Shown here: piece by piece, positions 1-64,000 of the stretch
How positions within the stretch are numbered: the first letter of the stretch is position 1
Layout of the letters: each line of letters begins with the position of its first letter
From: Leucoraja erinacea
Lineage: Eukaryota
Assembly: GCF_028641065.1 (NCBI RefSeq)
Contig: NC_073410.1
Coordinates: 310,001 to 374,000, forward strand
DNA: 64,000 nt
Direction: 5' to 3'
Notes under the pieces: generated by a model
Told to the model about the DNA's origin: nothing
The model's input: the letters and a program-made list of their open reading frames with translations, nothing else
Databases searched by the model: none
Position numbers and translations under genes: made by a program

Positions 1-7
1 GCAATTG

Positions 8-207
8 CCTGACCGCCCTGACGCGGGGGGCCTGACCGCCCTGACACGGGGGGCCTGACCGCCCTGACACGGGGGGCCTGACCGCCCTGACACGGGGGGG
101 CCTGACCGCCCTGACACGGGGTGGCCTGACCGCCCTGACACGGGGGGGCCTGACCGCGGGCTACGGGGGGCCTGACCGCCCTGACGCGGGGTGGCCTGAC
201 CGCGGGC
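8..207. repeat. GC-rich minisatellite, ~27-29 bp unit (CCTGACCGCCCTGACACGGGGGGG), about 7 copies
   Basis: Tandem units visible directly; adjoins the retroelement-like tail at 208-455. Confidence 0.9.
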
Positions 208-455
208 TACGGGAGCCAAGATCGTCCAGGTGACCAACCGCAGGAGAACAAAGAAGGGAAGAGATTGAACTTGTTTTTTTCGCCTTCCATCACAGTGAGG
301 AATGTGGAGGAGTCACTGTGGTGGATGATTATGTTAAAATGTATTTTGTGTGTCTTGTTGCTTTTTATTGGTGTGACTGTATGGCAAATCAAATTCCTCG
401 TATGTTGCAAAACATACTTGGCTAATAAAGTCTGATTATGATTATGATTATTGTG
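208..455 (+). mobile_element. 3' end of an interspersed non-LTR-type repeat (stem-loop, AATAAA, (GATTAT)n tail)
   Basis: GCCTTCCATCACAGTGAGGA...TGTG(G/A)TGGATG block recurs at ~56277 and ~60851; ends in AATAAA plus a short tandem tail. Confidence 0.6.
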
Positions 456-618
456 ATAAGTGGTAAAATGCCCCAAATAACCTAAAAATAGACACACAGT
501 GCTGGCGTAACATTTTTTTAGCAGTTACTTCTTTCTACAGGTCCTCGTGTCTCTAAATAACCTGCATTTGCTTTTGTTTCTGTATTCTCATTAATGGCAT
601 TTTCTATGATCCTTACAG

Positions 619-850
619 GCTACTTACTTTCAAGGCAAGAAGGGCAGGCAGGATCACCTGAAAAACCCCTGTCTGACTTGGGACGACTTTCATATCTAGC
701 ATATTGGAAGAGCGTGATACTAGAATATCTGCAACGTCATCAGGACAAACAAATCAGTATCAAGGGTATTAGTAGGGAAACGGGAATGTGTCCACATGAC
801 ATTGCAATGACCCTGCAGCAGCTAAAGATGATCGACAAACAGCAATGCAA
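619..850 (+). CDS. KAT6B: KAT6B (MORF/MYST4) histone acetyltransferase, internal exon, C-terminal part of the MYST domain
   Basis: [37 protein letters not shown] matches KAT6B; CAG acceptor at 616-618, GTAGGT donor at 851. Upstream exons lie outside the window. Confidence 0.95.
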
Positions 851-2122
851 GTAGGTATCATATGGAAATTCTTAGGTATGTTTTTGACAAACCTCACGTG
901 CTGGCACTATTTCCCGATTCTTAAATTTATCAAGTGTCTGGCAATCGCATCTTGTTCAATTTGTATTTTGGGATATTTGCAGACTTCAGCTTACATATTC
1001 TCTATCTGATAGACCTCCACAGAATGAAGTGGTTATTATTACAATAAAGTTGTGTATGTTGAAGAAGTTGACTATTAAAAAGATATGATTTCACTGGCTA
1101 TTTGAGAGAATTCTAATGGGTTTGCAACTTGCTCTTTTCCCTGAAGAACTGCAAATGAGAATTCCCACTGCCTCCTCCAGCGGTTTCCCATAGATGCCAA
1201 GGATTGAAGAGCTGCTAAAACAGATCTCTCAGAGAATCCTGGCAAATGTACTTTTAGGCTGCAACCAACACCATGAATTCTGAACAAAAGCCTGCACTAT
1301 AACCATAGTCTGAGTGTAAGTTAGAAACGTTATGTGAAGTATATTAGGCTGTTTGAGCCACCCAACAAAGTTTTTATTAATAGTTTCACTATTTGTCCAC
1401 TAATATATATTTTTACAGCTGGTAGCTACATTTTCCTGGTGACCTCACGCAGTCTATTGTAAAGACTCTTCAGACTCTTTTGGATTCATGGTACACAGTT
1501 ATTGAGCTGCAGTATGGACTGTAGACACAAAATGCTGGAGTAACTCAGCGGGACAGGCAGCATCTCTGGAGAGAGAATGGGTGACGTTTCGGGTCGAGAC
1601 CCTTCTTCTGACTGAAATATGGGCTTTTGTTTCTGCACAACTGCTACCTGGCCAATTGAGTGTTGCCAACATTTTCTGCTGTTATTACTACTTTAATAAT
1701 GCTCAACATAAAATTCCAGCTGTTAAAAGAAATTGTATGAGCAATCAGTTGTTGGGACAAATGGGTTGCCTAACAAAAAGTATATTGAACTGTTATGGTG
1801 TCTTTTACGGATGGAAAGGTACAAAATCACTGATTTTGACATAAACCTTGGATTTGGAAGCATGACATAGGTAAGAAGTAGTGTTGCATCTCACCACAAA
1901 GACAAATGTAGAAGGGGATTTTTGTATGAATGAGCCAAGGAGTTTACATAATTGCAACCATGGGATTGTTTGTCATACAGGTTGCTTCTTTGAGATCAAA
2001 GGAAAATCCTCTCCCGATACCCTTCCTAGTCTGATAAGTTACTGCGAACCCTACTTGGTGAGTTATTTGATGAATTAACACAAACTGATGAGCAATGATG
2101 TAAACTGCATTTCATTTTGTAG

Positions 2123-2282
2123 GTTTGTTATTATCCGGAGACAAAAACTCCTTCAGGAACATGTGGGGAAGCTGAATACCACTCCACGGGCCAATAAAGT
2201 GGACCAGGAAAGCCTGCGGTGGACTCCTCTGGTCGCTCCCAGTACTGTTGCTTCAGAAGAGGAAATGGAGGCTGAAAAAGAG
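2123..2282 (+). CDS. KAT6B: KAT6B internal exon
   Basis: FVIIRRQKLL...SLRWTP...EEEMEAEKE; TTTTGTAG acceptor, GTATTT donor; phase fits the previous exon. Confidence 0.93.
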
Positions 2283-4679
2283 GTATTTTCAGTGAAGAAA
2301 GATTAGATTATGGTACTAAAATGTATTGCATTACAGGTTCTATTTTAAAAGATTTTATTTCACGTTTAATTTAAGATATTCAGTGATATGTTTGTAACAA
2401 ACACTTCTCTGACCTTTACTTCACATGTTATAGTCATGAATGTAAAGAAAAGGTAAAATTGTCCTGCACATTTCCTTTAAGCGTTGCCCCTCTCACCTCA
2501 AAGCTATGTCCTCTAGTATTTGGTTTTCCTCCTGGAAGACATTGTTTGGCCGAAGGGTCTGTTCCTGTGCAGCAGTGTTCTGTGTTCTGTAGCAGGCGGC
2601 TGCGAAACGTCAGCAATTCCTTCTCTCTATAGATGCTGCCTCACCCGTTGAGTTATCCAGCATTTTGTGTCTACCTTCGATTTACCAGCACCTGCAGTTC
2701 TTTCTTAAACACAACAGTTGTGATAAATATCTGGACACAGAATAGGGAGAGAGCAAACAGGTTCAACAGTTATTGTATTGAATGGCAGAGTAGAGCAGGG
2801 CCTGGTGCATTTTCCCCACCCTTATTTTCTATGTAATCTCTTCCAGATGATTAAGAATTATTGTACCAGATATGAAAGTGGAGCATGTAATTTATGGTAA
2901 CACTAACTTATGAGGTTCATGGATTTGTATTGATGCATGAAAATCAGATTCTGTGACTGCATGTGACTGACAAACATCATTGAATCAGATCTTATGATTT
3001 TTTTCTTGTGATATTTGTAATTCAATTTATTCTCTGTGAAAAGCAGAACTCATTGGCCTTGTCTTTATGTGATGGCTGAAATAGTTTCACCACCTGGTCT
3101 AGTTCATGTGACAGCCTTCATGTTAATATGAGCTCTTTGCTCTGCAACACATGATCATCCTCTCATTTCTTAATGGTTTAATTCTGTTCTGGTGGTTGAT
3201 ACCCTTTGGCTATATGCATGTTCCATTACATTTGTCGCTATTATATTTCTTAAAATAGCAACAGTTAAGAAGAAACTTAAAATGGAAAACTGCAGTTATT
3301 ATAAATATGGAAAGCCATGATTTTTTTAATCAAAGAGTTGCTTTTTTAATGGAATTATTTTTTTGAAGTACATTATATACCCTGACTAGGATGACATCGA
3401 CCCTTCTGGTGTGTCAACATCCCAAACCATCTGCGTAATCCATTATAAGCACAAAATGGCATCTGGGGAAATGGCAATATCTAGACATTAACACCTCATC
3501 TCAAAGAGTGGCAGATCTGTTAGTCACACAGTTTGTTGAATTGAAAGGCACTGGATGTAGCATGAAATACATCTCGTGACATAAATCACAGCTCAGCTGT
3601 TGAGCTTTACTTCTGGCAAATGTATTTGAGTTTCTCTGACAAAATTAGTATTCACGTTGTCCACTTGTAACATTTTGTGAAAGCCCATCTTCAGGCAAAA
3701 CTGTCACCCGACCTCCTGTTATCATGTGTTTGTTCTAAATCTCCCTCTGGATTGATTCAAGATTTTTGTTTAATTATTTGAATTTGTCTACCTTTAATGT
3801 TCTATTTAATTAACAAATAATCCTGACCAAATACTTTTGGCCTACACAGTCTGAAGATGGGTCCCAACCTAAAACATTGTCTGTCCATTTCCTTCCGCAG
3901 ATTCTGCCTGACCCGCTGGGTTCAGCAGTTTGTGCAAAATGTGGCTTGTAGTAACACCTTCTTGATATGCTGGGGTAGTGGTGATTGTTGTTAAGGGCAA
4001 CATTAGGCCAAGTATCAGAATTACAGTTTCCCCCAACAGTCTGGTTTGCTCAGAGATAACTAGAGAGACGGCCATGAAACACTGTATGTATTCCTGTGTA
4101 TGGTGCTTTCCACTGAATACAAACTTCAGACAAAACTGGAAATACCCCATATATCAGACCCTGTGAAGAAACTCAGTCTTAGTATTTCCTGGAGTCTGAA
4201 GAAGGTTCCTGACCCGAAACGTCACCCATCCTTTTTCTCCAGAGACGCTGCCTGAACCGCTGAGTTACTCTAGTACTGTGATGTGATGGGGTGGAGGGCA
4301 GGAGAGGTTGAATGATGAGTGGTGATACCAACTGAAGAGTGAGGTTGAAGCTAGTGAATAATGAATGGGTTCTCGAGGCAAAGGGAACTGAGCGATAGTA
4401 AATACCACCTGTAATTACCAAAAGATGAAGTCCAGAGGGATGGGAAGGTAGAATAGAATTGAGGTTGAATGGCAGCAATTAATGGTAGTGTGTGGGAGAG
4501 GGATTAGATGGGAATTGGGGAAAGGGTGGAATTGGAAGAGAACCTCATAGGTGAGAACCTTGTAGGGCATGGAATGTTGAAGATGTACCATGTCCAGCAA
4601 GGATGGGAAGAGAAGGATACTTTAGAGGCAGGTTGAAGGATGTATTGAAGAAAACCAGTAGGGGAGTGCGAGGGGGAAA

Positions 4680-4855
4680 CATAGAAATATAGAAAAATGG
4701 GTGCAGGAGTAAGCCATGCGGCACTTTGAGCCAGCACTGACATTCAATATGATCATGGCTGATCATCTAAAATCAATACCCCGTTCCTGCTTTTCCCCAT
4801 ATCCCTTGATTCCTTTAGACGGAAGAGCTAAATCTAACTCTCTCTTGAAGACATC
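4680..4855 (-). mobile_element. CR1-like LINE 3' tail fragment
   Basis: Reverse complement of the GATCAGCCATGATC...GAATG...TACTCCTGCACC tail also seen at 29150-29240 and 54362-54532. Confidence 0.7.
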
Positions 4856-5850
4856 ACCACTGAGGAGGTAATTTTGGATGGGGAACAACATTGATAAGGA
4901 TATCACAAGGGAGTTTTTAGGATAATCACTTAATTCTGATTTGCTTGAAGAAAAAATTGTTTGAAAGAATTTGGATACCTCAAATGTGGCAGCAGTGACC
5001 AAGATAGTTATGCCATGTTAATTAATACTCAAATAGGCCCTCACCAACGGGAGGCCCACTTCAGGGGACAAGACCATGTAGATGGTAAGCTTGTGTTTGC
5101 ATCATTAAAATGAATATAGAGCATCATTTAATGCTATTGCAAAAGCCCAACACAGAGTTGCAATCTGATGAATGTTCAGTGCATTAACATTTTAATTATC
5201 TCATTCAGCTTTTGGACAATTCTTCTGTGACTGTTGACAGGAGTATGGAGCTTGTCACTGTGTACATAATGAAAATGAGAGCCTCCACTTTAAATCTTGG
5301 CAATACAGCTAAATAAAAATAAAAATATATATATATTCTGCGTTTTGTTGAATAAACCCTCCACACATTCACCTAAAATTAAATACCTCAACGTATTGCA
5401 CAGTTCATATGTTTAAAGAAATGTCCATCCCATTCCAAAGTGCCACACAATTGCTGTCACAATATTGCAATAAACCATCACAATGAAGTGAGGTAGGTAG
5501 TGAGATCTGACCCACTGTAGTAACATTGGTCAAGCCAGTGGAGTCAATTCATTTGGTTTAAGTGGTGCATGTAGAAGGTAGTCAGGATTTATAAAAGAGC
5601 AGAAGCCAAACTGCTGGAGGAACTATTTAAGAACTCATTTCAGATAAGTAATTTTAAGTAAAGTGCTATATTGTTCACCTCCACCTGGATTGTTGCTTCA
5701 GATTTCCTGGCTAGGTCTTGAACCTGCGAACTCAGTTGTGTGCCTCTACTTAACTGAGAAACTGAAGTAATTGTCTTTAAATAATTGAATATTCTTGACG
5801 AGTGCCATATGTTTGACCCACCAATGGCATGTGCTGTAGGGCAAACCTTG

Positions 5851-6950
5851 GCTATCTGGACTACACCTCTCCCCACCCTGCTTCCTGTAAGGACTCCATC
5901 CCCTACTCCCAATTCCTCCGCCTACGCCGCATCTGCTCCCAGGATGATGCATTCCACACCAGGGCATCTGAAATGTCCTAATTCTTCAGGGAACGGGGGT
6001 TCCCCTCCTCCACCATAGATGAGGCTCGCACCAGGGTCTCTTCCATACCCCGCAACACTGCTCTCTCTCCACATCCCCGCACTCGCAACAAGGGCAGAGT
6101 CCCCCTAGTCCTCACCTTTCACCCCACCAGCCATCACATACAACAAATAATCCGCCGTCATTTTTGCCACCTCCAACGTGACCCCACCACTCGCCACATC
6201 TTCCCATCTCCCCCCCATGTCTACCTTCCGCAAAGACCACTCCCTCCGCAACTCCCTTGTCAATTCTTCCCTTCCCTCCCGTACCACCCCCTCCCCGGGC
6301 ACTTTCCGTTGCAACCGCAAGAGATGCAACACTTGTCCCTTTACCTCCCCCCTCGATTCCATTCGAGGACCCAAGCAGTCGTTCCAGGTGCGACAGAGGT
6401 TCACCTGTATCTCCTCCAACCTCATCTACTGCATCCGCTGCTCTAGGTGTCAGCTGATCTACATCGGTGAGACTAAGCCGAGGTTGGGCGATCGCTTCGC
6501 CGAACACCTCCACTCGGTCCACAAGAACCTACCTGAACTCCCGGTGGCTCAGCACTTCAACTCCTCCTCCCATTCCCAATTCGACCTCTCTGTCCTGGGT
6601 CTCCTCCATTGCCAGAGTGAGCAACACCGGAAATTGGAGGAACAGCACCTCATATTTCGCCTGGGGTGTCTGCATCCTGCGGGCATGAACATTGAATTCT
6701 CCCAATTTTGTTAGCCCTTGCTGCCTCCTCCCCTTCCTCAGTCCTTGGGCTGTCTCCTCCCATCCCCCAGCCCTCGGGCTCCTCCTCTTTTTCCTTCCTT
6801 CTCCCCGCCATCCCCTATCAGTCTGAAGAAGGATTTCGGCCCGAAACGTTACCTATTTCCTTCGCTCCACAGATGCTGCTGCACCCGCTGAGTTTCTCCA
6901 GCATTTTTGTGTACCTTCGATTTTCCAGCATCTGCAGTTTCTTCTTGAAC
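5851..6950 (+). mobile_element. 5'-truncated Penelope-like retroelement: RT C-terminus/linker, Cys-rich motif, GIY-YIG endonuclease, then terminal repeat with hammerhead motif
   Basis: YLDYTSPHPASCKDSIPYSQFLRLRRICS from ~5852; ORF 6178-6714 contains CNRKRCNTC and LIYCIRCSRCQLIYIGET...RFAEH...VAQHFN; CTGAAGA...GAAAC at 6823-6847. Confidence 0.9.
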
Positions 6951-7154
6951 TTTTTAACCTATTCACTGGTTATGTACAACTCCAAATGTTCCATGACAAA
7001 TTCTCAGGCTGTTCAATGTCATTTTTAGAACAAGCTGCTGCCAGATTCAGTTTGGGACAATTTCATTAAAAAGGCAGATAGTTGAATTTGACTCAATCCT
7101 TCGGTGATGGAGGTTAATAATTGCAGACTTTTTTTTCTCTACTTTCAAATTCAG

Positions 7155-7418
7155 GCTGAGCAACTGATGGAGCAAGCTAGTTGCTGGGAGAAGGAACAGG
7201 AGCAGTGTGCTGAAATGCAGACCGATAAGCATTCAGTAAATAATGCAACGTGTAAAAATAGATTTACACAGTCTGTGTGTCCACCTGCCAACAGTGAATT
7301 GATAATGGAGCCTCCAAATGAAGTCAGCGAAGAGGAATACGAGGATGAGAATGATGAGACGCAGCCCTGTCCATCGCCAGACACAGCAAAGTCATTGGCT
7401 AGGGGGCCAAAGAGAAAG
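7155..7418 (+). CDS. KAT6B: KAT6B internal exon
   Basis: AEQLMEQASCWEKEQE...GPKRK; TTCAG acceptor, GTGAGC donor, phase 0. Confidence 0.92.
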
Positions 7419-8814
7419 GTGAGCTAAAAGGAAGAAGCATGTTCCCCAGTTATTCACATTTAATTAAACTCATTTTATACCTTCCAGAATGTCTGAGATT
7501 GAAAGCTAATCAAATAAATCAGTGTCACCCAAATAATATTTCAATACCAGATCAAACATGTTAATTGGTGTTCAACTGCCGTGCCATGCTCTGTCGTAGA
7601 CCACTGTCAACCAATGATTTGGGCAGACACCTCTGTGCAGCATGGAGGCTGCCAACTTTGACGTGAGAGATTGAATCAAACGCATTGTAAATGCATTAAG
7701 ATTCTGTGGTAATAAGTGGAGGTCTCATTCAGTGTGTGACCAGCCTCATTCTGAACTGACTGACTGGGCAGTTATCACGGATGCTTCTGGAAACTTTTGG
7801 TCTGCAGAAACCTTGCTTTGATGAGAATGTACAAGACATGATTAGTAAGTTTGAATAATCACAGGAAACCATTCATCTGAACATACTTGCTCTGATTTTT
7901 ATTTGATTGTTTTCTATATTTCATTTATTAAAAATCTTTAAGGAAATTATTTTCTATGAATATTGGAAGAATCATTGTAATGCATTTTATCCTCTTAATA
8001 TCAATGCAATAGTGCCCTCTGGTGTATTTTGTTGCGTTTACATGAAAACATAAGAAAATAGGAGTGGGAGCAGACTACCAGATCACTCAGGCTTGTCTCA
8101 CTGTTCAGTATATCATGGCTGTCTGTGCTGGCCTTAACTCTTTTGTGTCAATTCCCCATAACCATCAATTCCTTAATCTTTCAAATATTTATCCATCTCC
8201 ACGTTACATTTATCTAATGATTCGGCCAACAGCCTTCGGGGGCAAAGTTCCACTACCCTCTGAGAGAAAGAAATGTATGCATACTGTACTTCAGTTTTAA
8301 ATGAATGGCCAACATTTTGTAGCTATGGGCCCTTGATTGTGACTATATTGCTTGTGAAAACATTTTGACCTGGTGTGTTGAGACCTTTACAAACGTGTGT
8401 GGTTAACTAAGGTCACCCCACTTTAAAACTCCAAAGAATAAAAACACAAACTGTCCAACCTCTCTTCATAGGACCACCATCACATCCCACAATTAGCCAG
8501 GTGAATCTTCTTTGGACCAACTCCAATGCTAACATAGTCTTTTTTTTAGGTAGGGAGCCAAAATTGTGCACTATATTCCAGGTGTAGCCTCACAAACATG
8601 CTAGACCTCCTCAACCCCAGCCCTTTGCAATAAAGCCTAGTATACTGTTTCCCTACATGTGGGACCTGCCTGCTAACATGTGATTCATGTGCTAGAACAC
8701 CAAGGTTTCTCTGAATCAATCTGAGTTAGGTCATTAAGATGTCTGGACCTTCCTCAAAAATAAAAGATAATTTTGTTTTCTTTAATGATAATCACCCAAC
8801 ACTCATGTGCATCA

Positions 8815-8815
<1 letters not shown>

Positions 8816-8870
<55 letters not shown>

Positions 8871-8892
8871 ACCCCCCCCCCCCCCCCCCCCC
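8816..8892. repeat. Poly(C) tract, ~77 nt with one interruption
   Basis: Seen directly. Confidence 0.9.
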
Positions 8893-10012
8893 ACTGTCAG
8901 GGACACACAGGAGCCAATTAAGCTATTTCAAATAACTTTACAATGCCTTTATCTCAGAAAAATCTATTGTTCTCTGTCTTAAGCTTCAATAGTTTTGATA
9001 TATGTAACCTTTTGGTTCATTTCCCCTGAAGAAGACATATATAAAGATGATATAAACTAATTGTATTTACCCCTTTAACCTCCTAGAATCATTCTGATCT
9101 ATTTGGGTTATCCTTTTAGAGCACACTATCCAAAACTGTACATCAATCAAGGTGTTGTGTTCAGGGCTCGGTACAAATGAAACCCAACCCATTATTTCTG
9201 TATTCCAAGGCTGTTGACATAAAGCCCAAATTCCAATTGACATTTTTATTGCATTTTCTAACTGTTCAAGCACTTTAATTGATGTGTAAATGTGGATTTA
9301 TATATATAGATTATGCAAATCTATCTTTCTCCTCAACAATGAATACACTGTGCTGCGACCAGGTTTAATCCTGACCTCCAGTGCTCTCTGTATAGAGTTT
9401 GTACGTTGTCTCCGTAGCCGCGTGGGTTTCCTCTTAGGGCTCTGGTTGTATTGGTTGAAAAGTACATTGGCCACTTTACATTGCCCCAAATGTGCATAAA
9501 GGAGGTAGAATCTGTGGGGAGTTGATGGGAATGAGGAGGGAATATATTGGGCTTAGTGTAAAAGGGTAACTGATGGTTGATGCTGAGCCAAAGGGGCTCA
9601 GGACATGTGTCAGTAACTCTATAAATGATTATCGTCCTTGGACCCAGACCCAGTGACCTCATATTGGTCATATTGGGGATGATCAGCCATGATCACATTG
9701 AATGGCGGTGCATGCTCGAAGGGCCGAATGGTCTACTCCTGCACCTATTGTCTATTGTCTATTTCTCCGCGGTGAAATTCACTCTTGCACAACATGTAGT
9801 CAGCCTGTCCTAACACACAGCAAGTCAAATCATCAGCAGGTCCCAGGCTGTTCTCAGCAGAAGCATGTAAGTTTTTAAATTGGTCTCATTAATAATCTAT
9901 CCAAAACCTGACTAGAGATAACATGTCACCATTGGTATTTGATGTGTTTAAAAATGTTGGAACTGCAGTGAGTAAAGTGATTATAATGGTTGGAGAACTT
10001 TGGATGTTTCAG

Positions 10013-10322
10013 AGGCTGCTCATACACAGAAAGAAGAGGGGCCGGAAACGGCGGAGACATAACAGCAGCGTTACCACTGAGACCATTTCAGAAACAACTG
10101 AAGTGCTTCATGAAGCCTTTGAGAACTCTGATGATGAGGGTCAAATGCCTTGCTTGGAACCTACTTGTGAAGAAGAGGAGGATTATGATTGTGATGAAGA
10201 AGACAAGAATTTCTTGAGGCATCGCTGTGACAGCTTGGACTTAACAAAGAAGAATCAGTCACATGAAAAAGAAGATTTCTGCAAAAGTGCAGATGAAACT
10301 CCTGAGAAAGAACAGCATACAG
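10013..10322 (+). CDS. KAT6B: KAT6B penultimate coding exon
   Basis: [37 protein letters not shown]; TTTCAG acceptor, G|GTACAA donor. Confidence 0.92.
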
Positions 10323-11584
10323 GTACAAAACTATCATGACTAACTGTTAAATGAATTCTCCATTTTTGGATAATAAATATAAAGACTTTAAACCCAAGGT
10401 TAAAAAGCTGTGAATAGTTGTTGCAGTGAGGACCAGGAGTGGAAGGTCAGTCCGTGACCGCCACTGTGGACATTAGGAAAACAGAGTATCCCCAATGTGA
10501 TGTGAGCTTTACAGGGCCATCTCAGAACTTTCCATCTCAGTTCTTGACCTGTGTGAAGCCTCGTATTTGAGCTGGGTATTTAGCTGCTGTCACTAAGCAG
10601 TTCTGCTTTGAATTTCACATAACAACATTTAGACTAATCCTAAATCAGGAAGCAACTAAATGCAGAGTGTGTCTCTGTTTGAGGCAATCTTTATGCATAT
10701 CTCCATACATTCATCTGGAACCAACCCTGCCTCACCAGTAAAAATATTCTGCCATTTCCATCTGTAGCAAAATAAAAGCAACCCCTGGATATAACCCATC
10801 CCTTTCTATTTCCATAAATATCACCCGAAACACTCAGCAGTTTGGTAGAAACTGTTCTTTGACAATACGGTTTTTGATACTTTCTCAATGTACACAAAAA
10901 TCTAAAATCTCACTGTGATTAGAGTGTGACTCAATACATTGTCTGAACTATATCAATGTGTTCTGTGTGAAATAGGATATGGGTAATGAAGGCATGCCAA
11001 AAGGTGCTTGGATCAGCCCGTTTGTCTGGACATTTACAAACCCTAGTAATTCCAGCAAACCTTTACTTTTATCACTAACATCATTGCATCTTCACCAAGA
11101 CCACAAATTGAGCAGTCCTCCAGAGTTACCATCCTTACACCACTGTTGGGTTCATCTCTGCTCTTTTTAACGTGGACAGTGTATATTATACTGAAAATAT
11201 GGAACTGAATTACAGCGTTCACTGTAAACATAAAATATAGAAGTATGACAGTGGACAGTGTGCTGTTGGTATTACAGTTCTGACATTGTACTAACACGTA
11301 TAAATGTATGATCATGTACATTGTGTGAACAATCTCGAGATGTTTGAAAGTGTGTACTGCACCAATAATGTATAACTGCATTTATCACTGAATTGTAAAC
11401 AAGAGCAGTTCATTTTTAAAAGGATTTTTGTAAAGGCCAATAAAACGGCCTAGATCATAGTTAACCACAGTGCAGACAGGTGCTTTATTTTTATAAAGAT
11501 CATTTATTTCTCAAAGGTATTTTTTATAGAATTAATCTTAAATGCAATAACTGTTCTTTCACTGGATATTCTTTCTTTGATCTA

Positions 11585-13149
11585 CAGTGCCCTCCGTAAT
11601 GTTTGGGACAGGCCCATCATTTATTTATTTGCCCCTGTACTCCACAATTTGAGATTTGTAATAGAAAATATCACATGTGGTTAAAGTGCACATTGTCAGA
11701 TTTTATTAATGGCCATTTTTATACATTTTGGTTTCACCATGTAGAAATTACAGCTGCGTTTATACATAGACCTCCAATTTCAGGGCACCATATGTTTGGG
11801 ACACATGGCTTCACAGGCATTTGTAATTGCTCAGGTGTGTTAAATTGCCTCCTCAATGCAGGTATAAGAGAGCTCTCAGCACCTAGTCTTTCCTCCAGTC
11901 TTTCCATCACCCTTGGAAACTTTTATTGCTGTTTATCAACATGAGGACCAAAGTTGTGCCAATGAAAGTCAAAGAAACCATTATGAGACTGAGATACAAG
12001 AATAAAACTGTTAGAGACATCAGCCAAACCTTAGGCTTACCAAAATCAACTGTTTGGAACATCATTAAGAAGAAAGAGAGCACTGGTGAGCTTACTAATC
12101 ACAAAGGGACAGGCGGGCCAAGAAGGATCTCCACAGCTGATGACAGAAGAATTCTCTCCATTGTAAAGAAAAATCCCCAAACACCTGTCTGACTGGTCAG
12201 AAACACTCTTCAGGAGTCAGGTGTGGATTTGTCAATGACCACTGTCTGCAGAAGACTTCATGAACAGAAATACAGAGGCTACATTGCAAGATGCAAACCA
12301 CTGATTAGCCACAAAAATAGGATGGCCAGGTTACAGTTTGCCAAGAAGTACTTAAAAGAGCAACCACAGTTCTGGAAAAGGTCTTGTGGACAGATGAGAG
12401 AAAGATTAACTTATATCAGAGTGATGGCAAGAGCAAAGTATGGAGGAGAGAAGGAACTGCCCAAGATCCAAAGCATACCATCTCATCTGTGAAACACGGT
12501 GGCAGGGGTGTTATGGCCTGGGCATGTATGGCTGCTGAAGGTACTGGCCCACATCTTCATTGATGATATAACTGCTGATGGTAGTAGCATAATGAATTCT
12601 GAAGTGTATAGACACATCCTATCTGCTCAAGTTCAAACAAATGCCTCAAAAGGAGTTTTTCAAAGCTAAAAAATGGTCAATTCTTCAGTGGCCAAGTCAA
12701 TCACCCAATCTGAACCCAATTGAGCATGCATTTTATATGCTGAAGAGAAAACTGAAGGAGACTAGTCCCCAAAACAAGCAGAAGCTGCAGTACAGGCCTG
12801 GCAGAGCATCACTAGAGGTCACCCAACAACTGGTGATGTCCATGAAGTGCAGACTTCCAAGCAGTCATTGCATGCAAAGTATATGCAACTAAATACTAAA
12901 CATGACTACTTTCATTTACATTACATTGTTGTGTCCCAAACATTATGGTGCTCTGAAATGGGAGGACAATGTAATCTGCTGTAATTTCTACATGGTGAAA
13001 CCAAAATGTATAAAAATGGCCTTTATTAAAATCTGACAATGTGCACTTTAACCACATGTGATGTTTTCTATTACAAATCTCAAATTGTGGAGTAGAGAGG
13101 CAAATAAATAAATCATGGGTCTTTATCCCAAACATTGTGGAGGGCACTA
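11585..13149 (+). mobile_element. Decayed Tc1-like DNA transposon with ~215 bp IR/DR-type terminal inverted repeats
   Basis: TA|CAGTGCCCTCC...GGAGGGCACT ends; ATGTTTGGGAC repeated at 11599 and 11792 and inverted at 12933 and 13125; transposase from ATG 11941 with HTH, stop at 12190, frameshifts, and WPSQSPNLNPIEH. Confidence 0.93.
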
Positions 13150-14937
13150 TCTCCTGGCAGCCTTGCCTTTACATTGGCACTTTTAGAGATCTAGTGCAGA
13201 GTGGAACCACATGCAGAACACCAAGATGTAATGGAATGTGACCTTTTCACCTGATTCCCTCACAAGCTGCATTCAGATTCCAGTCGGGGCAGGCAGCATC
13301 TCAGGAGAGAAGGAATGGGCGATGTTTCGGGTTGCGACCCTCTTGATCCCATTCCTTCTCTCCAGAAATATGTTGGTCCCACTGAGTTACTCCAGCATTT
13401 TGTGTCGACCTTCGATTTAAACCAGCATCTACAGTTCTCCCCTACATGTTCAGTTTGAAATATTTGATCCAGTAAACCCTTGCTTCACTGACTTGACCGA
13501 TGGCCTCTCCGGCCACAAAACAGACCGAGAGACAGAGGACAAAATAGACATTTGCATATTTTCCAAATGATAATTTTGGCAGCTTAAATTTAACAAGAGA
13601 TACAGAGGCATACTCTCAATAAATACTTGAAATATCATCAGTAATCAACTTCTGGGTTTACATGTAATTTAGATGAGATCACTGCATATTATTTTGTTCA
13701 TTCCTTGCTTGGAGAAATTGGTGCAAATGCGGGGCCCCTTCTGGATGATATTTTTGGATGCTATTAAAGTATCAGCCCTCAAATAATAAAATATGGTAGA
13801 ATTGGCACAATGTACAACTTGGAGAAGTATTACCTGACACCATATCACAAATCTGTGATAATGCAAGAATGAATACTGACAAATCTCTTTCCTTTTTGTC
13901 CAACTGAACAAAATATACTAACTGTGATCGTCAGAAACAGGCTATTCAGCCCAACTTTTCCATGCTGGCCAAGATGCTCTATCTAAGCTAGTCTCATTTG
14001 CCTGCATTTGGCCCATATCCCTCTAAACCTTTCCTATCCATGAAGCTAAAGCAATGTCTTTTAAATGTGATTTATATTCACCTCTACTACTTCCTCTGGT
14101 AGCTCGTTCCATATCCGCACCACCCTCTGGAAAAACCTACCCCTTAGGTTCCCTTTAAATATTTCCCCTCACATTTTAAATCCATGCCCTCTAGTTTTAG
14201 ACTTCCCTATTCTGAAAAAAAACCAATTGTGAGCATCCAGCTTATCTACACCCCTCTGTAGAATCACCATCTTTGCTCAGGGAAGAGAGACTCAGCCTAT
14301 TCTGTCTCTCGTCATAACTGAAACCCTTCAGCCTCGTGGATCATTTTCTGCATCCTCTCCAAGTTAATCACATCTTTCCTATAGTTTGGCGACCAGAAAT
14401 GCCCACAGTGTCCAGGTGCTGTCTCACTAACCTCCTAGATTGTGCTTTGATCAGTGGTGTTATTTAAAAATGAATAATCTCTTTGGCAAAATGTGATGTT
14501 TAGAATATAATCCAAGCACAGTAATTATTATCATAAAGTGTCTTGGTTAAAAATAATATTCTCTTTTTACCCTTTATTTGCAAACACATTGATTTATTAG
14601 TCGGATTTGGTCATTGGGCAAAGATAGCCTACATGACCTTACCTGAGAATCCAGCCTTCCAAGAATGGAAGGTAGATCATAGATAGGTGAATCCTGTTCT
14701 AACTCAAGTCCTGATCTTCAATCGTAGAAGCCACTGATAATTGCCAGGAGGCAGACATGCCTCTGACGGTCGTTTTATTGTTTCCTGAGCAAAGTGGTCA
14801 AATAACCGAGTCTCTAAATTGATAACTAAAGTAATCCAATTTTTTATAACATATCAAGAGTTCTAAATCCCACCCTCCAGCCTTCTGGCTACTCCTCCTT
14901 TTCCCTTTCTTGTCCCCACCCACCCCCACCCCCGATC

Positions 14938-14972
14938 AGTCTGAAGAAGGGTTTCGGCCCGAAACGTTGCCT
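14938..14972 (+). ncRNA. Minimal type-I hammerhead-ribozyme-like motif in a Penelope terminal-repeat fragment (14869-15033)
   Basis: CTGAAGA-A-GGGT(TTCG)GCCC-GAAA-C-GTT; catalytic activity not demonstrated. Confidence 0.6.
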
Positions 14973-15393
14973 ATTTCCTTCGCTCCATAGATGCTGCTGC
15001 ACCCGCTGAGTTTCTCCAGCTTTTCTGTGTAACCTAAATGGGGACTCCTGACTTGATTTGATTCAACCTTAATTAATGATCCTCATTTAGCTTCAGTTGG
15101 AGTTTAATTTAATGAGCGTTTCGTTAAACCCTTCCTCCAGTAAGTCAATTTGCTTATCTACTTCTGTGCAAATGACATTTCAAAAAGAAATTCTGTGTGA
15201 AGCATAACATATCAATTAAGATTTGCATTTATTTGAGCAGAAACCTCTGATACAGCAAAGATCATTCTTGTTATCTCTACGTTATGTTTTATTTAACGAT
15301 ACACTAACATGAACTGTAGATATTCTAATCGCCGATGTTATTCAACTGGGTAGCAGTGAGCACTTAAAACAAGTTTCTTTTTTTCTTGCCCAG

Positions 15394-17789
15394 ATAAAGC
15401 AAATACTGATATCTCTTCAAAAGAGAACACTGAGGAAAACTCTGTTGATTCTGAGCCTTTAGCAAGAGTTGTGAAACGCAAAAAAGGCTGGCCAAAAGGA
15501 GTGAAGCGAGGTCCAGCTAAATGGAAACGTAAAGCTGAGAGTAAAGCTGGCTTTAAACTCAACCTGTACACACCACCAGAAACTCCCCAGGTGCCAGAAC
15601 AACATGGCACCGCAGAGGAGAATCCCATGGTCCCTGAACAGAACGCTGTTGCTGAGAAACCTGCTGACAAAGCCTCTTCAATAACAGAGGAAGATGAACT
15701 TGAAAATGAGCAAAAGCCAGAATCCCCAGCAAAGTCTACCTGCTCGTCAAGTCAGGAGCAGGAACCTCTGGATGAAACGGCTGAAAAAGAACATGAGTTT
15801 GCTGGTGGGGTTCCTGAAGATGAAGCTCATAATCTTGAACAAGAGGAAGATGAGGAGGAGGAGGAGGCTAATCGGAATGAGGATCATGATGCAGATGATG
15901 AAGATGACAGTCACATGGAGTGTGCTGGAGCAGTGAAAGAAACTCCAGAGGAAGAAGCATCGAACCAGGAGCCGTTCCTCGAGTTAAATGTTCCAAGCAA
16001 TGAAACCCAGCAGAAAGATAAGATAGATCGAAATGTTGAAACTCTTTCGGATTCTGATGATCAGAACAATAATCATGAAGCTATCTCAGAACACACACCA
16101 GATTCAGATGAAGATCACACCAACAACCAGGATTACAAGGATAATGGAAAGCAGTCCCCAGAATTCCGAGAAGAAAGTATAAATGCAGAACCTGACACGG
16201 AGACGGTGCAAGCTGTTCAATCATTAACACAGGAAAATGGTGAGCAAGTAAATACATACCAAGACTGTGCCGAGACTATGGAGGCCTGTAGGAATCTGCA
16301 AACCTACTCTCATACGGAGCAGAGTCCACAAGTAACCATAGTGGATGACAGCCAGCAGTCAGATCACAACAGTCCTCTTTCATCTGCTCATTCCAATCCT
16401 AGCCAGTCAGTTTGTTCTGTAAACAGCCCTAGTGTGCCTCCCATGGAGAATAGTTATAATCAGATCAGCCCTGATCAGAGTGGTATTTCTGCACCACCTT
16501 TACAGAACATAGAAACCAGCCCAATAATGGATGTTCCCTCAGTGTCTGACCATTCACAACAAGTTGTGGACAGTGGCTTCAGTGACCTGGGCAGCATTGA
16601 GAGCACAACTGAAAACTACGAGAATCCAAGCAGCTATGACTCATCCATGGGAAACAGCATTTGTGGCAACAACACAACACAGAATAGTTGCTCCTACAGT
16701 AACATATCTTCCAGTAGCCTTACTCAGAATAGTTGTGCAGTCACTCAGCAGATGACTAACATCAATGGCAGTTGTAGTTTACTGCAGCAACATACTATCA
16801 ATTCTCCACCAACCTGCACTGTTAAATCTCCGCAGAATTGTATAATTGAGAGATCTCCAAGTAGCAATCAACAGCAGCAACTGTCACAATGTGGCATGCC
16901 CACCAGCTTCACACAAGCGATACAAATGGCAGACGTTGCAGAAACTGGCAGCTCAGCCATCAGCATCTATGAAAGAATGGGCCAGGGTGATTTTGTAACC
17001 GGGGCCTATCCACAGCCATCTGCTAACTTCAGCCTGGCTAAACTACAGCAGCTCACCAATACTATCATGGACCATCCGTTGCCTTATAACCATTCAGCTG
17101 CTGTGACTTCCTATGCAACTAGTGTCTCCCTGTCCACCCCACACTCCGGCCTTGTGCAGATTCCGCAGTCACCTCATTCCTTATCTGGGGGAGCGCAAGC
17201 ACAACCTACAATGACTCCCCCACCTAATCTCACCCCGCCACCAATGAATCTGGCATCACCGCTTCTACAGCGCGCCATGGGAGGCCCAAACATTGGAATC
17301 CCTCATACCCAAAGATTGCCAACACAAATGTCAACAAAAGGCCACGTTGCCATTCGCTCCAAGTCAGTGCCCATCCCACCTGCCACTGCCCACCAGCAAC
17401 AGATCTACAGCCGGGCCACATCAGCTGTGGCCATGCAGCCAGCAGCACGATCTCTGAGCATGCAGCGGAGTGTCAACATGGGCCTAATGTCAGCACCACC
17501 ATACAACGTCAACTCCATGAACATGAACGCGTTGAACGCGATGAATGGATACAGGATGACTCAGTCCATGATGAACAGTGGCTATCATGGGAATCCAGCC
17601 TACATGAATCAAACCACACAGTACCCCATGCAGATGCAAATGAGCATGATGGGAAGTCAGCCATACAGCCAACAATCCATGCAAAATGCACCACATGGCA
17701 ACATGATGTACACAGGGCCAGCTCACTACACTCACATGAACACTGGCATGACTAAACAGCCGTTGAACGGCTCCTATATGAGGAGGTAG
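15394..17789 (+). CDS. KAT6B: KAT6B last coding exon (acidic region and Ser/Met-rich activation domain)
   Basis: [59 protein letters not shown]-terminus LNGSYMRR*; polypyrimidine tract and CAG at 15391-15393, in frame with the 772-aa ORF. Confidence 0.97.
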
Positions 17790-19061
17790 ATTTGGCCAAG
17801 GTAAGATCACAAAAGGAAGATCTGCAGAGCTGGAAGCAAACCGAAAATACAAATAACTGGGTGGAAGATGGTGGACTCTAAAGACCAGCTGTTCAGCTGA
17901 ACTGTCATGCTGAAGTAATTATTAATGGCACTTTGTGTTCACTCTAGTCACAGACGGAAGCCTTATTTATTTTTTGTCTAGTTGGGTGGGAGTTGTTTTC
18001 ATCTCTGCATATTCGTATTTTTCCTTTGTGTTTGGCTCGGACAGACTACATCTTCAAAAGAAGAATGGAAACGGAAGCGTACACCATTATCAGACACGTT
18101 CAATGTGCCTGGTTACCTTTGGAGAGAATTCAGCCAGTCATACGTGAAGAAGATACAAGCCCAAGTAGGAGACAACTTGACTACACATGGAGCTGAAGAT
18201 AGGAAATCCTTGTTCTTTACACTTCTGGTATACAGTACAAGTATAGTTGATTTTTGTGAAGCTGATGACATTATTCAGCATGCAACAGAAAATCATTGGA
18301 ACAATTTGTTTGTGACAGTGTGTCCTTTCGTAAAACAGGAATGTGTTGTGTTTTACAGCAAGCCATTTGTTATTTTTCGCCTTTATTAGGTTTTACTAGC
18401 TTTGAAGTAAAATGAAAACTATATTTTTGTTAATTCTGAGACTGTAAAAAATGTAAAAGCTAAACCTTGAGTTCATTTGGCAGTTTTGCAAAAATGTTTA
18501 GTGTATAATTGAAACATTTTTTATACCTAATTTCTTTCCTTCAGTGAGGCAGCTTTCTGTTTTTTAAATGATTGCAAAGTATTCTGTTTGACAAATGAAC
18601 ACATAAATTCTGTTAACAACATATCTGAATACTTGTACATGTCAGCTTCAGATAAAGCAAAGCTTTTTCACTAATAGTATCGATCAGCGACAAACCCATT
18701 GTCTAAGTAACTGTTCAGAGATATGTTGGTCTAATGATGAACATCTTCAACTATCCATTGGCATTCCATCAGTAGATTTTTCTATCAATAGAGAATATTG
18801 AAGTTCTATTTTAAAACAAATCTTAGATCTGTAGTGTATGAATAGACCAACATACGCTTCCAAAACGCATGTAAAAAGCAAAAGTCTTTGTGTCTGTTTA
18901 TATTGCTTTTTGTAGCCTTTGTACTTGTACATGGTGACTGTAATGACTGAGAGGAAAAAGATGGATACATGTATAAAAATAGGACGCAGACAAGTGAGAC
19001 GCACTTGTATTTATCGGTTATCCTAGCCAGTCACTTCAAAGGATGCTGTACATTTTAACGG

Positions 19062-19067
19062 AATAAA
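19062..19067 (+). promoter_or_regulatory. Candidate KAT6B polyadenylation signal
   Basis: AATAAA at the end of ~1.3 kb of repeat-free AT-rich 3' UTR containing several TGTA motifs. Confidence 0.6.
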
Positions 19068-19317
19068 TTATGTTGACCCATTTCCAGACTTCCTGTGCTG
19101 TAAAGTTTCAGAATATGTTGGTGAAATCTTTGGAAATGTATTGATAGATTACGTGGATTAACAATTACTATGCGTCCAATCTTGCTCCTATTTATATAAA
19201 TACACCCTATGGCAAAACAAGCTCAGTGCTAAAATAGGACTGAAGGCAGGAATGAAAAGTAACTAGTTTAGAGCAGTGCCATAGGGCGAGACTTCTGCAA
19301 AGAGCAAAGAGAGCACT

Positions 19318-19402
19318 AAGGTACACAAAAAAGCTGGAGAAACTGTTTCTCCAGCTTTTTTGTGTACCTTCGATTCTCCAGCATCTGCAGTTCCTTCTTA
19401 AA
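19318..19402. mobile_element. Collapsed palindromic Penelope-derived short element (perfect 26-bp hairpin)
   Basis: Arms 19318-19343 and 19345-19370 are exact reverse complements; flanked by CAAAGAGA(G/A)CA(C/T)TAA direct repeats. Confidence 0.8.
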
Positions 19403-20441
19403 CAAAGAGAACATTAAACTTGATTTTAAGGGAGTGTTTTGGAAACAACAAAAAAATGCTGCAATTGACAATGAAATAAGAGAGGGAAATGCAAATTGGT
19501 GTCTAGAAGGGAGATTACGGAGTGCAGTATTTTTGAGGCATATGAAGGCATCCTGCTGTGAGAAGGTCCAGGATGCTGAAAGCATAAAGTATGGGCTCCA
19601 GAATTCTGAATGACTTGCATTCTTGCCGAAAGTGAAGGCAGAGGTTCTGACTTGGGAACTTTGAGAATTCTGTAGCAGTTAGTCATACAGTTTTGGTAAT
19701 GTAGCTGTCTCAGTGATTTAAAATCTCATGTGTGGAGCTGATAGTTCCAAGAATTCTTCTTTCTGATGAAGAAACTGGTGGTGTAGATTCTATTGGAAGA
19801 GATGGCGTTGCATTTAGATCAAGGAAACTTTCAGTTCAAGCATTTGTTGCTATAGAACAAAGATTGATCTAATGAAATGGGAGGCTTTGTGTACATATGG
19901 TGTATTATGAGCTCAGTCAGCTGTACAACACGTTATCGAGGCAGCAAAGATTAGCAGACTGTTTCCCTGTACCAGTATATTTCCTGATTGTTTGGAATAT
20001 ACTCCTCCACAGAGTATTGTAAATACTCAACTATAAATCGAACATTCCTGGATGTTTTTTCCACAGTTGAACTCATTCACCTTCTCGATTCAAGCCATCA
20101 GAAAATGGGACTTGACTATCTGATTCCACCTCCCATCTTGTGCTCAACGACCAAGGAGGGTTCACCACTTTGAACGCTGTTTCAGCTGCTTTTAAAATAG
20201 CAGCATTCTTCCTTCACATTCCTTTTAGGCATTGTAACCCATATCCTTTCTGACTGAGATCTCCCTTGAATCTTCTTGCTCCACAAAATCCTCACAGTAA
20301 GCAAGGAATGTTTGCTTGTTGCGGGTGAGTCGTCTCCATTCCATGACGATGCCTCAGGAGAACGTTAGGCAGAGTCAATGTATACATTAATTATCTCCCA
20401 AAATACCTTGGCCTCTTGGACAACAGATTAGAAGGAAAAAA

Positions 20442-20745
20442 GGTGGTGCAGCTGATAGACTTGCTGCCTCACAGCGCCAGAGACCCAGTTTTGATCCAGA
20501 CCATGGGTGCCTCCTGTGTGGAGTTTGCACGTTCTCCCTGTGACCACATGGGTTTTCTCCGGGTGTTCCGGTTTCCTCCCATATCTCTGAGACATGACTT
20601 TAATTGGCCCTCTGTAAATTGCCCTTGGTGTGTAAGGAAGGATGAGAAAGTGAGATAACGTAAAACTAGTTGGAGTGGACGGACGTTGGTCGGCATGGAC
20701 TCAGTGGGCCAAAGGGCCTATTCCATGCTGTATCTCTAAACGAAA
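20442..20745 (+). mobile_element. tRNA-derived V-SINE (HE1-like)
   Basis: GGTGGTGCAGC...A/B-box-like head, TGTGTGGAGTTTGCACGTTCTCCC core, GGGCC...GGGCCT..TCCATGCTGTATCTCTAAA tail. Confidence 0.85.
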
Positions 20746-22474
20746 CAAAAAAAGTTAACAGCATAATTTTTAAAAGTGAGCGAATTAATAAATAGGAGCA
20801 ATATAACTATTCCGCCTGATTTTTTTTGTTACTTAATTGCCGGAATTCATCATGATGTTAGATTATCATCATACTTAGAAAATCATAGTAGATCAGACAG
20901 TCAGTGACATTTTACAAAGATATATTGGTGTTTTTGAAGACTTGCATGGGGCACAAGTCTGATCCCCCTATGGAAGGAGGGATGTCCAGCACTTGAGGTT
21001 CACCAGATAGGTTCCTAGACGATATAAGGAGAAGCTAACCAGACCAGCCTGTACTCTCTTGAGCTTAAATAATGAGAGGATTGAAACGTGCATTGGCAGA
21101 CAGATGCAAAGATGACCTCTCCGTTGACTTCAATCAGGCGACAACAAGCAGATCATATATTGATCTTCACTGCAAACTAACTGAAGGACAAAGAAAAATA
21201 AGTCTTGTTGCACTCCTACACGATTGGATGAGATCTTGTTTGAATTGTACTGTTTTGGTCTCTCTTTACATAAAGAAGGAAGAATGTATTTGTCTTGGTG
21301 TTAATGCTGTATAGATTTACTTGGTTGAATCAAGGGGAAAGGCAATGGCGAATCAGAAGACACTAGGGAAGACCTGCCTGAGATCAAACCGAGACCTGCA
21401 CGACTCTGAGAAGTATCGACACAGTGAGTACTGAACGGGGCAATTGGGAATAAACAATTTCAGTATAAGGATAAGGAGTCAGCCATTTGGGCTGAGATGA
21501 GAAGAAATGTCTGAATTAGGTTTGTCAATTGTTGAAATTTGCTACTTGGACGGACTATGAGAGCTCAGTTGTTTGTATTCAACTGGAGACTGAAATTATT
21601 TTGGACTCGGAGAAACCAGAAGATCCAGGGATCAGGCAGCGACATGGACAAGATTGTCTCCATCAGCCGGGACCAGAGCTCACTCACCTTCTGCTCTGGC
21701 TCCTCTGCTGTTATGTGGAAATAGCAGGAATATCCAAAATTACTCCATTTAGTTGATCAGATGAGTTTATTTTACTGCATGTATAATATGTTAATTTTAT
21801 CAGCTCACTCTTTTACAGCTACCGCGACTATTCCCGGTCATAACCCAGCTTCCTCTCTACTCCTGACTATAGACATTAACATGTTGGAAAAGGGATAGAC
21901 TTCCTACCGGATGTGGTGAGTGCTGTCTCTTGGACACGAGCTAAACCTTATAACTTGTTCTATATTTAGCAAAGGAATTATAATGAAGGGAAAAATATTT
22001 TCCCCATCCTATAGCCCATTCCAGGAACCTAATGTATTGACTGCATGATTCTTGTCTACCTTGGAACTCTGAATCTAAAGCAGGGTACGTGCGAGTGTGG
22101 CTGGCAGTCGAGAGCTTTATGGATTACATTTACGTGCACATTAATAGGTTGTTGATTCTATTATGAACTTCAGTGTAAGTTTGCAAGCAATATTTCACCA
22201 CAAGCCAGAAGATTCAAAGGTACATAAAACGAAAAGTGCTGAAATGTCAGCGGGTCAGGCAGCATCTCTAGTACATGGATAGGTGATGTTTAGGGTCAGG
22301 ACCCTTCTTCAGAGGTACAGATGAGCCCGAATACTGGCACTTTATTGGTGAGTGGTGCAGCAGCAAAATAACTGCTTTGGCTTTTGATACTCGATCACAC
22401 AATGTCATTGCGTAAAGTTTGTGTAAGAGTTGGGAAATTATAAATCTTGCTGCCACAGATGACACAGAGGCACT

Positions 22475-22742
22475 GTGGTAGGGTGGCTGCCTTACAGCAT
22501 CAGAGACCCAGGTTCAATCCCGACTATGGGTGCTGTCTGTATGGAGTTTGCACGTTCTCCCTATGACTGTGTGGGGTTGCTCCGGTTTTCTGCCACATTC
22601 TAAATATGGACGGGTTTGTAGGTATATTGGCCTCTGTAAATTGTCCCTAGTGTGTAGGATTGTGCTAGTGTACAGGGTGACCGATGGTCGGAGGGACTTG
22701 GTGGGCCAAAGGGCCTGTTTCCATGCTGTATCCCTAAAGTTT
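22475..22742 (+). mobile_element. V-SINE (HE1-like)
   Basis: Same head, core and tail as 20442-20745. Confidence 0.85.
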
Positions 22743-23380
22743 AAAGATGAGGCAACTTTACCAGTTTTCAGTATTGGTGCTCTATCTATCATTGCCATAC
22801 ACTGCAGTCTCTGTCCCAGGATTGAGAGAGCTCCATCCTCAGAGACGTTGCCAGGTAGGGAAGGCTGAGATGCTGACGATAGCTCATGACTTTATTGAGA
22901 ATGGAATCAGTTCCAAGCAAGATTAGTCCAAAGCTAACCTTTCGAGATTATTTTAATATGTGGTCATTAGTGTTTTGTAACTATAGATGGGGAGCAACTA
23001 GAACAAGTGTGTGTGTGTTTTTTTTAATGTTTATTCTGTTCCTGGCAATGGGCTTTGATACTAGATACACTTTTTCTATATAACATTTTAATAATTTGTA
23101 AGTGAGGGCAAATAAATATCATTCATTTACAAATTCTTAAAAGTTCAATTTCACAATTGTTCTTTTTATTAATTGCACTTCTGTTGTATAATCCCAATTT
23201 TAAAGATTTTAAATAATTTGGGATTAGTGCTCATGTCTGTTTGGAACTTCAAACTACAATTGCTAGTTCAGTGGATGTTAGTTGTTCTTATTGGGGTTGT
23301 TTTTATAATGCCAGTAATTCCATGTGTAAAATTGTGTGCATCTCAGACCCATGCCATTGGTCATACCAGGGTCTTCTCCA

Positions 23381-23386
23381 TTTATT
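23381..23386 (-). promoter_or_regulatory. Candidate DUSP29 polyadenylation signal
   Basis: AATAAA on the minus strand ~90 nt after the stop; an alternative lies at ~23165. Confidence 0.5.
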
Positions 23387-23477
23387 AAAGCTTTCTTACT
23401 TATCAGATAATATATTTACAGCTCAATGTACTTTTCCATATAAAAAGAATGCTATTGTCTGTATGGTGAAAGCAGTG

Positions 23478-23722
23478 CTAACAGATTTCTTTCTCCTCTG
23501 CATTTATGCTGATGTTATTCTTTGCCACACATCTCTCCATTATCAACTGGATATCAAGTGCTCTCAGCTGCTGTAGGAAGCCACGGTTTGGTAAGATGCA
23601 CCGATGCTTCAGTACTTCTTCAACTGCATCCACCACCGTCAGGTTCTTGTAGATCATCAGGTACGCCAGCACCAAGGAGGCAGATCGGCTCCGGCCTCTT
23701 GCACAGTGCACAAAGACTTTAG
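23478..23722 (-). CDS. DUSP29: DUSP29 (DUPD1) coding exon 3, catalytic CX5R loop
   Basis: [23 protein letters not shown]...[18 protein letters not shown]; TTCCTGTGCAG acceptor; TAG stop. Confidence 0.93.
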
Positions 23723-23849
23723 CTGCACAGGAAAAAGAACAGCTTTTATTCAAAGGAACAATTGTTTCAAACGAGGAAAGGATTTCTGCAGCATCTGAGC
23801 TAGGAATTGTACACCGATTAAAAATCATGTCAACCACAAATAACTTTGA

Positions 23850-24140
23850 ATGTATGTAGAGAGCATACTGACTGGTTGCATGGTGGGCTGATTCGGTAAT
23901 TCCAATGACCAGGCATAAAGGAGGTTACAGAAAATGATAGATAATGCCAAGTCTATCGTGGATACTGACGTTCCACCCATCAAAGGGATCTACAGCAAGC
24001 ATCGCCTCAAGATGATGATCAAAGACACACACCACCCCGGCCACTGCTACCTGAACATCAATCTGGGAACTGGCACCACCTGGTTCATGAAAAGCTTCTT
24101 CTCAGTAACCATCAGGCTGTTGAACACTGCTCAACACTAA
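23850..24140 (+). mobile_element. Degenerate Rex/Babar LINE ORF 3' fragment
   Basis: ESILTGC...IKDTHHPGH...SFFSVTIRLLN resembles the C-terminus of the copy at 46394-46633. Confidence 0.65.
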
Positions 24141-26845
24141 CCCCAGCCCTCCCGCAGTAACAAAGATAACAGACCCTGCACTAGTAAGTCTGCTCGACAT
24201 ACTATGGTGTTTGCACCATTACAGAATAACTGATGACATATATATTTACAGGTGATGCTGCATTGTAAAGCTGCCGCAAGTCTTCATGTCCGGTGCATAT
24301 GACAAATAATCACTTGTGAATGTGGAAGCCTGCAATTTAAGCTGCAAGATGATCAGATCGGTATCTCTGAACAATCAGCGTGCAACTGCTGGTGTAGTCT
24401 CGTGTCACAGTGCAGCCATGTATATGAGCCCACTGCCCCAGAGCACCACTGTATCAGACAGCTGGTGCAACATGTAGCAGCAGACCTGCCCGTCAGGTGG
24501 AGCACAGGTTAGTTTGAAGCAGAAATATTGAACTGGTTACGATGAAAGTTTGTGGATTGGAAGCAGTAACTGTCTCCACAATCTACCAGCTGCTGCCAAC
24601 AGTTTCCGTTTAGAATTCAGATTTTCAACATTTGTGCAATTTGATTTTGTTTCAATATACAAAATTACTTCCTGGCAAAAACAGCATTCAGTGAAATGTT
24701 GTACAAACTATTGTCTAAGATGCAAGATAGCAAAGAGCTGGACTGATATAAACAGACCGGCTTCAATAGTAATTAATAACATGTGCCGGATAACAACCAT
24801 ATGGTGAATTTATTTAAACATGAACACCCAATTAGAGTTGAGTTTAGAGTGGAATCTGGGCCAAAACACGACACAAAAATGAACACCACGGTGAATCAGA
24901 GCAGAATAGGATCCAGGGAAATGTATAAGATATTACTGCTTGACGTTCATCATCAGTGGGACAGCTGCTCTTGTAACAGGAAATCAAAGGCTGTTGAAAT
25001 GTCAGTGATGCACTCGGTAATTTACTGGTGCTATTAATAATCAGGTTCTACTGTATCTGACTCAAAATAAATGCCATCGTTTGCGCTAATGTGCCAACAG
25101 AACTCAGCTCTAGGGTGGTATTATTTTCCACTGAACCCTGATGGCTATTAATAGGTTGCATAACTGAATCTGATCCACACATCAGATACTTCAATGTACA
25201 TCAGATACACCTGCCGATTAATATCAGACATTGAATGAAGATGAACTTGACCATGAGAATGTAGCCATTAGGCTGGAGACCAAGGCAGTTACTGGTTTAA
25301 CATGCATAATAAACAGGATGGATTGAGTTTGAGAGTCACAGAGTGGTACTGGCTCTTGGGCCCAACACTCTTCTGCCGACCAAGATGTCTATCCAAGCTA
25401 GTTCCGTTTGCCCCATATCGCTCATAAAACTTTCCTACCCATGTTGCTGTCCAAATGACTTTAAAGCATTATAATTCTACCTGCGTTACTACCTCCTCTG
25501 GCATATTGTTCCACATACCCACCACTCTCGTGAAAAACTTCCCACTCGGGGCTCTTTTAAATCTCTAGTCTTGTCCTCGACTCTCCTACGCTGCACCTCA
25601 TTATTTTATATACCTCTATAAAGTCACCCCTCAGCCTCCTATACTCTGGGGGTTACAGCCAATACAGCTTCTTGCGTATGGCGTGCACAGCCTAAAGTTG
25701 TAGGACAACTTGTTCTATTTGATCTTAATTGATTGATTGCATTTGTCAAAACAGGGCAGACCACATGAAGGTTGCAATCTCCCGCCCCAGCCGATCCAGC
25801 CTCTCCTTATGAATGTAACCTACTAGGCCCGGTAGCATCCTTGTGAATCTCACCTTGTGTTAAATTTTTAGTTTGTTTTGTGTGTTCTTTATTATTGTAT
25901 CGCTGCTGGCAAATTCATTTCATTTGCACTTTATGTGCAATGTGACGAATAAAACTAATTGTATTGCTGTTTCTCCAGCTTATTGACATCCATCCTGTAG
26001 CTGGGCAACCAGGACTGCATTCCGTGAGGTCTCACCAATGAATTTTACAGCTGTAACATAACATCCCAACTTCTGTCCTCAATTCTCTGACTAATTAAGG
26101 CGAATGTGCCAAATGATTTCTTCACCATCTGTCCACCTGTGTTGCCACATTCAGGGAAGTAGGTACATGTAGTACTAGGTCTCTTTAGCCACAGCCCTGC
26201 CATTCACTGAGTATGTCTTGCCCTGGTTTAACTTACTAAAATACAACACTTTGTTAGTTAAACTCGACTTGCCATTCCTCACTTCCACTTTCCTCAAGAA
26301 CCTGTTGCAAATGTAGATGCCCTTCTTCACCAATTTTGGTGTCATCTACAATATTACTAACCATATTAACAACATTGTCATCCAAATAAGATGAGAAACC
26401 ACAAGGAGCCAGCACCGGCCCCTGAAGGTCACAGGCCTCTAATAACAACCCAGCACCATCATCCTCTGCCTCCTTCCATCAAGGCCAATTCTGTGTCCAC
26501 ATGGATAGCTCACCCCAGATCCCTTGTGATCTAAACCTTCCAGGCTCACCGACATGCAGGATCTTGTCAAAGGTTTAGTTAAAGTCAATTAGGCAGAGTT
26601 TAAAATCACGTCCAGGAAAACTGCTGAACCAGGTATTTATACCTTGTAAAACAATCCTAAATATGAGATAATTCAACATAATGTCTGGCCTGTTGTCCCG
26701 GTGGCACCCTTTCAAAGACCAGATAGGTGATGTGAAGTATAATTTTTTCAGAGTACAATGCATTGTGTTGTAATATGTTCATTAATTCTCTGCCAGCATC
26801 ACCTGGTATGGAGCTCAAAAACCAAACTGTGGCCGAGGATGTCCA

Positions 26846-27780
26846 GTGTCACTCAACAGCGATAAGACAGAATTCCTCCTCATAGGCTCCAAAGCCACAC
26901 TCAGCAAAATCAATAACCCCACTCTCACCATCGACGGCACCACTGTCTCCCCATCTCCCCAGGCCCGCAACCTTGGCGTGATCTTTGATTCCACCCTCTC
27001 CCTTGAGCCTCACATCCGCCATGTCATTAAAACCTCCTTCTTTCATCTCCGCAACATCGTCAGACCCTCTCTCACACCGCCTGCTGCTGAAAGACTCATC
27101 CATGCCTTAATCTCCTCCCGACTGGACTATTGCAACTCACTTCTCCTTGGCATCAGCTCCACCTACATCAACCGACTCCAACTGGTCCAGAACGCAGCCG
27201 CCCGACTCATCACCCACACCAAATCCTGGCATCACATCACTCCAGTCCTCCAAACAACTTCACTGGCTTCCCATCTCCCACCGAATCACCTACAAAATCC
27301 TGGTCCTCACCTACAAAGCCCTCCACCATCTGGCCTCCCCGTATCTCACTGACCTCCTCTCCCCCTACCAACCCTCACGTCCCTCAGATCCACATCAGCC
27401 GGTCTCCTCTCCATCCACAAATCCAACCTCCGCAGTTTCGGGGACAGAGCCTTCTCCAGGGCAGCTCCCAGGCTCTGGAACTCCCTCCCCCAACTGATCC
27501 GCAATTCCGTGTCCCTCACCATCTTCCAGTCCCGCCTCAAGACCCATCTCTTCACCTCTGCCTATCCTTAGCCCCACGTCCCCCTCCCTTTTCATCTGTG
27601 CATTAATTGCCTCATATTGTGTTTTGAATTGAATTCTGTCTTTACTTTGTGTACTAGTCATATCTCTACTATTTATTTCATTCCCCTTACATGTTTTTCC
27701 TCTACCTGCTAAATATTTGTAAGGTGTCCTTGAGACTCTTGAAAGGCGCCCATAAATAAAATGTATTATTATTATTATTA
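26846..27780 (+). mobile_element. 5'-truncated L2-clade LINE (post-RT region, 3' UTR, (TTA)n tail)
   Basis: LNSDKTEFLLIG...RNLGVIFDS...SRLDYCNSLL...LHWLPI..RITYKIL...GDRAFS.AAPRLWNSLP across frameshifts; AATAAA then (ATT)n. Confidence 0.88.
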
Positions 27781-27785
27781 CTTAC

Positions 27786-28006
27786 AGCCAGGGGTGCTCA
27801 GTGCTCTGTCAATGTACTGAGCAGCAGGATAGAAGAATTGGCCCAAATTAAAACTTGGCAGGTCTGCAGCCTCCACACCGTAGTAATCAACAGGCATGTC
27901 CTTGTAGTATTCTTCCCCAGTGCCCACATTCCATCGACCATGAGCTGCATTGAGGATATGTGTAAAACCCATCTTTTCAACTGTATAGCGGTCCAATGCA
28001 ATCACT
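27786..28006 (-). CDS. DUSP29: DUSP29 coding exon 2
   Basis: [30 protein letters not shown]...[10 protein letters not shown]; TTGCAG acceptor, GTAAGT donor; 221 bp keeps the frame. Confidence 0.94.
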
Positions 28007-28829
28007 CTGCAACAAGATATATAATCACAGCTCAAGGCAGGGTGGAAAACATGACGACATTTAAAACTAACAAATTTCAGAGGGAATACTCCTGGAACTT
28101 GAGAGGTTTCATTTCAAAAGCTATATAAAATCACGAGGGGCAAAAAGAGAGTAACTGCTCTGTCTTCGTCACTAGGGTAGGAGAATCAATCATTACTGGG
28201 GACTAATTTAATAGGAACCAGAGGGGCAACATTTTCCACACAGAGGGTAGTAGGTACATGGAATGAGCTGAACTAGTTGAGGCAGGTACAGTAACAATTC
28301 AAGGACACTTGGAAATAACATGAAGAGGAAAGGTCTGGAAGGATGTGGGCCAAACACACACAGATGGGACTAGTTTAGATGGGATTGGCCCCTTGGAATT
28401 ATGGAGTCATGGACAAGTTGGGCTGAAGAACTTGATGTTGTGCTGAATTCCTCATGATCAGGCTGTGAGAAGTTAAACGATTTTCAGTAATTCAGTTGGT
28501 GATGATGGTTTTATATTATTTTCTAGATTTCACATAGCTTTGTCTTAGTAAATCCCACTGCCTGAATTCAAGAGAGTCAGACGGTGGAAATTAGTGGAGT
28601 GGCGATTACTAAGGAGAAGGTGCTTCTGAAGGTGGATTAATCACCTGGACAGGATGGACTGCACATGGGATGTGAAAGAGGTGGCTTTAAGAGATTGCAG
28701 AAGCATTAGAGTTGATTTTTCAAGAATCACTAGTCACAAAATCACTAGTCACAAAATCAAGTTCTTCAGCCCAACTTGTCCATGACCCCATAATTCCAAC
28801 GGGACAATCCCATCTAAACTAGTTAGATT

Positions 28830-29242
28830 CTCGCTAGAATTTAGAAGATTGAGGGGGGATCTTATAGAAACTTACAAAATTCTTAAGGGGTTGGACAGGC
28901 TAGATGCAGGAAGATTGTTCCCGATGTTGGGGAAGTCCAGAACAATGGGTCACAGTTTAAGGATACGGGGAAATCTTTTAGGACAGAGATGAGAAAAACA
29001 TTTTTCACACAGAGTGGTGCATCTCTGGAATTCTCTGCCACAGAAGGTAGTTGAGGCCAGTTCATTGGCTATATTTAAGAGGGGGTTAGATGTGGCCCTT
29101 GTGGCTAAAGGGATCAGGGGGTATGGAGAGAAGGCAGGTACAGGATACTGAGTTGGATGATCAGCCATGATCAGACTGAATGGCGGTGCAGGCTCGAAGG
29201 GCCGAATGGCCTACTCCTGCACCTATTGTCTATGTTTCTATG
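28830..29242 (+). mobile_element. Relatively intact CR1-like LINE 3' end
   Basis: SLEFRRLRGDLIETYKIL...GHSL...FFTQRVV..WNSLP plus conserved 3' tail. Confidence 0.85.
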
Positions 29243-29244
29243 AG

Positions 29245-30490
29245 TAGTTCAGAGGATTGTAAAATTGCAAATATTACTCCACTGTTCAAGAAGGTATTGA
29301 AGCAAAAGAGGGGGAACTATACGCCGGTTCACCTGACTTCAATGGTTGGTGAGATTTTGAAATCCATTATTAAGGATGTGGTTTCTGAGTATTTAGATGC
29401 AAATGATAAAATAGGCCAAAGTCAGCATTGGTTTTGTGAAGGGGAGATGTTGACCGACAAACCTGGTGGAACCCTGTGAGGATGGATATAGATAGATGGA
29501 GGAGACTTGGTGGATGTGGTTTACCTGGATTTTCAGGTTCCACAGATGAGGCTGCTAAAGAAGACGAGAGACGAGGGAAGATACCAACATGGATTGAAGG
29601 TTGAGCTGGATGGCAGAAGGCAACAAGTGGAAATTAAGGGCTTTTTCTGGTTGGCTGCCAGTGACTAACGGAGTTCCACAGGGGTCGGTGCTGGGAACAC
29701 TACTCTTCACTTTGTATATTAATGATTTGGACAAAGATAGATGGAGAGGCAGGTAGTGGTGAGGGAGAGTGGGCAAATACGTGGCAGATGGAATACAGCG
29801 TAGCAAGGTGTAGAGTCAAGAATTATGGTAGTAGGAATAAAGGCATAGTCTACTTTCTAAATGAGGAGATGATTCAGGAATCAGAGGTGCAGGGGTCAGG
29901 GCTGCTAGTGCAGGATTCCCCAAAAAATAAATTTGAAGTTGAATTGGTATTGAGGAAGCCAAATGCAATGTTAACGTTTATTTTGAGAGAACTAGAATAT
30001 AAAAACTGAGATATCATAAAAGTCTGTTAGACTGCATTTGGGGAATTGTGAGTAGGAAGGATGTGCTGGCATTGGAGAGGATCCAGAGGAGGTTTACAAG
30101 AATGATCCTGGGGATGAGTGTTCTGGGTTTGTACTTGCTGGAGATTAACAGGATGAGAAGAGACCTCATTAAAACATACTGAATAGTGAAAGGCCTGGAT
30201 AGAGTGGATGTGGAGAGTCTCAGACCAGAGGCCACAGCCTCAGAATAAAATGTTCCTGCAGATAAAGATGTACATTTAGAAAAGTGATGAGGAAGATTTT
30301 CTTTAATTTCACGGGGTGGCGAATCTGTGGAATTCATTACCACCGGCGGCAATGGAGGCCAAGTCATGTTTAAAGTGGAGATTGGCAGATTCTTGGGTAA
30401 TGTTGTGGGTTATGAGAAGGCGGGAGAATAGGGTTGAGACGGAACGATAAACCAGCCATGTTGAATGGAGTAGACTCTACCCCAATAACT
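29245..30490 (+). mobile_element. Older degenerate CR1-like LINE RT fragment
   Basis: ANITPLFKK...[27 protein letters not shown] motifs across frameshifts. Confidence 0.8.
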
Positions 30491-30521
30491 GATAAACACG
30501 AGCTGCAGTTGTGGAACGTAC

Positions 30522-30685
30522 TCGTCTCCGATGGAAATGCCAGGCCAGACTTCGTCGACGTGAGAGAATTTTACAGAACCTTTCCAGAAGAGCCGCTCCA
30601 GTTCGAAGGCTCCAGGTGTCGTGTAATCATTGTCGGGGTCCACAGTCACTGGCCTGTAGGGGTTTGGGGTCCTGCCGGACATCAT
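30522..30685 (-). CDS. DUSP29: DUSP29 coding exon 1 (spliced CDS 630 nt, 209 aa)
   Basis: MMSG...[18 protein letters not shown]...[14 protein letters not shown] is diagnostic of DUSP29; GTACGT donor; upstream acceptor at ~30736. Confidence 0.92.
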
Positions 30686-30880
30686 CTCGTCACAGCAAGC
30701 GGCCCAACCCGGGCGGTTCTCCAAATGTAATCTGTCTGGGATGGAGAAAACGCAGACATGGTCACACACAGCGCGATGTGGGGCCGGTTTTCACCAAACT
30801 CCGCGGCGAGGCGCTTGTGAAGGGCGGACACGGAGTTTGCTCGTCAGTAAAGCGGGAGATGGGGGGGGGGGGTTACTCAC

Positions 30881-30967
30881 GGGATCCGGCGCCGCTCCCG
30901 CTCCCGGACACGTTCCTTTAACCCGGCGAACTCCGTATGTTCAGGGCGGCAGCTGCTTATTCTGCCC
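30881..30967 (-). other. DUSP29: Predicted non-coding first exon of DUSP29
   Basis: GTGAGT donor at 30880, TATAAA ~30 nt upstream of the inferred start, no ATG inside; start position is inferred. Confidence 0.5.
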
Positions 30968-31010
30968 TTTGTCGGGCATCGGAGCCTGGACTATTTATAG
31001 CCGGAATGTG
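30949..31010 (-). promoter_or_regulatory. Muscle-type proximal promoter: E-box, MEF2/TATA, MCAT
   Basis: GCAGCTGC 30949-30956, CTATTTATAG 30991-31000 (MEF2 consensus, TATAAA on minus), GGAATG 31003-31008. Confidence 0.65.
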
Positions 31011-32269
31011 AAGCCACACTTGGGCCGGGGTGGGGGGAGGGGGGGGGGGGGGGGGGGGGGTGAGGATGGGGGTGGCTCTGCGTGGATTGTCACCGTGACT
31101 TGTTTCTCAGTGAAGTTATAGCGACTTGTTCTGCTCCTAAACTGCGAATGAATTGAAACACGTGTGTGGTTGAGCGGCGGCCAGGCGGGTTCCCGCAGAA
31201 GTTCCTGCCTCAGCGAATGCAACACCGGAGACCCTGGTTGCTGTCTGTACGGAGTTTGCATGTTCTCCCCGACATGCGTGGGTTTCCTCCCACTCTCCAA
31301 GATCCCTACACACTGGGGACAATTTCCGCACTGTATCTCTAAACTAAAGTAAGCAACTCGTCCGCAGCGTCGCTCAGCGCCCGGCTCCTGTGTCCATCAG
31401 CCACGGGAATAGCGACTCCCTCGCCCGGGCCCGGCGAGCTCATGTGCCGGCAGCGCAATGAAGAAACAGCACCGGACATTGACTTCACATTTTCAGCCAA
31501 ACATCGTTGGAATGGGTCAATTAGCAGCAAGTAAAACACTTAACCAGTTGGTGAAATATTACTGACAGATGAAGGTCTAATGCGGGTGAAGACATCAGTG
31601 ACCCGTGGTCATTCTGGGGAACTTCCCCGACATTGTCCTCTCATTCCCCGCCCGTGGAATGTCCTTGTGACCGCGGCCCAGGCTCGCAGACACCCCCTCC
31701 CCGGGCCCAGGAACCCGCCATTCGGACAGATGTTCCTGTGTCACGGCCTCCAGGAGAGTCAAACCCCTTCACAGATCACGAGCTGAGGACCAGGGTGGCT
31801 GCCCAGCTGATCCCCACCACAGTGAACGCCCCCCCAAACCTGTCCTGTCCTGTCCACGCTCGGACAGTGAGATCCATCAGAGAGTCAGTGGTTTGATTTA
31901 TAGACGCGCGGGTGCGGTTTCTCCCCCTTCTTGGTCTCTGGACCGGGGGCCCAGCGAACACTTGGATAGAAACATTAAACATATTATTTTGTTTCAGGCG
32001 GAAGACAAGACGGTTTATAAATGGATGACATTCAAGCTGTCGATACACGAGTTGGTTTATTTCGCTGCCGCGAGCAACAGGGACCTCGCTGTCGGCAGCA
32101 GCTTCGGTAACGGCTGTTAAACAAGGAGCCCGGGGGGGGGGGGGGGGGGGGGGGGATGTGGGGGTGGGGTGTGGTTGGGGGGTGGGGATGTGGGTGGGGG
32201 GGGGGGGGTGGGGGGGGTGGGGAGGGTGAAAGCTCTGGGCAAGTGCGAGGGGATATTCTGATCGCAGCC

Positions 32270-32495
32270 CGTGGTGGCGCAGCGGGTAGTGCTGCTGTCC
32301 GGCTGTCGTCAGGACTGAACCCACTGTCGGTGTGGAGTTTGCACGTTCTCTGCGTGACTACGGTTTCCTGGCACATGCCCAAAACGCGCGGGTTGGAGGT
32401 GAACTTGCCGGGGGAGGGGGATTCGAATAAATGGGCGATTGGCGGTCGGCACAGCCTCAATGGGCCGAAGGGCCTGTTTCTGTGCTGTATATCTC
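32270..32495 (+). mobile_element. V-SINE, internally deleted
   Basis: GGTGGCGCAGCGG head, GTGTGGAGTTTGCACGTTCTC core, GGGCCGAAGGGCCTGTTTC tail. Confidence 0.75.
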
Positions 32496-32557
32496 CATTA
32501 CTCTACAACTGTCAGAGGTTGCAGCGTAATGCAAGGTCTTTGGGCGAAGATAAATGG

Positions 32558-32594
<37 letters not shown>

Positions 32595-32655
32595 GACTGC
32601 TGATATTCTAGAGGAGGCACCGTGAATCCGCAGGTGTTAAATGCAGACGAGGTCG

Positions 32656-35492
32656 TCACTGCGGGCAGTCAGTCGCCTCCTTGGTCGCGGCAGCCCCGGA
32701 CAGCGACCCCACGATCGTCACAGGATCATGTAACTCTTCCCGCAAACGCTGCGGCTTCTTTGCGCTTAACTCCATGTCCAGGTTGCGTAACTGTTGCAGG
32801 AAGCCGCGGTTGGGTGAGATGGGTCTGTAGAGAATGACCCTGTGAATGGCGTGGAGCAGAGACCGTTGTCCATAGATCATCAGGTAGGCCAGCACTAGAG
32901 CGGCCGAGCGGCTCATCCCCAGTATGCAGTGGACCAACAGCCTCGCTGAGGGACAGAGAGATNNNNNNNNNNNNNNNNNNNNNNNNNNNNNNNNNNNNNN
33001 NNNNNNNNNNNNNNNNNNNNNNNNNNNNNNNNNNNNNNNNNNNNNNNNNNNNNNNNNNNNNNNNNNNNNNNNNNNNNNNNNNNNNNNNNNNNNNNNNNNT
33101 ACACACATACACACNNNNNNNNNNNNNNNNNNNNNNNNNNNNNNNNNNNNNNNNNNNNNNNNNNNNNNNNNNNNNNNNNNNNNNNNNNNNNNNNNNNNNN
33201 NNNNNNNNNNNNNNNNNNNNNNNNNNNNNNNNNNNNNNNNNNNNNNNNNNNNNNNNNNNNNNNNNNNNNNNNNNNNNNNNNNNNNNNNNNNNNNNNNNNN
33301 NNNNNNNNNNNNNNNNNNNNNNNNNNNNNNNNNNNNNNNNNNNNNNNNNNNNNNNNNNNNNNNNNNNNNNNNNNNNNNNNNNNNNNNNNNNNNNNNNNNN
33401 NNNNNNNNNNNNNNNNNNNNNNNNNNNNNNNNNNNNNNNNNNNNNNNNNNNNNNNNNNNNNNNNNNNNNNNNNNNNNNNNNNNNNNNNNNNNNNNNNNNN
33501 NNNNNNNNNNNNNNNNNNNNNNNNNNNNNNNNNNNNNNNNNNNNNNNNNNNNNNNNNNNNNNNNNNNNNNNNNNNNNNNNNNNNNNNNNNNNNNNNNNNN
33601 NNNNNNNNNNNNNNNNNNNNNNNNNNNNNNNNNNNNNNNNNNNNNNNNNNNNNNNNNNNNNNNNNNNNNNNNNNNNNNNNNNNNNNNNNNNNNNNNNNNN
33701 NNNNNNNNNNNNNNNNNNNNNNNNNNNNNNNNNNNNNNNNNNNNNNNNNNNNNNNNNNNGGCAGACTGAACTGAGTTGCATAATAAAGTTTGCTTTCTAA
33801 ACTTACAGGCGGCTGTTGTGCTACTGGTGAGCGTGCGACTAGTCTCGGAACCCCACGTTGCCGGGTTCCTGTTTCCAGCGCCTGTCCACTGGGCAGGCTG
33901 GTCCTAAACCAGTGGACAGGCGCGGTCTCTGGGTGCACTCTGTACAGTTCTGGTCGGCCCGTTACAGAGTGAACGGGGAAGTTTTGGAGGAGGTTTGTCG
34001 GAATGATGCCGGATTACAGGGTTTGAGCTACAGGGGGAGGTTGAACAAACTTGGGTTTTCTCTGGAATGTTGGAGTATTGCAAATTATGGCAGGCATAGA
34101 TACGGTAGATAGGTGGAAATATGTAAACCTAGAGGACATAGTTTTAAGACGAGAGGGTGGAGGGAAGGGGGTTAAGGGGATGTGCAGTGCAAATGTATTT
34201 TTACACAGAGGGTGGTGCCGCGGCAGATGGGCATAGAGGCAATGGGGCATATGGAGGTACATTAGATGGTTTCTTGGCATCACGTTCGGCACAGACACTC
34301 TGGGCCGAAGGGCCTGTTCCTGTGCTGTTCAACGCCCCCTGTCTGGGTCCGGCCCCGCTAGCAGCGAGTTGAGGGTCGCGGACACACCCCGCTGGTCACT
34401 CTGCCAGCGGCTCCGGCCACTCAGGGTGAACAACAGAATATCTCTCACCTTCTGGATCCCGCAGCGTCTCCTCGATGTGTTCCGCTGCCGGGTAGAAATA
34501 GCGGCTGTCAAACTGCGGGCAGTCGTCCGCCGCGAAGCCTCGGTACCGGAACCTCCTGCCGTAGAAGATGGTGTCGCCTTTGCTGCCGCTCTTGTTGTGC
34601 GCCGCGTTCAACACATGTGTGATCGTGAGCGACCAGCCTGTGGCGGGAACACAGTGAGTGAGGTCCCTACCAACGCCCCACCTTCACAGGTCTGGCCCGT
34701 CCCCGCGCCTCGTTACAACAGTTGTCTCTGTCAGGCCTCTCGCCGGCAGCGGGGACAATGAGACATCATTCATATTATCGTGTGCTGTAAGCTGGTGATG
34801 CAGCATGGTTAGGGTAGAGTTGATACGCTGCTGAGTGTTGTATATGTGACTTACTCAACAATACCTCTCTCTCCTTCCTCCCCAAAGGCCCAGTCTGATC
34901 ACATTCTCTTCAATCCAGCAGAGACAACGGGTTGTTTTCCCTTTTGACCAAATTTGAGCCTTTGATGTTATCCAAGGTCCCCATCCTGGGTTGTTGATTA
35001 GTACAGGTGTCACGGGCCACGGGGAGAGTGGGGTTGAAATGGGAAAGATAGATCAGCCATGATTGAATGGCGGAGTAGACTTGATGGTCTAAATCTTCTC
35101 CTATCATTTATGGAACCCGCCGGTCCTGAGCTTTGATGGACTGGCCTTTAAACGACTCCCGCGTTAGTTGTGGACTTGCTTGCTAACAGATGGGGCCAAC
35201 AGCTCCGGCCCAACAACGCCCCTCCCCGGCGCCCAGCAGCAGCTTAAAGCGAGCGGACAACGCGTGTGTGGGACTGGGGTGAGCGGCGAGGCCTGGTGGT
35301 CGCCTAAAACAACGTCTGTACTCACAGGTCTCCGATGTAAAGATTGGGCCAAACTTCATCGACGTGGTTCAGCGGCGCCCGGCTGCTCTCCAGCGCCGTC
35401 TCCAGCTCCAGGATGGAGGGGGTTCCCAGGTCACCGGGGGCGGAGACGGTGGCGGGACCGGGATCATTTTGGGGTGGAGACGTCGCCGCCAT
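32656..35492 (-). pseudogene. DUSP13A-like phosphatase paralogue with frameshifted exon 2 (exons 35492-35326, 34637-34449, 32945-32656)
   Basis: Exon 1 MAATSPP...PSILELE...[14 protein letters not shown]; exon 2 is 189 bp versus 218 bp in the neighbour and LVAHD is out of frame with ITHVLNAAH; exon 3 LLVHCILGMSRS...PNRGFLQQL; all splice sites canonical. Confidence 0.75.
32963..33759. other. N runs (gap or hard-masked simple repeat) with a 15-nt CA-rich island at 33100-33114
   Basis: Seen directly. Confidence 0.95.
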
Positions 35493-35714
35493 GTCCCGCC
35501 GCTTTCTCTGTGTTGTCTGGCCGCTTCTCGCCGCCGGTCACTGGCGCCCTTCTGGTTTGACGTTTGCAGACAGCTGCGGCTCGCTGATCTTTCCCGCGTC
35601 TGTTGACAACTGACCCGGACCGTGTTCAGACCGGGGAGGGCGAAGTCCGGGAGATCCCGGGGGCTCAGAGCGACGCTCAGCGTGGACATGAGGAGGAAGC
35701 TGATGGAAAAGCGG

Positions 35715-36020
35715 GTCGTGGAGGGGAGGGGAGGGGTGTTGAGAGGGGAGGGGGTGTTGAGTGGGGAGGGGTAGAGGGGAGGGGAGGGGTGGAGGGGAGG
35801 GGGGGAGGGGAGGGGGTGTTGAGAGGGGTGGGGGGGTGAGAGGGGGGGGGGAGGGGGGGAGGGGGGGGGGGGGAGGGGAGGGGGACACGGGAGGGAGGGG
35901 GGGGGAGAAGAGGATAGAGGTGGGGAGGGGAGGGGAGGGGTGGAGGGGAGGGGTGGGGGGAGGGGAGGGGGGGGTGTTGAGAGGGGAGGGGTGTTGAGAG
36001 GGGAGGGGTAGAGGGGGGTG
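35715..36020. repeat. Purine/G-rich low-complexity tract (G4 or triplex prone)
   Basis: GGGGA/GGGGT runs over ~300 nt. Confidence 0.85.
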
Positions 36021-36287
36021 CTGTGAGCGGTTGCCTAAAATTGGAGAATTCATACATTTGGGATACAAACTGCTGTTCCTCTAGTTTGTTTGTGGCCAAT
36101 GGAGGCGGTCCGGGACAGAAAGGCCAATGTGGGAATGGGAAGGGGAGGTAAAATGTAGCAGCCGGGGGGTCCGACAGGCCTTGGGAAAGTTCCGTGAAAC
36201 GGTCGCCGAGTCTACGCTTGGTCTCGCCCGTGAACAGGAAACCAGGATGTCAGAAACAAAGTCGCAGCTGAGTCGACAAAATTATCT

Positions 36288-36293
36288 TTTATT
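36288..36293 (-). promoter_or_regulatory. Candidate polyadenylation signal of the DUSP13A-like gene
   Basis: AATAAA on minus ~280 nt after the stop. Confidence 0.55.
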
Positions 36294-36574
36294 AAAACGA
36301 ATTGTCTGCAGGTAATAACAGCTCTTTACAATTGCAGAAACACTTCAACAATGACACGGCTCCTTGGTCTAGTTCCAGGTAAAGTGAGAATCTGGCACCA
36401 GTAGAGTTTGGGACTGTGCGTGTTCATCAACAGAATGAGTGTGAAGTTCACTAAAATACTCGCGCGTCTCTGCTCACAATCAGTTATTTCACCACAATGA
36501 GTTATCGTTAAACAGTAGTCCTACTGCAGACAATAATCGCTCAACATTTACTGAGCCGCAAAGAGATGACTAAA

Positions 36575-36774
36575 TCAAACTTTCCTTTCTTGCTGTAATT
36601 TTGTGTCCAAGGTCCGCAACTGTTTCAGAAATCCTCGGTTGGGGTAGATGCGTCTGTGGTTCGCCACCGTGATGACGGCATCCCACAGCGAGAGGCGTTG
36701 GTGGATCATTAGATAAGCCAACGCCAGTGTGGCCGCCCGGCTATATCCGAAAGCACAATGGACGAAGACCTTCC
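36575..36774 (-). CDS. DUSP13A: DUSP13A-like (MDSP-type) coding exon 3
   Basis: Translated by hand: [65 protein letters not shown]; TTTGTCTCAG acceptor. Confidence 0.85.
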
Positions 36775-37421
36775 CTGAGACAAAGCAAAGCCCCCAGTGA
36801 CTCCAACCAACTGGCAGCCGACAGTAAATGCCCAGTAAATGATACCTGGTCCATAATGTGTGAACTCAGGAAATAACCACATTTGACACAGTGAGTGTCT
36901 GGAACAGGTACTGGGACCCCGAACATCATCTCTGTAATGTTCCTGCCCTATCCCTTCCCTACACCCCACCACGTGACTGTGTCCGCCATAAGCATGGGCG
37001 GGAAGGGTCTCGACTCCAGATGGATATGGACTAAATGCAGGCAAATGGGACTAACCCAGAATGCCAATTTGGTCAGCATAGACAAAATGGGCCGAAGGGT
37101 TTGTTTCCGCGCTGTACTTTGTTCTATGATTGCATAATGTTCGTATGTCAATCTAATCGTGAACCCGCCGACACTGGACAACACCAATGTAGTGGATCAG
37201 AGGTTATGGGGAGATGGCAGGAGAATGGGGTTGAGGGAGAGATAGATCAGCCACGATTGAATGGCACAGTAGACTTGATGGGCCGAATGACCTAACTCTG
37301 CTCCTATCACTTCTGAACACACGGGAGCCCTGGAGCACAGAGTCTTTACACACAGAGAGGGCTTGCATGTTCTACTGAAGTTAACAATGTGTGCGTGTGG
37401 CACACGGGGATTGTTTCTTAC

Positions 37422-37639
37422 CTCCAAGAACATCAACTGCCTGGTGAATGTATTCAGCTGCGGAATAGAAATATGCGGAGATGTCAAAGTGGGGCAGGTC
37501 GCGGGCGGCGATGCCGCGGTAATCCATGGCGGTCCCGTAGAAGTCTTGGCAGCCGCTGGATGCCAGCTGTTTGTGGGCAGCGTTCAGTACGTGGGTGATG
37601 CCCAGCTTCCACAGCTGGAACCTGTCGTGGGCCGCCGTC
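37422..37639 (-). CDS. DUSP13A: DUSP13A-like coding exon 2
   Basis: TAAHDRFQLWKLGITHVLNAAHK...DLPHFDISAYF closely matches mammalian DUSP13A; CCAG acceptor, GTAAGA donor. Confidence 0.88.
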
Positions 37640-38074
37640 CTGGAGGCCAAGCAGAGGTCAGAGAAAGGTCAGAGGTTAAGTCAAAGGTCAGATACAGGGT
37701 CAGACACCGTTTCCCAATTCTGAGGCGTTTCGGTTGCGAACATGGGGCGGGTCGGCACCGGAGAGGTTTTCCCGCCTGTCCCGTCTGCATGCCCCCCCCC
37801 CCCCCCGCCTTGAAACGTCCGGCACCGACCGAGGCTCCAACGTTGGGGACCTGGGACCTGATGGAAACACAGGCGACAGGTCACGTCTCGCCAAGACTGG
37901 GCGGGCGGCCGGGCCGATATGTACAGATACACGGGGAGGCAGAGGGGGGGGGGGGGGGGGGGGGCGCGGGGAGAGCCCTCCTGGAGCAGGTGAGTGGGTG
38001 GCCTGAGTTTGAAGGGCCGAGTGGTCTACCCTAATGTGCCGGGTCAGTGTGGGCGGTGAGGCGGGGATCAGCCG

Positions 38075-38109
38075 CACTCACTCACTCACTCACTCACTCA
38101 CTCACTCAC
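38075..38109. repeat. (TCAC)n / (GTGA)n microsatellite at a splice donor
   Basis: About 8.75 units, seen directly. Confidence 0.9.
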
Positions 38110-38249
38110 ATGTCCCCGATGTACAGGCCCGGCCACACCTCGTCCACCCGACTCAGCGCCACTGTGTTGTCGCGCAGGAGCCGCTCCAGCTCGTTTACTG
38201 TGGGGGTCCCGGCTCCGGGCATCGGGGGGTGGACACTGGGTCCGGACAT
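38110..38249 (-). CDS. DUSP13A: DUSP13A-like coding exon 1 (spliced CDS 558 nt, 185 aa)
   Basis: GCC-ATG start; MSGPSVHPPMPGAGTPTVNELERLLR...SRVDEVWPGLYIGD; GTGAGT donor. Confidence 0.82.
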
Positions 38250-38514
38250 GGCCTGAGGTCGGGGCACCGCCGCTGCTCCAAGCTGCCTCCTCGCTGTCAG
38301 TCTCGCCTGGTGACAGGTGCCAGAGTTCGCCTGATGCGACCAAAACTAAACCCCGCCCGGTCCGTATCCGATATCTCAAAACAAATCCACACAAAGATTC
38401 TGGTTCCGTGGTTCAGGTCTGGGCTGAAGAACTTGGATCAATGACCGACCGACACAAGTCACGTCCATTCACGGGCACATTATATATTCACCAAAGTACT
38501 GGCGTGTGTTGGCG

Positions 38515-38697
38515 TGAATCTTATAGAAACAAATACAATTCTTAGAGGATTGGACAGGGTAGATGCAGGAAAAATGTTCCCGGTGTTGGGGGAGTCCAGA
38601 TCCAGGGTCACAGTTTCAGAATAAGGGGTAAGCCATTTAGGACTGAGATGAGGAAAAACTTTTTCACCCAGAGTTGTGAATCTGTGGAATTCTCTGC
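38515..38697 (+). mobile_element. CR1-like LINE fragment running directly into the minisatellite
   Basis: Similar to 28860-29035. Confidence 0.75.
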
Positions 38698-39600
38698 AGG
38701 GGGCGCTGTGTCTGTGTCTCCGGTACTGCAGGGGGCGCTGTGTCTGTGTCTCCAGTACTGCAGGGGGCGCTGTGTCTGTGTCTCCAGTACTGCAGGGGGC
38801 GCTGTGTCTCTGTGTCTCCAGTACTGCAGGGGGCGCTGTGTCTCCAGTACTGCAGGGGGCTGCAGTACTGCAGGGGCTGGTGCGCTGTGTCTCCAGTACT
38901 GCAGGGGGCGCTGTGTCTGTGTCTCCAGTACTGCAGGGGGGGAGGGGGGCGTACTGTGTCTCCGGTACTGCAGGGGGCGCTGTCCCTCCAGTACTGCAGG
39001 GGGCGCTGTGTCTCCGGTACTGCAGGGGGCGCTGTGTCTGTACTGTCGCTGTGTCTCCGTACTGCAGGGGGCGCTGTGTCTGTGTCTCCAGTACTGCAGG
39101 GGGCGCTGTGTCTCCGGTACTGCAGGGGGCGCTGTGTCTCCAGTACTGCAGGGGGCGCTGTGCCTCCAGTACTGCAGGGGGCGCTGTGTCTCCAGTACTG
39201 CAGGGGGCGCTGTGTCTGCAGGGGGCGCTGTGCCTCCAGTACTGCAGGGGGCGCTGTGTCTCCGGTACTGCAGGGGGCGCTGTGTCTCCAGTACTGCAGG
39301 GGGCGCTGTGTCTCCAGTACTGCAGGGGGCGCTGTCTCCGTGTCAGTGGGCGCTGTGTCTCCAGTACTGCAGGGGGCGCTGTGTCTCCAGTACTGCAGGG
39401 GGCGCTGTGTCTCTCCGGTACTGGGGCGGGGCGCTGTGTCTCCAGTACTCTCAGTACTGGGGGCTGCTGTGTCTCCAGTACTGCAGGGGGCGCTGTGTGT
39501 CTCCAGTACTGCAGGGGGCGCTGTGCTCCAGTACTGGGGGGCTGGGGGTACGGGGGGGGCGCTGTCTGTGTCTCCGGTACGAGGGGGCGCTGGGTCCAGT
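38694..39600. repeat. Minisatellite, 26-bp unit (TGTGTCTCCAGTACTGCAGGGGGCGC) with 32-bp variants, about 30 units
   Basis: Seen directly; accounts for the repetitive ORFs on both strands. Confidence 0.95.
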
Positions 39601-39774
39601 ACGCAGGGAGCGCTGTGACGGGCCCGGTCACTGAAGGGGGCGGTGGGGTAAGTGACAGGGGGCGCTGGCCCACGGGGGGGGGGGGGGCAGGGGGGAGTGG
39701 GTACTGCAGGGGGGGCTGTGTCTCCAGGGGGGTCGAGGACTAGAGGGGGCAGGGGTGGGGAGGATGTGTGTGGG

Positions 39775-40140
39775 GACGGGGGTCAACAGGGTTCCGGACA
39801 GGCCGGTGGTGGAGCGGTCACGGGCCTCCTGAACCGGCCGTGTGGGGGGTCAGCAGGGGGGGGGGGGGGGGGGGGGGAGGCCGGGTAAGGGAGGTCGAGG
39901 ACTCCCCTGGGGTGGGTGGGGGGGGTCAGCAGGGTTCCGGACAGGCCGGGTGTGGAGTGGTCACTCCCCTGTGTGGGGGGTCAGCAGGGTTCCGGACAGG
40001 CCGGTGGTGGAGTGGTCACTCCCCTGTGTGGGGGGTCAGCAGGGTCCGGACAGGCCGGGTGTGGAGTGGTCACTCCCCTGTGTGGGGGGGAGCAGGGTTC
40101 CGGACAGGCCGGGTGGTGGAGTGGTCACTCCCCTGTGTGA
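39775..40140. repeat. Minisatellite, 55-bp unit, 4 tandem copies plus one diverged upstream copy
   Basis: CAGCAGGG starts at 39927, 39982 and 40037, variant at ~40091; internal GGAGTG-GT-CACTCC palindrome. Confidence 0.9.
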
Positions 40141-41214
40141 GTGGACGTGTTGCTCGTGTTTATTGCCGGAGACTTTGACACGAATGTGATTGCTCAAGAC
40201 ATTCACTGATCTTTGTCAGAAATGAATCCTGGAACTGGAACACTGACCTGATTTATAATTGAAGTAAATTAAACATGAAGCCTATTCCCCGATGTTTATA
40301 CCGACAGCCACACACGTTATAGCCGAAAAAAACAAAGTGCTGGGGAACTCAACGGGTGAGTCGGGCAGCATCTGTAGAGGGAGCGGGCAGATATGTACAG
40401 GAACCCAGCAGTCTCTTGTATCTGCAGACAGGTTTTAGGAGTTAACACAGAAACAAAAAATGTTGATTAAACTCAGCAAATCAGGCAGCATCAAAGATAA
40501 ATGGTCGACCTTTTCAATATTTAACCCTTTGATCAAAAGCTACAGCTATTTATTGTTCCTAGCAAGTGTTTTATTTATGTACCGTGTGAATACTACAGGG
40601 ATATATTCGATGATGTTGTTGGGGCTTATCAAAAGCAAAATACTGAGGGCACTGGAGGTTTTGAATACAAACAAAAACACTGGAAACTCTCACAGGGCTG
40701 ACTTCACCTCGACAAAGAGCAAGACAGTTAATGTTCAGTCATTTCAGGCCAACAGTTGAAGCTTTGTTTATTTGTTACTGGCAGTAAAAATGTATTTGTT
40801 AATTTGAACGTTGTTTAAGCAGTGAATTTGTAATCATGCGTTTTTGCAATCCAAAACACTGCTTGATACAGATCAGTATGTAACCAGCTTGGTTTGGACT
40901 AGATAGGTGTAACCTGCAGAATTGATTTTCAAAACATAATCTTGTGAATTATTTACCAAAACGTGTTGGGTATTGCTTTCATTTGAGAAGGCAGTTTCAA
41001 AAATATGTTTTGAGTGTCCTTGGTGCTGCTTACGCGAGTAAACATTTGGGTTATAATCACAATGTTTGAGTGCTAATAAAGATTTAGAATTAAAATTCAT
41101 ACTCAATATATGTTGTCTAAAAGATGTTAATGTGAAAATGGTGAACTTAACATTCAGTCTTTGTGGCTGGGTACTGTACACGTTTTCCTAACACAACTTT
41201 TAGGTTTACAGGTT

Positions 41215-41477
41215 TAATTCTGACCTCGGGCGCTAACTGTGAAGTTTGCATATTCTCCCTATGACCACGTGGGTTTCCTCCAGGTACTTGGGTTTCCTCC
41301 CACATCCTAAAGACATGTGGGTTTGTAGGTTAATTGGCCATTGTAAATTGCCCCTAAAGTAAGGAGTGGATGAGAAAGTGGGATGACGTAGAACTAGTGT
41401 GAACGGATGATCAATGGTCAGTGAGGATTCGGTGGGGGTGAAGGGCCTGTTTCCATGCTGTATCTCGGAACTAAACT
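41215..41477 (+). mobile_element. V-SINE, 5'-truncated
   Basis: V-domain core and tail as in 20442-20745. Confidence 0.8.
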
Positions 41478-44400
41478 GTTGACCATTGCTTTGTGGATAA
41501 CTGAAAGGTTTTGTGGAGTTGCTCTTGGCAGGAAATTTGGTCTCTGATTTACTGCTTTAGGTATATACTTATCCAATTAAACCCAATGCCCAATCCTTGC
41601 ATGTAACCATGGCACCCATCTAAGCTAGTCTCATTGCCCATGTTTCATTAATATCCCCTAAACCTTTCCGATATTGTTCCAGTTAAATGTATATTCCATA
41701 TACGCACCACTCTCTAAGTGAAAAGGTTGCCCCTTGGGTTCCTATAAAATCTTTCCTCTCTCCCCTTAAACCTATGCCCTATATGTTTTCATTCCCCAAC
41801 CCTGGGTAAAAAAAACTCAACTGCTTCACCAGCGTCTTGTACAACTGTAACATAATGTCCTACTTCAATATTCATGTCCTTAATGATGAAAGCCAGCAAG
41901 CCAAAAGCCTTCTTATTCACTATATTAAGTCCTATTCTGCATTGCCGTATAAAAATGCAATGCCTTGTGCTCATCTCAATTAAACTTTATTTGATTCAAA
42001 CTGGAGAGGCAACCTTTTTCACTTCAAGGGTGAAATGAGCTGCTAGAGTGGATAATTGAGGCAGATATTATAATAGCATTAAGACACTTGGACAGGAATA
42101 TCTAAGTAGTGGTTTAGAGGGATATGGACCAACTGCAGGCAAATTGGAATAAAGCTTAGATGGGGCATGTTGGTTGGCATGGAGAAGTTGGCCTGAAGGT
42201 CATTTCTGTGCTCTACGATCCTTTGACTTTGTCCACTTACCCAGCTAATCAATGTAATTCTGGATAATATCCTTCACTGTATACAATACCATCTACTGCA
42301 TCTACCACCCGGGCCCATCAGCCTTCTTGGTTACTTGTTAAAAAAACTCAAATCAAATCTGTGAAACAGGGTCTCTCATGCACAAAGCCATGATGACTCC
42401 CTAATCAGCCCCTATCTGTCCAATAACACGTATATCCTATCCCTCAGTCTTATATCCAGTGAATTTGCCTCTCCCTAGTAGGACCCTCTCTATATTGCCC
42501 GAGGAAACCTTTCCTGAACATATTTAATAAATTCCACCTGATCTAACCCCATGTCCCAGTTTATATTAATGAAGGTAAAATCCCTTGCTGTGACACCCCA
42601 GTTGTTCTTACAGCTGTCTGCAATTACTTGGTATATTTTTCTTCTAATTCTCATTGACTATTTGGAGGCCTACAGTACAATCCCAACAAGGTGATCATCG
42701 CTTTATTTCTCAGCTCCATCCCTTCACTAGATGATCCCTCAGCAATTTTGCCTCGGACTTGTTGTAATGTTCTAATAAAATCAAAATACAACATTTCCTC
42801 CTCTCTTCAACTCTGTCCTGCCTGCAGCACCTGAACCCTGGAACATTTAGCTGCCAGTCTATCTCCCTTGGCTATGTATCTGTATTGGCTATAATATCTA
42901 AAGTCCCACAGACCTGTCCATGCCATGAGTTCATCCGTCTTGCTTGACAGGCCTCTTGTATTAAAGTAAATGCAAATAAATCCAATAGCCTTTGCTCCCT
43001 GCTATGCTCCTACCTGTTTTGTCAACAGGACTTGCTCGTTTTGACTTTAATAACAACCTCCAGTCTCTCATCTGACTTCCTACTGCTTTGAATCCCAACC
43101 CCCTGCTAATCTAGTTTAAACCCTCCCTTGTAGCATAGCCCCTCCTCCTGTTCAGGTGCAACTCATTGCTCTTTTACAGGTCACCTCTGCCTCAGAAATC
43201 TGAACGGTCAAAAAATCTGAGTCACTGCCCCCTGCACCAACTCCTCAGCCGCCTCATTTATGTGTCCTATCCTATTCCTCCTTTCATTAGCACAAGCACT
43301 GGGTTCAACCACGAGATTCCTGCCCTCAAGTTCTGCTTTTTTGCCTTTTGCTTACAGCTGTCAATGCTATTTTATTGTTAAGTATTTAAAAACAAATTTG
43401 TGGTGGATAATGTTTACACTGCATGCAGGATCTGCCATTTGCATGAAGTACTCAGCCATAAAAGTAGCTGATGCTGTCAATTTGCAAAAAGGCTGCAATT
43501 TATCAGCACAGCAAGTGCACCAACTCATGAACACGTACTCAAGGTGTGGTATGTCAGTGCTTACTCAATGGCAATGTTCTCATCAGTCTGTCACTTTCAA
43601 ACTCGTGACTGGATCAGTTTTATTGTTGCACCCCATGCAGGACTGGAATAGGTTTGACTTTTGTCATAATTAAATATGGTTTAATTCGGCTAGTTTTTGT
43701 AAAAAGGTGTTTTCCAGTTTAAAAAAAAGAATATTTTAATGTATAGCTTCTAGAAATGCTAAGAACCAATTCATGGCTTGCAGCAACTATGAGATAGACC
43801 ATCCACACCATGCATTCAGACCCACACAGTGAAAGCCACATGAGACTACATGTGGAGGGATTTTTGTAGAATTATTACAAGCAAGTCAGTGTATTTGTTC
43901 CAGCATGTGGCATGTTCAGATTTAGTTTCAGATTCAATTTTAATTGTCATTGTCAGTGTACAGTACAGAGACAACGAAATGTTCATTTGGGCTTCACACA
44001 GAAATTGCTGTTTACTTCTGACATTCTTTCCCCATTGTGCATATGAAGTTATATACACTGTACTCTGTATAAAGACTACAATATTAACATTGACATCATC
44101 TGACTATAAAATATATATGATGCTTTCCCTAAACCAGTTCTTGCTGTTGGATGGCATTTGTAGGTTGATACTAATCTTTGAGTGGATTTTTGAGATTTTT
44201 TCTGCATTTTAATTGGTACATTCCATTTATATTACAGATACCTTTAAATTTAGTGACAGAATAATGCGCGGTGGGAACTGGTTTGCAAAGAATGAGTCTA
44301 ACCTTGAATGGAGATTCATTATAATTTGCTGCAGAGTACCTTTGTCATTATTGCTTTTAAAATAGGTCCTAGTTACTAATATTCGCAGCCATTTCCTGTG

Positions 44401-46210
44401 ACTTTTAATGCGCTGGTTTAAATTGTCAGTCTTAGAAAAATATATGCTAAAATATGCTTTTCAATGTTTCCATCAAATGAAATGTAACCTAACTTCACAA
44501 ACGTTCCTGGTATTCTATGGGATGTGGCCATCAGTGGCAATGCCAGCAATTAATGCCTAGCCATGATTGTGCTTGTGTAAGTGGATGATGGTGGTGAGCA
44601 CCTTAGCTGTTGAAGTTCACCTGGTGAAGATGCTTCGTAATGTTGTTGGGTTGTGAGTTTCTAGGTTTTGATCCAGTGATGATCAATGATATATTTTTAA
44701 TATGGTGTGCTTCTTGGAGGGATTTATCCTGTTGGTGGTGTTCCCATGTGTTTGAAGCCCTTGTTTGTGGTGCTGAAGGTCACCGTGTTTATAAGGTGCT
44801 GTCGGAGCAGCCTCAGTGAGTAACAGCAGTGCACTGCAGCTAGAAATAAAGGATGGTGAGCAGCCAACTAGCCAAGCAAGCTGCATGTCCTGGATGCTGC
44901 CACCTTGTTGATTATTGCTTGAGCTGTATTAAGTAGCAGTGGAAAGTAGGTAGATAGGGCATGTGCTGCAGAGTACACAGTCTCTGACTTGCTCTTATAA
45001 ATGCTCTCACAGTATTTATGCCATGTGGCGAGCTTTTGATCAGTGGTGACAATTGCCCCTCCCCAGGCTGTTGATGCCAGGGGAGCTCTACAATGGTGAT
45101 GTTATTGAATGCCAAAGGTAAGTGGTTACACTTTCTTGTTGGACCTTGCCATCTGCAGCAGTCTTGGTTTGTATGTTCTGGTCACATATCCCATGTCTGA
45201 ATGATGTCTTACTGCATGGCAGCCATTGGCTTTTTCATTTGCTTAGGCGTTGAGAGTGGAGTTGAATGCTTCTGAACTTCTGATGGGTGAGCTTCCTGAG
45301 ATGAGGTGCTGAAACATTCAACAACAACAGCCAGCTACCTCTATGTGAGGTTCCTCCTGTCTACCACCTAGTGTTAGCAACCTTTCCAATCTGTTCCAAA
45401 GTCCCACAAATTCCTTCATGAGCTAAATGGACAAAGGATGCTGAGAAGTGTTTGTGCAATAGATAATGTTATCTTTTGCCCTTTGCTCAGAAGGAATTTT
45501 GAAGATATAGGTCATTTAGGCACAGATTAGAACATTACGTGTCCAGGGGACTTTGGAACAAAGTGGCCAGAGTTGCTGAAACAGTACAGTCAGTGTGTGC
45601 TTTAATAATCCTCTGATATAATAGTACTGAATACCATTGTCAGTTCTGGCTGAGAGTGGCATATCAATCAACATACTGAAAGCTGATTGCATCAGTGAAT
45701 AGCTGCTAACCATAGACAAAATCTTGTCCTGCACATCTCATTTAAACTTTGTCCCTGTCACCTTGAAGTTATGCCCTCTAGTATTTGATATTTCCATCCT
45801 GGGGAAAAAAATGTTTTGATTGTCTATCCTATCTATGCCTCTCATAATTTTATACACTTTTAACGTCTCCCCACAACCTCTGGTATTGTTCTATCTCTGT
45901 GTGGATTATGACTGCCTTGGTTTCAATTTAATCTTACCTTTATTTAGTACCAAAACCAACATTGTGAGACAGTTTTGTTGCCTAAATTTGTACCCTTACC
46001 TTCTACTGAGTGAAGGGCAATCCTACTTTGGGCACCGTTTAAATCCACCGGGAGGGGTTTGGATGATGTGGAGTGATGTGAGGTTCTAGGCAGTGGTTAA
46101 ATAGTGCCCCACAGTGAATTGCATTGTTTTTGTGAGAGATAGGAGTAAGGGGATGCTGGCTGCACCATTGCCCCACTTTTGCATTGTCTTTTGTGCAAAT
46201 ATTAGTAGCA

Positions 46211-46637
46211 TTTCAGATTCAACTTTAATTGTCATTGTCAGTGTACAGTACAGAGACAACGAAATGCAGTTAGCATCTCCCTGGAAGAGCGACATAGAAT
46301 ATGATTTCAATAAATAAATCTATTTACATGCATACAGTCATAGTGTTTTTCCTGTGGGAGGAGTGTCCGGGGGGGGGCGGGGGTGATTGGTAGTCACCGA
46401 GGTACATTGTTGAGTAGTGTGACAGCCGCAGGGAAGAAGCTGTTCCTGGACCTGCTGGTCCAGCAACGGAGAGACCTGTAGCCCCTCCCGGATGGTAGAA
46501 GGGTAAACAGTCCATGGTTGGGGTGAGAGCAGTCCTTGGCGATGCTGAGCGCCCTTCGCAGACAACGCTTGCTTTGGACAGACTCAATGGAGGGGAGCGA
46601 GGAACCGGTGATGCGTTGGGCAACTTTCACCACCCTG
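46211..46637 (-). mobile_element. Rex/Babar LINE 3' end
   Basis: VVKVAQRITGSSLPSI...DCSHPNHGLFTLLPSGR...NSFFPAAVTLLN; the terminal ~55 nt recur at 43925-43982. Confidence 0.85.
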
Positions 46638-47293
46638 CTGAGTAGTATGTGATATGAACTTCACATGAAGATTATAGTTACATTATGATATCAGAAAGGA
46701 TTGGAAATACTGTATGTTACCTCAATTAAACTACTTTCATTTAAAAACCTGCAAATTAATTAATTTTACTTGGATCAAATACCTAATGTTAATTCTGTAT
46801 TAAAATATGTACTATGCTTCTAAATAGCACATCCTTTTTTCTGCAAGATGACAGATGTACATTTAGAAACAAATGAAGTGATGCCTTTAATAGTTGGACA
46901 GAAATGGGTGAATCAGGAGTGATTTGCAGTTACTGAAAGCAAGGTAGAGGTTAGAGTTGACAGAGCATGTTTAGCTGTGTCATCCTGGTTTATGTACAGG
47001 TGCAGGTGCAAAAGTCGGATTGAAACGAAACTGCATCTTCAGCAACATTTATATTTAAAAGGCACAGTCAAGAGTTCGTCAAGTGGGCTATCGTCAGAGT
47101 TGTGTGTGTTTCTCATTGGTGGAATTGGATTATATAAAGCTAGTGACTGCTACTCTTTGGTAAGAGTAACATATTTCTCAGGCTGACCTGGTTGTCCTCT
47201 GGCATAAATGCAAGAAATTAATTGGATATAGATCTTTGCCACAGTAATCACTCGAGTATTTCAGAGCAGTCGCATTGAGATTAGCTGTGTGTC

Positions 47294-47487
47294 GACACAG
47301 AGTACTGGAGTAACTCAGCGGGTCAGGCAGCATCACAGAGTGCTGGAGTAACTCAGCGGGTCAGGCAGCATCACAGAGTGCTGGAGTAACTCAGCGGGTC
47401 AGGCAGCATCACAGAGTGCTGGAGTAACTCAGCGGGTCAGGCAGCATCTCTGGAGAGAAGGAATGGGCGAGACCCTTCTTCAGACTG
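47294..47487 (-). mobile_element. Penelope-derived short element with an internal 38-bp unit repeated four times
   Basis: CACAGAGTGCTGGAGTAACTCAGCGGGTCAGGCAGCAT x4, then CCCTTCTTCAGACTGA. Confidence 0.8.
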
Positions 47488-48354
47488 AAGATATTTGGGC
47501 TGAAGTGCTGAGCTTTAGCTTGTGAGGCTTCAGTGAGGAGGCTGAGCTGTACGTAAGGTCAGGTAAGCTCCTTTAACTTTACTCTTCAGACTAAGTACAA
47601 CTGGGATTGCCATATCATGTGACCCAAACTCTTGACTGTATTTTTAAAATATAAATGTTTCTATGGAAGCAGTTTAGTTTCAATCCTTCAAATTCCCAAT
47701 CTCTCAGTTTATCCAGTCACAGGAATTGAACAATACCATGTTGGTAATTAGGATGGTGGCAGTGAGCTTTACATGTATCCAAGCTTTACATGAGTGAGAC
47801 TTGGAAGTATGGAATATAGGAGTCTGGAGACGGTTGTTAGATTGGTTGAAGTGAGAGAGGAGTCGGCAAGTGATAGCTGTAGAAATCTTTGTGATATGAA
47901 GAGTATGAGGTCATCTACGCTCCATCTTGGAAGTATGAAATGTGTTGGGGTAGACCATGTGGCTCTCCAGAGATGCTGCCTGTCAAACCGAGTTATTCCA
48001 GCACTTTGTTTTTTATGCACCAGCATCTAAGTGCCTTGTTTCCCCATAACATTTTTGTTGGCTGCAGGACAATACTGATTTTCTAATGCTTAACATATGA
48101 TATTTGTGACTGAGGAATGGTTGGTTACTTGTTCAGCAGGGCTGGACTGAGTTATAAACGACAGAAACTAATACAAGAGATGTTGTTCACTCTTTGTTTA
48201 GTGCTTTGAATTAGATTAACTAAAAAACAATTAGCATTGCTTTTGTAGTACATTCGGATATTTTTACACAAATATTTGCATTTTAAACTTGGTAGTGTTT
48301 ATGGAAAAAGAAATCCAAAGGTGAGTTCCATTAAATATGAACTCATTGTAAAAT

Positions 48355-48690
48355 GCAGTGACACAGCTGGTAGAGTTGCTACTTCACAAATGCTAGAGAC
48401 CTGGTTCGATCCTGACCTCGGGTGGTGTTTTTGAAGATTGCAAGTTCCCCCTATAACAACCTCCGGGTGCTCTGGATTTCTCTCACATCATGAAGGCATT
48501 GCAGGTTTATATGTTGTAGGTTAATTGGCCTCTGTAAATTGCCCCTACAATGTAGTGTGTGAATGGGAAAGTGAGATAACATGAAACTAGTGTGAACGGG
48601 TGATCGATGGACAGCGTAGCCTCACTGAGCCAATAAGCTTATATCCATGCTGAGGACCGAGATACTTGCTGTATCTCTAAGCTCAACTAA
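48355..48690 (+). mobile_element. Diverged V-SINE
   Basis: Head, core and tail recognisable. Confidence 0.7.
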
Positions 48691-48879
48691 TCATCTTGCT
48701 CAATGCATGTCTGGTCGAATTAGATTTAGTGCTTGCAGCAGGAATGGGTGTGTCATTTCAATGGGATGCGGGAAATGGTTTTAAAATGTTAATTTGGTCC
48801 CCAATATTGACTGGTACTTAGTTCAAGAGGATTAGACAGGGCCAAATGTTTTAGGTGTATCCAAGAGGTTTCCTTACAC

Positions 48880-50495
48880 AGTATGTAGATATCTGACTCG
48901 TGGAGGGACCATACTGGACCTTGTATTCGGAAACCAGCCTGGCCAAGTCTCCCATCAGACATAAGGGAACCGTGGATGACCAAGGAGGTTGTAAACTTGG
49001 TCAGGAAGAAAAAATAAATGAATGTCAGATTTAAGAAAGTTGTGTTAGACGGGGCTTATGTGGAATATGAAGCGAGTGGGAAAGAACTCAAGCGGGCGAT
49101 TAGAAGAGCGATGAAAAGTCATTGGCAAGTCGGATTAAGGAAAATCCAAAGGCTTTTTATACGTATGTTAAAGAAGAGGGTGACTAGGGAGAAGGTTGGG
49201 CCGCTCGGATAAAGGAGTGTAGGTATCAATGCTTGTAGATGAGGTTGTAAATAAGTATGTTGCATCTGTATTCACTGAGGAGGACTTGGAGAGCAGTGAG
49301 ATCAGCATGGAGAATTAGGGTGACATAGTGGCACAGCGGTAGAGTTGCTGCCTTGCAGCGCCAGAGACCTGGATTTGATCCTGACCCTAGGTGCTGTCTG
49401 TACGGAGTTTGTACGTTCTCCCTGTGACTGCATGGATTTTCTCTGTGTTCCGGTTTCCTTTTGCATTTCAAAGACGTGTAGGTTTGCGCATTAATTGACT
49501 TCTGTAAATTGTCCCTAATATTTAGGATAGAACTAGTGTAGGGATTATCACTGGTCAGCGTGGACTCGGTAGGCCGAGGGGCCTGTTTCTATGCTGTATC
49601 TCTCAACTAATCCAAATATAAATTTCTAGTGCAGTACGAGGTGGCGCTGTGGCTCTTGAAGAGCATTTAGGTGGATAAGGGCCTGATGGAATCTATCCCA
49701 TTATTGAGGGGGAGTTTAATCCAAGCAAGTGTGAGGTTGAATGAAAAGGGAGCATATAGTTAATGGCAAGACTCTTAACAGTATTGATGCACAAAGGCAT
49801 TTGGAAGTCCATATTCATAGCTCACTGAAGATGGCAGCACAAGTAAGTAGGGTGGTAAAGAAGGCGTACGGTATGCTTGCCATCATTATTAGGGGCAATG
49901 AGTATAAGACTAAAGAAACCACGATGCAACAAAGTAAGACCTTGGTTAGGCCGTATTTGGAATATTGCGTGCAGTTCTGTTTGCCCCATTAGAGGAAGGA
50001 TGGAGGCTTTGAAGAGGGTGTAGAGAAGGTTTACCAGAATGCTGCCTGGATTAGAGGGTTTCAGCTACAAGGTGAAGTTGGATAAACTTGGATTGTTTTC
50101 TCTGGAATGTCGAAAGTTGAGGGGAGACTTGAAAGAAATATATAAAATTATGAGCAGCATGGATAGCGTAGCTAGTCAGAACCTTTCTTCCTTAGGGTGG
50201 AAATCTCCAACACTAGAGGGCATATCTATAAAATAAGAGGGAGAAGTTTAATGGATATGCGCTGGCAAGTTTTTTTTACAGAGAGTTGTGGAGACCTGGA
50301 ACACATTGACAAAGGTGGTGGTGGAGGCAGATACGATAGTGGTGTTTAAGATACGTTTAGATAGTCACTTGGAAGTGAAATGAATAGAAGGATATAGATC
50401 ATTGTATCGGCAGATGAAATCAGTTTAACTTCAAACTCAGAACAATCATTGTGGGCCGAAGGGCCCAATCCTGTTCTATATTCCATGTCTATGTT
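48880..50495 (+). mobile_element. Degenerate CR1-like LINE with a nested V-SINE (49320-49608)
   Basis: PWMTKEV, VVKKAYGMLA, LVRPYLEYCVQF, LFSLECRKLRGDL motifs; full SINE interrupts the element. Confidence 0.8.
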
Positions 50496-50833
50496 CTCTG
50501 TGCTTCAGCTTTATTGTGGCTGTCTGTTGCGATGTAGCCAACAGTGGGATTGTTTTTCTTTCAATCAAGCAAGGGAGATTACCACAATCTTGTGGCATCC
50601 AGTGTGAATTCACTTTATAGTACAAAACATTCTATCCTTGAAAGGCCTAGACCCTAAGGAACAAACCACGTCTTAATTTGAAGTATTTATGTAAATGAGG
50701 AACCTTCACATGTGTAATATCTAAGTATATGTAATATTATTTGAAGTATTTTTTCACTCGACTAAATTCTGCTAAATCAGATGTGTAATTCCACACAATG
50801 AAGACCTTTTGTTTGTTTTTTTCCAGTTAAACC

Positions 50834-51408
50834 ATGATGGGAATCCAGTTTAATATCAGACGCTGGAGCAGCAAACATGTTGCCAAGTGGCTAAAGGAGG
50901 AAGGCTTCAGCGATTATGTCGATCTTCTGTGTAATAAGCACAGACTGGATGGTGTCGCCCTGTTAACTTTGACTGAATATGATTTACGCTGCCCACCTTT
51001 AGAACTGAAAGTGTTGGGTGATATTAAAAGGTTAATGGTATCTATTCGGAAACTGCAAAAACAGCACAAAGATGTCCTGACAGAGATGGGTTACACCAGT
51101 GACGATTGTCCTGGTAATGTTACATGTGCCACAAACACTTCACAAGGCATGGACTGCCAGTGCAATGGCGTGGAACACTTTGGGAACAGTGGTGGTTCAG
51201 TTGGAGACACGAATAGTGAACAATTTCAGAATGGTAAATACCACAAACATCAAACACGAAGACTTGACCCCGAATACTGGAAGACTATTTTGAGTTCTAT
51301 TTATGTGTTTATAGTCTTCGGGTTTACATCGATTGTGATGGTAATAGTTCACGAACGTGTCCCTGACATGCAAACCTATCCACCTCTACCAGACATATTC
51401 CTGGATAG
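50834..51408 (+). CDS. SAMD8: SAMD8 (SMSr, sphingomyelin synthase-related) first coding exon: SAM domain and TM1
   Basis: [18 protein letters not shown]...[10 protein letters not shown]...[19 protein letters not shown]; acceptor at 50826 implies an upstream non-coding exon; GTAAGC donor. Confidence 0.96.
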
Positions 51409-52129
51409 GTAAGCATTACATAATGTGATGATAAAGTATATGCAAGTGAGTAGGAGGCATGCTGGAGTTATTGGGGAACGTGGGTTACCTCATCAAAATG
51501 AAGCACCTGTGGTTTGGGCTCCTGAAGCATCCTGGCAAATCTGTTCCCAGCAGGCTCTGATTTTTTTTGTAGCTTTTCAATCTCTAATCTATTAAATCAT
51601 TGTAGAATTGTACAGCATGTCAGCTCAATCCATTCTTACAGACCAAGGTTCAATGCTAGTCCCATTTGTCCATATTTGATCCATACCCCTCTAAATCTAT
51701 ATTTTCCATGAACCTGTCCTAGTGTCTTTAAATATTATTGTACCTGTGTCAACCACTTTGTCTGGAAGCTCTTTCCATATAACACCCTCTGTGTGCATTT
51801 TATGTAAACTAAATTAATGTTAAATGCATTTCTCTTGCAATTCTCTCCCTGTTTTACAACGGTATGCAGACAGAAAGCATGCCTGTAATCAGTGTATTTA
51901 ATTTCTCCATATTTGTATAAGCTGCTGTTCTGCAGAGTGATGTGGAGTGACTGGGCACTCTTCACCTGCTGCTCTGACAATCACAGTCCTAATCATTGCT
52001 TCCTGTCTGGTGATTTGCTAAACCCAAGCCAGGCACCATTTGGTGAGCACTGTTTCGTGCAGTGGGGATCAGACTGCTTCTCTCATTTTTACAATGCCAA
52101 AGCCGCACTGCGGATCTTTGGAAATTAAA

Positions 52130-52392
52130 GCTTAGTTTAGTTTAGAGATGCAGTATGGAACCGGGTTCTTATGCCCAACAAGTCTATGCCAACTGTTCAC
52201 ACTAGTTCTAGGTGATCCCACTTTTTCATCCGCTTCCTACACATTTGTGGCAATTTACAAACCTGCAGGTCTTTGGGATGTGGGAGGAAACCCTCGTGGT
52301 CAGAAGGAGAACGTGCAAACTCCATACAGACAGCACCAGATGTCAGGATCGAACCTGGGTCTGGTGCTGTGAGGCAGCAGCTCTAACAGCTT
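52130..52392 (-). mobile_element. V-SINE on the minus strand
   Basis: GGAGAACGTGCAAACTCCATACAGACAGCACC core; TTTAGTTTAGAGAT tail. Confidence 0.8.
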
Positions 52393-52861
52393 GACCACTG
52401 TTCTGCCCTGGCAATTTTCCAGATTTCCTACATTTTGGTCTTTTGCATTCCAAAAAGCATTTGAGAATCGACTGTGTTTTTGGTGGTTATACATGTCTGT
52501 TCACAACAGATGATGAACCTTGTGCATTCGTATTCTGGCCGCTAATTTTCAGGAAGTCGATGTTCGAATGTTTAGTGGGGGACCATTTGTGAAAATTATG
52601 GAACATTTGCATGTTAAAAAAGATGTACATGGAAAATATATTGGATACATATTGTTAAATATCTATTATGCCCTTTTGAAATTCTCCTGTCCTAAGAGCA
52701 AACTATGAAATACCACAAAAACCATAAAGGACACGCATTGGAATTTCAAGGACCATGTGACTAGCGCTGGTAATCATGTGCATAAAACTCTGAAGCTTCA
52801 AAGTTTTAAGAGCTGTTGCATAGCTTGTAGCATTCAAAGGTACTAACTGCTTCCCAACAAT

Positions 52862-52970
52862 GGAAACCCTTCTTCAGACCAGAAGATGGGTTTCGGCCTG
52901 AAACGTTGCCTATTTCCTTCGCTCCATAGATGCTGCTGCACCCGCTGAGTTTTTCCAGCATTTTTGTGTA
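52862..52970 (+). mobile_element. Penelope-derived short element with 12-bp target-site duplication
   Basis: CTTCCCAACAAT at 52850-52861 and 52971-52982. Confidence 0.8.
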
Positions 52971-53784
52971 CTTCCCAACAATTCCTTTTATTGGTTACTG
53001 GTCAGTTTAAAAACTGAATGATGACTAAACTTAACTAACTTTAAATATGTCGTTGATGCAAAACTATTGGAAGCAAGTTAGTCAAATGGGTTTTATTACA
53101 AGACCTATATAATTCAGGATGATATCCTGGATTTACCTCTGTCAGGAAGCACGTGTGAACAGTGAAGTCCCAAGCTTCCTCAGAAGGGGTCACTGATGAT
53201 ATGCCAACAGCACTCCATTGGGCTTCAGTCAACATGCCTTGGGTTCAGTGAATCCATTCATTTCACGGGGTAGGAATAGCTAAGGGGCAACTTTCAGGTG
53301 ATGTGTCTTTTAAATTAATTGAGTTAGCTTTAATCTGTTTAATTGGCTTTGAGTGTTTAAATCAAATTATATTAGCTTTTACGTTTCTGAATGTTTAACT
53401 GGTAGATATTCCCAAACTATCTGTTTAACAGTAATATCTGGAGACATTCCAAATGCTGGCTAAAGGCTCTACGTTGCCGAATTATTGAGTTAGGGTGTCT
53501 GCCTGTGGCTGTCTGTGGGTCAGTCGGTGTGTGTGTGTGTGTGTTCCCGGAGATTTCCATGCCAGTATATAGTTGTTAACTGGCAACCTTTTGAGTTGCA
53601 TATCAACAACAGGCAATGATGTCACCAACCTGGGATGTCCAATTCTGTGAGGTGGTACATTGTGTTAATTTGTATGGACTTTACCTGAACCGCTGTGTAG
53701 TACACAGATTAAACTTATTGTGGTTTTGTGGATCATACAATCAATGTTACCATTATTATGAATGGAGATTTTGCCTATCATCAG

Positions 53785-54340
53785 TTTTAGTTTAGTTTAT
53801 TGTCACGTGTTCCGAGGTACAATGAAAAGCTTTTGTTGCATTATAACCAGTCAGCAGAAAGACAATACATGATTACAACCAACCAATTTACAGTGTATAG
53901 ATTCATGATAAGGGAATAAAGTGTAGTGCAAGGTAAAGCCAGGGATGTCCGATCAAGGATAGTCCAAGGGTCATCAAAGAGTTAGATTGTAGTTCTGCAC
54001 TGCTCTCTGGTTGTAGTAGGATACTTCAGTTGCCTGATAACAGCTAGGTTGAAGCTGTTGGTGAGCGTTTTCACACCTATACTTTTTGCCTGATGGGAGA
54101 AGGAAGATGAGGGAGTGGCCAGGGTGCGACTGGTCCTTGATTATGCTGCTAGCTTTGCCGAGGCAGCGTGAGGTATAAATCGAGTCAATAGAAGGGAGGT
54201 TGGTTTGTGTGATGGTCTGGGCTGTGTCAAAAATTTGCTACAATTTCTTGGGGTCTTGGATGGAGCTGTTCCCAAACCAAGCTGTGATGTATCCTGATAA
54301 AATACTTTCTATGGTGCATCTGTAGAAGTCTGTCAGAGTT
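53785..54340 (-). mobile_element. Degenerate LINE 3' end, probably Rex/Babar
   Basis: TTTAGTTTATTGTCAC tail; minus-strand similarity to Rex-type C-terminus. Confidence 0.55.
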
Positions 54341-55059
54341 CAGAGCCCATGAATGTAATTCATAGAAACATAGAAATTAGGTGCAGGAGTAGGCCATTCG
54401 GCCCTTCGAGTCTGCACCGCCATTCAATATGATCATGGCTGATCATCCAACTCAGTATCCCGTACCTGCCTTCTCTCCATACCCTCTGATCCCCTTAGCC
54501 ACAAGGGCCACATCTAACTCCCTCTTAAATATTCTGTTCCATTAAATTGAAATGAATGGGACAGTGATGAGTCATGAGAAGCTTGTGGACTGAATGCAGG
54601 TGTTTCAACCTAATGTTTGCCCGCCCTGTGAGTTATTTCGATCTTTCATAGAGATACTGCGTTAAAGTGAAAGAAGTGTAAGTGGGTTGCTAAACGTTTG
54701 GTCTGGCTGCTTGAAAGGGAAGATCTTTCACCAGTCATTGGAATTGGAGAACATGTTGCAGTGATTGAGGAGTATAGCGGAATTCCCAGGATTATTGAAG
54801 GTGGCATTTTGGAGAGGTGGGAAGGATGGATGAAGATATGTGTTCTACTGATGTGTCTGGAGCTGATCTGTATCCCGCTGTATATTGACAGCCTCATCAT
54901 TGTACACAGCTCTGCCAATTTTGATGTTGCCTGCAAACCTACTAATCAACCCATCTCCAGAGATACTGCCTGGCCCGCTGAGTTACTCCAGCTTTTTGTG
55001 TCTATCTACATTTATGTCTAAGTTGAGTATGTATATCACAAACAACAGATCTCGGCATA

Positions 55060-56190
55060 GATCCTTGGCCCTCCTGAGAGAGAATCCACAGAAAACAACA
55101 GGCCCAGATGACTTTCTCGGTTCTGAGCAGTCCCACTGGCGGGAGTATTCATGAATATCTTTCACCTTTTTCAACTCCAATCTTAGGTTCCCAGTTATTT
55201 TAAGAATACCACCATCATCCCAGTACCAACGAGAAGCAAGCCCACATACCTTAATGACCACCACCTGTTGGATCTAATATCTACCATCATGAAGTGCTTC
55301 GAGAGACTAGTCTTGGTGCATGTTAATTCCAGACTCCCTGACCAGTGTGATCAATTGCATATTAGCCTACCAGGCCGGTGGCATTTCCCTGGCCCTAAAC
55401 CTTGGAACATCTGGATAACACCTATGTCAGATTCTTATTTATTGTCTATAGGTCCACTTCAACATGATCATTCCAACCAAATTCATCTCCAAACTCCTGA
55501 ACCTTGGATTCAGCACGCTCCTCTGTAACTGGGTGCTTGACCTCTTGATCAAGGGGAGGTAAAACATATTTTTCCCAATAATTCTCAATACTGATGTCCT
55601 ACAAAGCTGCGTTCTCAGCACCTTATAATACTAATTATATACTTGGGTCTGTGTGGCATAATTCTATCCTAACTCCATTAAGTTGACACCACTATAATGA
55701 GCTGAATCTTAAACAATGATGAGTCAGGAAAGAGAAAGTTTCCTAGCATAGTGTCAAGACAACAACCTCTCCATCAATATCAGTAAAACTGACTTCAGGA
55801 AGCAGGGTGGAATATATGCCCCAGTTTGCATCAATGGCGCTGGTGGAGATGATCGAAAGCTTCAACTTCCTAAGTGTAAATATCACCAACAATTTGTCCT
55901 GATGCAACAGCTAAAGTACACTATTGACTATTGACTCTACTTCCTCAGAAAGCCAAGGACATTCAGCATGTATCCAATGACACAACAATTAATGTTGACG
56001 CACTGTAGAAAGCATCCTATCTGGAAGCATCTCGTCATACAGCATGGAAACAGCTTTCTGTGGCCTAACTGAAAGAGTAATACAGAAGTTCGGACTAATG
56101 ATCTGGAATTGTGGGTTCCTATCAGATTACAGCAATAGAGGAATCTTAAGTTCAGCCAGACATCATGTTTGGCACAAACATTGTGGGACA
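55060..56190 (+). mobile_element. Highly degenerate Rex/Babar RT fragment
   Basis: TIMKCFERLV and LCNWVLD motifs plus further RT remnants. Confidence 0.7.
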
Positions 56191-56762
56191 CATCCTGAGT
56201 GGCGACTACGGAGGGTCAGGGCCTCGACCACGGGTGAACAAGGGAGGAGGAGGAGGAGGACTGTCTGAACTGTATTGCCTTCCATCACAGTGAGGAATGC
56301 TGTGGTGGATGTCTGTGTTGAATTATGTTGTATATTATGTCCTTTTTAATTGTAACGCCGCATGGTAAATTAATTTCATTGCACATTATGGTGCATGTGA
56401 CAAATAAATTTGAACTTGAACTCTTGAAGCACTGTTCCATGTTCTATGAGTAGCCACAAAATATGACTGCATAATTCATTCATTTCACCATGATATCAGC
56501 ATTGTATGCTTAATCTAATCTTGTATGACACAGCAAAATCCTTTGCTGGAATTCTGAGTTCCCTTTCTGCTGCTGCTTCTGGCTTATCTCCAAATTCTAC
56601 TGTTGAACTGAAGCATCTGCATGGATTTCTCTGATGAAGTCCCTGAGGATAGGGATGTGTTCTGACCTTCAATTACTTCACTTCTGTTTTCTTTGTTAGT
56701 TAAAACTCATGGTAAAGTGGTGAATGGGGCTTGTACATGGAAAGTGTATTTCCTTTGGGCAC

Positions 56763-57001
56763 AAAAAAAGACACAAAGTGCTGGAGTAACTCCACGGGTC
56801 AGGCAGCATCTCTGGAGAATATGGACAGGTGATATTTTGGCTTGGACACTTCTTCAAACTGAAAAAATGGCCTGACCCAAAATATCGTGAGTCTGAAGAA
56901 GGGCCGGAGACATCTTCTCTAGAGATGCTGCCTGACCCATTGACTTATTCCAGCACTTTGTGTGTTTTTTTGTAAACCAACATCTGCAGTTTCTTGTGTC
57001 T
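56763..57001. mobile_element. Inverted (head-to-head) Penelope-derived element with 10-bp target-site duplication
   Basis: CTTTGGGCAC at 56753-56762 and 57002-57011; arms ACACAAAGTGCTGGA... and ...TCCAGCACTTTGTGT. Confidence 0.75.
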
Positions 57002-57132
57002 CTTTGGGCACGTTGTGCAACTAATCAATAACTTCCCAGTAAAGATCAAATGATGCCAAACACTGCATCTCCAGGTAGATACCTTTCTAAATACATTTAC
57101 ACGTTGTTGTGTTGTGTTGTTTCTGTTGACAG

Positions 57133-57228
57133 TGTTCCAAGGATTCCATGGGCTTTTGCGATGGCTGAGGTGTGTGGTGTTGTGCTTTGCATTATCTGGT
57201 TGTTACTGCTGCTACTTCACAAACACAG
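57133..57228 (+). CDS. SAMD8: SAMD8 coding exon 2
   Basis: VPRIPWAFAMAEVCG...LLLHKHR; AG/GT boundaries, 96 bp. Confidence 0.95.
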
Positions 57229-57868
57229 GTATGTGTGACAATTACATTTGGTGCTCGAGATTTAGAGCTCTCATTTAAAAAAACACAGCTTAATGTGACA
57301 AACTTAAACCATGTATTTTCACTGAAGATAGACACAAAAAGCCGGAGTTACTCAGGCAGCATTTCTGGAGAGATGGAATGGGTGGCGTTTCCTGTCAAGG
57401 CCCTTATTATTTTCCATTGCTTTGTGAGACTGAGGATATTAAAGAAACACCAAATAATCTTTGGAAAAGTATCCATTTTAATTCCAATGAAGCTCTAAAA
57501 CTTTATTCTTGCAAATGGAAGTGCCTGTTTATTTTCCAATGAAATGCAGATGTTTTGTTAGTTGACCAGCTGAGATTGTGCATTTTGCACTTGCTCTGTA
57601 GAGTGTTGAATAGTAATTTTCTGAAAATATTGCTTTGGATTTATTGTGTGAAACCAAACACTCCAACAATGCTTCTTAAAAACCACGTCATTGTATGTAA
57701 CCTGATGCCCTCTGTACTAAATTGTTTATCTCAACCAGGTACTGCTGAAGATTCCCTGCTGTATCTTTCAATCAATTCAATTCAATTGAACAAGAAGCTT
57801 TGAGTGTAATGATGAAATGGGAATGAATTACAAAGTGTAACGCTGATATTTGTTGGTGTTTTGGTTAG

Positions 57869-57986
57869 GTCCATCCTGCTTCGCCGCATGTGTAGTCTGA
57901 TGGGGACAGTGTTCTTGCTGCGCTGTGTAACTATGTTTGTCACCTCCCTCTCTGTACCTGGCCACCATCTACAGTGCTCTGGGAAG
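57869..57986 (+). CDS. SAMD8: SAMD8 coding exon 3
   Basis: [39 protein letters not shown]; 118 bp. Confidence 0.95.
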
Positions 57987-58397
57987 GTACGTTTGTACAA
58001 ATCATCCCGCCTCTCCTTGGGCTGGCCATGCATTATCTTGTTTTAAAGTCTGCTTTACTGTTTTTTTAAATTTAGCTTTTAAAACTGCAATTAATTTTGT
58101 TCACTACATTAATGGAAAGTTCACATTTCTACAATATTTGAAATGCTGAATGTGAAGAATAAAGTTTTGGGCATTCAAAAAAGAACAAATATTCCGAACA
58201 CTGATATACATGGAACAGGCACCTGCAGTTTGCTTGACGAATATTTAAAGCTCAGGTGTAAGTGGCCAGTCACCTCCTCTTTCCCCCCCCACTGCCCCGA
58301 CCCCCCCCCCCCCCCGCCCCTCTCTGGCCCTGCCCCCGCTCCCTCACCCCGCCCCTCCCTCACCCCGCCACTCCCCCCACATCATATTTATTTGACA

Positions 58398-58599
58398 AAC
58401 TCAGCGGGTGCAGCAGCATCTATGGAGCGAAGGAAATAGGCAACGTTTCGGGCCGAAACCCTTCTTCAGACCTTCTTCAGGTTTCGGCCCGAAACGTTGC
58501 CTATTTCCTTCGCTCCATAGATGCTGCTGCACCCGCTGAGTTTCTCCAGCTTTTTTGTGTACCTTCGATTCTCCAGCATCTGCAGTTCCTTCTTAAACA
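58398..58599. mobile_element. Palindromic Penelope-derived element with intact hammerhead motif (minus strand, ~58437-58473) and 15-bp target-site duplication
   Basis: CATATTTATTTGACA at 58383-58397 and 58600-58614; ~65-bp near-perfect inverted arms. Confidence 0.85.
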
Positions 58600-58973
58600 C
58601 ATATTTATTTGACACATTTGTTGTGATGCACTGGTATCATTTTTCATCTTCTCGTACAGGAAATGGGCATCATTGTTGAGGCCTGATTTACTGTGTTGCT
58701 AACTGCCCCGTGAGTGTCCCATAGTGCTGTCCCTCTGGTGTGTGATGATTCCCGCACTGATGAAGGTAGTGAACAGATGATGCTCGCGGGAATCTGGTAT
58801 TTTCAGTCACCACCTTTATTGCAGATGAATGAACTACATTTGAATCCCCCACTGCTGAAGTCCAGGCCTCTGTAAGATGACCACAACCATGTTACAGGCA
58901 TGTTAATAGTTCTGCTGCAACTCTGACAGGAAGCTCAGCCATCTTTGCTCAGCAAGTGTATTTTCTTTTTCAG

Positions 58974-59124
58974 TTGTATGGAGACCAGTGGGCCAAGTTC
59001 CAAAGAGCACTGGCGATTTGGAGTGGTTTTGGAATGACACTAACAGGTGTCCATACCTGTGGAGACTACATGTTCAGTGGCCACACTGTTGTCATCACCA
59101 TGCTCAACTTCTTTGTTACAGAAT
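58974..59124 (+). CDS. SAMD8: SAMD8 coding exon 4
   Basis: Hand translation [50 protein letters not shown] contains the SMS CGDxxxSGHT motif; 151 bp. Confidence 0.95.
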
Positions 59125-60339
59125 GTAAGCATTAAACTTCACCTTCATTAGGTCACTGTCAGACTCAAAGACCATTATAAGGAACGGGGAGTGATCACTG
59201 TCGCAGTGATTCACACTATTGTGCAAAACGCTTCCGTTTAAGTAGGAAGGTCACATGTTGGATTTGTGTCAATGACGAAAGATTCTTTAAAGAGACTCCA
59301 TAAAATGAGAACATAGAACAGTACAGCTTCCATAGGGGCCCTACGGCCCACAATGTTTGTGCTGAACTTGATGACAAGTTAAACTGATCTCAACTGCCTG
59401 TACTTGATCCATATCCCTCTCTTCTATGTGCCTATCTAAAATCCTCTTTATCATCGTGTGTTTATTGAACTATAGATATACTTCCCAGAATAAGAGAATT
59501 CTAACAGACCTTGTTGTCTGTAAATATTGGTATCCACCAATTGTAAGAGTTAAGACAGGATATGTTTCACGAGTTCCTGTGCAATAGTGGCAATAAAGTA
59601 TTTGTTTTGTCATATTCCCTGAATAAAATGAATACATTTGTCTATCAATTCATTTCTCAAAATTGTCCACAATCAAGTTTGGCAAATAAGAAGGTATGAA
59701 AGGAATGATTATGAAGCAGTTAGCTGGTGAAGTGGGAGGATGCTTGTGCAGTTCTAAACACACCACAAATCAGTGGTGACAACCTGAGCATATCCATGTA
59801 ACTTCTACCTAGTTATTGCAGAATCTGTCATATAGCTTGCTTTAGTTTGGTTGTCATCATTTTACTGAACCAATAAATCACGTTTGAACTCTCAAACATC
59901 AATTAGATTACAGTAATTCCAAGAACTGGGTGCAATGACTTGTCAGTGATTCACACTCGTGTGCAGGGGGAAGGTCACCAGTCAGTGGCATATACTGCAC
60001 TCAGCACTTCATTCTGTTGTTCTGTATGATTTATCAGGGAAGAAATTCTATAACATTTCTTGTTCTGTTGTTGCTGATTGAGACCAGGAGCCATGCAGTT
60101 GTGGACTTGGCTGCCTGTTGAAACTCTAACTGCCTTTGTCATATCGATATCTGTGGCTTTTACAAACATGATGTTAATGTATGGAATATGTCATCAGCTT
60201 TAAATTTGCAGTTTAGTTGCCTACTGCCCGGTTAAGCAAGTGCCCAATTAGCGCAGCAGAATCTCAGCATTTTGGAAAGTCTACATTTGACAATGCATGA
60301 CTTCATGAGATGGTAAACGTGAGGTTGGAGTGGGTTTGT

Positions 60340-61018
60340 CCCCTCAGTGGTATGGTGACGCCTATCGGCAGAGGTTCTACTACAGTCCGTCTGTCTTTTT
60401 TTATTTTTGTCTTGTTAAGTGTATGTCTTGACTCTAGTTTTTATTATTTTTCTTTAGCTGTGTATATGTGGGGGTTGGGGGGGGGTGGTGGGGGAAACCG
60501 TTAATCTCTTCCCTGTACGGGGACCCGACCTGACATCGCGTAGCTGGCCGACTTCGGAGCGGGGAGAGCTGTGGTGGCGCGCGGCTGCGACCCGACCGGA
60601 GCTTCGGAGATTCTGGCCGCAAGCCCTGTGGACGGTGACATCGGGAGCTCACAGGTCCTTGGTGGGAGACCGCTTTTTGGAGCTCCTGCAATGGCAACTT
60701 CTCCCACCGGAATCGCGGGGTTTAAAGGACACGGAGCGGGGCCCAACAGCGCCCACCGGGGGCTTTAACATCGGGAGCCCCAGTTCACCTCGACGCTGCA
60801 GTTGGACTGCTGGACTGCGGGAGAAGAACAAGAGAAGAGATAAGACTTTTGCCTTCCATCACAGTGAGGAGGTGTTTGAGATTCACTGTGATGGATGTTT
60901 ATGTAAACTGTGTTAAGTGTGGGTCTTGGGTTTTTTTGTAATGTAAGACTGTAGAAAATGCAATTTTGTTCAAACCAAGCTGTTTAAATGACAATAAAAG
61001 GCATACTATTCTATTCTC
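60340..61018 (+). mobile_element. Apparently non-coding ~680-bp CpG-rich interspersed element sharing the 3' stem-loop of 208-455
   Basis: GCCTTCCATCACAGTGAGGA block at 60851, AATAAA and (CTATT)n tail. Confidence 0.55.
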
Positions 61019-61725
61019 TGGAGTTGGGCCAGGATCTGATCCTAGAGTTGGTGATGGGAAAGTGCAGCGATGGGAAAGTTTTGTCACATTGAATGGCGGT
61101 GCTGGCTCGAAGGGCCGAATGGCCTACTCCTGCACCTATTGTCTATTTCTGTCCCAGTTTAGAGTGCAGGGACATTGTACCACCCTTGAATACAAATATT
61201 GAGGCACTTTTAATGAAGTAATTTTACTCTGCTTCTGAAAACCTACCAGTGTACGTTTTATATTTTTTTCAGCTGATCTTTGCATTCTGGTGTATGCACT
61301 CTGAATCCAATTGTAAATTCCTGCCTTGTAGGTTAAGGGAAAGTGCCCCCCCCCCCCCCCCCCCCCCCCGGTGCTGGGTAGATTAGGGCAGGTGGGGGTG
61401 TGAGTGATGTGAGAGTCCTGAAGCCGTTTAAACAGGCTGCAGTCGGTGGCTAAGAAATTGAAAAAGCACTTGTTGGGAAAATATTTACAGGGTTCTGAGA
61501 TAGGGTGAGATTGGACCAGGTGAGATAATTTAATGAACCACAAAGGCACTGAGAGTCTCCTCCGTTTGTGTAATTCGAGGTGCAGCTTAGTTTTTAGTTA
61601 CAGTCAATCATTCATGTAATTTTCCTACTATATTTGTTTCTGTTTTGGGGATACTAGTCTTGGTCACTGAGCTGAAACTGAAAACTCAACCTAACATGTA
61701 ACCTTTCCTTTGCACCCCCATTTAG

Positions 61726-62030
61726 ATACACCAAGAAGCTGGAACTTCTTGCACACCTTGTCTTGGGTAATGAACCTGTTTGGAATCTTCTTCATCCTTG
61801 CTGCACACGAACATTACTCAATCGATGTCTTCATTGCATTTTATATCACCACAAGGCTCTTTTTGTATTACCACACACTAGCCAACACTCGAGCTTATCA
61901 GCAGAGCCGAAGGGCACGCATTTGGTTTCCAATGTTTTCATTCTTTGAATGCAATGTCAACGGTGCAGTACCAAATGAATATAGTTGGCCACTTTCCAGA
62001 CCAAGATTATTGAAGAGATTAATTGGATAA
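61726..62030 (+). CDS. SAMD8: SAMD8 last coding exon (spliced CDS 1245 nt, 414 aa)
   Basis: [13 protein letters not shown]...[10 protein letters not shown]...KRLIG*; Glu before the catalytic His is the SMSr (CPE synthase) state, where SMS1/2 have Asp. Confidence 0.96.
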
Positions 62031-62479
62031 GTAGTAATCTGCCCTAACCAATTGGTTTGTTGGACAAACAAAAGATTATGGAAATAACTGGTTTTGTATA
62101 CAAGATGTGTGTAGCCAATACAAGCCAGATGTAAGTGTGAAGGGGCCAAGGCCTTGATAGTTGGCCGTATGTATGACTCATGGCAAGTCACTACTTGAAA
62201 TTGTGCTTTTCATTTGCTGCAATATGTCGACTCCAGCAGTTAGGAATCCTGTTTGTTGTGGGCAGGGAAGCAAGCCACCCCCCCCCCCCCCCCCCCCCCC
62301 CCCCGTAATGGGATCTGTGCCTGGCTGTGCAGGTTAGGCAGGGTTTCAGTGAGTGTATGATGTGGTTCATGGTGGTATCAGGCTTGGGTTTAGGGTGAAG
62401 GGTGGGCACAGTATCGGGTGGGAGTCAGGTCGGGTTTAGCGGTGGGGTCAGGTATGGTGTAGAGTGGGTGTCGAGCACA

Positions 62480-63220
62480 GTTTGGTGGGGTTAGGGTTAG
62501 GTTCAGGCACAGTTTAGAGGGTGGTAGGGCACTGTTGGGGTGGGGTTAGGGTTAGGTTCAGGCACAGTTTAGAGGGTGGTAGGGCACTGTTTGGGTGGGG
62601 TTAGGGTTAGGTTCAGGCAGGCACAGTTTAGAGGGTGGTGGGGCACTGTTGGGATTGGGTTAAGTTGGGCCAGGCATGGTTTAGAGGGTGGTAGGGCACT
62701 GTTGGGGTGGGGTTAGGGTTAGGCCAGGCACAGTTTAGAGGGTGTCGAGCACAGTTTGAGTGGGGTTAAGTTAGGCCAGGCATGGTTTAGAGGGTGTCGA
62801 GCACAGTTTGAGTGGGGTTAGGGTTAGGTTCAGGCACAGTTTAGAGGGTGGTAGGGCACTGTTGGGGGGGGGGTTAGGTTAGGCCAGGCACAGTTTAGAG
62901 GATGGTAGGGCACTGTTGGGGTGGGGTTAGGTTAGGCCAGGCCCAGGTTAGGATGGTCGGGCACTGTTGGGGTGGGTTTGGGGTTAGGCCAGGCACAGTT
63001 TAGGATGGTCGGGCACTGTTGGGGTGGGGTTGGGGTTAGGCCAGGCACAGTTTAGGATGGTCGGGCACTGTTGGGATGGGGTTGGGGTTAGGCCAGGCAC
63101 AGTTTAGAGGGTGGTAGGGCACTGTTGGGGTGGGGTTGGGGTTAGGCCAGGCACAGTTTAGAGGATGGTAGGGCACTGTTGGGGTGGGGTTGGGGTTAGG
63201 CCAGGCACAGTTTAGGATGG
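62480..63220. repeat. G-rich ~55-60 bp satellite containing TTAGGG-like motifs
   Basis: GGCACAGTTTAGAGGGTGGTAGGGCACTGTTGGGGTGGGGTTAGGGTTAGG units, about 13 copies with variants. Confidence 0.9.
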
Positions 63221-64000
63221 TGATGTGAGGGAACAACAAGCCCACAGGACGTACTGCTGCTACATTCCAAATAATCTCTTTTTTTCCACATTGAGATGAA
63301 TATTTTAAATGATGGAGCCAGTGAGTGACAAAGATTGGCATTTGAGGTGTTTAGAAGAAGTTTTTCTCTGCATTCCTCGTTGATATGTTCGTGTGAGGAA
63401 TCCCTCTAGTGTGTTTCTCGCTCGGTTTTATTTCAGGGAACTCTGGTTTTGCACTTGTCTGAGGAAACACTAAAGAGGTGTAGGAATTCTGGAGAAACTT
63501 TAAAAATGCATTCTCATTCTACAATGTCACCATGAAGTGCACAAAGTATCTGTTCCTAAAGAAACAAAACAACATTTGGAGCAACATTGATTGCATTGTG
63601 AGTGTAACCGATTTCCCTTTGAGCTGCCGTTTGCTAGCTGTGGCTTTGTGGACCTCGACGGACAAGCAGTATTCATTGTCAGACTGAATGTACTCAGAAA
63701 AAACACTCGACAACCACTTGTAATGTTTACAAACTTACGTAGTTTATTAGAATACACTATTTGCAATATAAAATGTTATCTAAACCATCATTTATAGAAT
63801 TCAGTAGTTCTTATTGACTTTGAGATGGGATTTATCATTAATGCTTGGATAGTTTAGACTATAGAGTCCCCCCACAGGTGATAGTACCACTTGTCACCTC
63901 TTGCCTGCAGACTAGGGCTGTGTTTGCTATCCTCAGGCCACAGTTTAACATGGAAAATGGTGAAGGAATGGCTTTTCATATTTGCAAGAAGCTGACAAAC

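Follow-up and report, generated by a model that had tools for sequence, protein, structure and literature searches.

A short palindromic insert in an intron of Leucoraja erinacea, probably a recent, single integration of the block that ends a Neptune-type Penelope-like element on its 3' side

The 64,000-nt stretch of Leucoraja erinacea DNA analysed here as a whole (hereafter the window) holds an intron with a short, palindromic, hammerhead-bearing insert, and the question is whether such an insert multiplies as a ribozyme element in its own right or is one product of a Penelope-like element (PLE), a relic of which lies in the same window. The reading preferred here, with a probability of about 0.78, is that the 3' terminal block of a Neptune-type PLE inserted here once and recently, between the copies of a 15-nt target-site duplication (TSD), and that its mirror half was likely built at landing and not copied from a palindromic master.

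Regarding its position, the insert lies within a gene with SAM and PAP2_C domains, which by name we take to be SAMD8/SMSr; the gene is transcribed from the + strand, i.e. the insert's + strand is the one in the pre-mRNA. The features of the site and of the rest of the window are as follows:

50831-62027, + strand, host gene with SAM and PAP2_C domains
57987..58973, + strand, host intron, GT...AG, boundaries set by eye
58383..58397, + strand, left TSD copy, 15 nt, 80% A+T, present as a single copy at the empty site of organism C
58600..58614, + strand, right TSD copy, exact repeat of the left one
15360-17789, + strand, long Ser/Met-rich last exon with no Pfam match
23478-23924, 30410-30790 and 32656-33903, - strand, phosphatase-like exons
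26786-27606, + strand, frames like the C-terminal part of a LINE reverse-transcriptase protein

The Ser/Met-rich exon looks like KAT6B, the phosphatase-like exons presumably belong to dual-specificity phosphatases, and the LINE-like frames are assumed to be L2/CR1-like. An assembly gap occurs at about 32950-33770, and the window contains 782 N.

The insert itself is 202 nt long (58398-58599) and sits between two exact copies of the 15-mer CATATTTATTTGACA (58383-58397 and 58600-58614); the repeat ends there, and this 15-mer is absent from the remainder of the window on both strands, in agreement with the preliminary description, which had reported an insertion of about 200 bp with an exact 15-bp direct repeat. 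The TSD score of the locus is 15; with tandem arrays excluded, all of 3000 random boundary pairs stayed below 11, and the sole pair with a score of at least 9 was a genuine TSD, at 52850. With tandem arrays included, 21 of 1500 random pairs had a score of 15.

As for its architecture, the insert is arranged head-to-head with unequal arms, 73 nt inverted and 119 nt direct. In the parental numbering used throughout, 0 is assigned to the T of TCAG-T-CTGA, which sense copies have at 6822 and 14940, and the parts of the insert are:

58398..58470, - strand, inverted arm, parental 0..+72, with a complete hammerhead core
58470, no strand, mirror axis, at parental position 0
58471..58480, + strand, junction piece of 10 nt, a reverse complement in place of parental +1..+10 and identical to 58460-58469
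58481..58599, + strand, direct arm, parental +11..+129
58567..58599, + strand, PLE 'tail', about 33-36 nt between two family-wide 3' ends (58563-58566 and 58599)

The two arms are complementary at 62 of 62 positions over +11..+72, and the tail is found on the right end of the insert only. The short 3' end of the family lies about 20-24 nt beyond the outer end of the inverted arm, and this outer end shows microhomology with the TSD at three of four letters (TGTC against parental TCTC). The junction piece exchanges 10 nt for 10 nt, in register, and in doing so takes CUGANGA off the + strand and makes a 4-bp stem I on the - strand. The insert had first been seen as two inverted copies of the Penelope end at 6820-6950: both arms do match that end, but they are not of equal length. 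A 26-codon open frame runs from an ATG at 58521 to the end of the tail (58521-58598); it might be the start of the ORF within the terminal block, as in other PLEs, and in a comparison with the N-termini of 12 long homologues none did better than shuffled sequences (best case, 23/200).

The origin of the arms is recognised from the PLE relic upstream in the window:

5855..6951, + strand, PLE relic, 5'-truncated (5' boundary approximate) and frameshifted

Its 3' features comprise a GIY-YIG domain, a stop at 6714, a pyrimidine tract, a hammerhead-like core at 6823 and the tail. The frame 6151-6714 encodes the GIY-YIG domain (PF01541, E 8.7e-5) with the linker CNRKRCNTC, of the form CX4CxxC, and the RT core is missing from the relic. 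The motif CX2-5CxxC occurs in 12 of 12 homologues of this frame with at least 750 aa, RVT_1 together with GIY-YIG in three of the five homologues scanned, and the named top homologues are from Mobula and Hypanus. According to the available text of PMC8557442, a CX2-5CxxC linker between RT and EN is a mark of Neptune-type PLEs; because the relic and its homologues have this linker, the parent is assigned to this type. The source block confirms that the PLE end carries a minimal type-I hammerhead, as previously stated, and the need for a PLE protein acting in trans holds as well, the insert being without RT. Compared with the relic end at 6821-6950, identity amounts to 70/73 for the inverted arm and 111/117 for the direct one (95-96%). 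The fit with younger copies is closer: 73/73 and 83/84, respectively, with the copy at 14868, and 60/60 for the direct arm with the copy at 19318-19403 (from 19345). The relic being about 5% diverged, the source is therefore a younger subfamily and not the relic; the window holds no ORF-linked copy of that young subfamily.

That the insert moved as a unit, as the preliminary description had proposed together with a search for an empty site in a relative, is borne out by contigs of four runs (organisms A-D, four of 24 runs) aligned on 57900-59100. In organism C, one contig of 1460 nt spans 57900-58377 and 58600-59100 with 4 letters in between, against 222 in the window, so that the insert and one TSD copy are missing there and one 15-mer is left; at the edge of a C-run, this absence is accurate to about one base. 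The empty allele of organism C could also result from precise excision between the TSD copies, instead of being the pre-insertion state. Right-flank contigs of organisms A and B cross the TSD and stop 19 and 27 nt inside the tail, so the right junction is found in contigs of two other samples; this suggests that the site is filled in both, with a contig reach below the 31-nt bridging rule. As to organism D, contig cover is lacking at 58638-58801, and it gives no information on the site. Mismatches with the window in the right flank are 3/520 letters for A, 8/528 for B and 8/501 for C; B and C are about equally distant from the window, and either order of events would fit. Between 62,186 and 101,284 contigs were placed per run, with depth concentrated on the insert: the summed depth is 6,000-17,000 at 58477-58479 and 13-40 in the flanks, a figure that is not taken as a copy number but indicates that junctions like the focal one exist elsewhere. 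The left junction and the axis, as parts of this locus, are crossed by no contig among those listed. A C-rich low-complexity tract (58284-58380) adjoins the left TSD, and it is within this tract or at its edge that the contigs from organisms A and B stop.

The copies of the family in the window place the insert among its relatives. A profile search gave 23 hits, and 0 on the reversed window; these were merged by eye to 18 loci. Seven of them are inverted, all with different arm lengths; five centre on position 0 (1611, 47484, about 52878, 56858 and 58470), and the remaining two do not, 19344 being centred on +70 and 13341/13343 being off-axis. The ends of the inverted arms and the sister insertions are:

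1611, about +5; 47484, about +7; 52878, about +17; 56858, about +23 (inverted-arm ends)
58470, +72; 19344, about +95; 13341/13343, about +70 (inverted-arm ends)
19318..19403, no strand, sister insertion of 86 nt, TSD 10/12, hammerhead absent
52862..52970, no strand, sister insertion with a 17-nt inverted arm, centre at most 1 nt from position 0, short 3' end, exact 12-nt TSD
14868..15031, + strand, non-inverted sister insertion with its start in the pyrimidine tract (about -65) and the short 3' end

In the copy at 19318, the left 53 nt are a perfect palindrome (26/26 pairs, 1-nt centre at 19344), the left end is the short 3' end and the right end is that of the tail; a micro-palindrome was looked for at its axis, and none was found. 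The copy at 14868 has an intact hammerhead core with a 2-bp stem I; it is not inverted and extends 65 nt further upstream, and its 73/73 identity with the left arm of the insert indicates that palindromic and ordinary copies come from one source sequence. Shared endpoints, which the preliminary description would expect of a mobile palindrome, were found, if both ends are taken together with the junction, neither at the seven inverted loci of the window nor among the joints and loose ends listed from the contigs; the junctions of the family vary widely. Seven of the 15 joints listed (of 991, four runs) start at 58470/58471 and lead to differing points of the direct arm, and one listed joint centres on the palindromic AACGTT, in three of four runs; the 24 loose ends listed (of 1451) do not include the left end 58398. 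A fixed palindromic subfamily, moderately common, could lie beyond the listed joints and loose ends. Two further arrangements of the PLE block were observed. At 56771-56995, an old palindromic copy (axis 56858) is followed directly, after its right arm, by a second sense copy from -2; it has an internal deletion, and combines a partial tandem with an inversion. At 47296-47448, on the minus strand, a 38-nt unit of the PLE block occurs four times in head-to-tail order with 99% similarity; this minisatellite, derived from the PLE end, adjoins an older copy that has a 7-bp fold-back. The occurrences of TCAGACTGA at 29171 and 63679 were considered as family copies and discarded, as the profile search had no match there.

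Both ends of the block recur in the family. Regarding the 3' side, loose ends at 58563-58566 and 58599 occur in four of four runs with A+T-rich flanks, 33-36 nt apart; in the window, of the 17 3' ends printed and read by eye, six run into the tail, ten are at the short end (which falls at +91..+96), and the last is the left arm of the insert, at +72. On the 5' side, nine of the 18 loci start or fold back within -4..+1 (1611, 3849, 4194, 22313, 47484, 52878, 56858, 56890 and 58470), a clustering with a binomial P of 3e-6 against a uniform 75-nt span, for an interval chosen post hoc and ends read by eye. With its recurrent 5' end, the insert fits the other option of the preliminary description, an extreme truncation product. 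Young and old subfamilies share this start alike; the upstream letters of these loci are mutually unrelated and differ from the pyrimidine tract, and older subfamilies may have been different upstream. Two of the four non-inverted copies, 4194 and 56890, have G for the parental C just before A(-2). Loose ends at 58471 number 661, 674, 578 and 638 in the four runs, and they were not counted for the hotspot because any longer copy runs loose there. Position 0 is at the same time the axis of the micro-palindrome and the 5' edge of the hammerhead, and it directly follows a pyrimidine tract with CAG at its end, which is splice-acceptor-like; it also sits within the initiator-like TCAGTCT, a fit to the initiator consensus YYANWYY. 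Any of these overlapping features may underlie the hotspot.

As for the hammerhead, its parts at the focal locus are:

58438..58473, - strand, minimal type-I hammerhead motif: CUGAAGA at 58469-58463, bulged A, stem II at 58461-58450
58449-58442, - strand, 3' part of the hammerhead, GAAACGUU, with the predicted cut between 58442 and 58441
58473-58470, - strand, 5' strand of stem I, made by the junction

A descriptor scan of the window found two complete motifs, one at 58469 (-) with a 4-bp stem I and one at 14941 (+) with a 2-bp stem I. The focal core has CUGANGA, GAAA and NUH, a base between 9 and 10.1, the pair G10.1-C11.1 and a palindromic 15.2-16.2. The minus-strand string given in the preliminary description is correct to the letter, and stems I and II measure 4 bp each; its UUCG loop is closed by U-G, while the extra-stable UUCG tetraloop has a C-G closing pair. 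The 4-bp stem I is not parental, because the sense copies have CAGT at this place and pair over 2 bp; AGGT occurs in one of ten aligned copies and derives from the piece at 58471-58480, which makes this stem an accident of the junction. On the + strand, the one transcribed with the host gene, the arm has no CUGANGA box.

Folding predictions agree with a hammerhead that is likely inherited, inactive cargo. The minimum-energy fold of the isolated 41-mer consists of stems I and II (z -0.34), and 68 of 200 shuffles are as good; the predicted pairing probability of these stems decreases to about 0.06 in the 83-nt left arm and to 0.0000 in the whole minus strand, where forcing them is predicted to cost 38.7 kcal/mol. 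In minus-strand transcription the antisense arm would come first, and in context a 62-bp hairpin is predicted to trap the core. Comparison of ten window copies shows that 87% of the stem II cells and 60% of the stem I cells pair; values as high as those observed arise in 90-213 of 500 shuffles, and the cells paired and the covariation score are above all six slid controls. Rfam at gathering gave 0 matches over the window, and with E up to 10 over 58300-58700 none of the 19 sub-threshold matches was a hammerhead; 13 of these 19 are microRNA hairpin models, set aside as reflecting the long hairpin and not as evidence of a family. The 25-nt core pattern had 0 matches in metagenome contigs, and no 5' pile-up at the predicted cut 58498/58499 appears among the 24 loose ends listed of 1451. 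At position 17 (58498; 58442 in the other arm) the young subfamily has U where older copies have C, and contigs of four of four runs show both. For 58398-58542 on the host pre-mRNA strand, the predicted fold is a hairpin of 63 bp around a 19-nt loop, on which editing or small-RNA processing could act.

Most of these traits have counterparts in described systems, for which the statements below follow the available parts of the respective papers. In described PLEs, inverted pLTRs can lie head-to-head around a palindrome at their junction, with a 31-bp tail on one side, an empty site and TSDs of 8-10 bp (PMC3846280), and both inverted pLTRs and 3' extensions are among their known features (PMC8969392). 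The focal locus has the same inverted block, junction palindrome, one-sided tail of 30-40 nt, TSD, hammerhead in the terminal block and empty site as inverted-pLTR PLE insertions (Arkhipova et al. 2013, PMC3846280; Craig et al. 2021, PMC8557442); judged by these traits it belongs with the PLE insertions whose terminal block is inverted. It differs from the described cases in that the whole insert is the inverted junction, with the ORF absent, that the TSD has 15 nt instead of the 8-10 of the rotifer examples, and that the family is very abundant with a 5' stop piling up at one nucleotide. In PAc, the Poseidon of Anolis carolinensis, two internal RT start sites bound a 30-40 nt tail, and both strands are nicked and extended (Frangieh et al. 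2024, PMC11167929); the two 3' ends around the tail, the A+T-rich targets and the hammerhead upstream of the tail are common to PAc and to the family described here. PAc is of the Penelope/Poseidon clade, unlike the relic with its Neptune-type CX4CxxC linker; its hammerhead is dispensable for extension, and the inverted 5' junction is not treated in the part of PMC11167929 at hand. With the minimal PLE hammerhead (Cervera and De la Pena 2014, PMC4209133) the focal motif shares the core boxes, the extra 9/10.1 base, G10.1-C11.1 and the palindromic 15.2-16.2. Such hammerheads show no cleavage as monomers and low cleavage as dimers; they come in pairs on opposite strands, 100-700 bp apart, with scattered single motifs from truncated PLEs (PMC4209133). 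The differences are the family's natural stem I of 2 bp (as in a D. virilis variant), the U at position 17, and a core on one strand only at the focal locus. Non-LTR retrozymes (Li et al. bioRxiv 10.64898/2026.07.22.740005; Cervera and De la Pena 2020, PMC7229834) are also short, non-coding, related to PLE pLTRs and endowed with a type-I hammerhead, but they are built of head-to-tail tandem units with at least two consecutive hammerheads, while the insert is head-to-head with one core; no tandem array was found over it, so the tandem units proper to retrozymes are lacking. The literature covered, with Repbase, Dfam, most subscription papers and supplements outside its scope, holds nothing on the elasmobranch family or on a 5' hotspot; the supplements of PMC4209133 and of the bioRxiv preprint may list such motifs.

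In the preferred reading, the insert would arise in few steps. An A+T-rich 15-mer is duplicated around it. By analogy with the biochemistry of PAc, the RT/GIY-YIG protein would nick the target and start the cDNA inside its own RNA, at the tail end 58599, the outer one of the two start sites; the cDNA would halt at or near parental position 0, which in the window is the favoured 5' stop of the family. Its end may then fold back on the 4+4 micro-palindrome TCAG-A-CTGA and copy itself for 72 nt, after which the copied arm would join the other target end at the 3-of-4 microhomology; alternatively, a second cDNA from the other strand might meet the first at the micro-palindrome and give the same product. 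A template slip or micro-inversion of 10 nt at the axis, visible in the sequence, would account for the loss of the + core and the 4-bp stem I on the - strand. For inverted pLTRs, self-priming on an antisense template has been proposed in the available text of PMC3846280, and the scheme fits this proposal because the cDNA itself is an antisense template. The arms of 5-72 nt (+5, +7, +17 and +72) end off the start sites, which favours fold-back, and the copy at 19318, with its arm ending at the short start site and its axis without micro-palindrome, favours two-strand priming, so both processes may occur. Twin priming on one single-copy RNA was rejected, since both arms copy the same 62 nt. Ribozyme cleavage was rejected as the cause of the axis, which lies 28 nt 5' of the predicted cut; stem III junctions, moreover, keep AACGTT.

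Among the competing explanations, the one with the most weight, though an unlikely one, is that a short, defined sense RNA, about 95-130 nt long and with its start on the 5' edge of the hammerhead, usually serves as template and is mobilised by the PLE protein, with the mirror arm again made at landing. Such an RNA might be transcribed from TCAGTCT as an initiator-like start, owe its end to processing, or belong to a short non-autonomous family. A strong 5' hotspot is also what a defined RNA would give, and the nine loci with unrelated upstream letters, the agreement of TCAGTCT with the initiator consensus and the internal promoter of Penelope point the same way, as does, weakly, the G before A(-2) in 4194 and 56890, which resembles a reverse-transcribed cap. 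An initiator-like TCACT also occurs in a rotifer pLTR, according to the accessible text of PMC3846280. However, stalling or fold-back at the micro-palindrome/pyrimidine-CAG site would suffice for the hotspot, and the young-sequence copy at 14868 extends upstream with 73/73 identity to the left arm, so that no private lineage is seen; in D. virilis Penelope, an intron end, and not a transcription start, is placed at the 5' end of helix I in the portion of PMC4209133 available.

It is considerably less probable that the palindrome of about 200 nt is a non-autonomous ribozyme element, transcribed, self-cleaving and copied as a unit, which was the main proposal of the preliminary description and is not supported by the data. 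The TSD and the empty site, the complete core whose isolated 41-mer folds into stems I and II, the mirror axis common to five window loci and the contig depth concentrated on the insert would all suit it, yet insertion in one piece is no proof of a palindromic template. Arm lengths differ at all seven inverted loci, with the sister arm ends scattered from about +5 to +95, and the inverted sister at 19318-19403 has a TSD, no hammerhead and 60/60 identity to the right arm; together, these argue against the palindrome as a replicating unit. The left end and a pile-up at the cut site are missing from the loose ends listed, the stem I of the insert occurs in one of ten copies, shuffled sequences fold about as well as the isolated 41-mer, and sequestration of the core is predicted in context; in addition, hammerhead cleavage is unnecessary for PAc extension in vitro, going by the part of PMC11167929 consulted. 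The least credible of all is that the palindrome, or at least the 10-nt piece, is due to a template switch in replication after insertion or to an assembly error. The 10-for-10 swap in register does look like an in-place micro-inversion, and no listed contig crosses the left junction or the axis; against this, the left arm lies directly on the TSD, inverted copies with intact TSDs recur (19318, 52862), and the right junction is present in the contigs of two other samples. Such an origin may apply to the 10-nt piece but hardly to the whole arm.

In conclusion, the focal locus is an ordinary recent PLE insertion, the product of a known class, and a clean specimen of it, with TSD, empty site, tail and mirror axis readable in 232 nt. 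It places a predicted perfect RNA hairpin of 62 bp in a host intron and provides a presence/absence marker between close relatives. For the family, its value lies in the origin of the head-to-head inverted ends of PLEs, which in print (PMC3846280, as far as its available text goes) is a hypothesis only: with a sharp 5' hotspot and many young copies, junction counts could test fold-back against two-strand priming. A more general proposal, put forward tentatively and as possible though doubtful, is that, among these fishes, Neptune PLEs most often yield a run-off copy of 95-130 nt, from either of the two tail start sites to a fixed RNA 5' end beside the hammerhead, at an initiator-like TCAGT doubling as a micro-palindrome, and that run-off near the cap seeds the fold-back that gives the inverted pLTR. 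If the RNA 5' end is indeed fixed, tens of thousands of young, species-polymorphic junctions would form a natural record of the process, and the origin of the PLE head-to-head inverted repeats would be directly testable.
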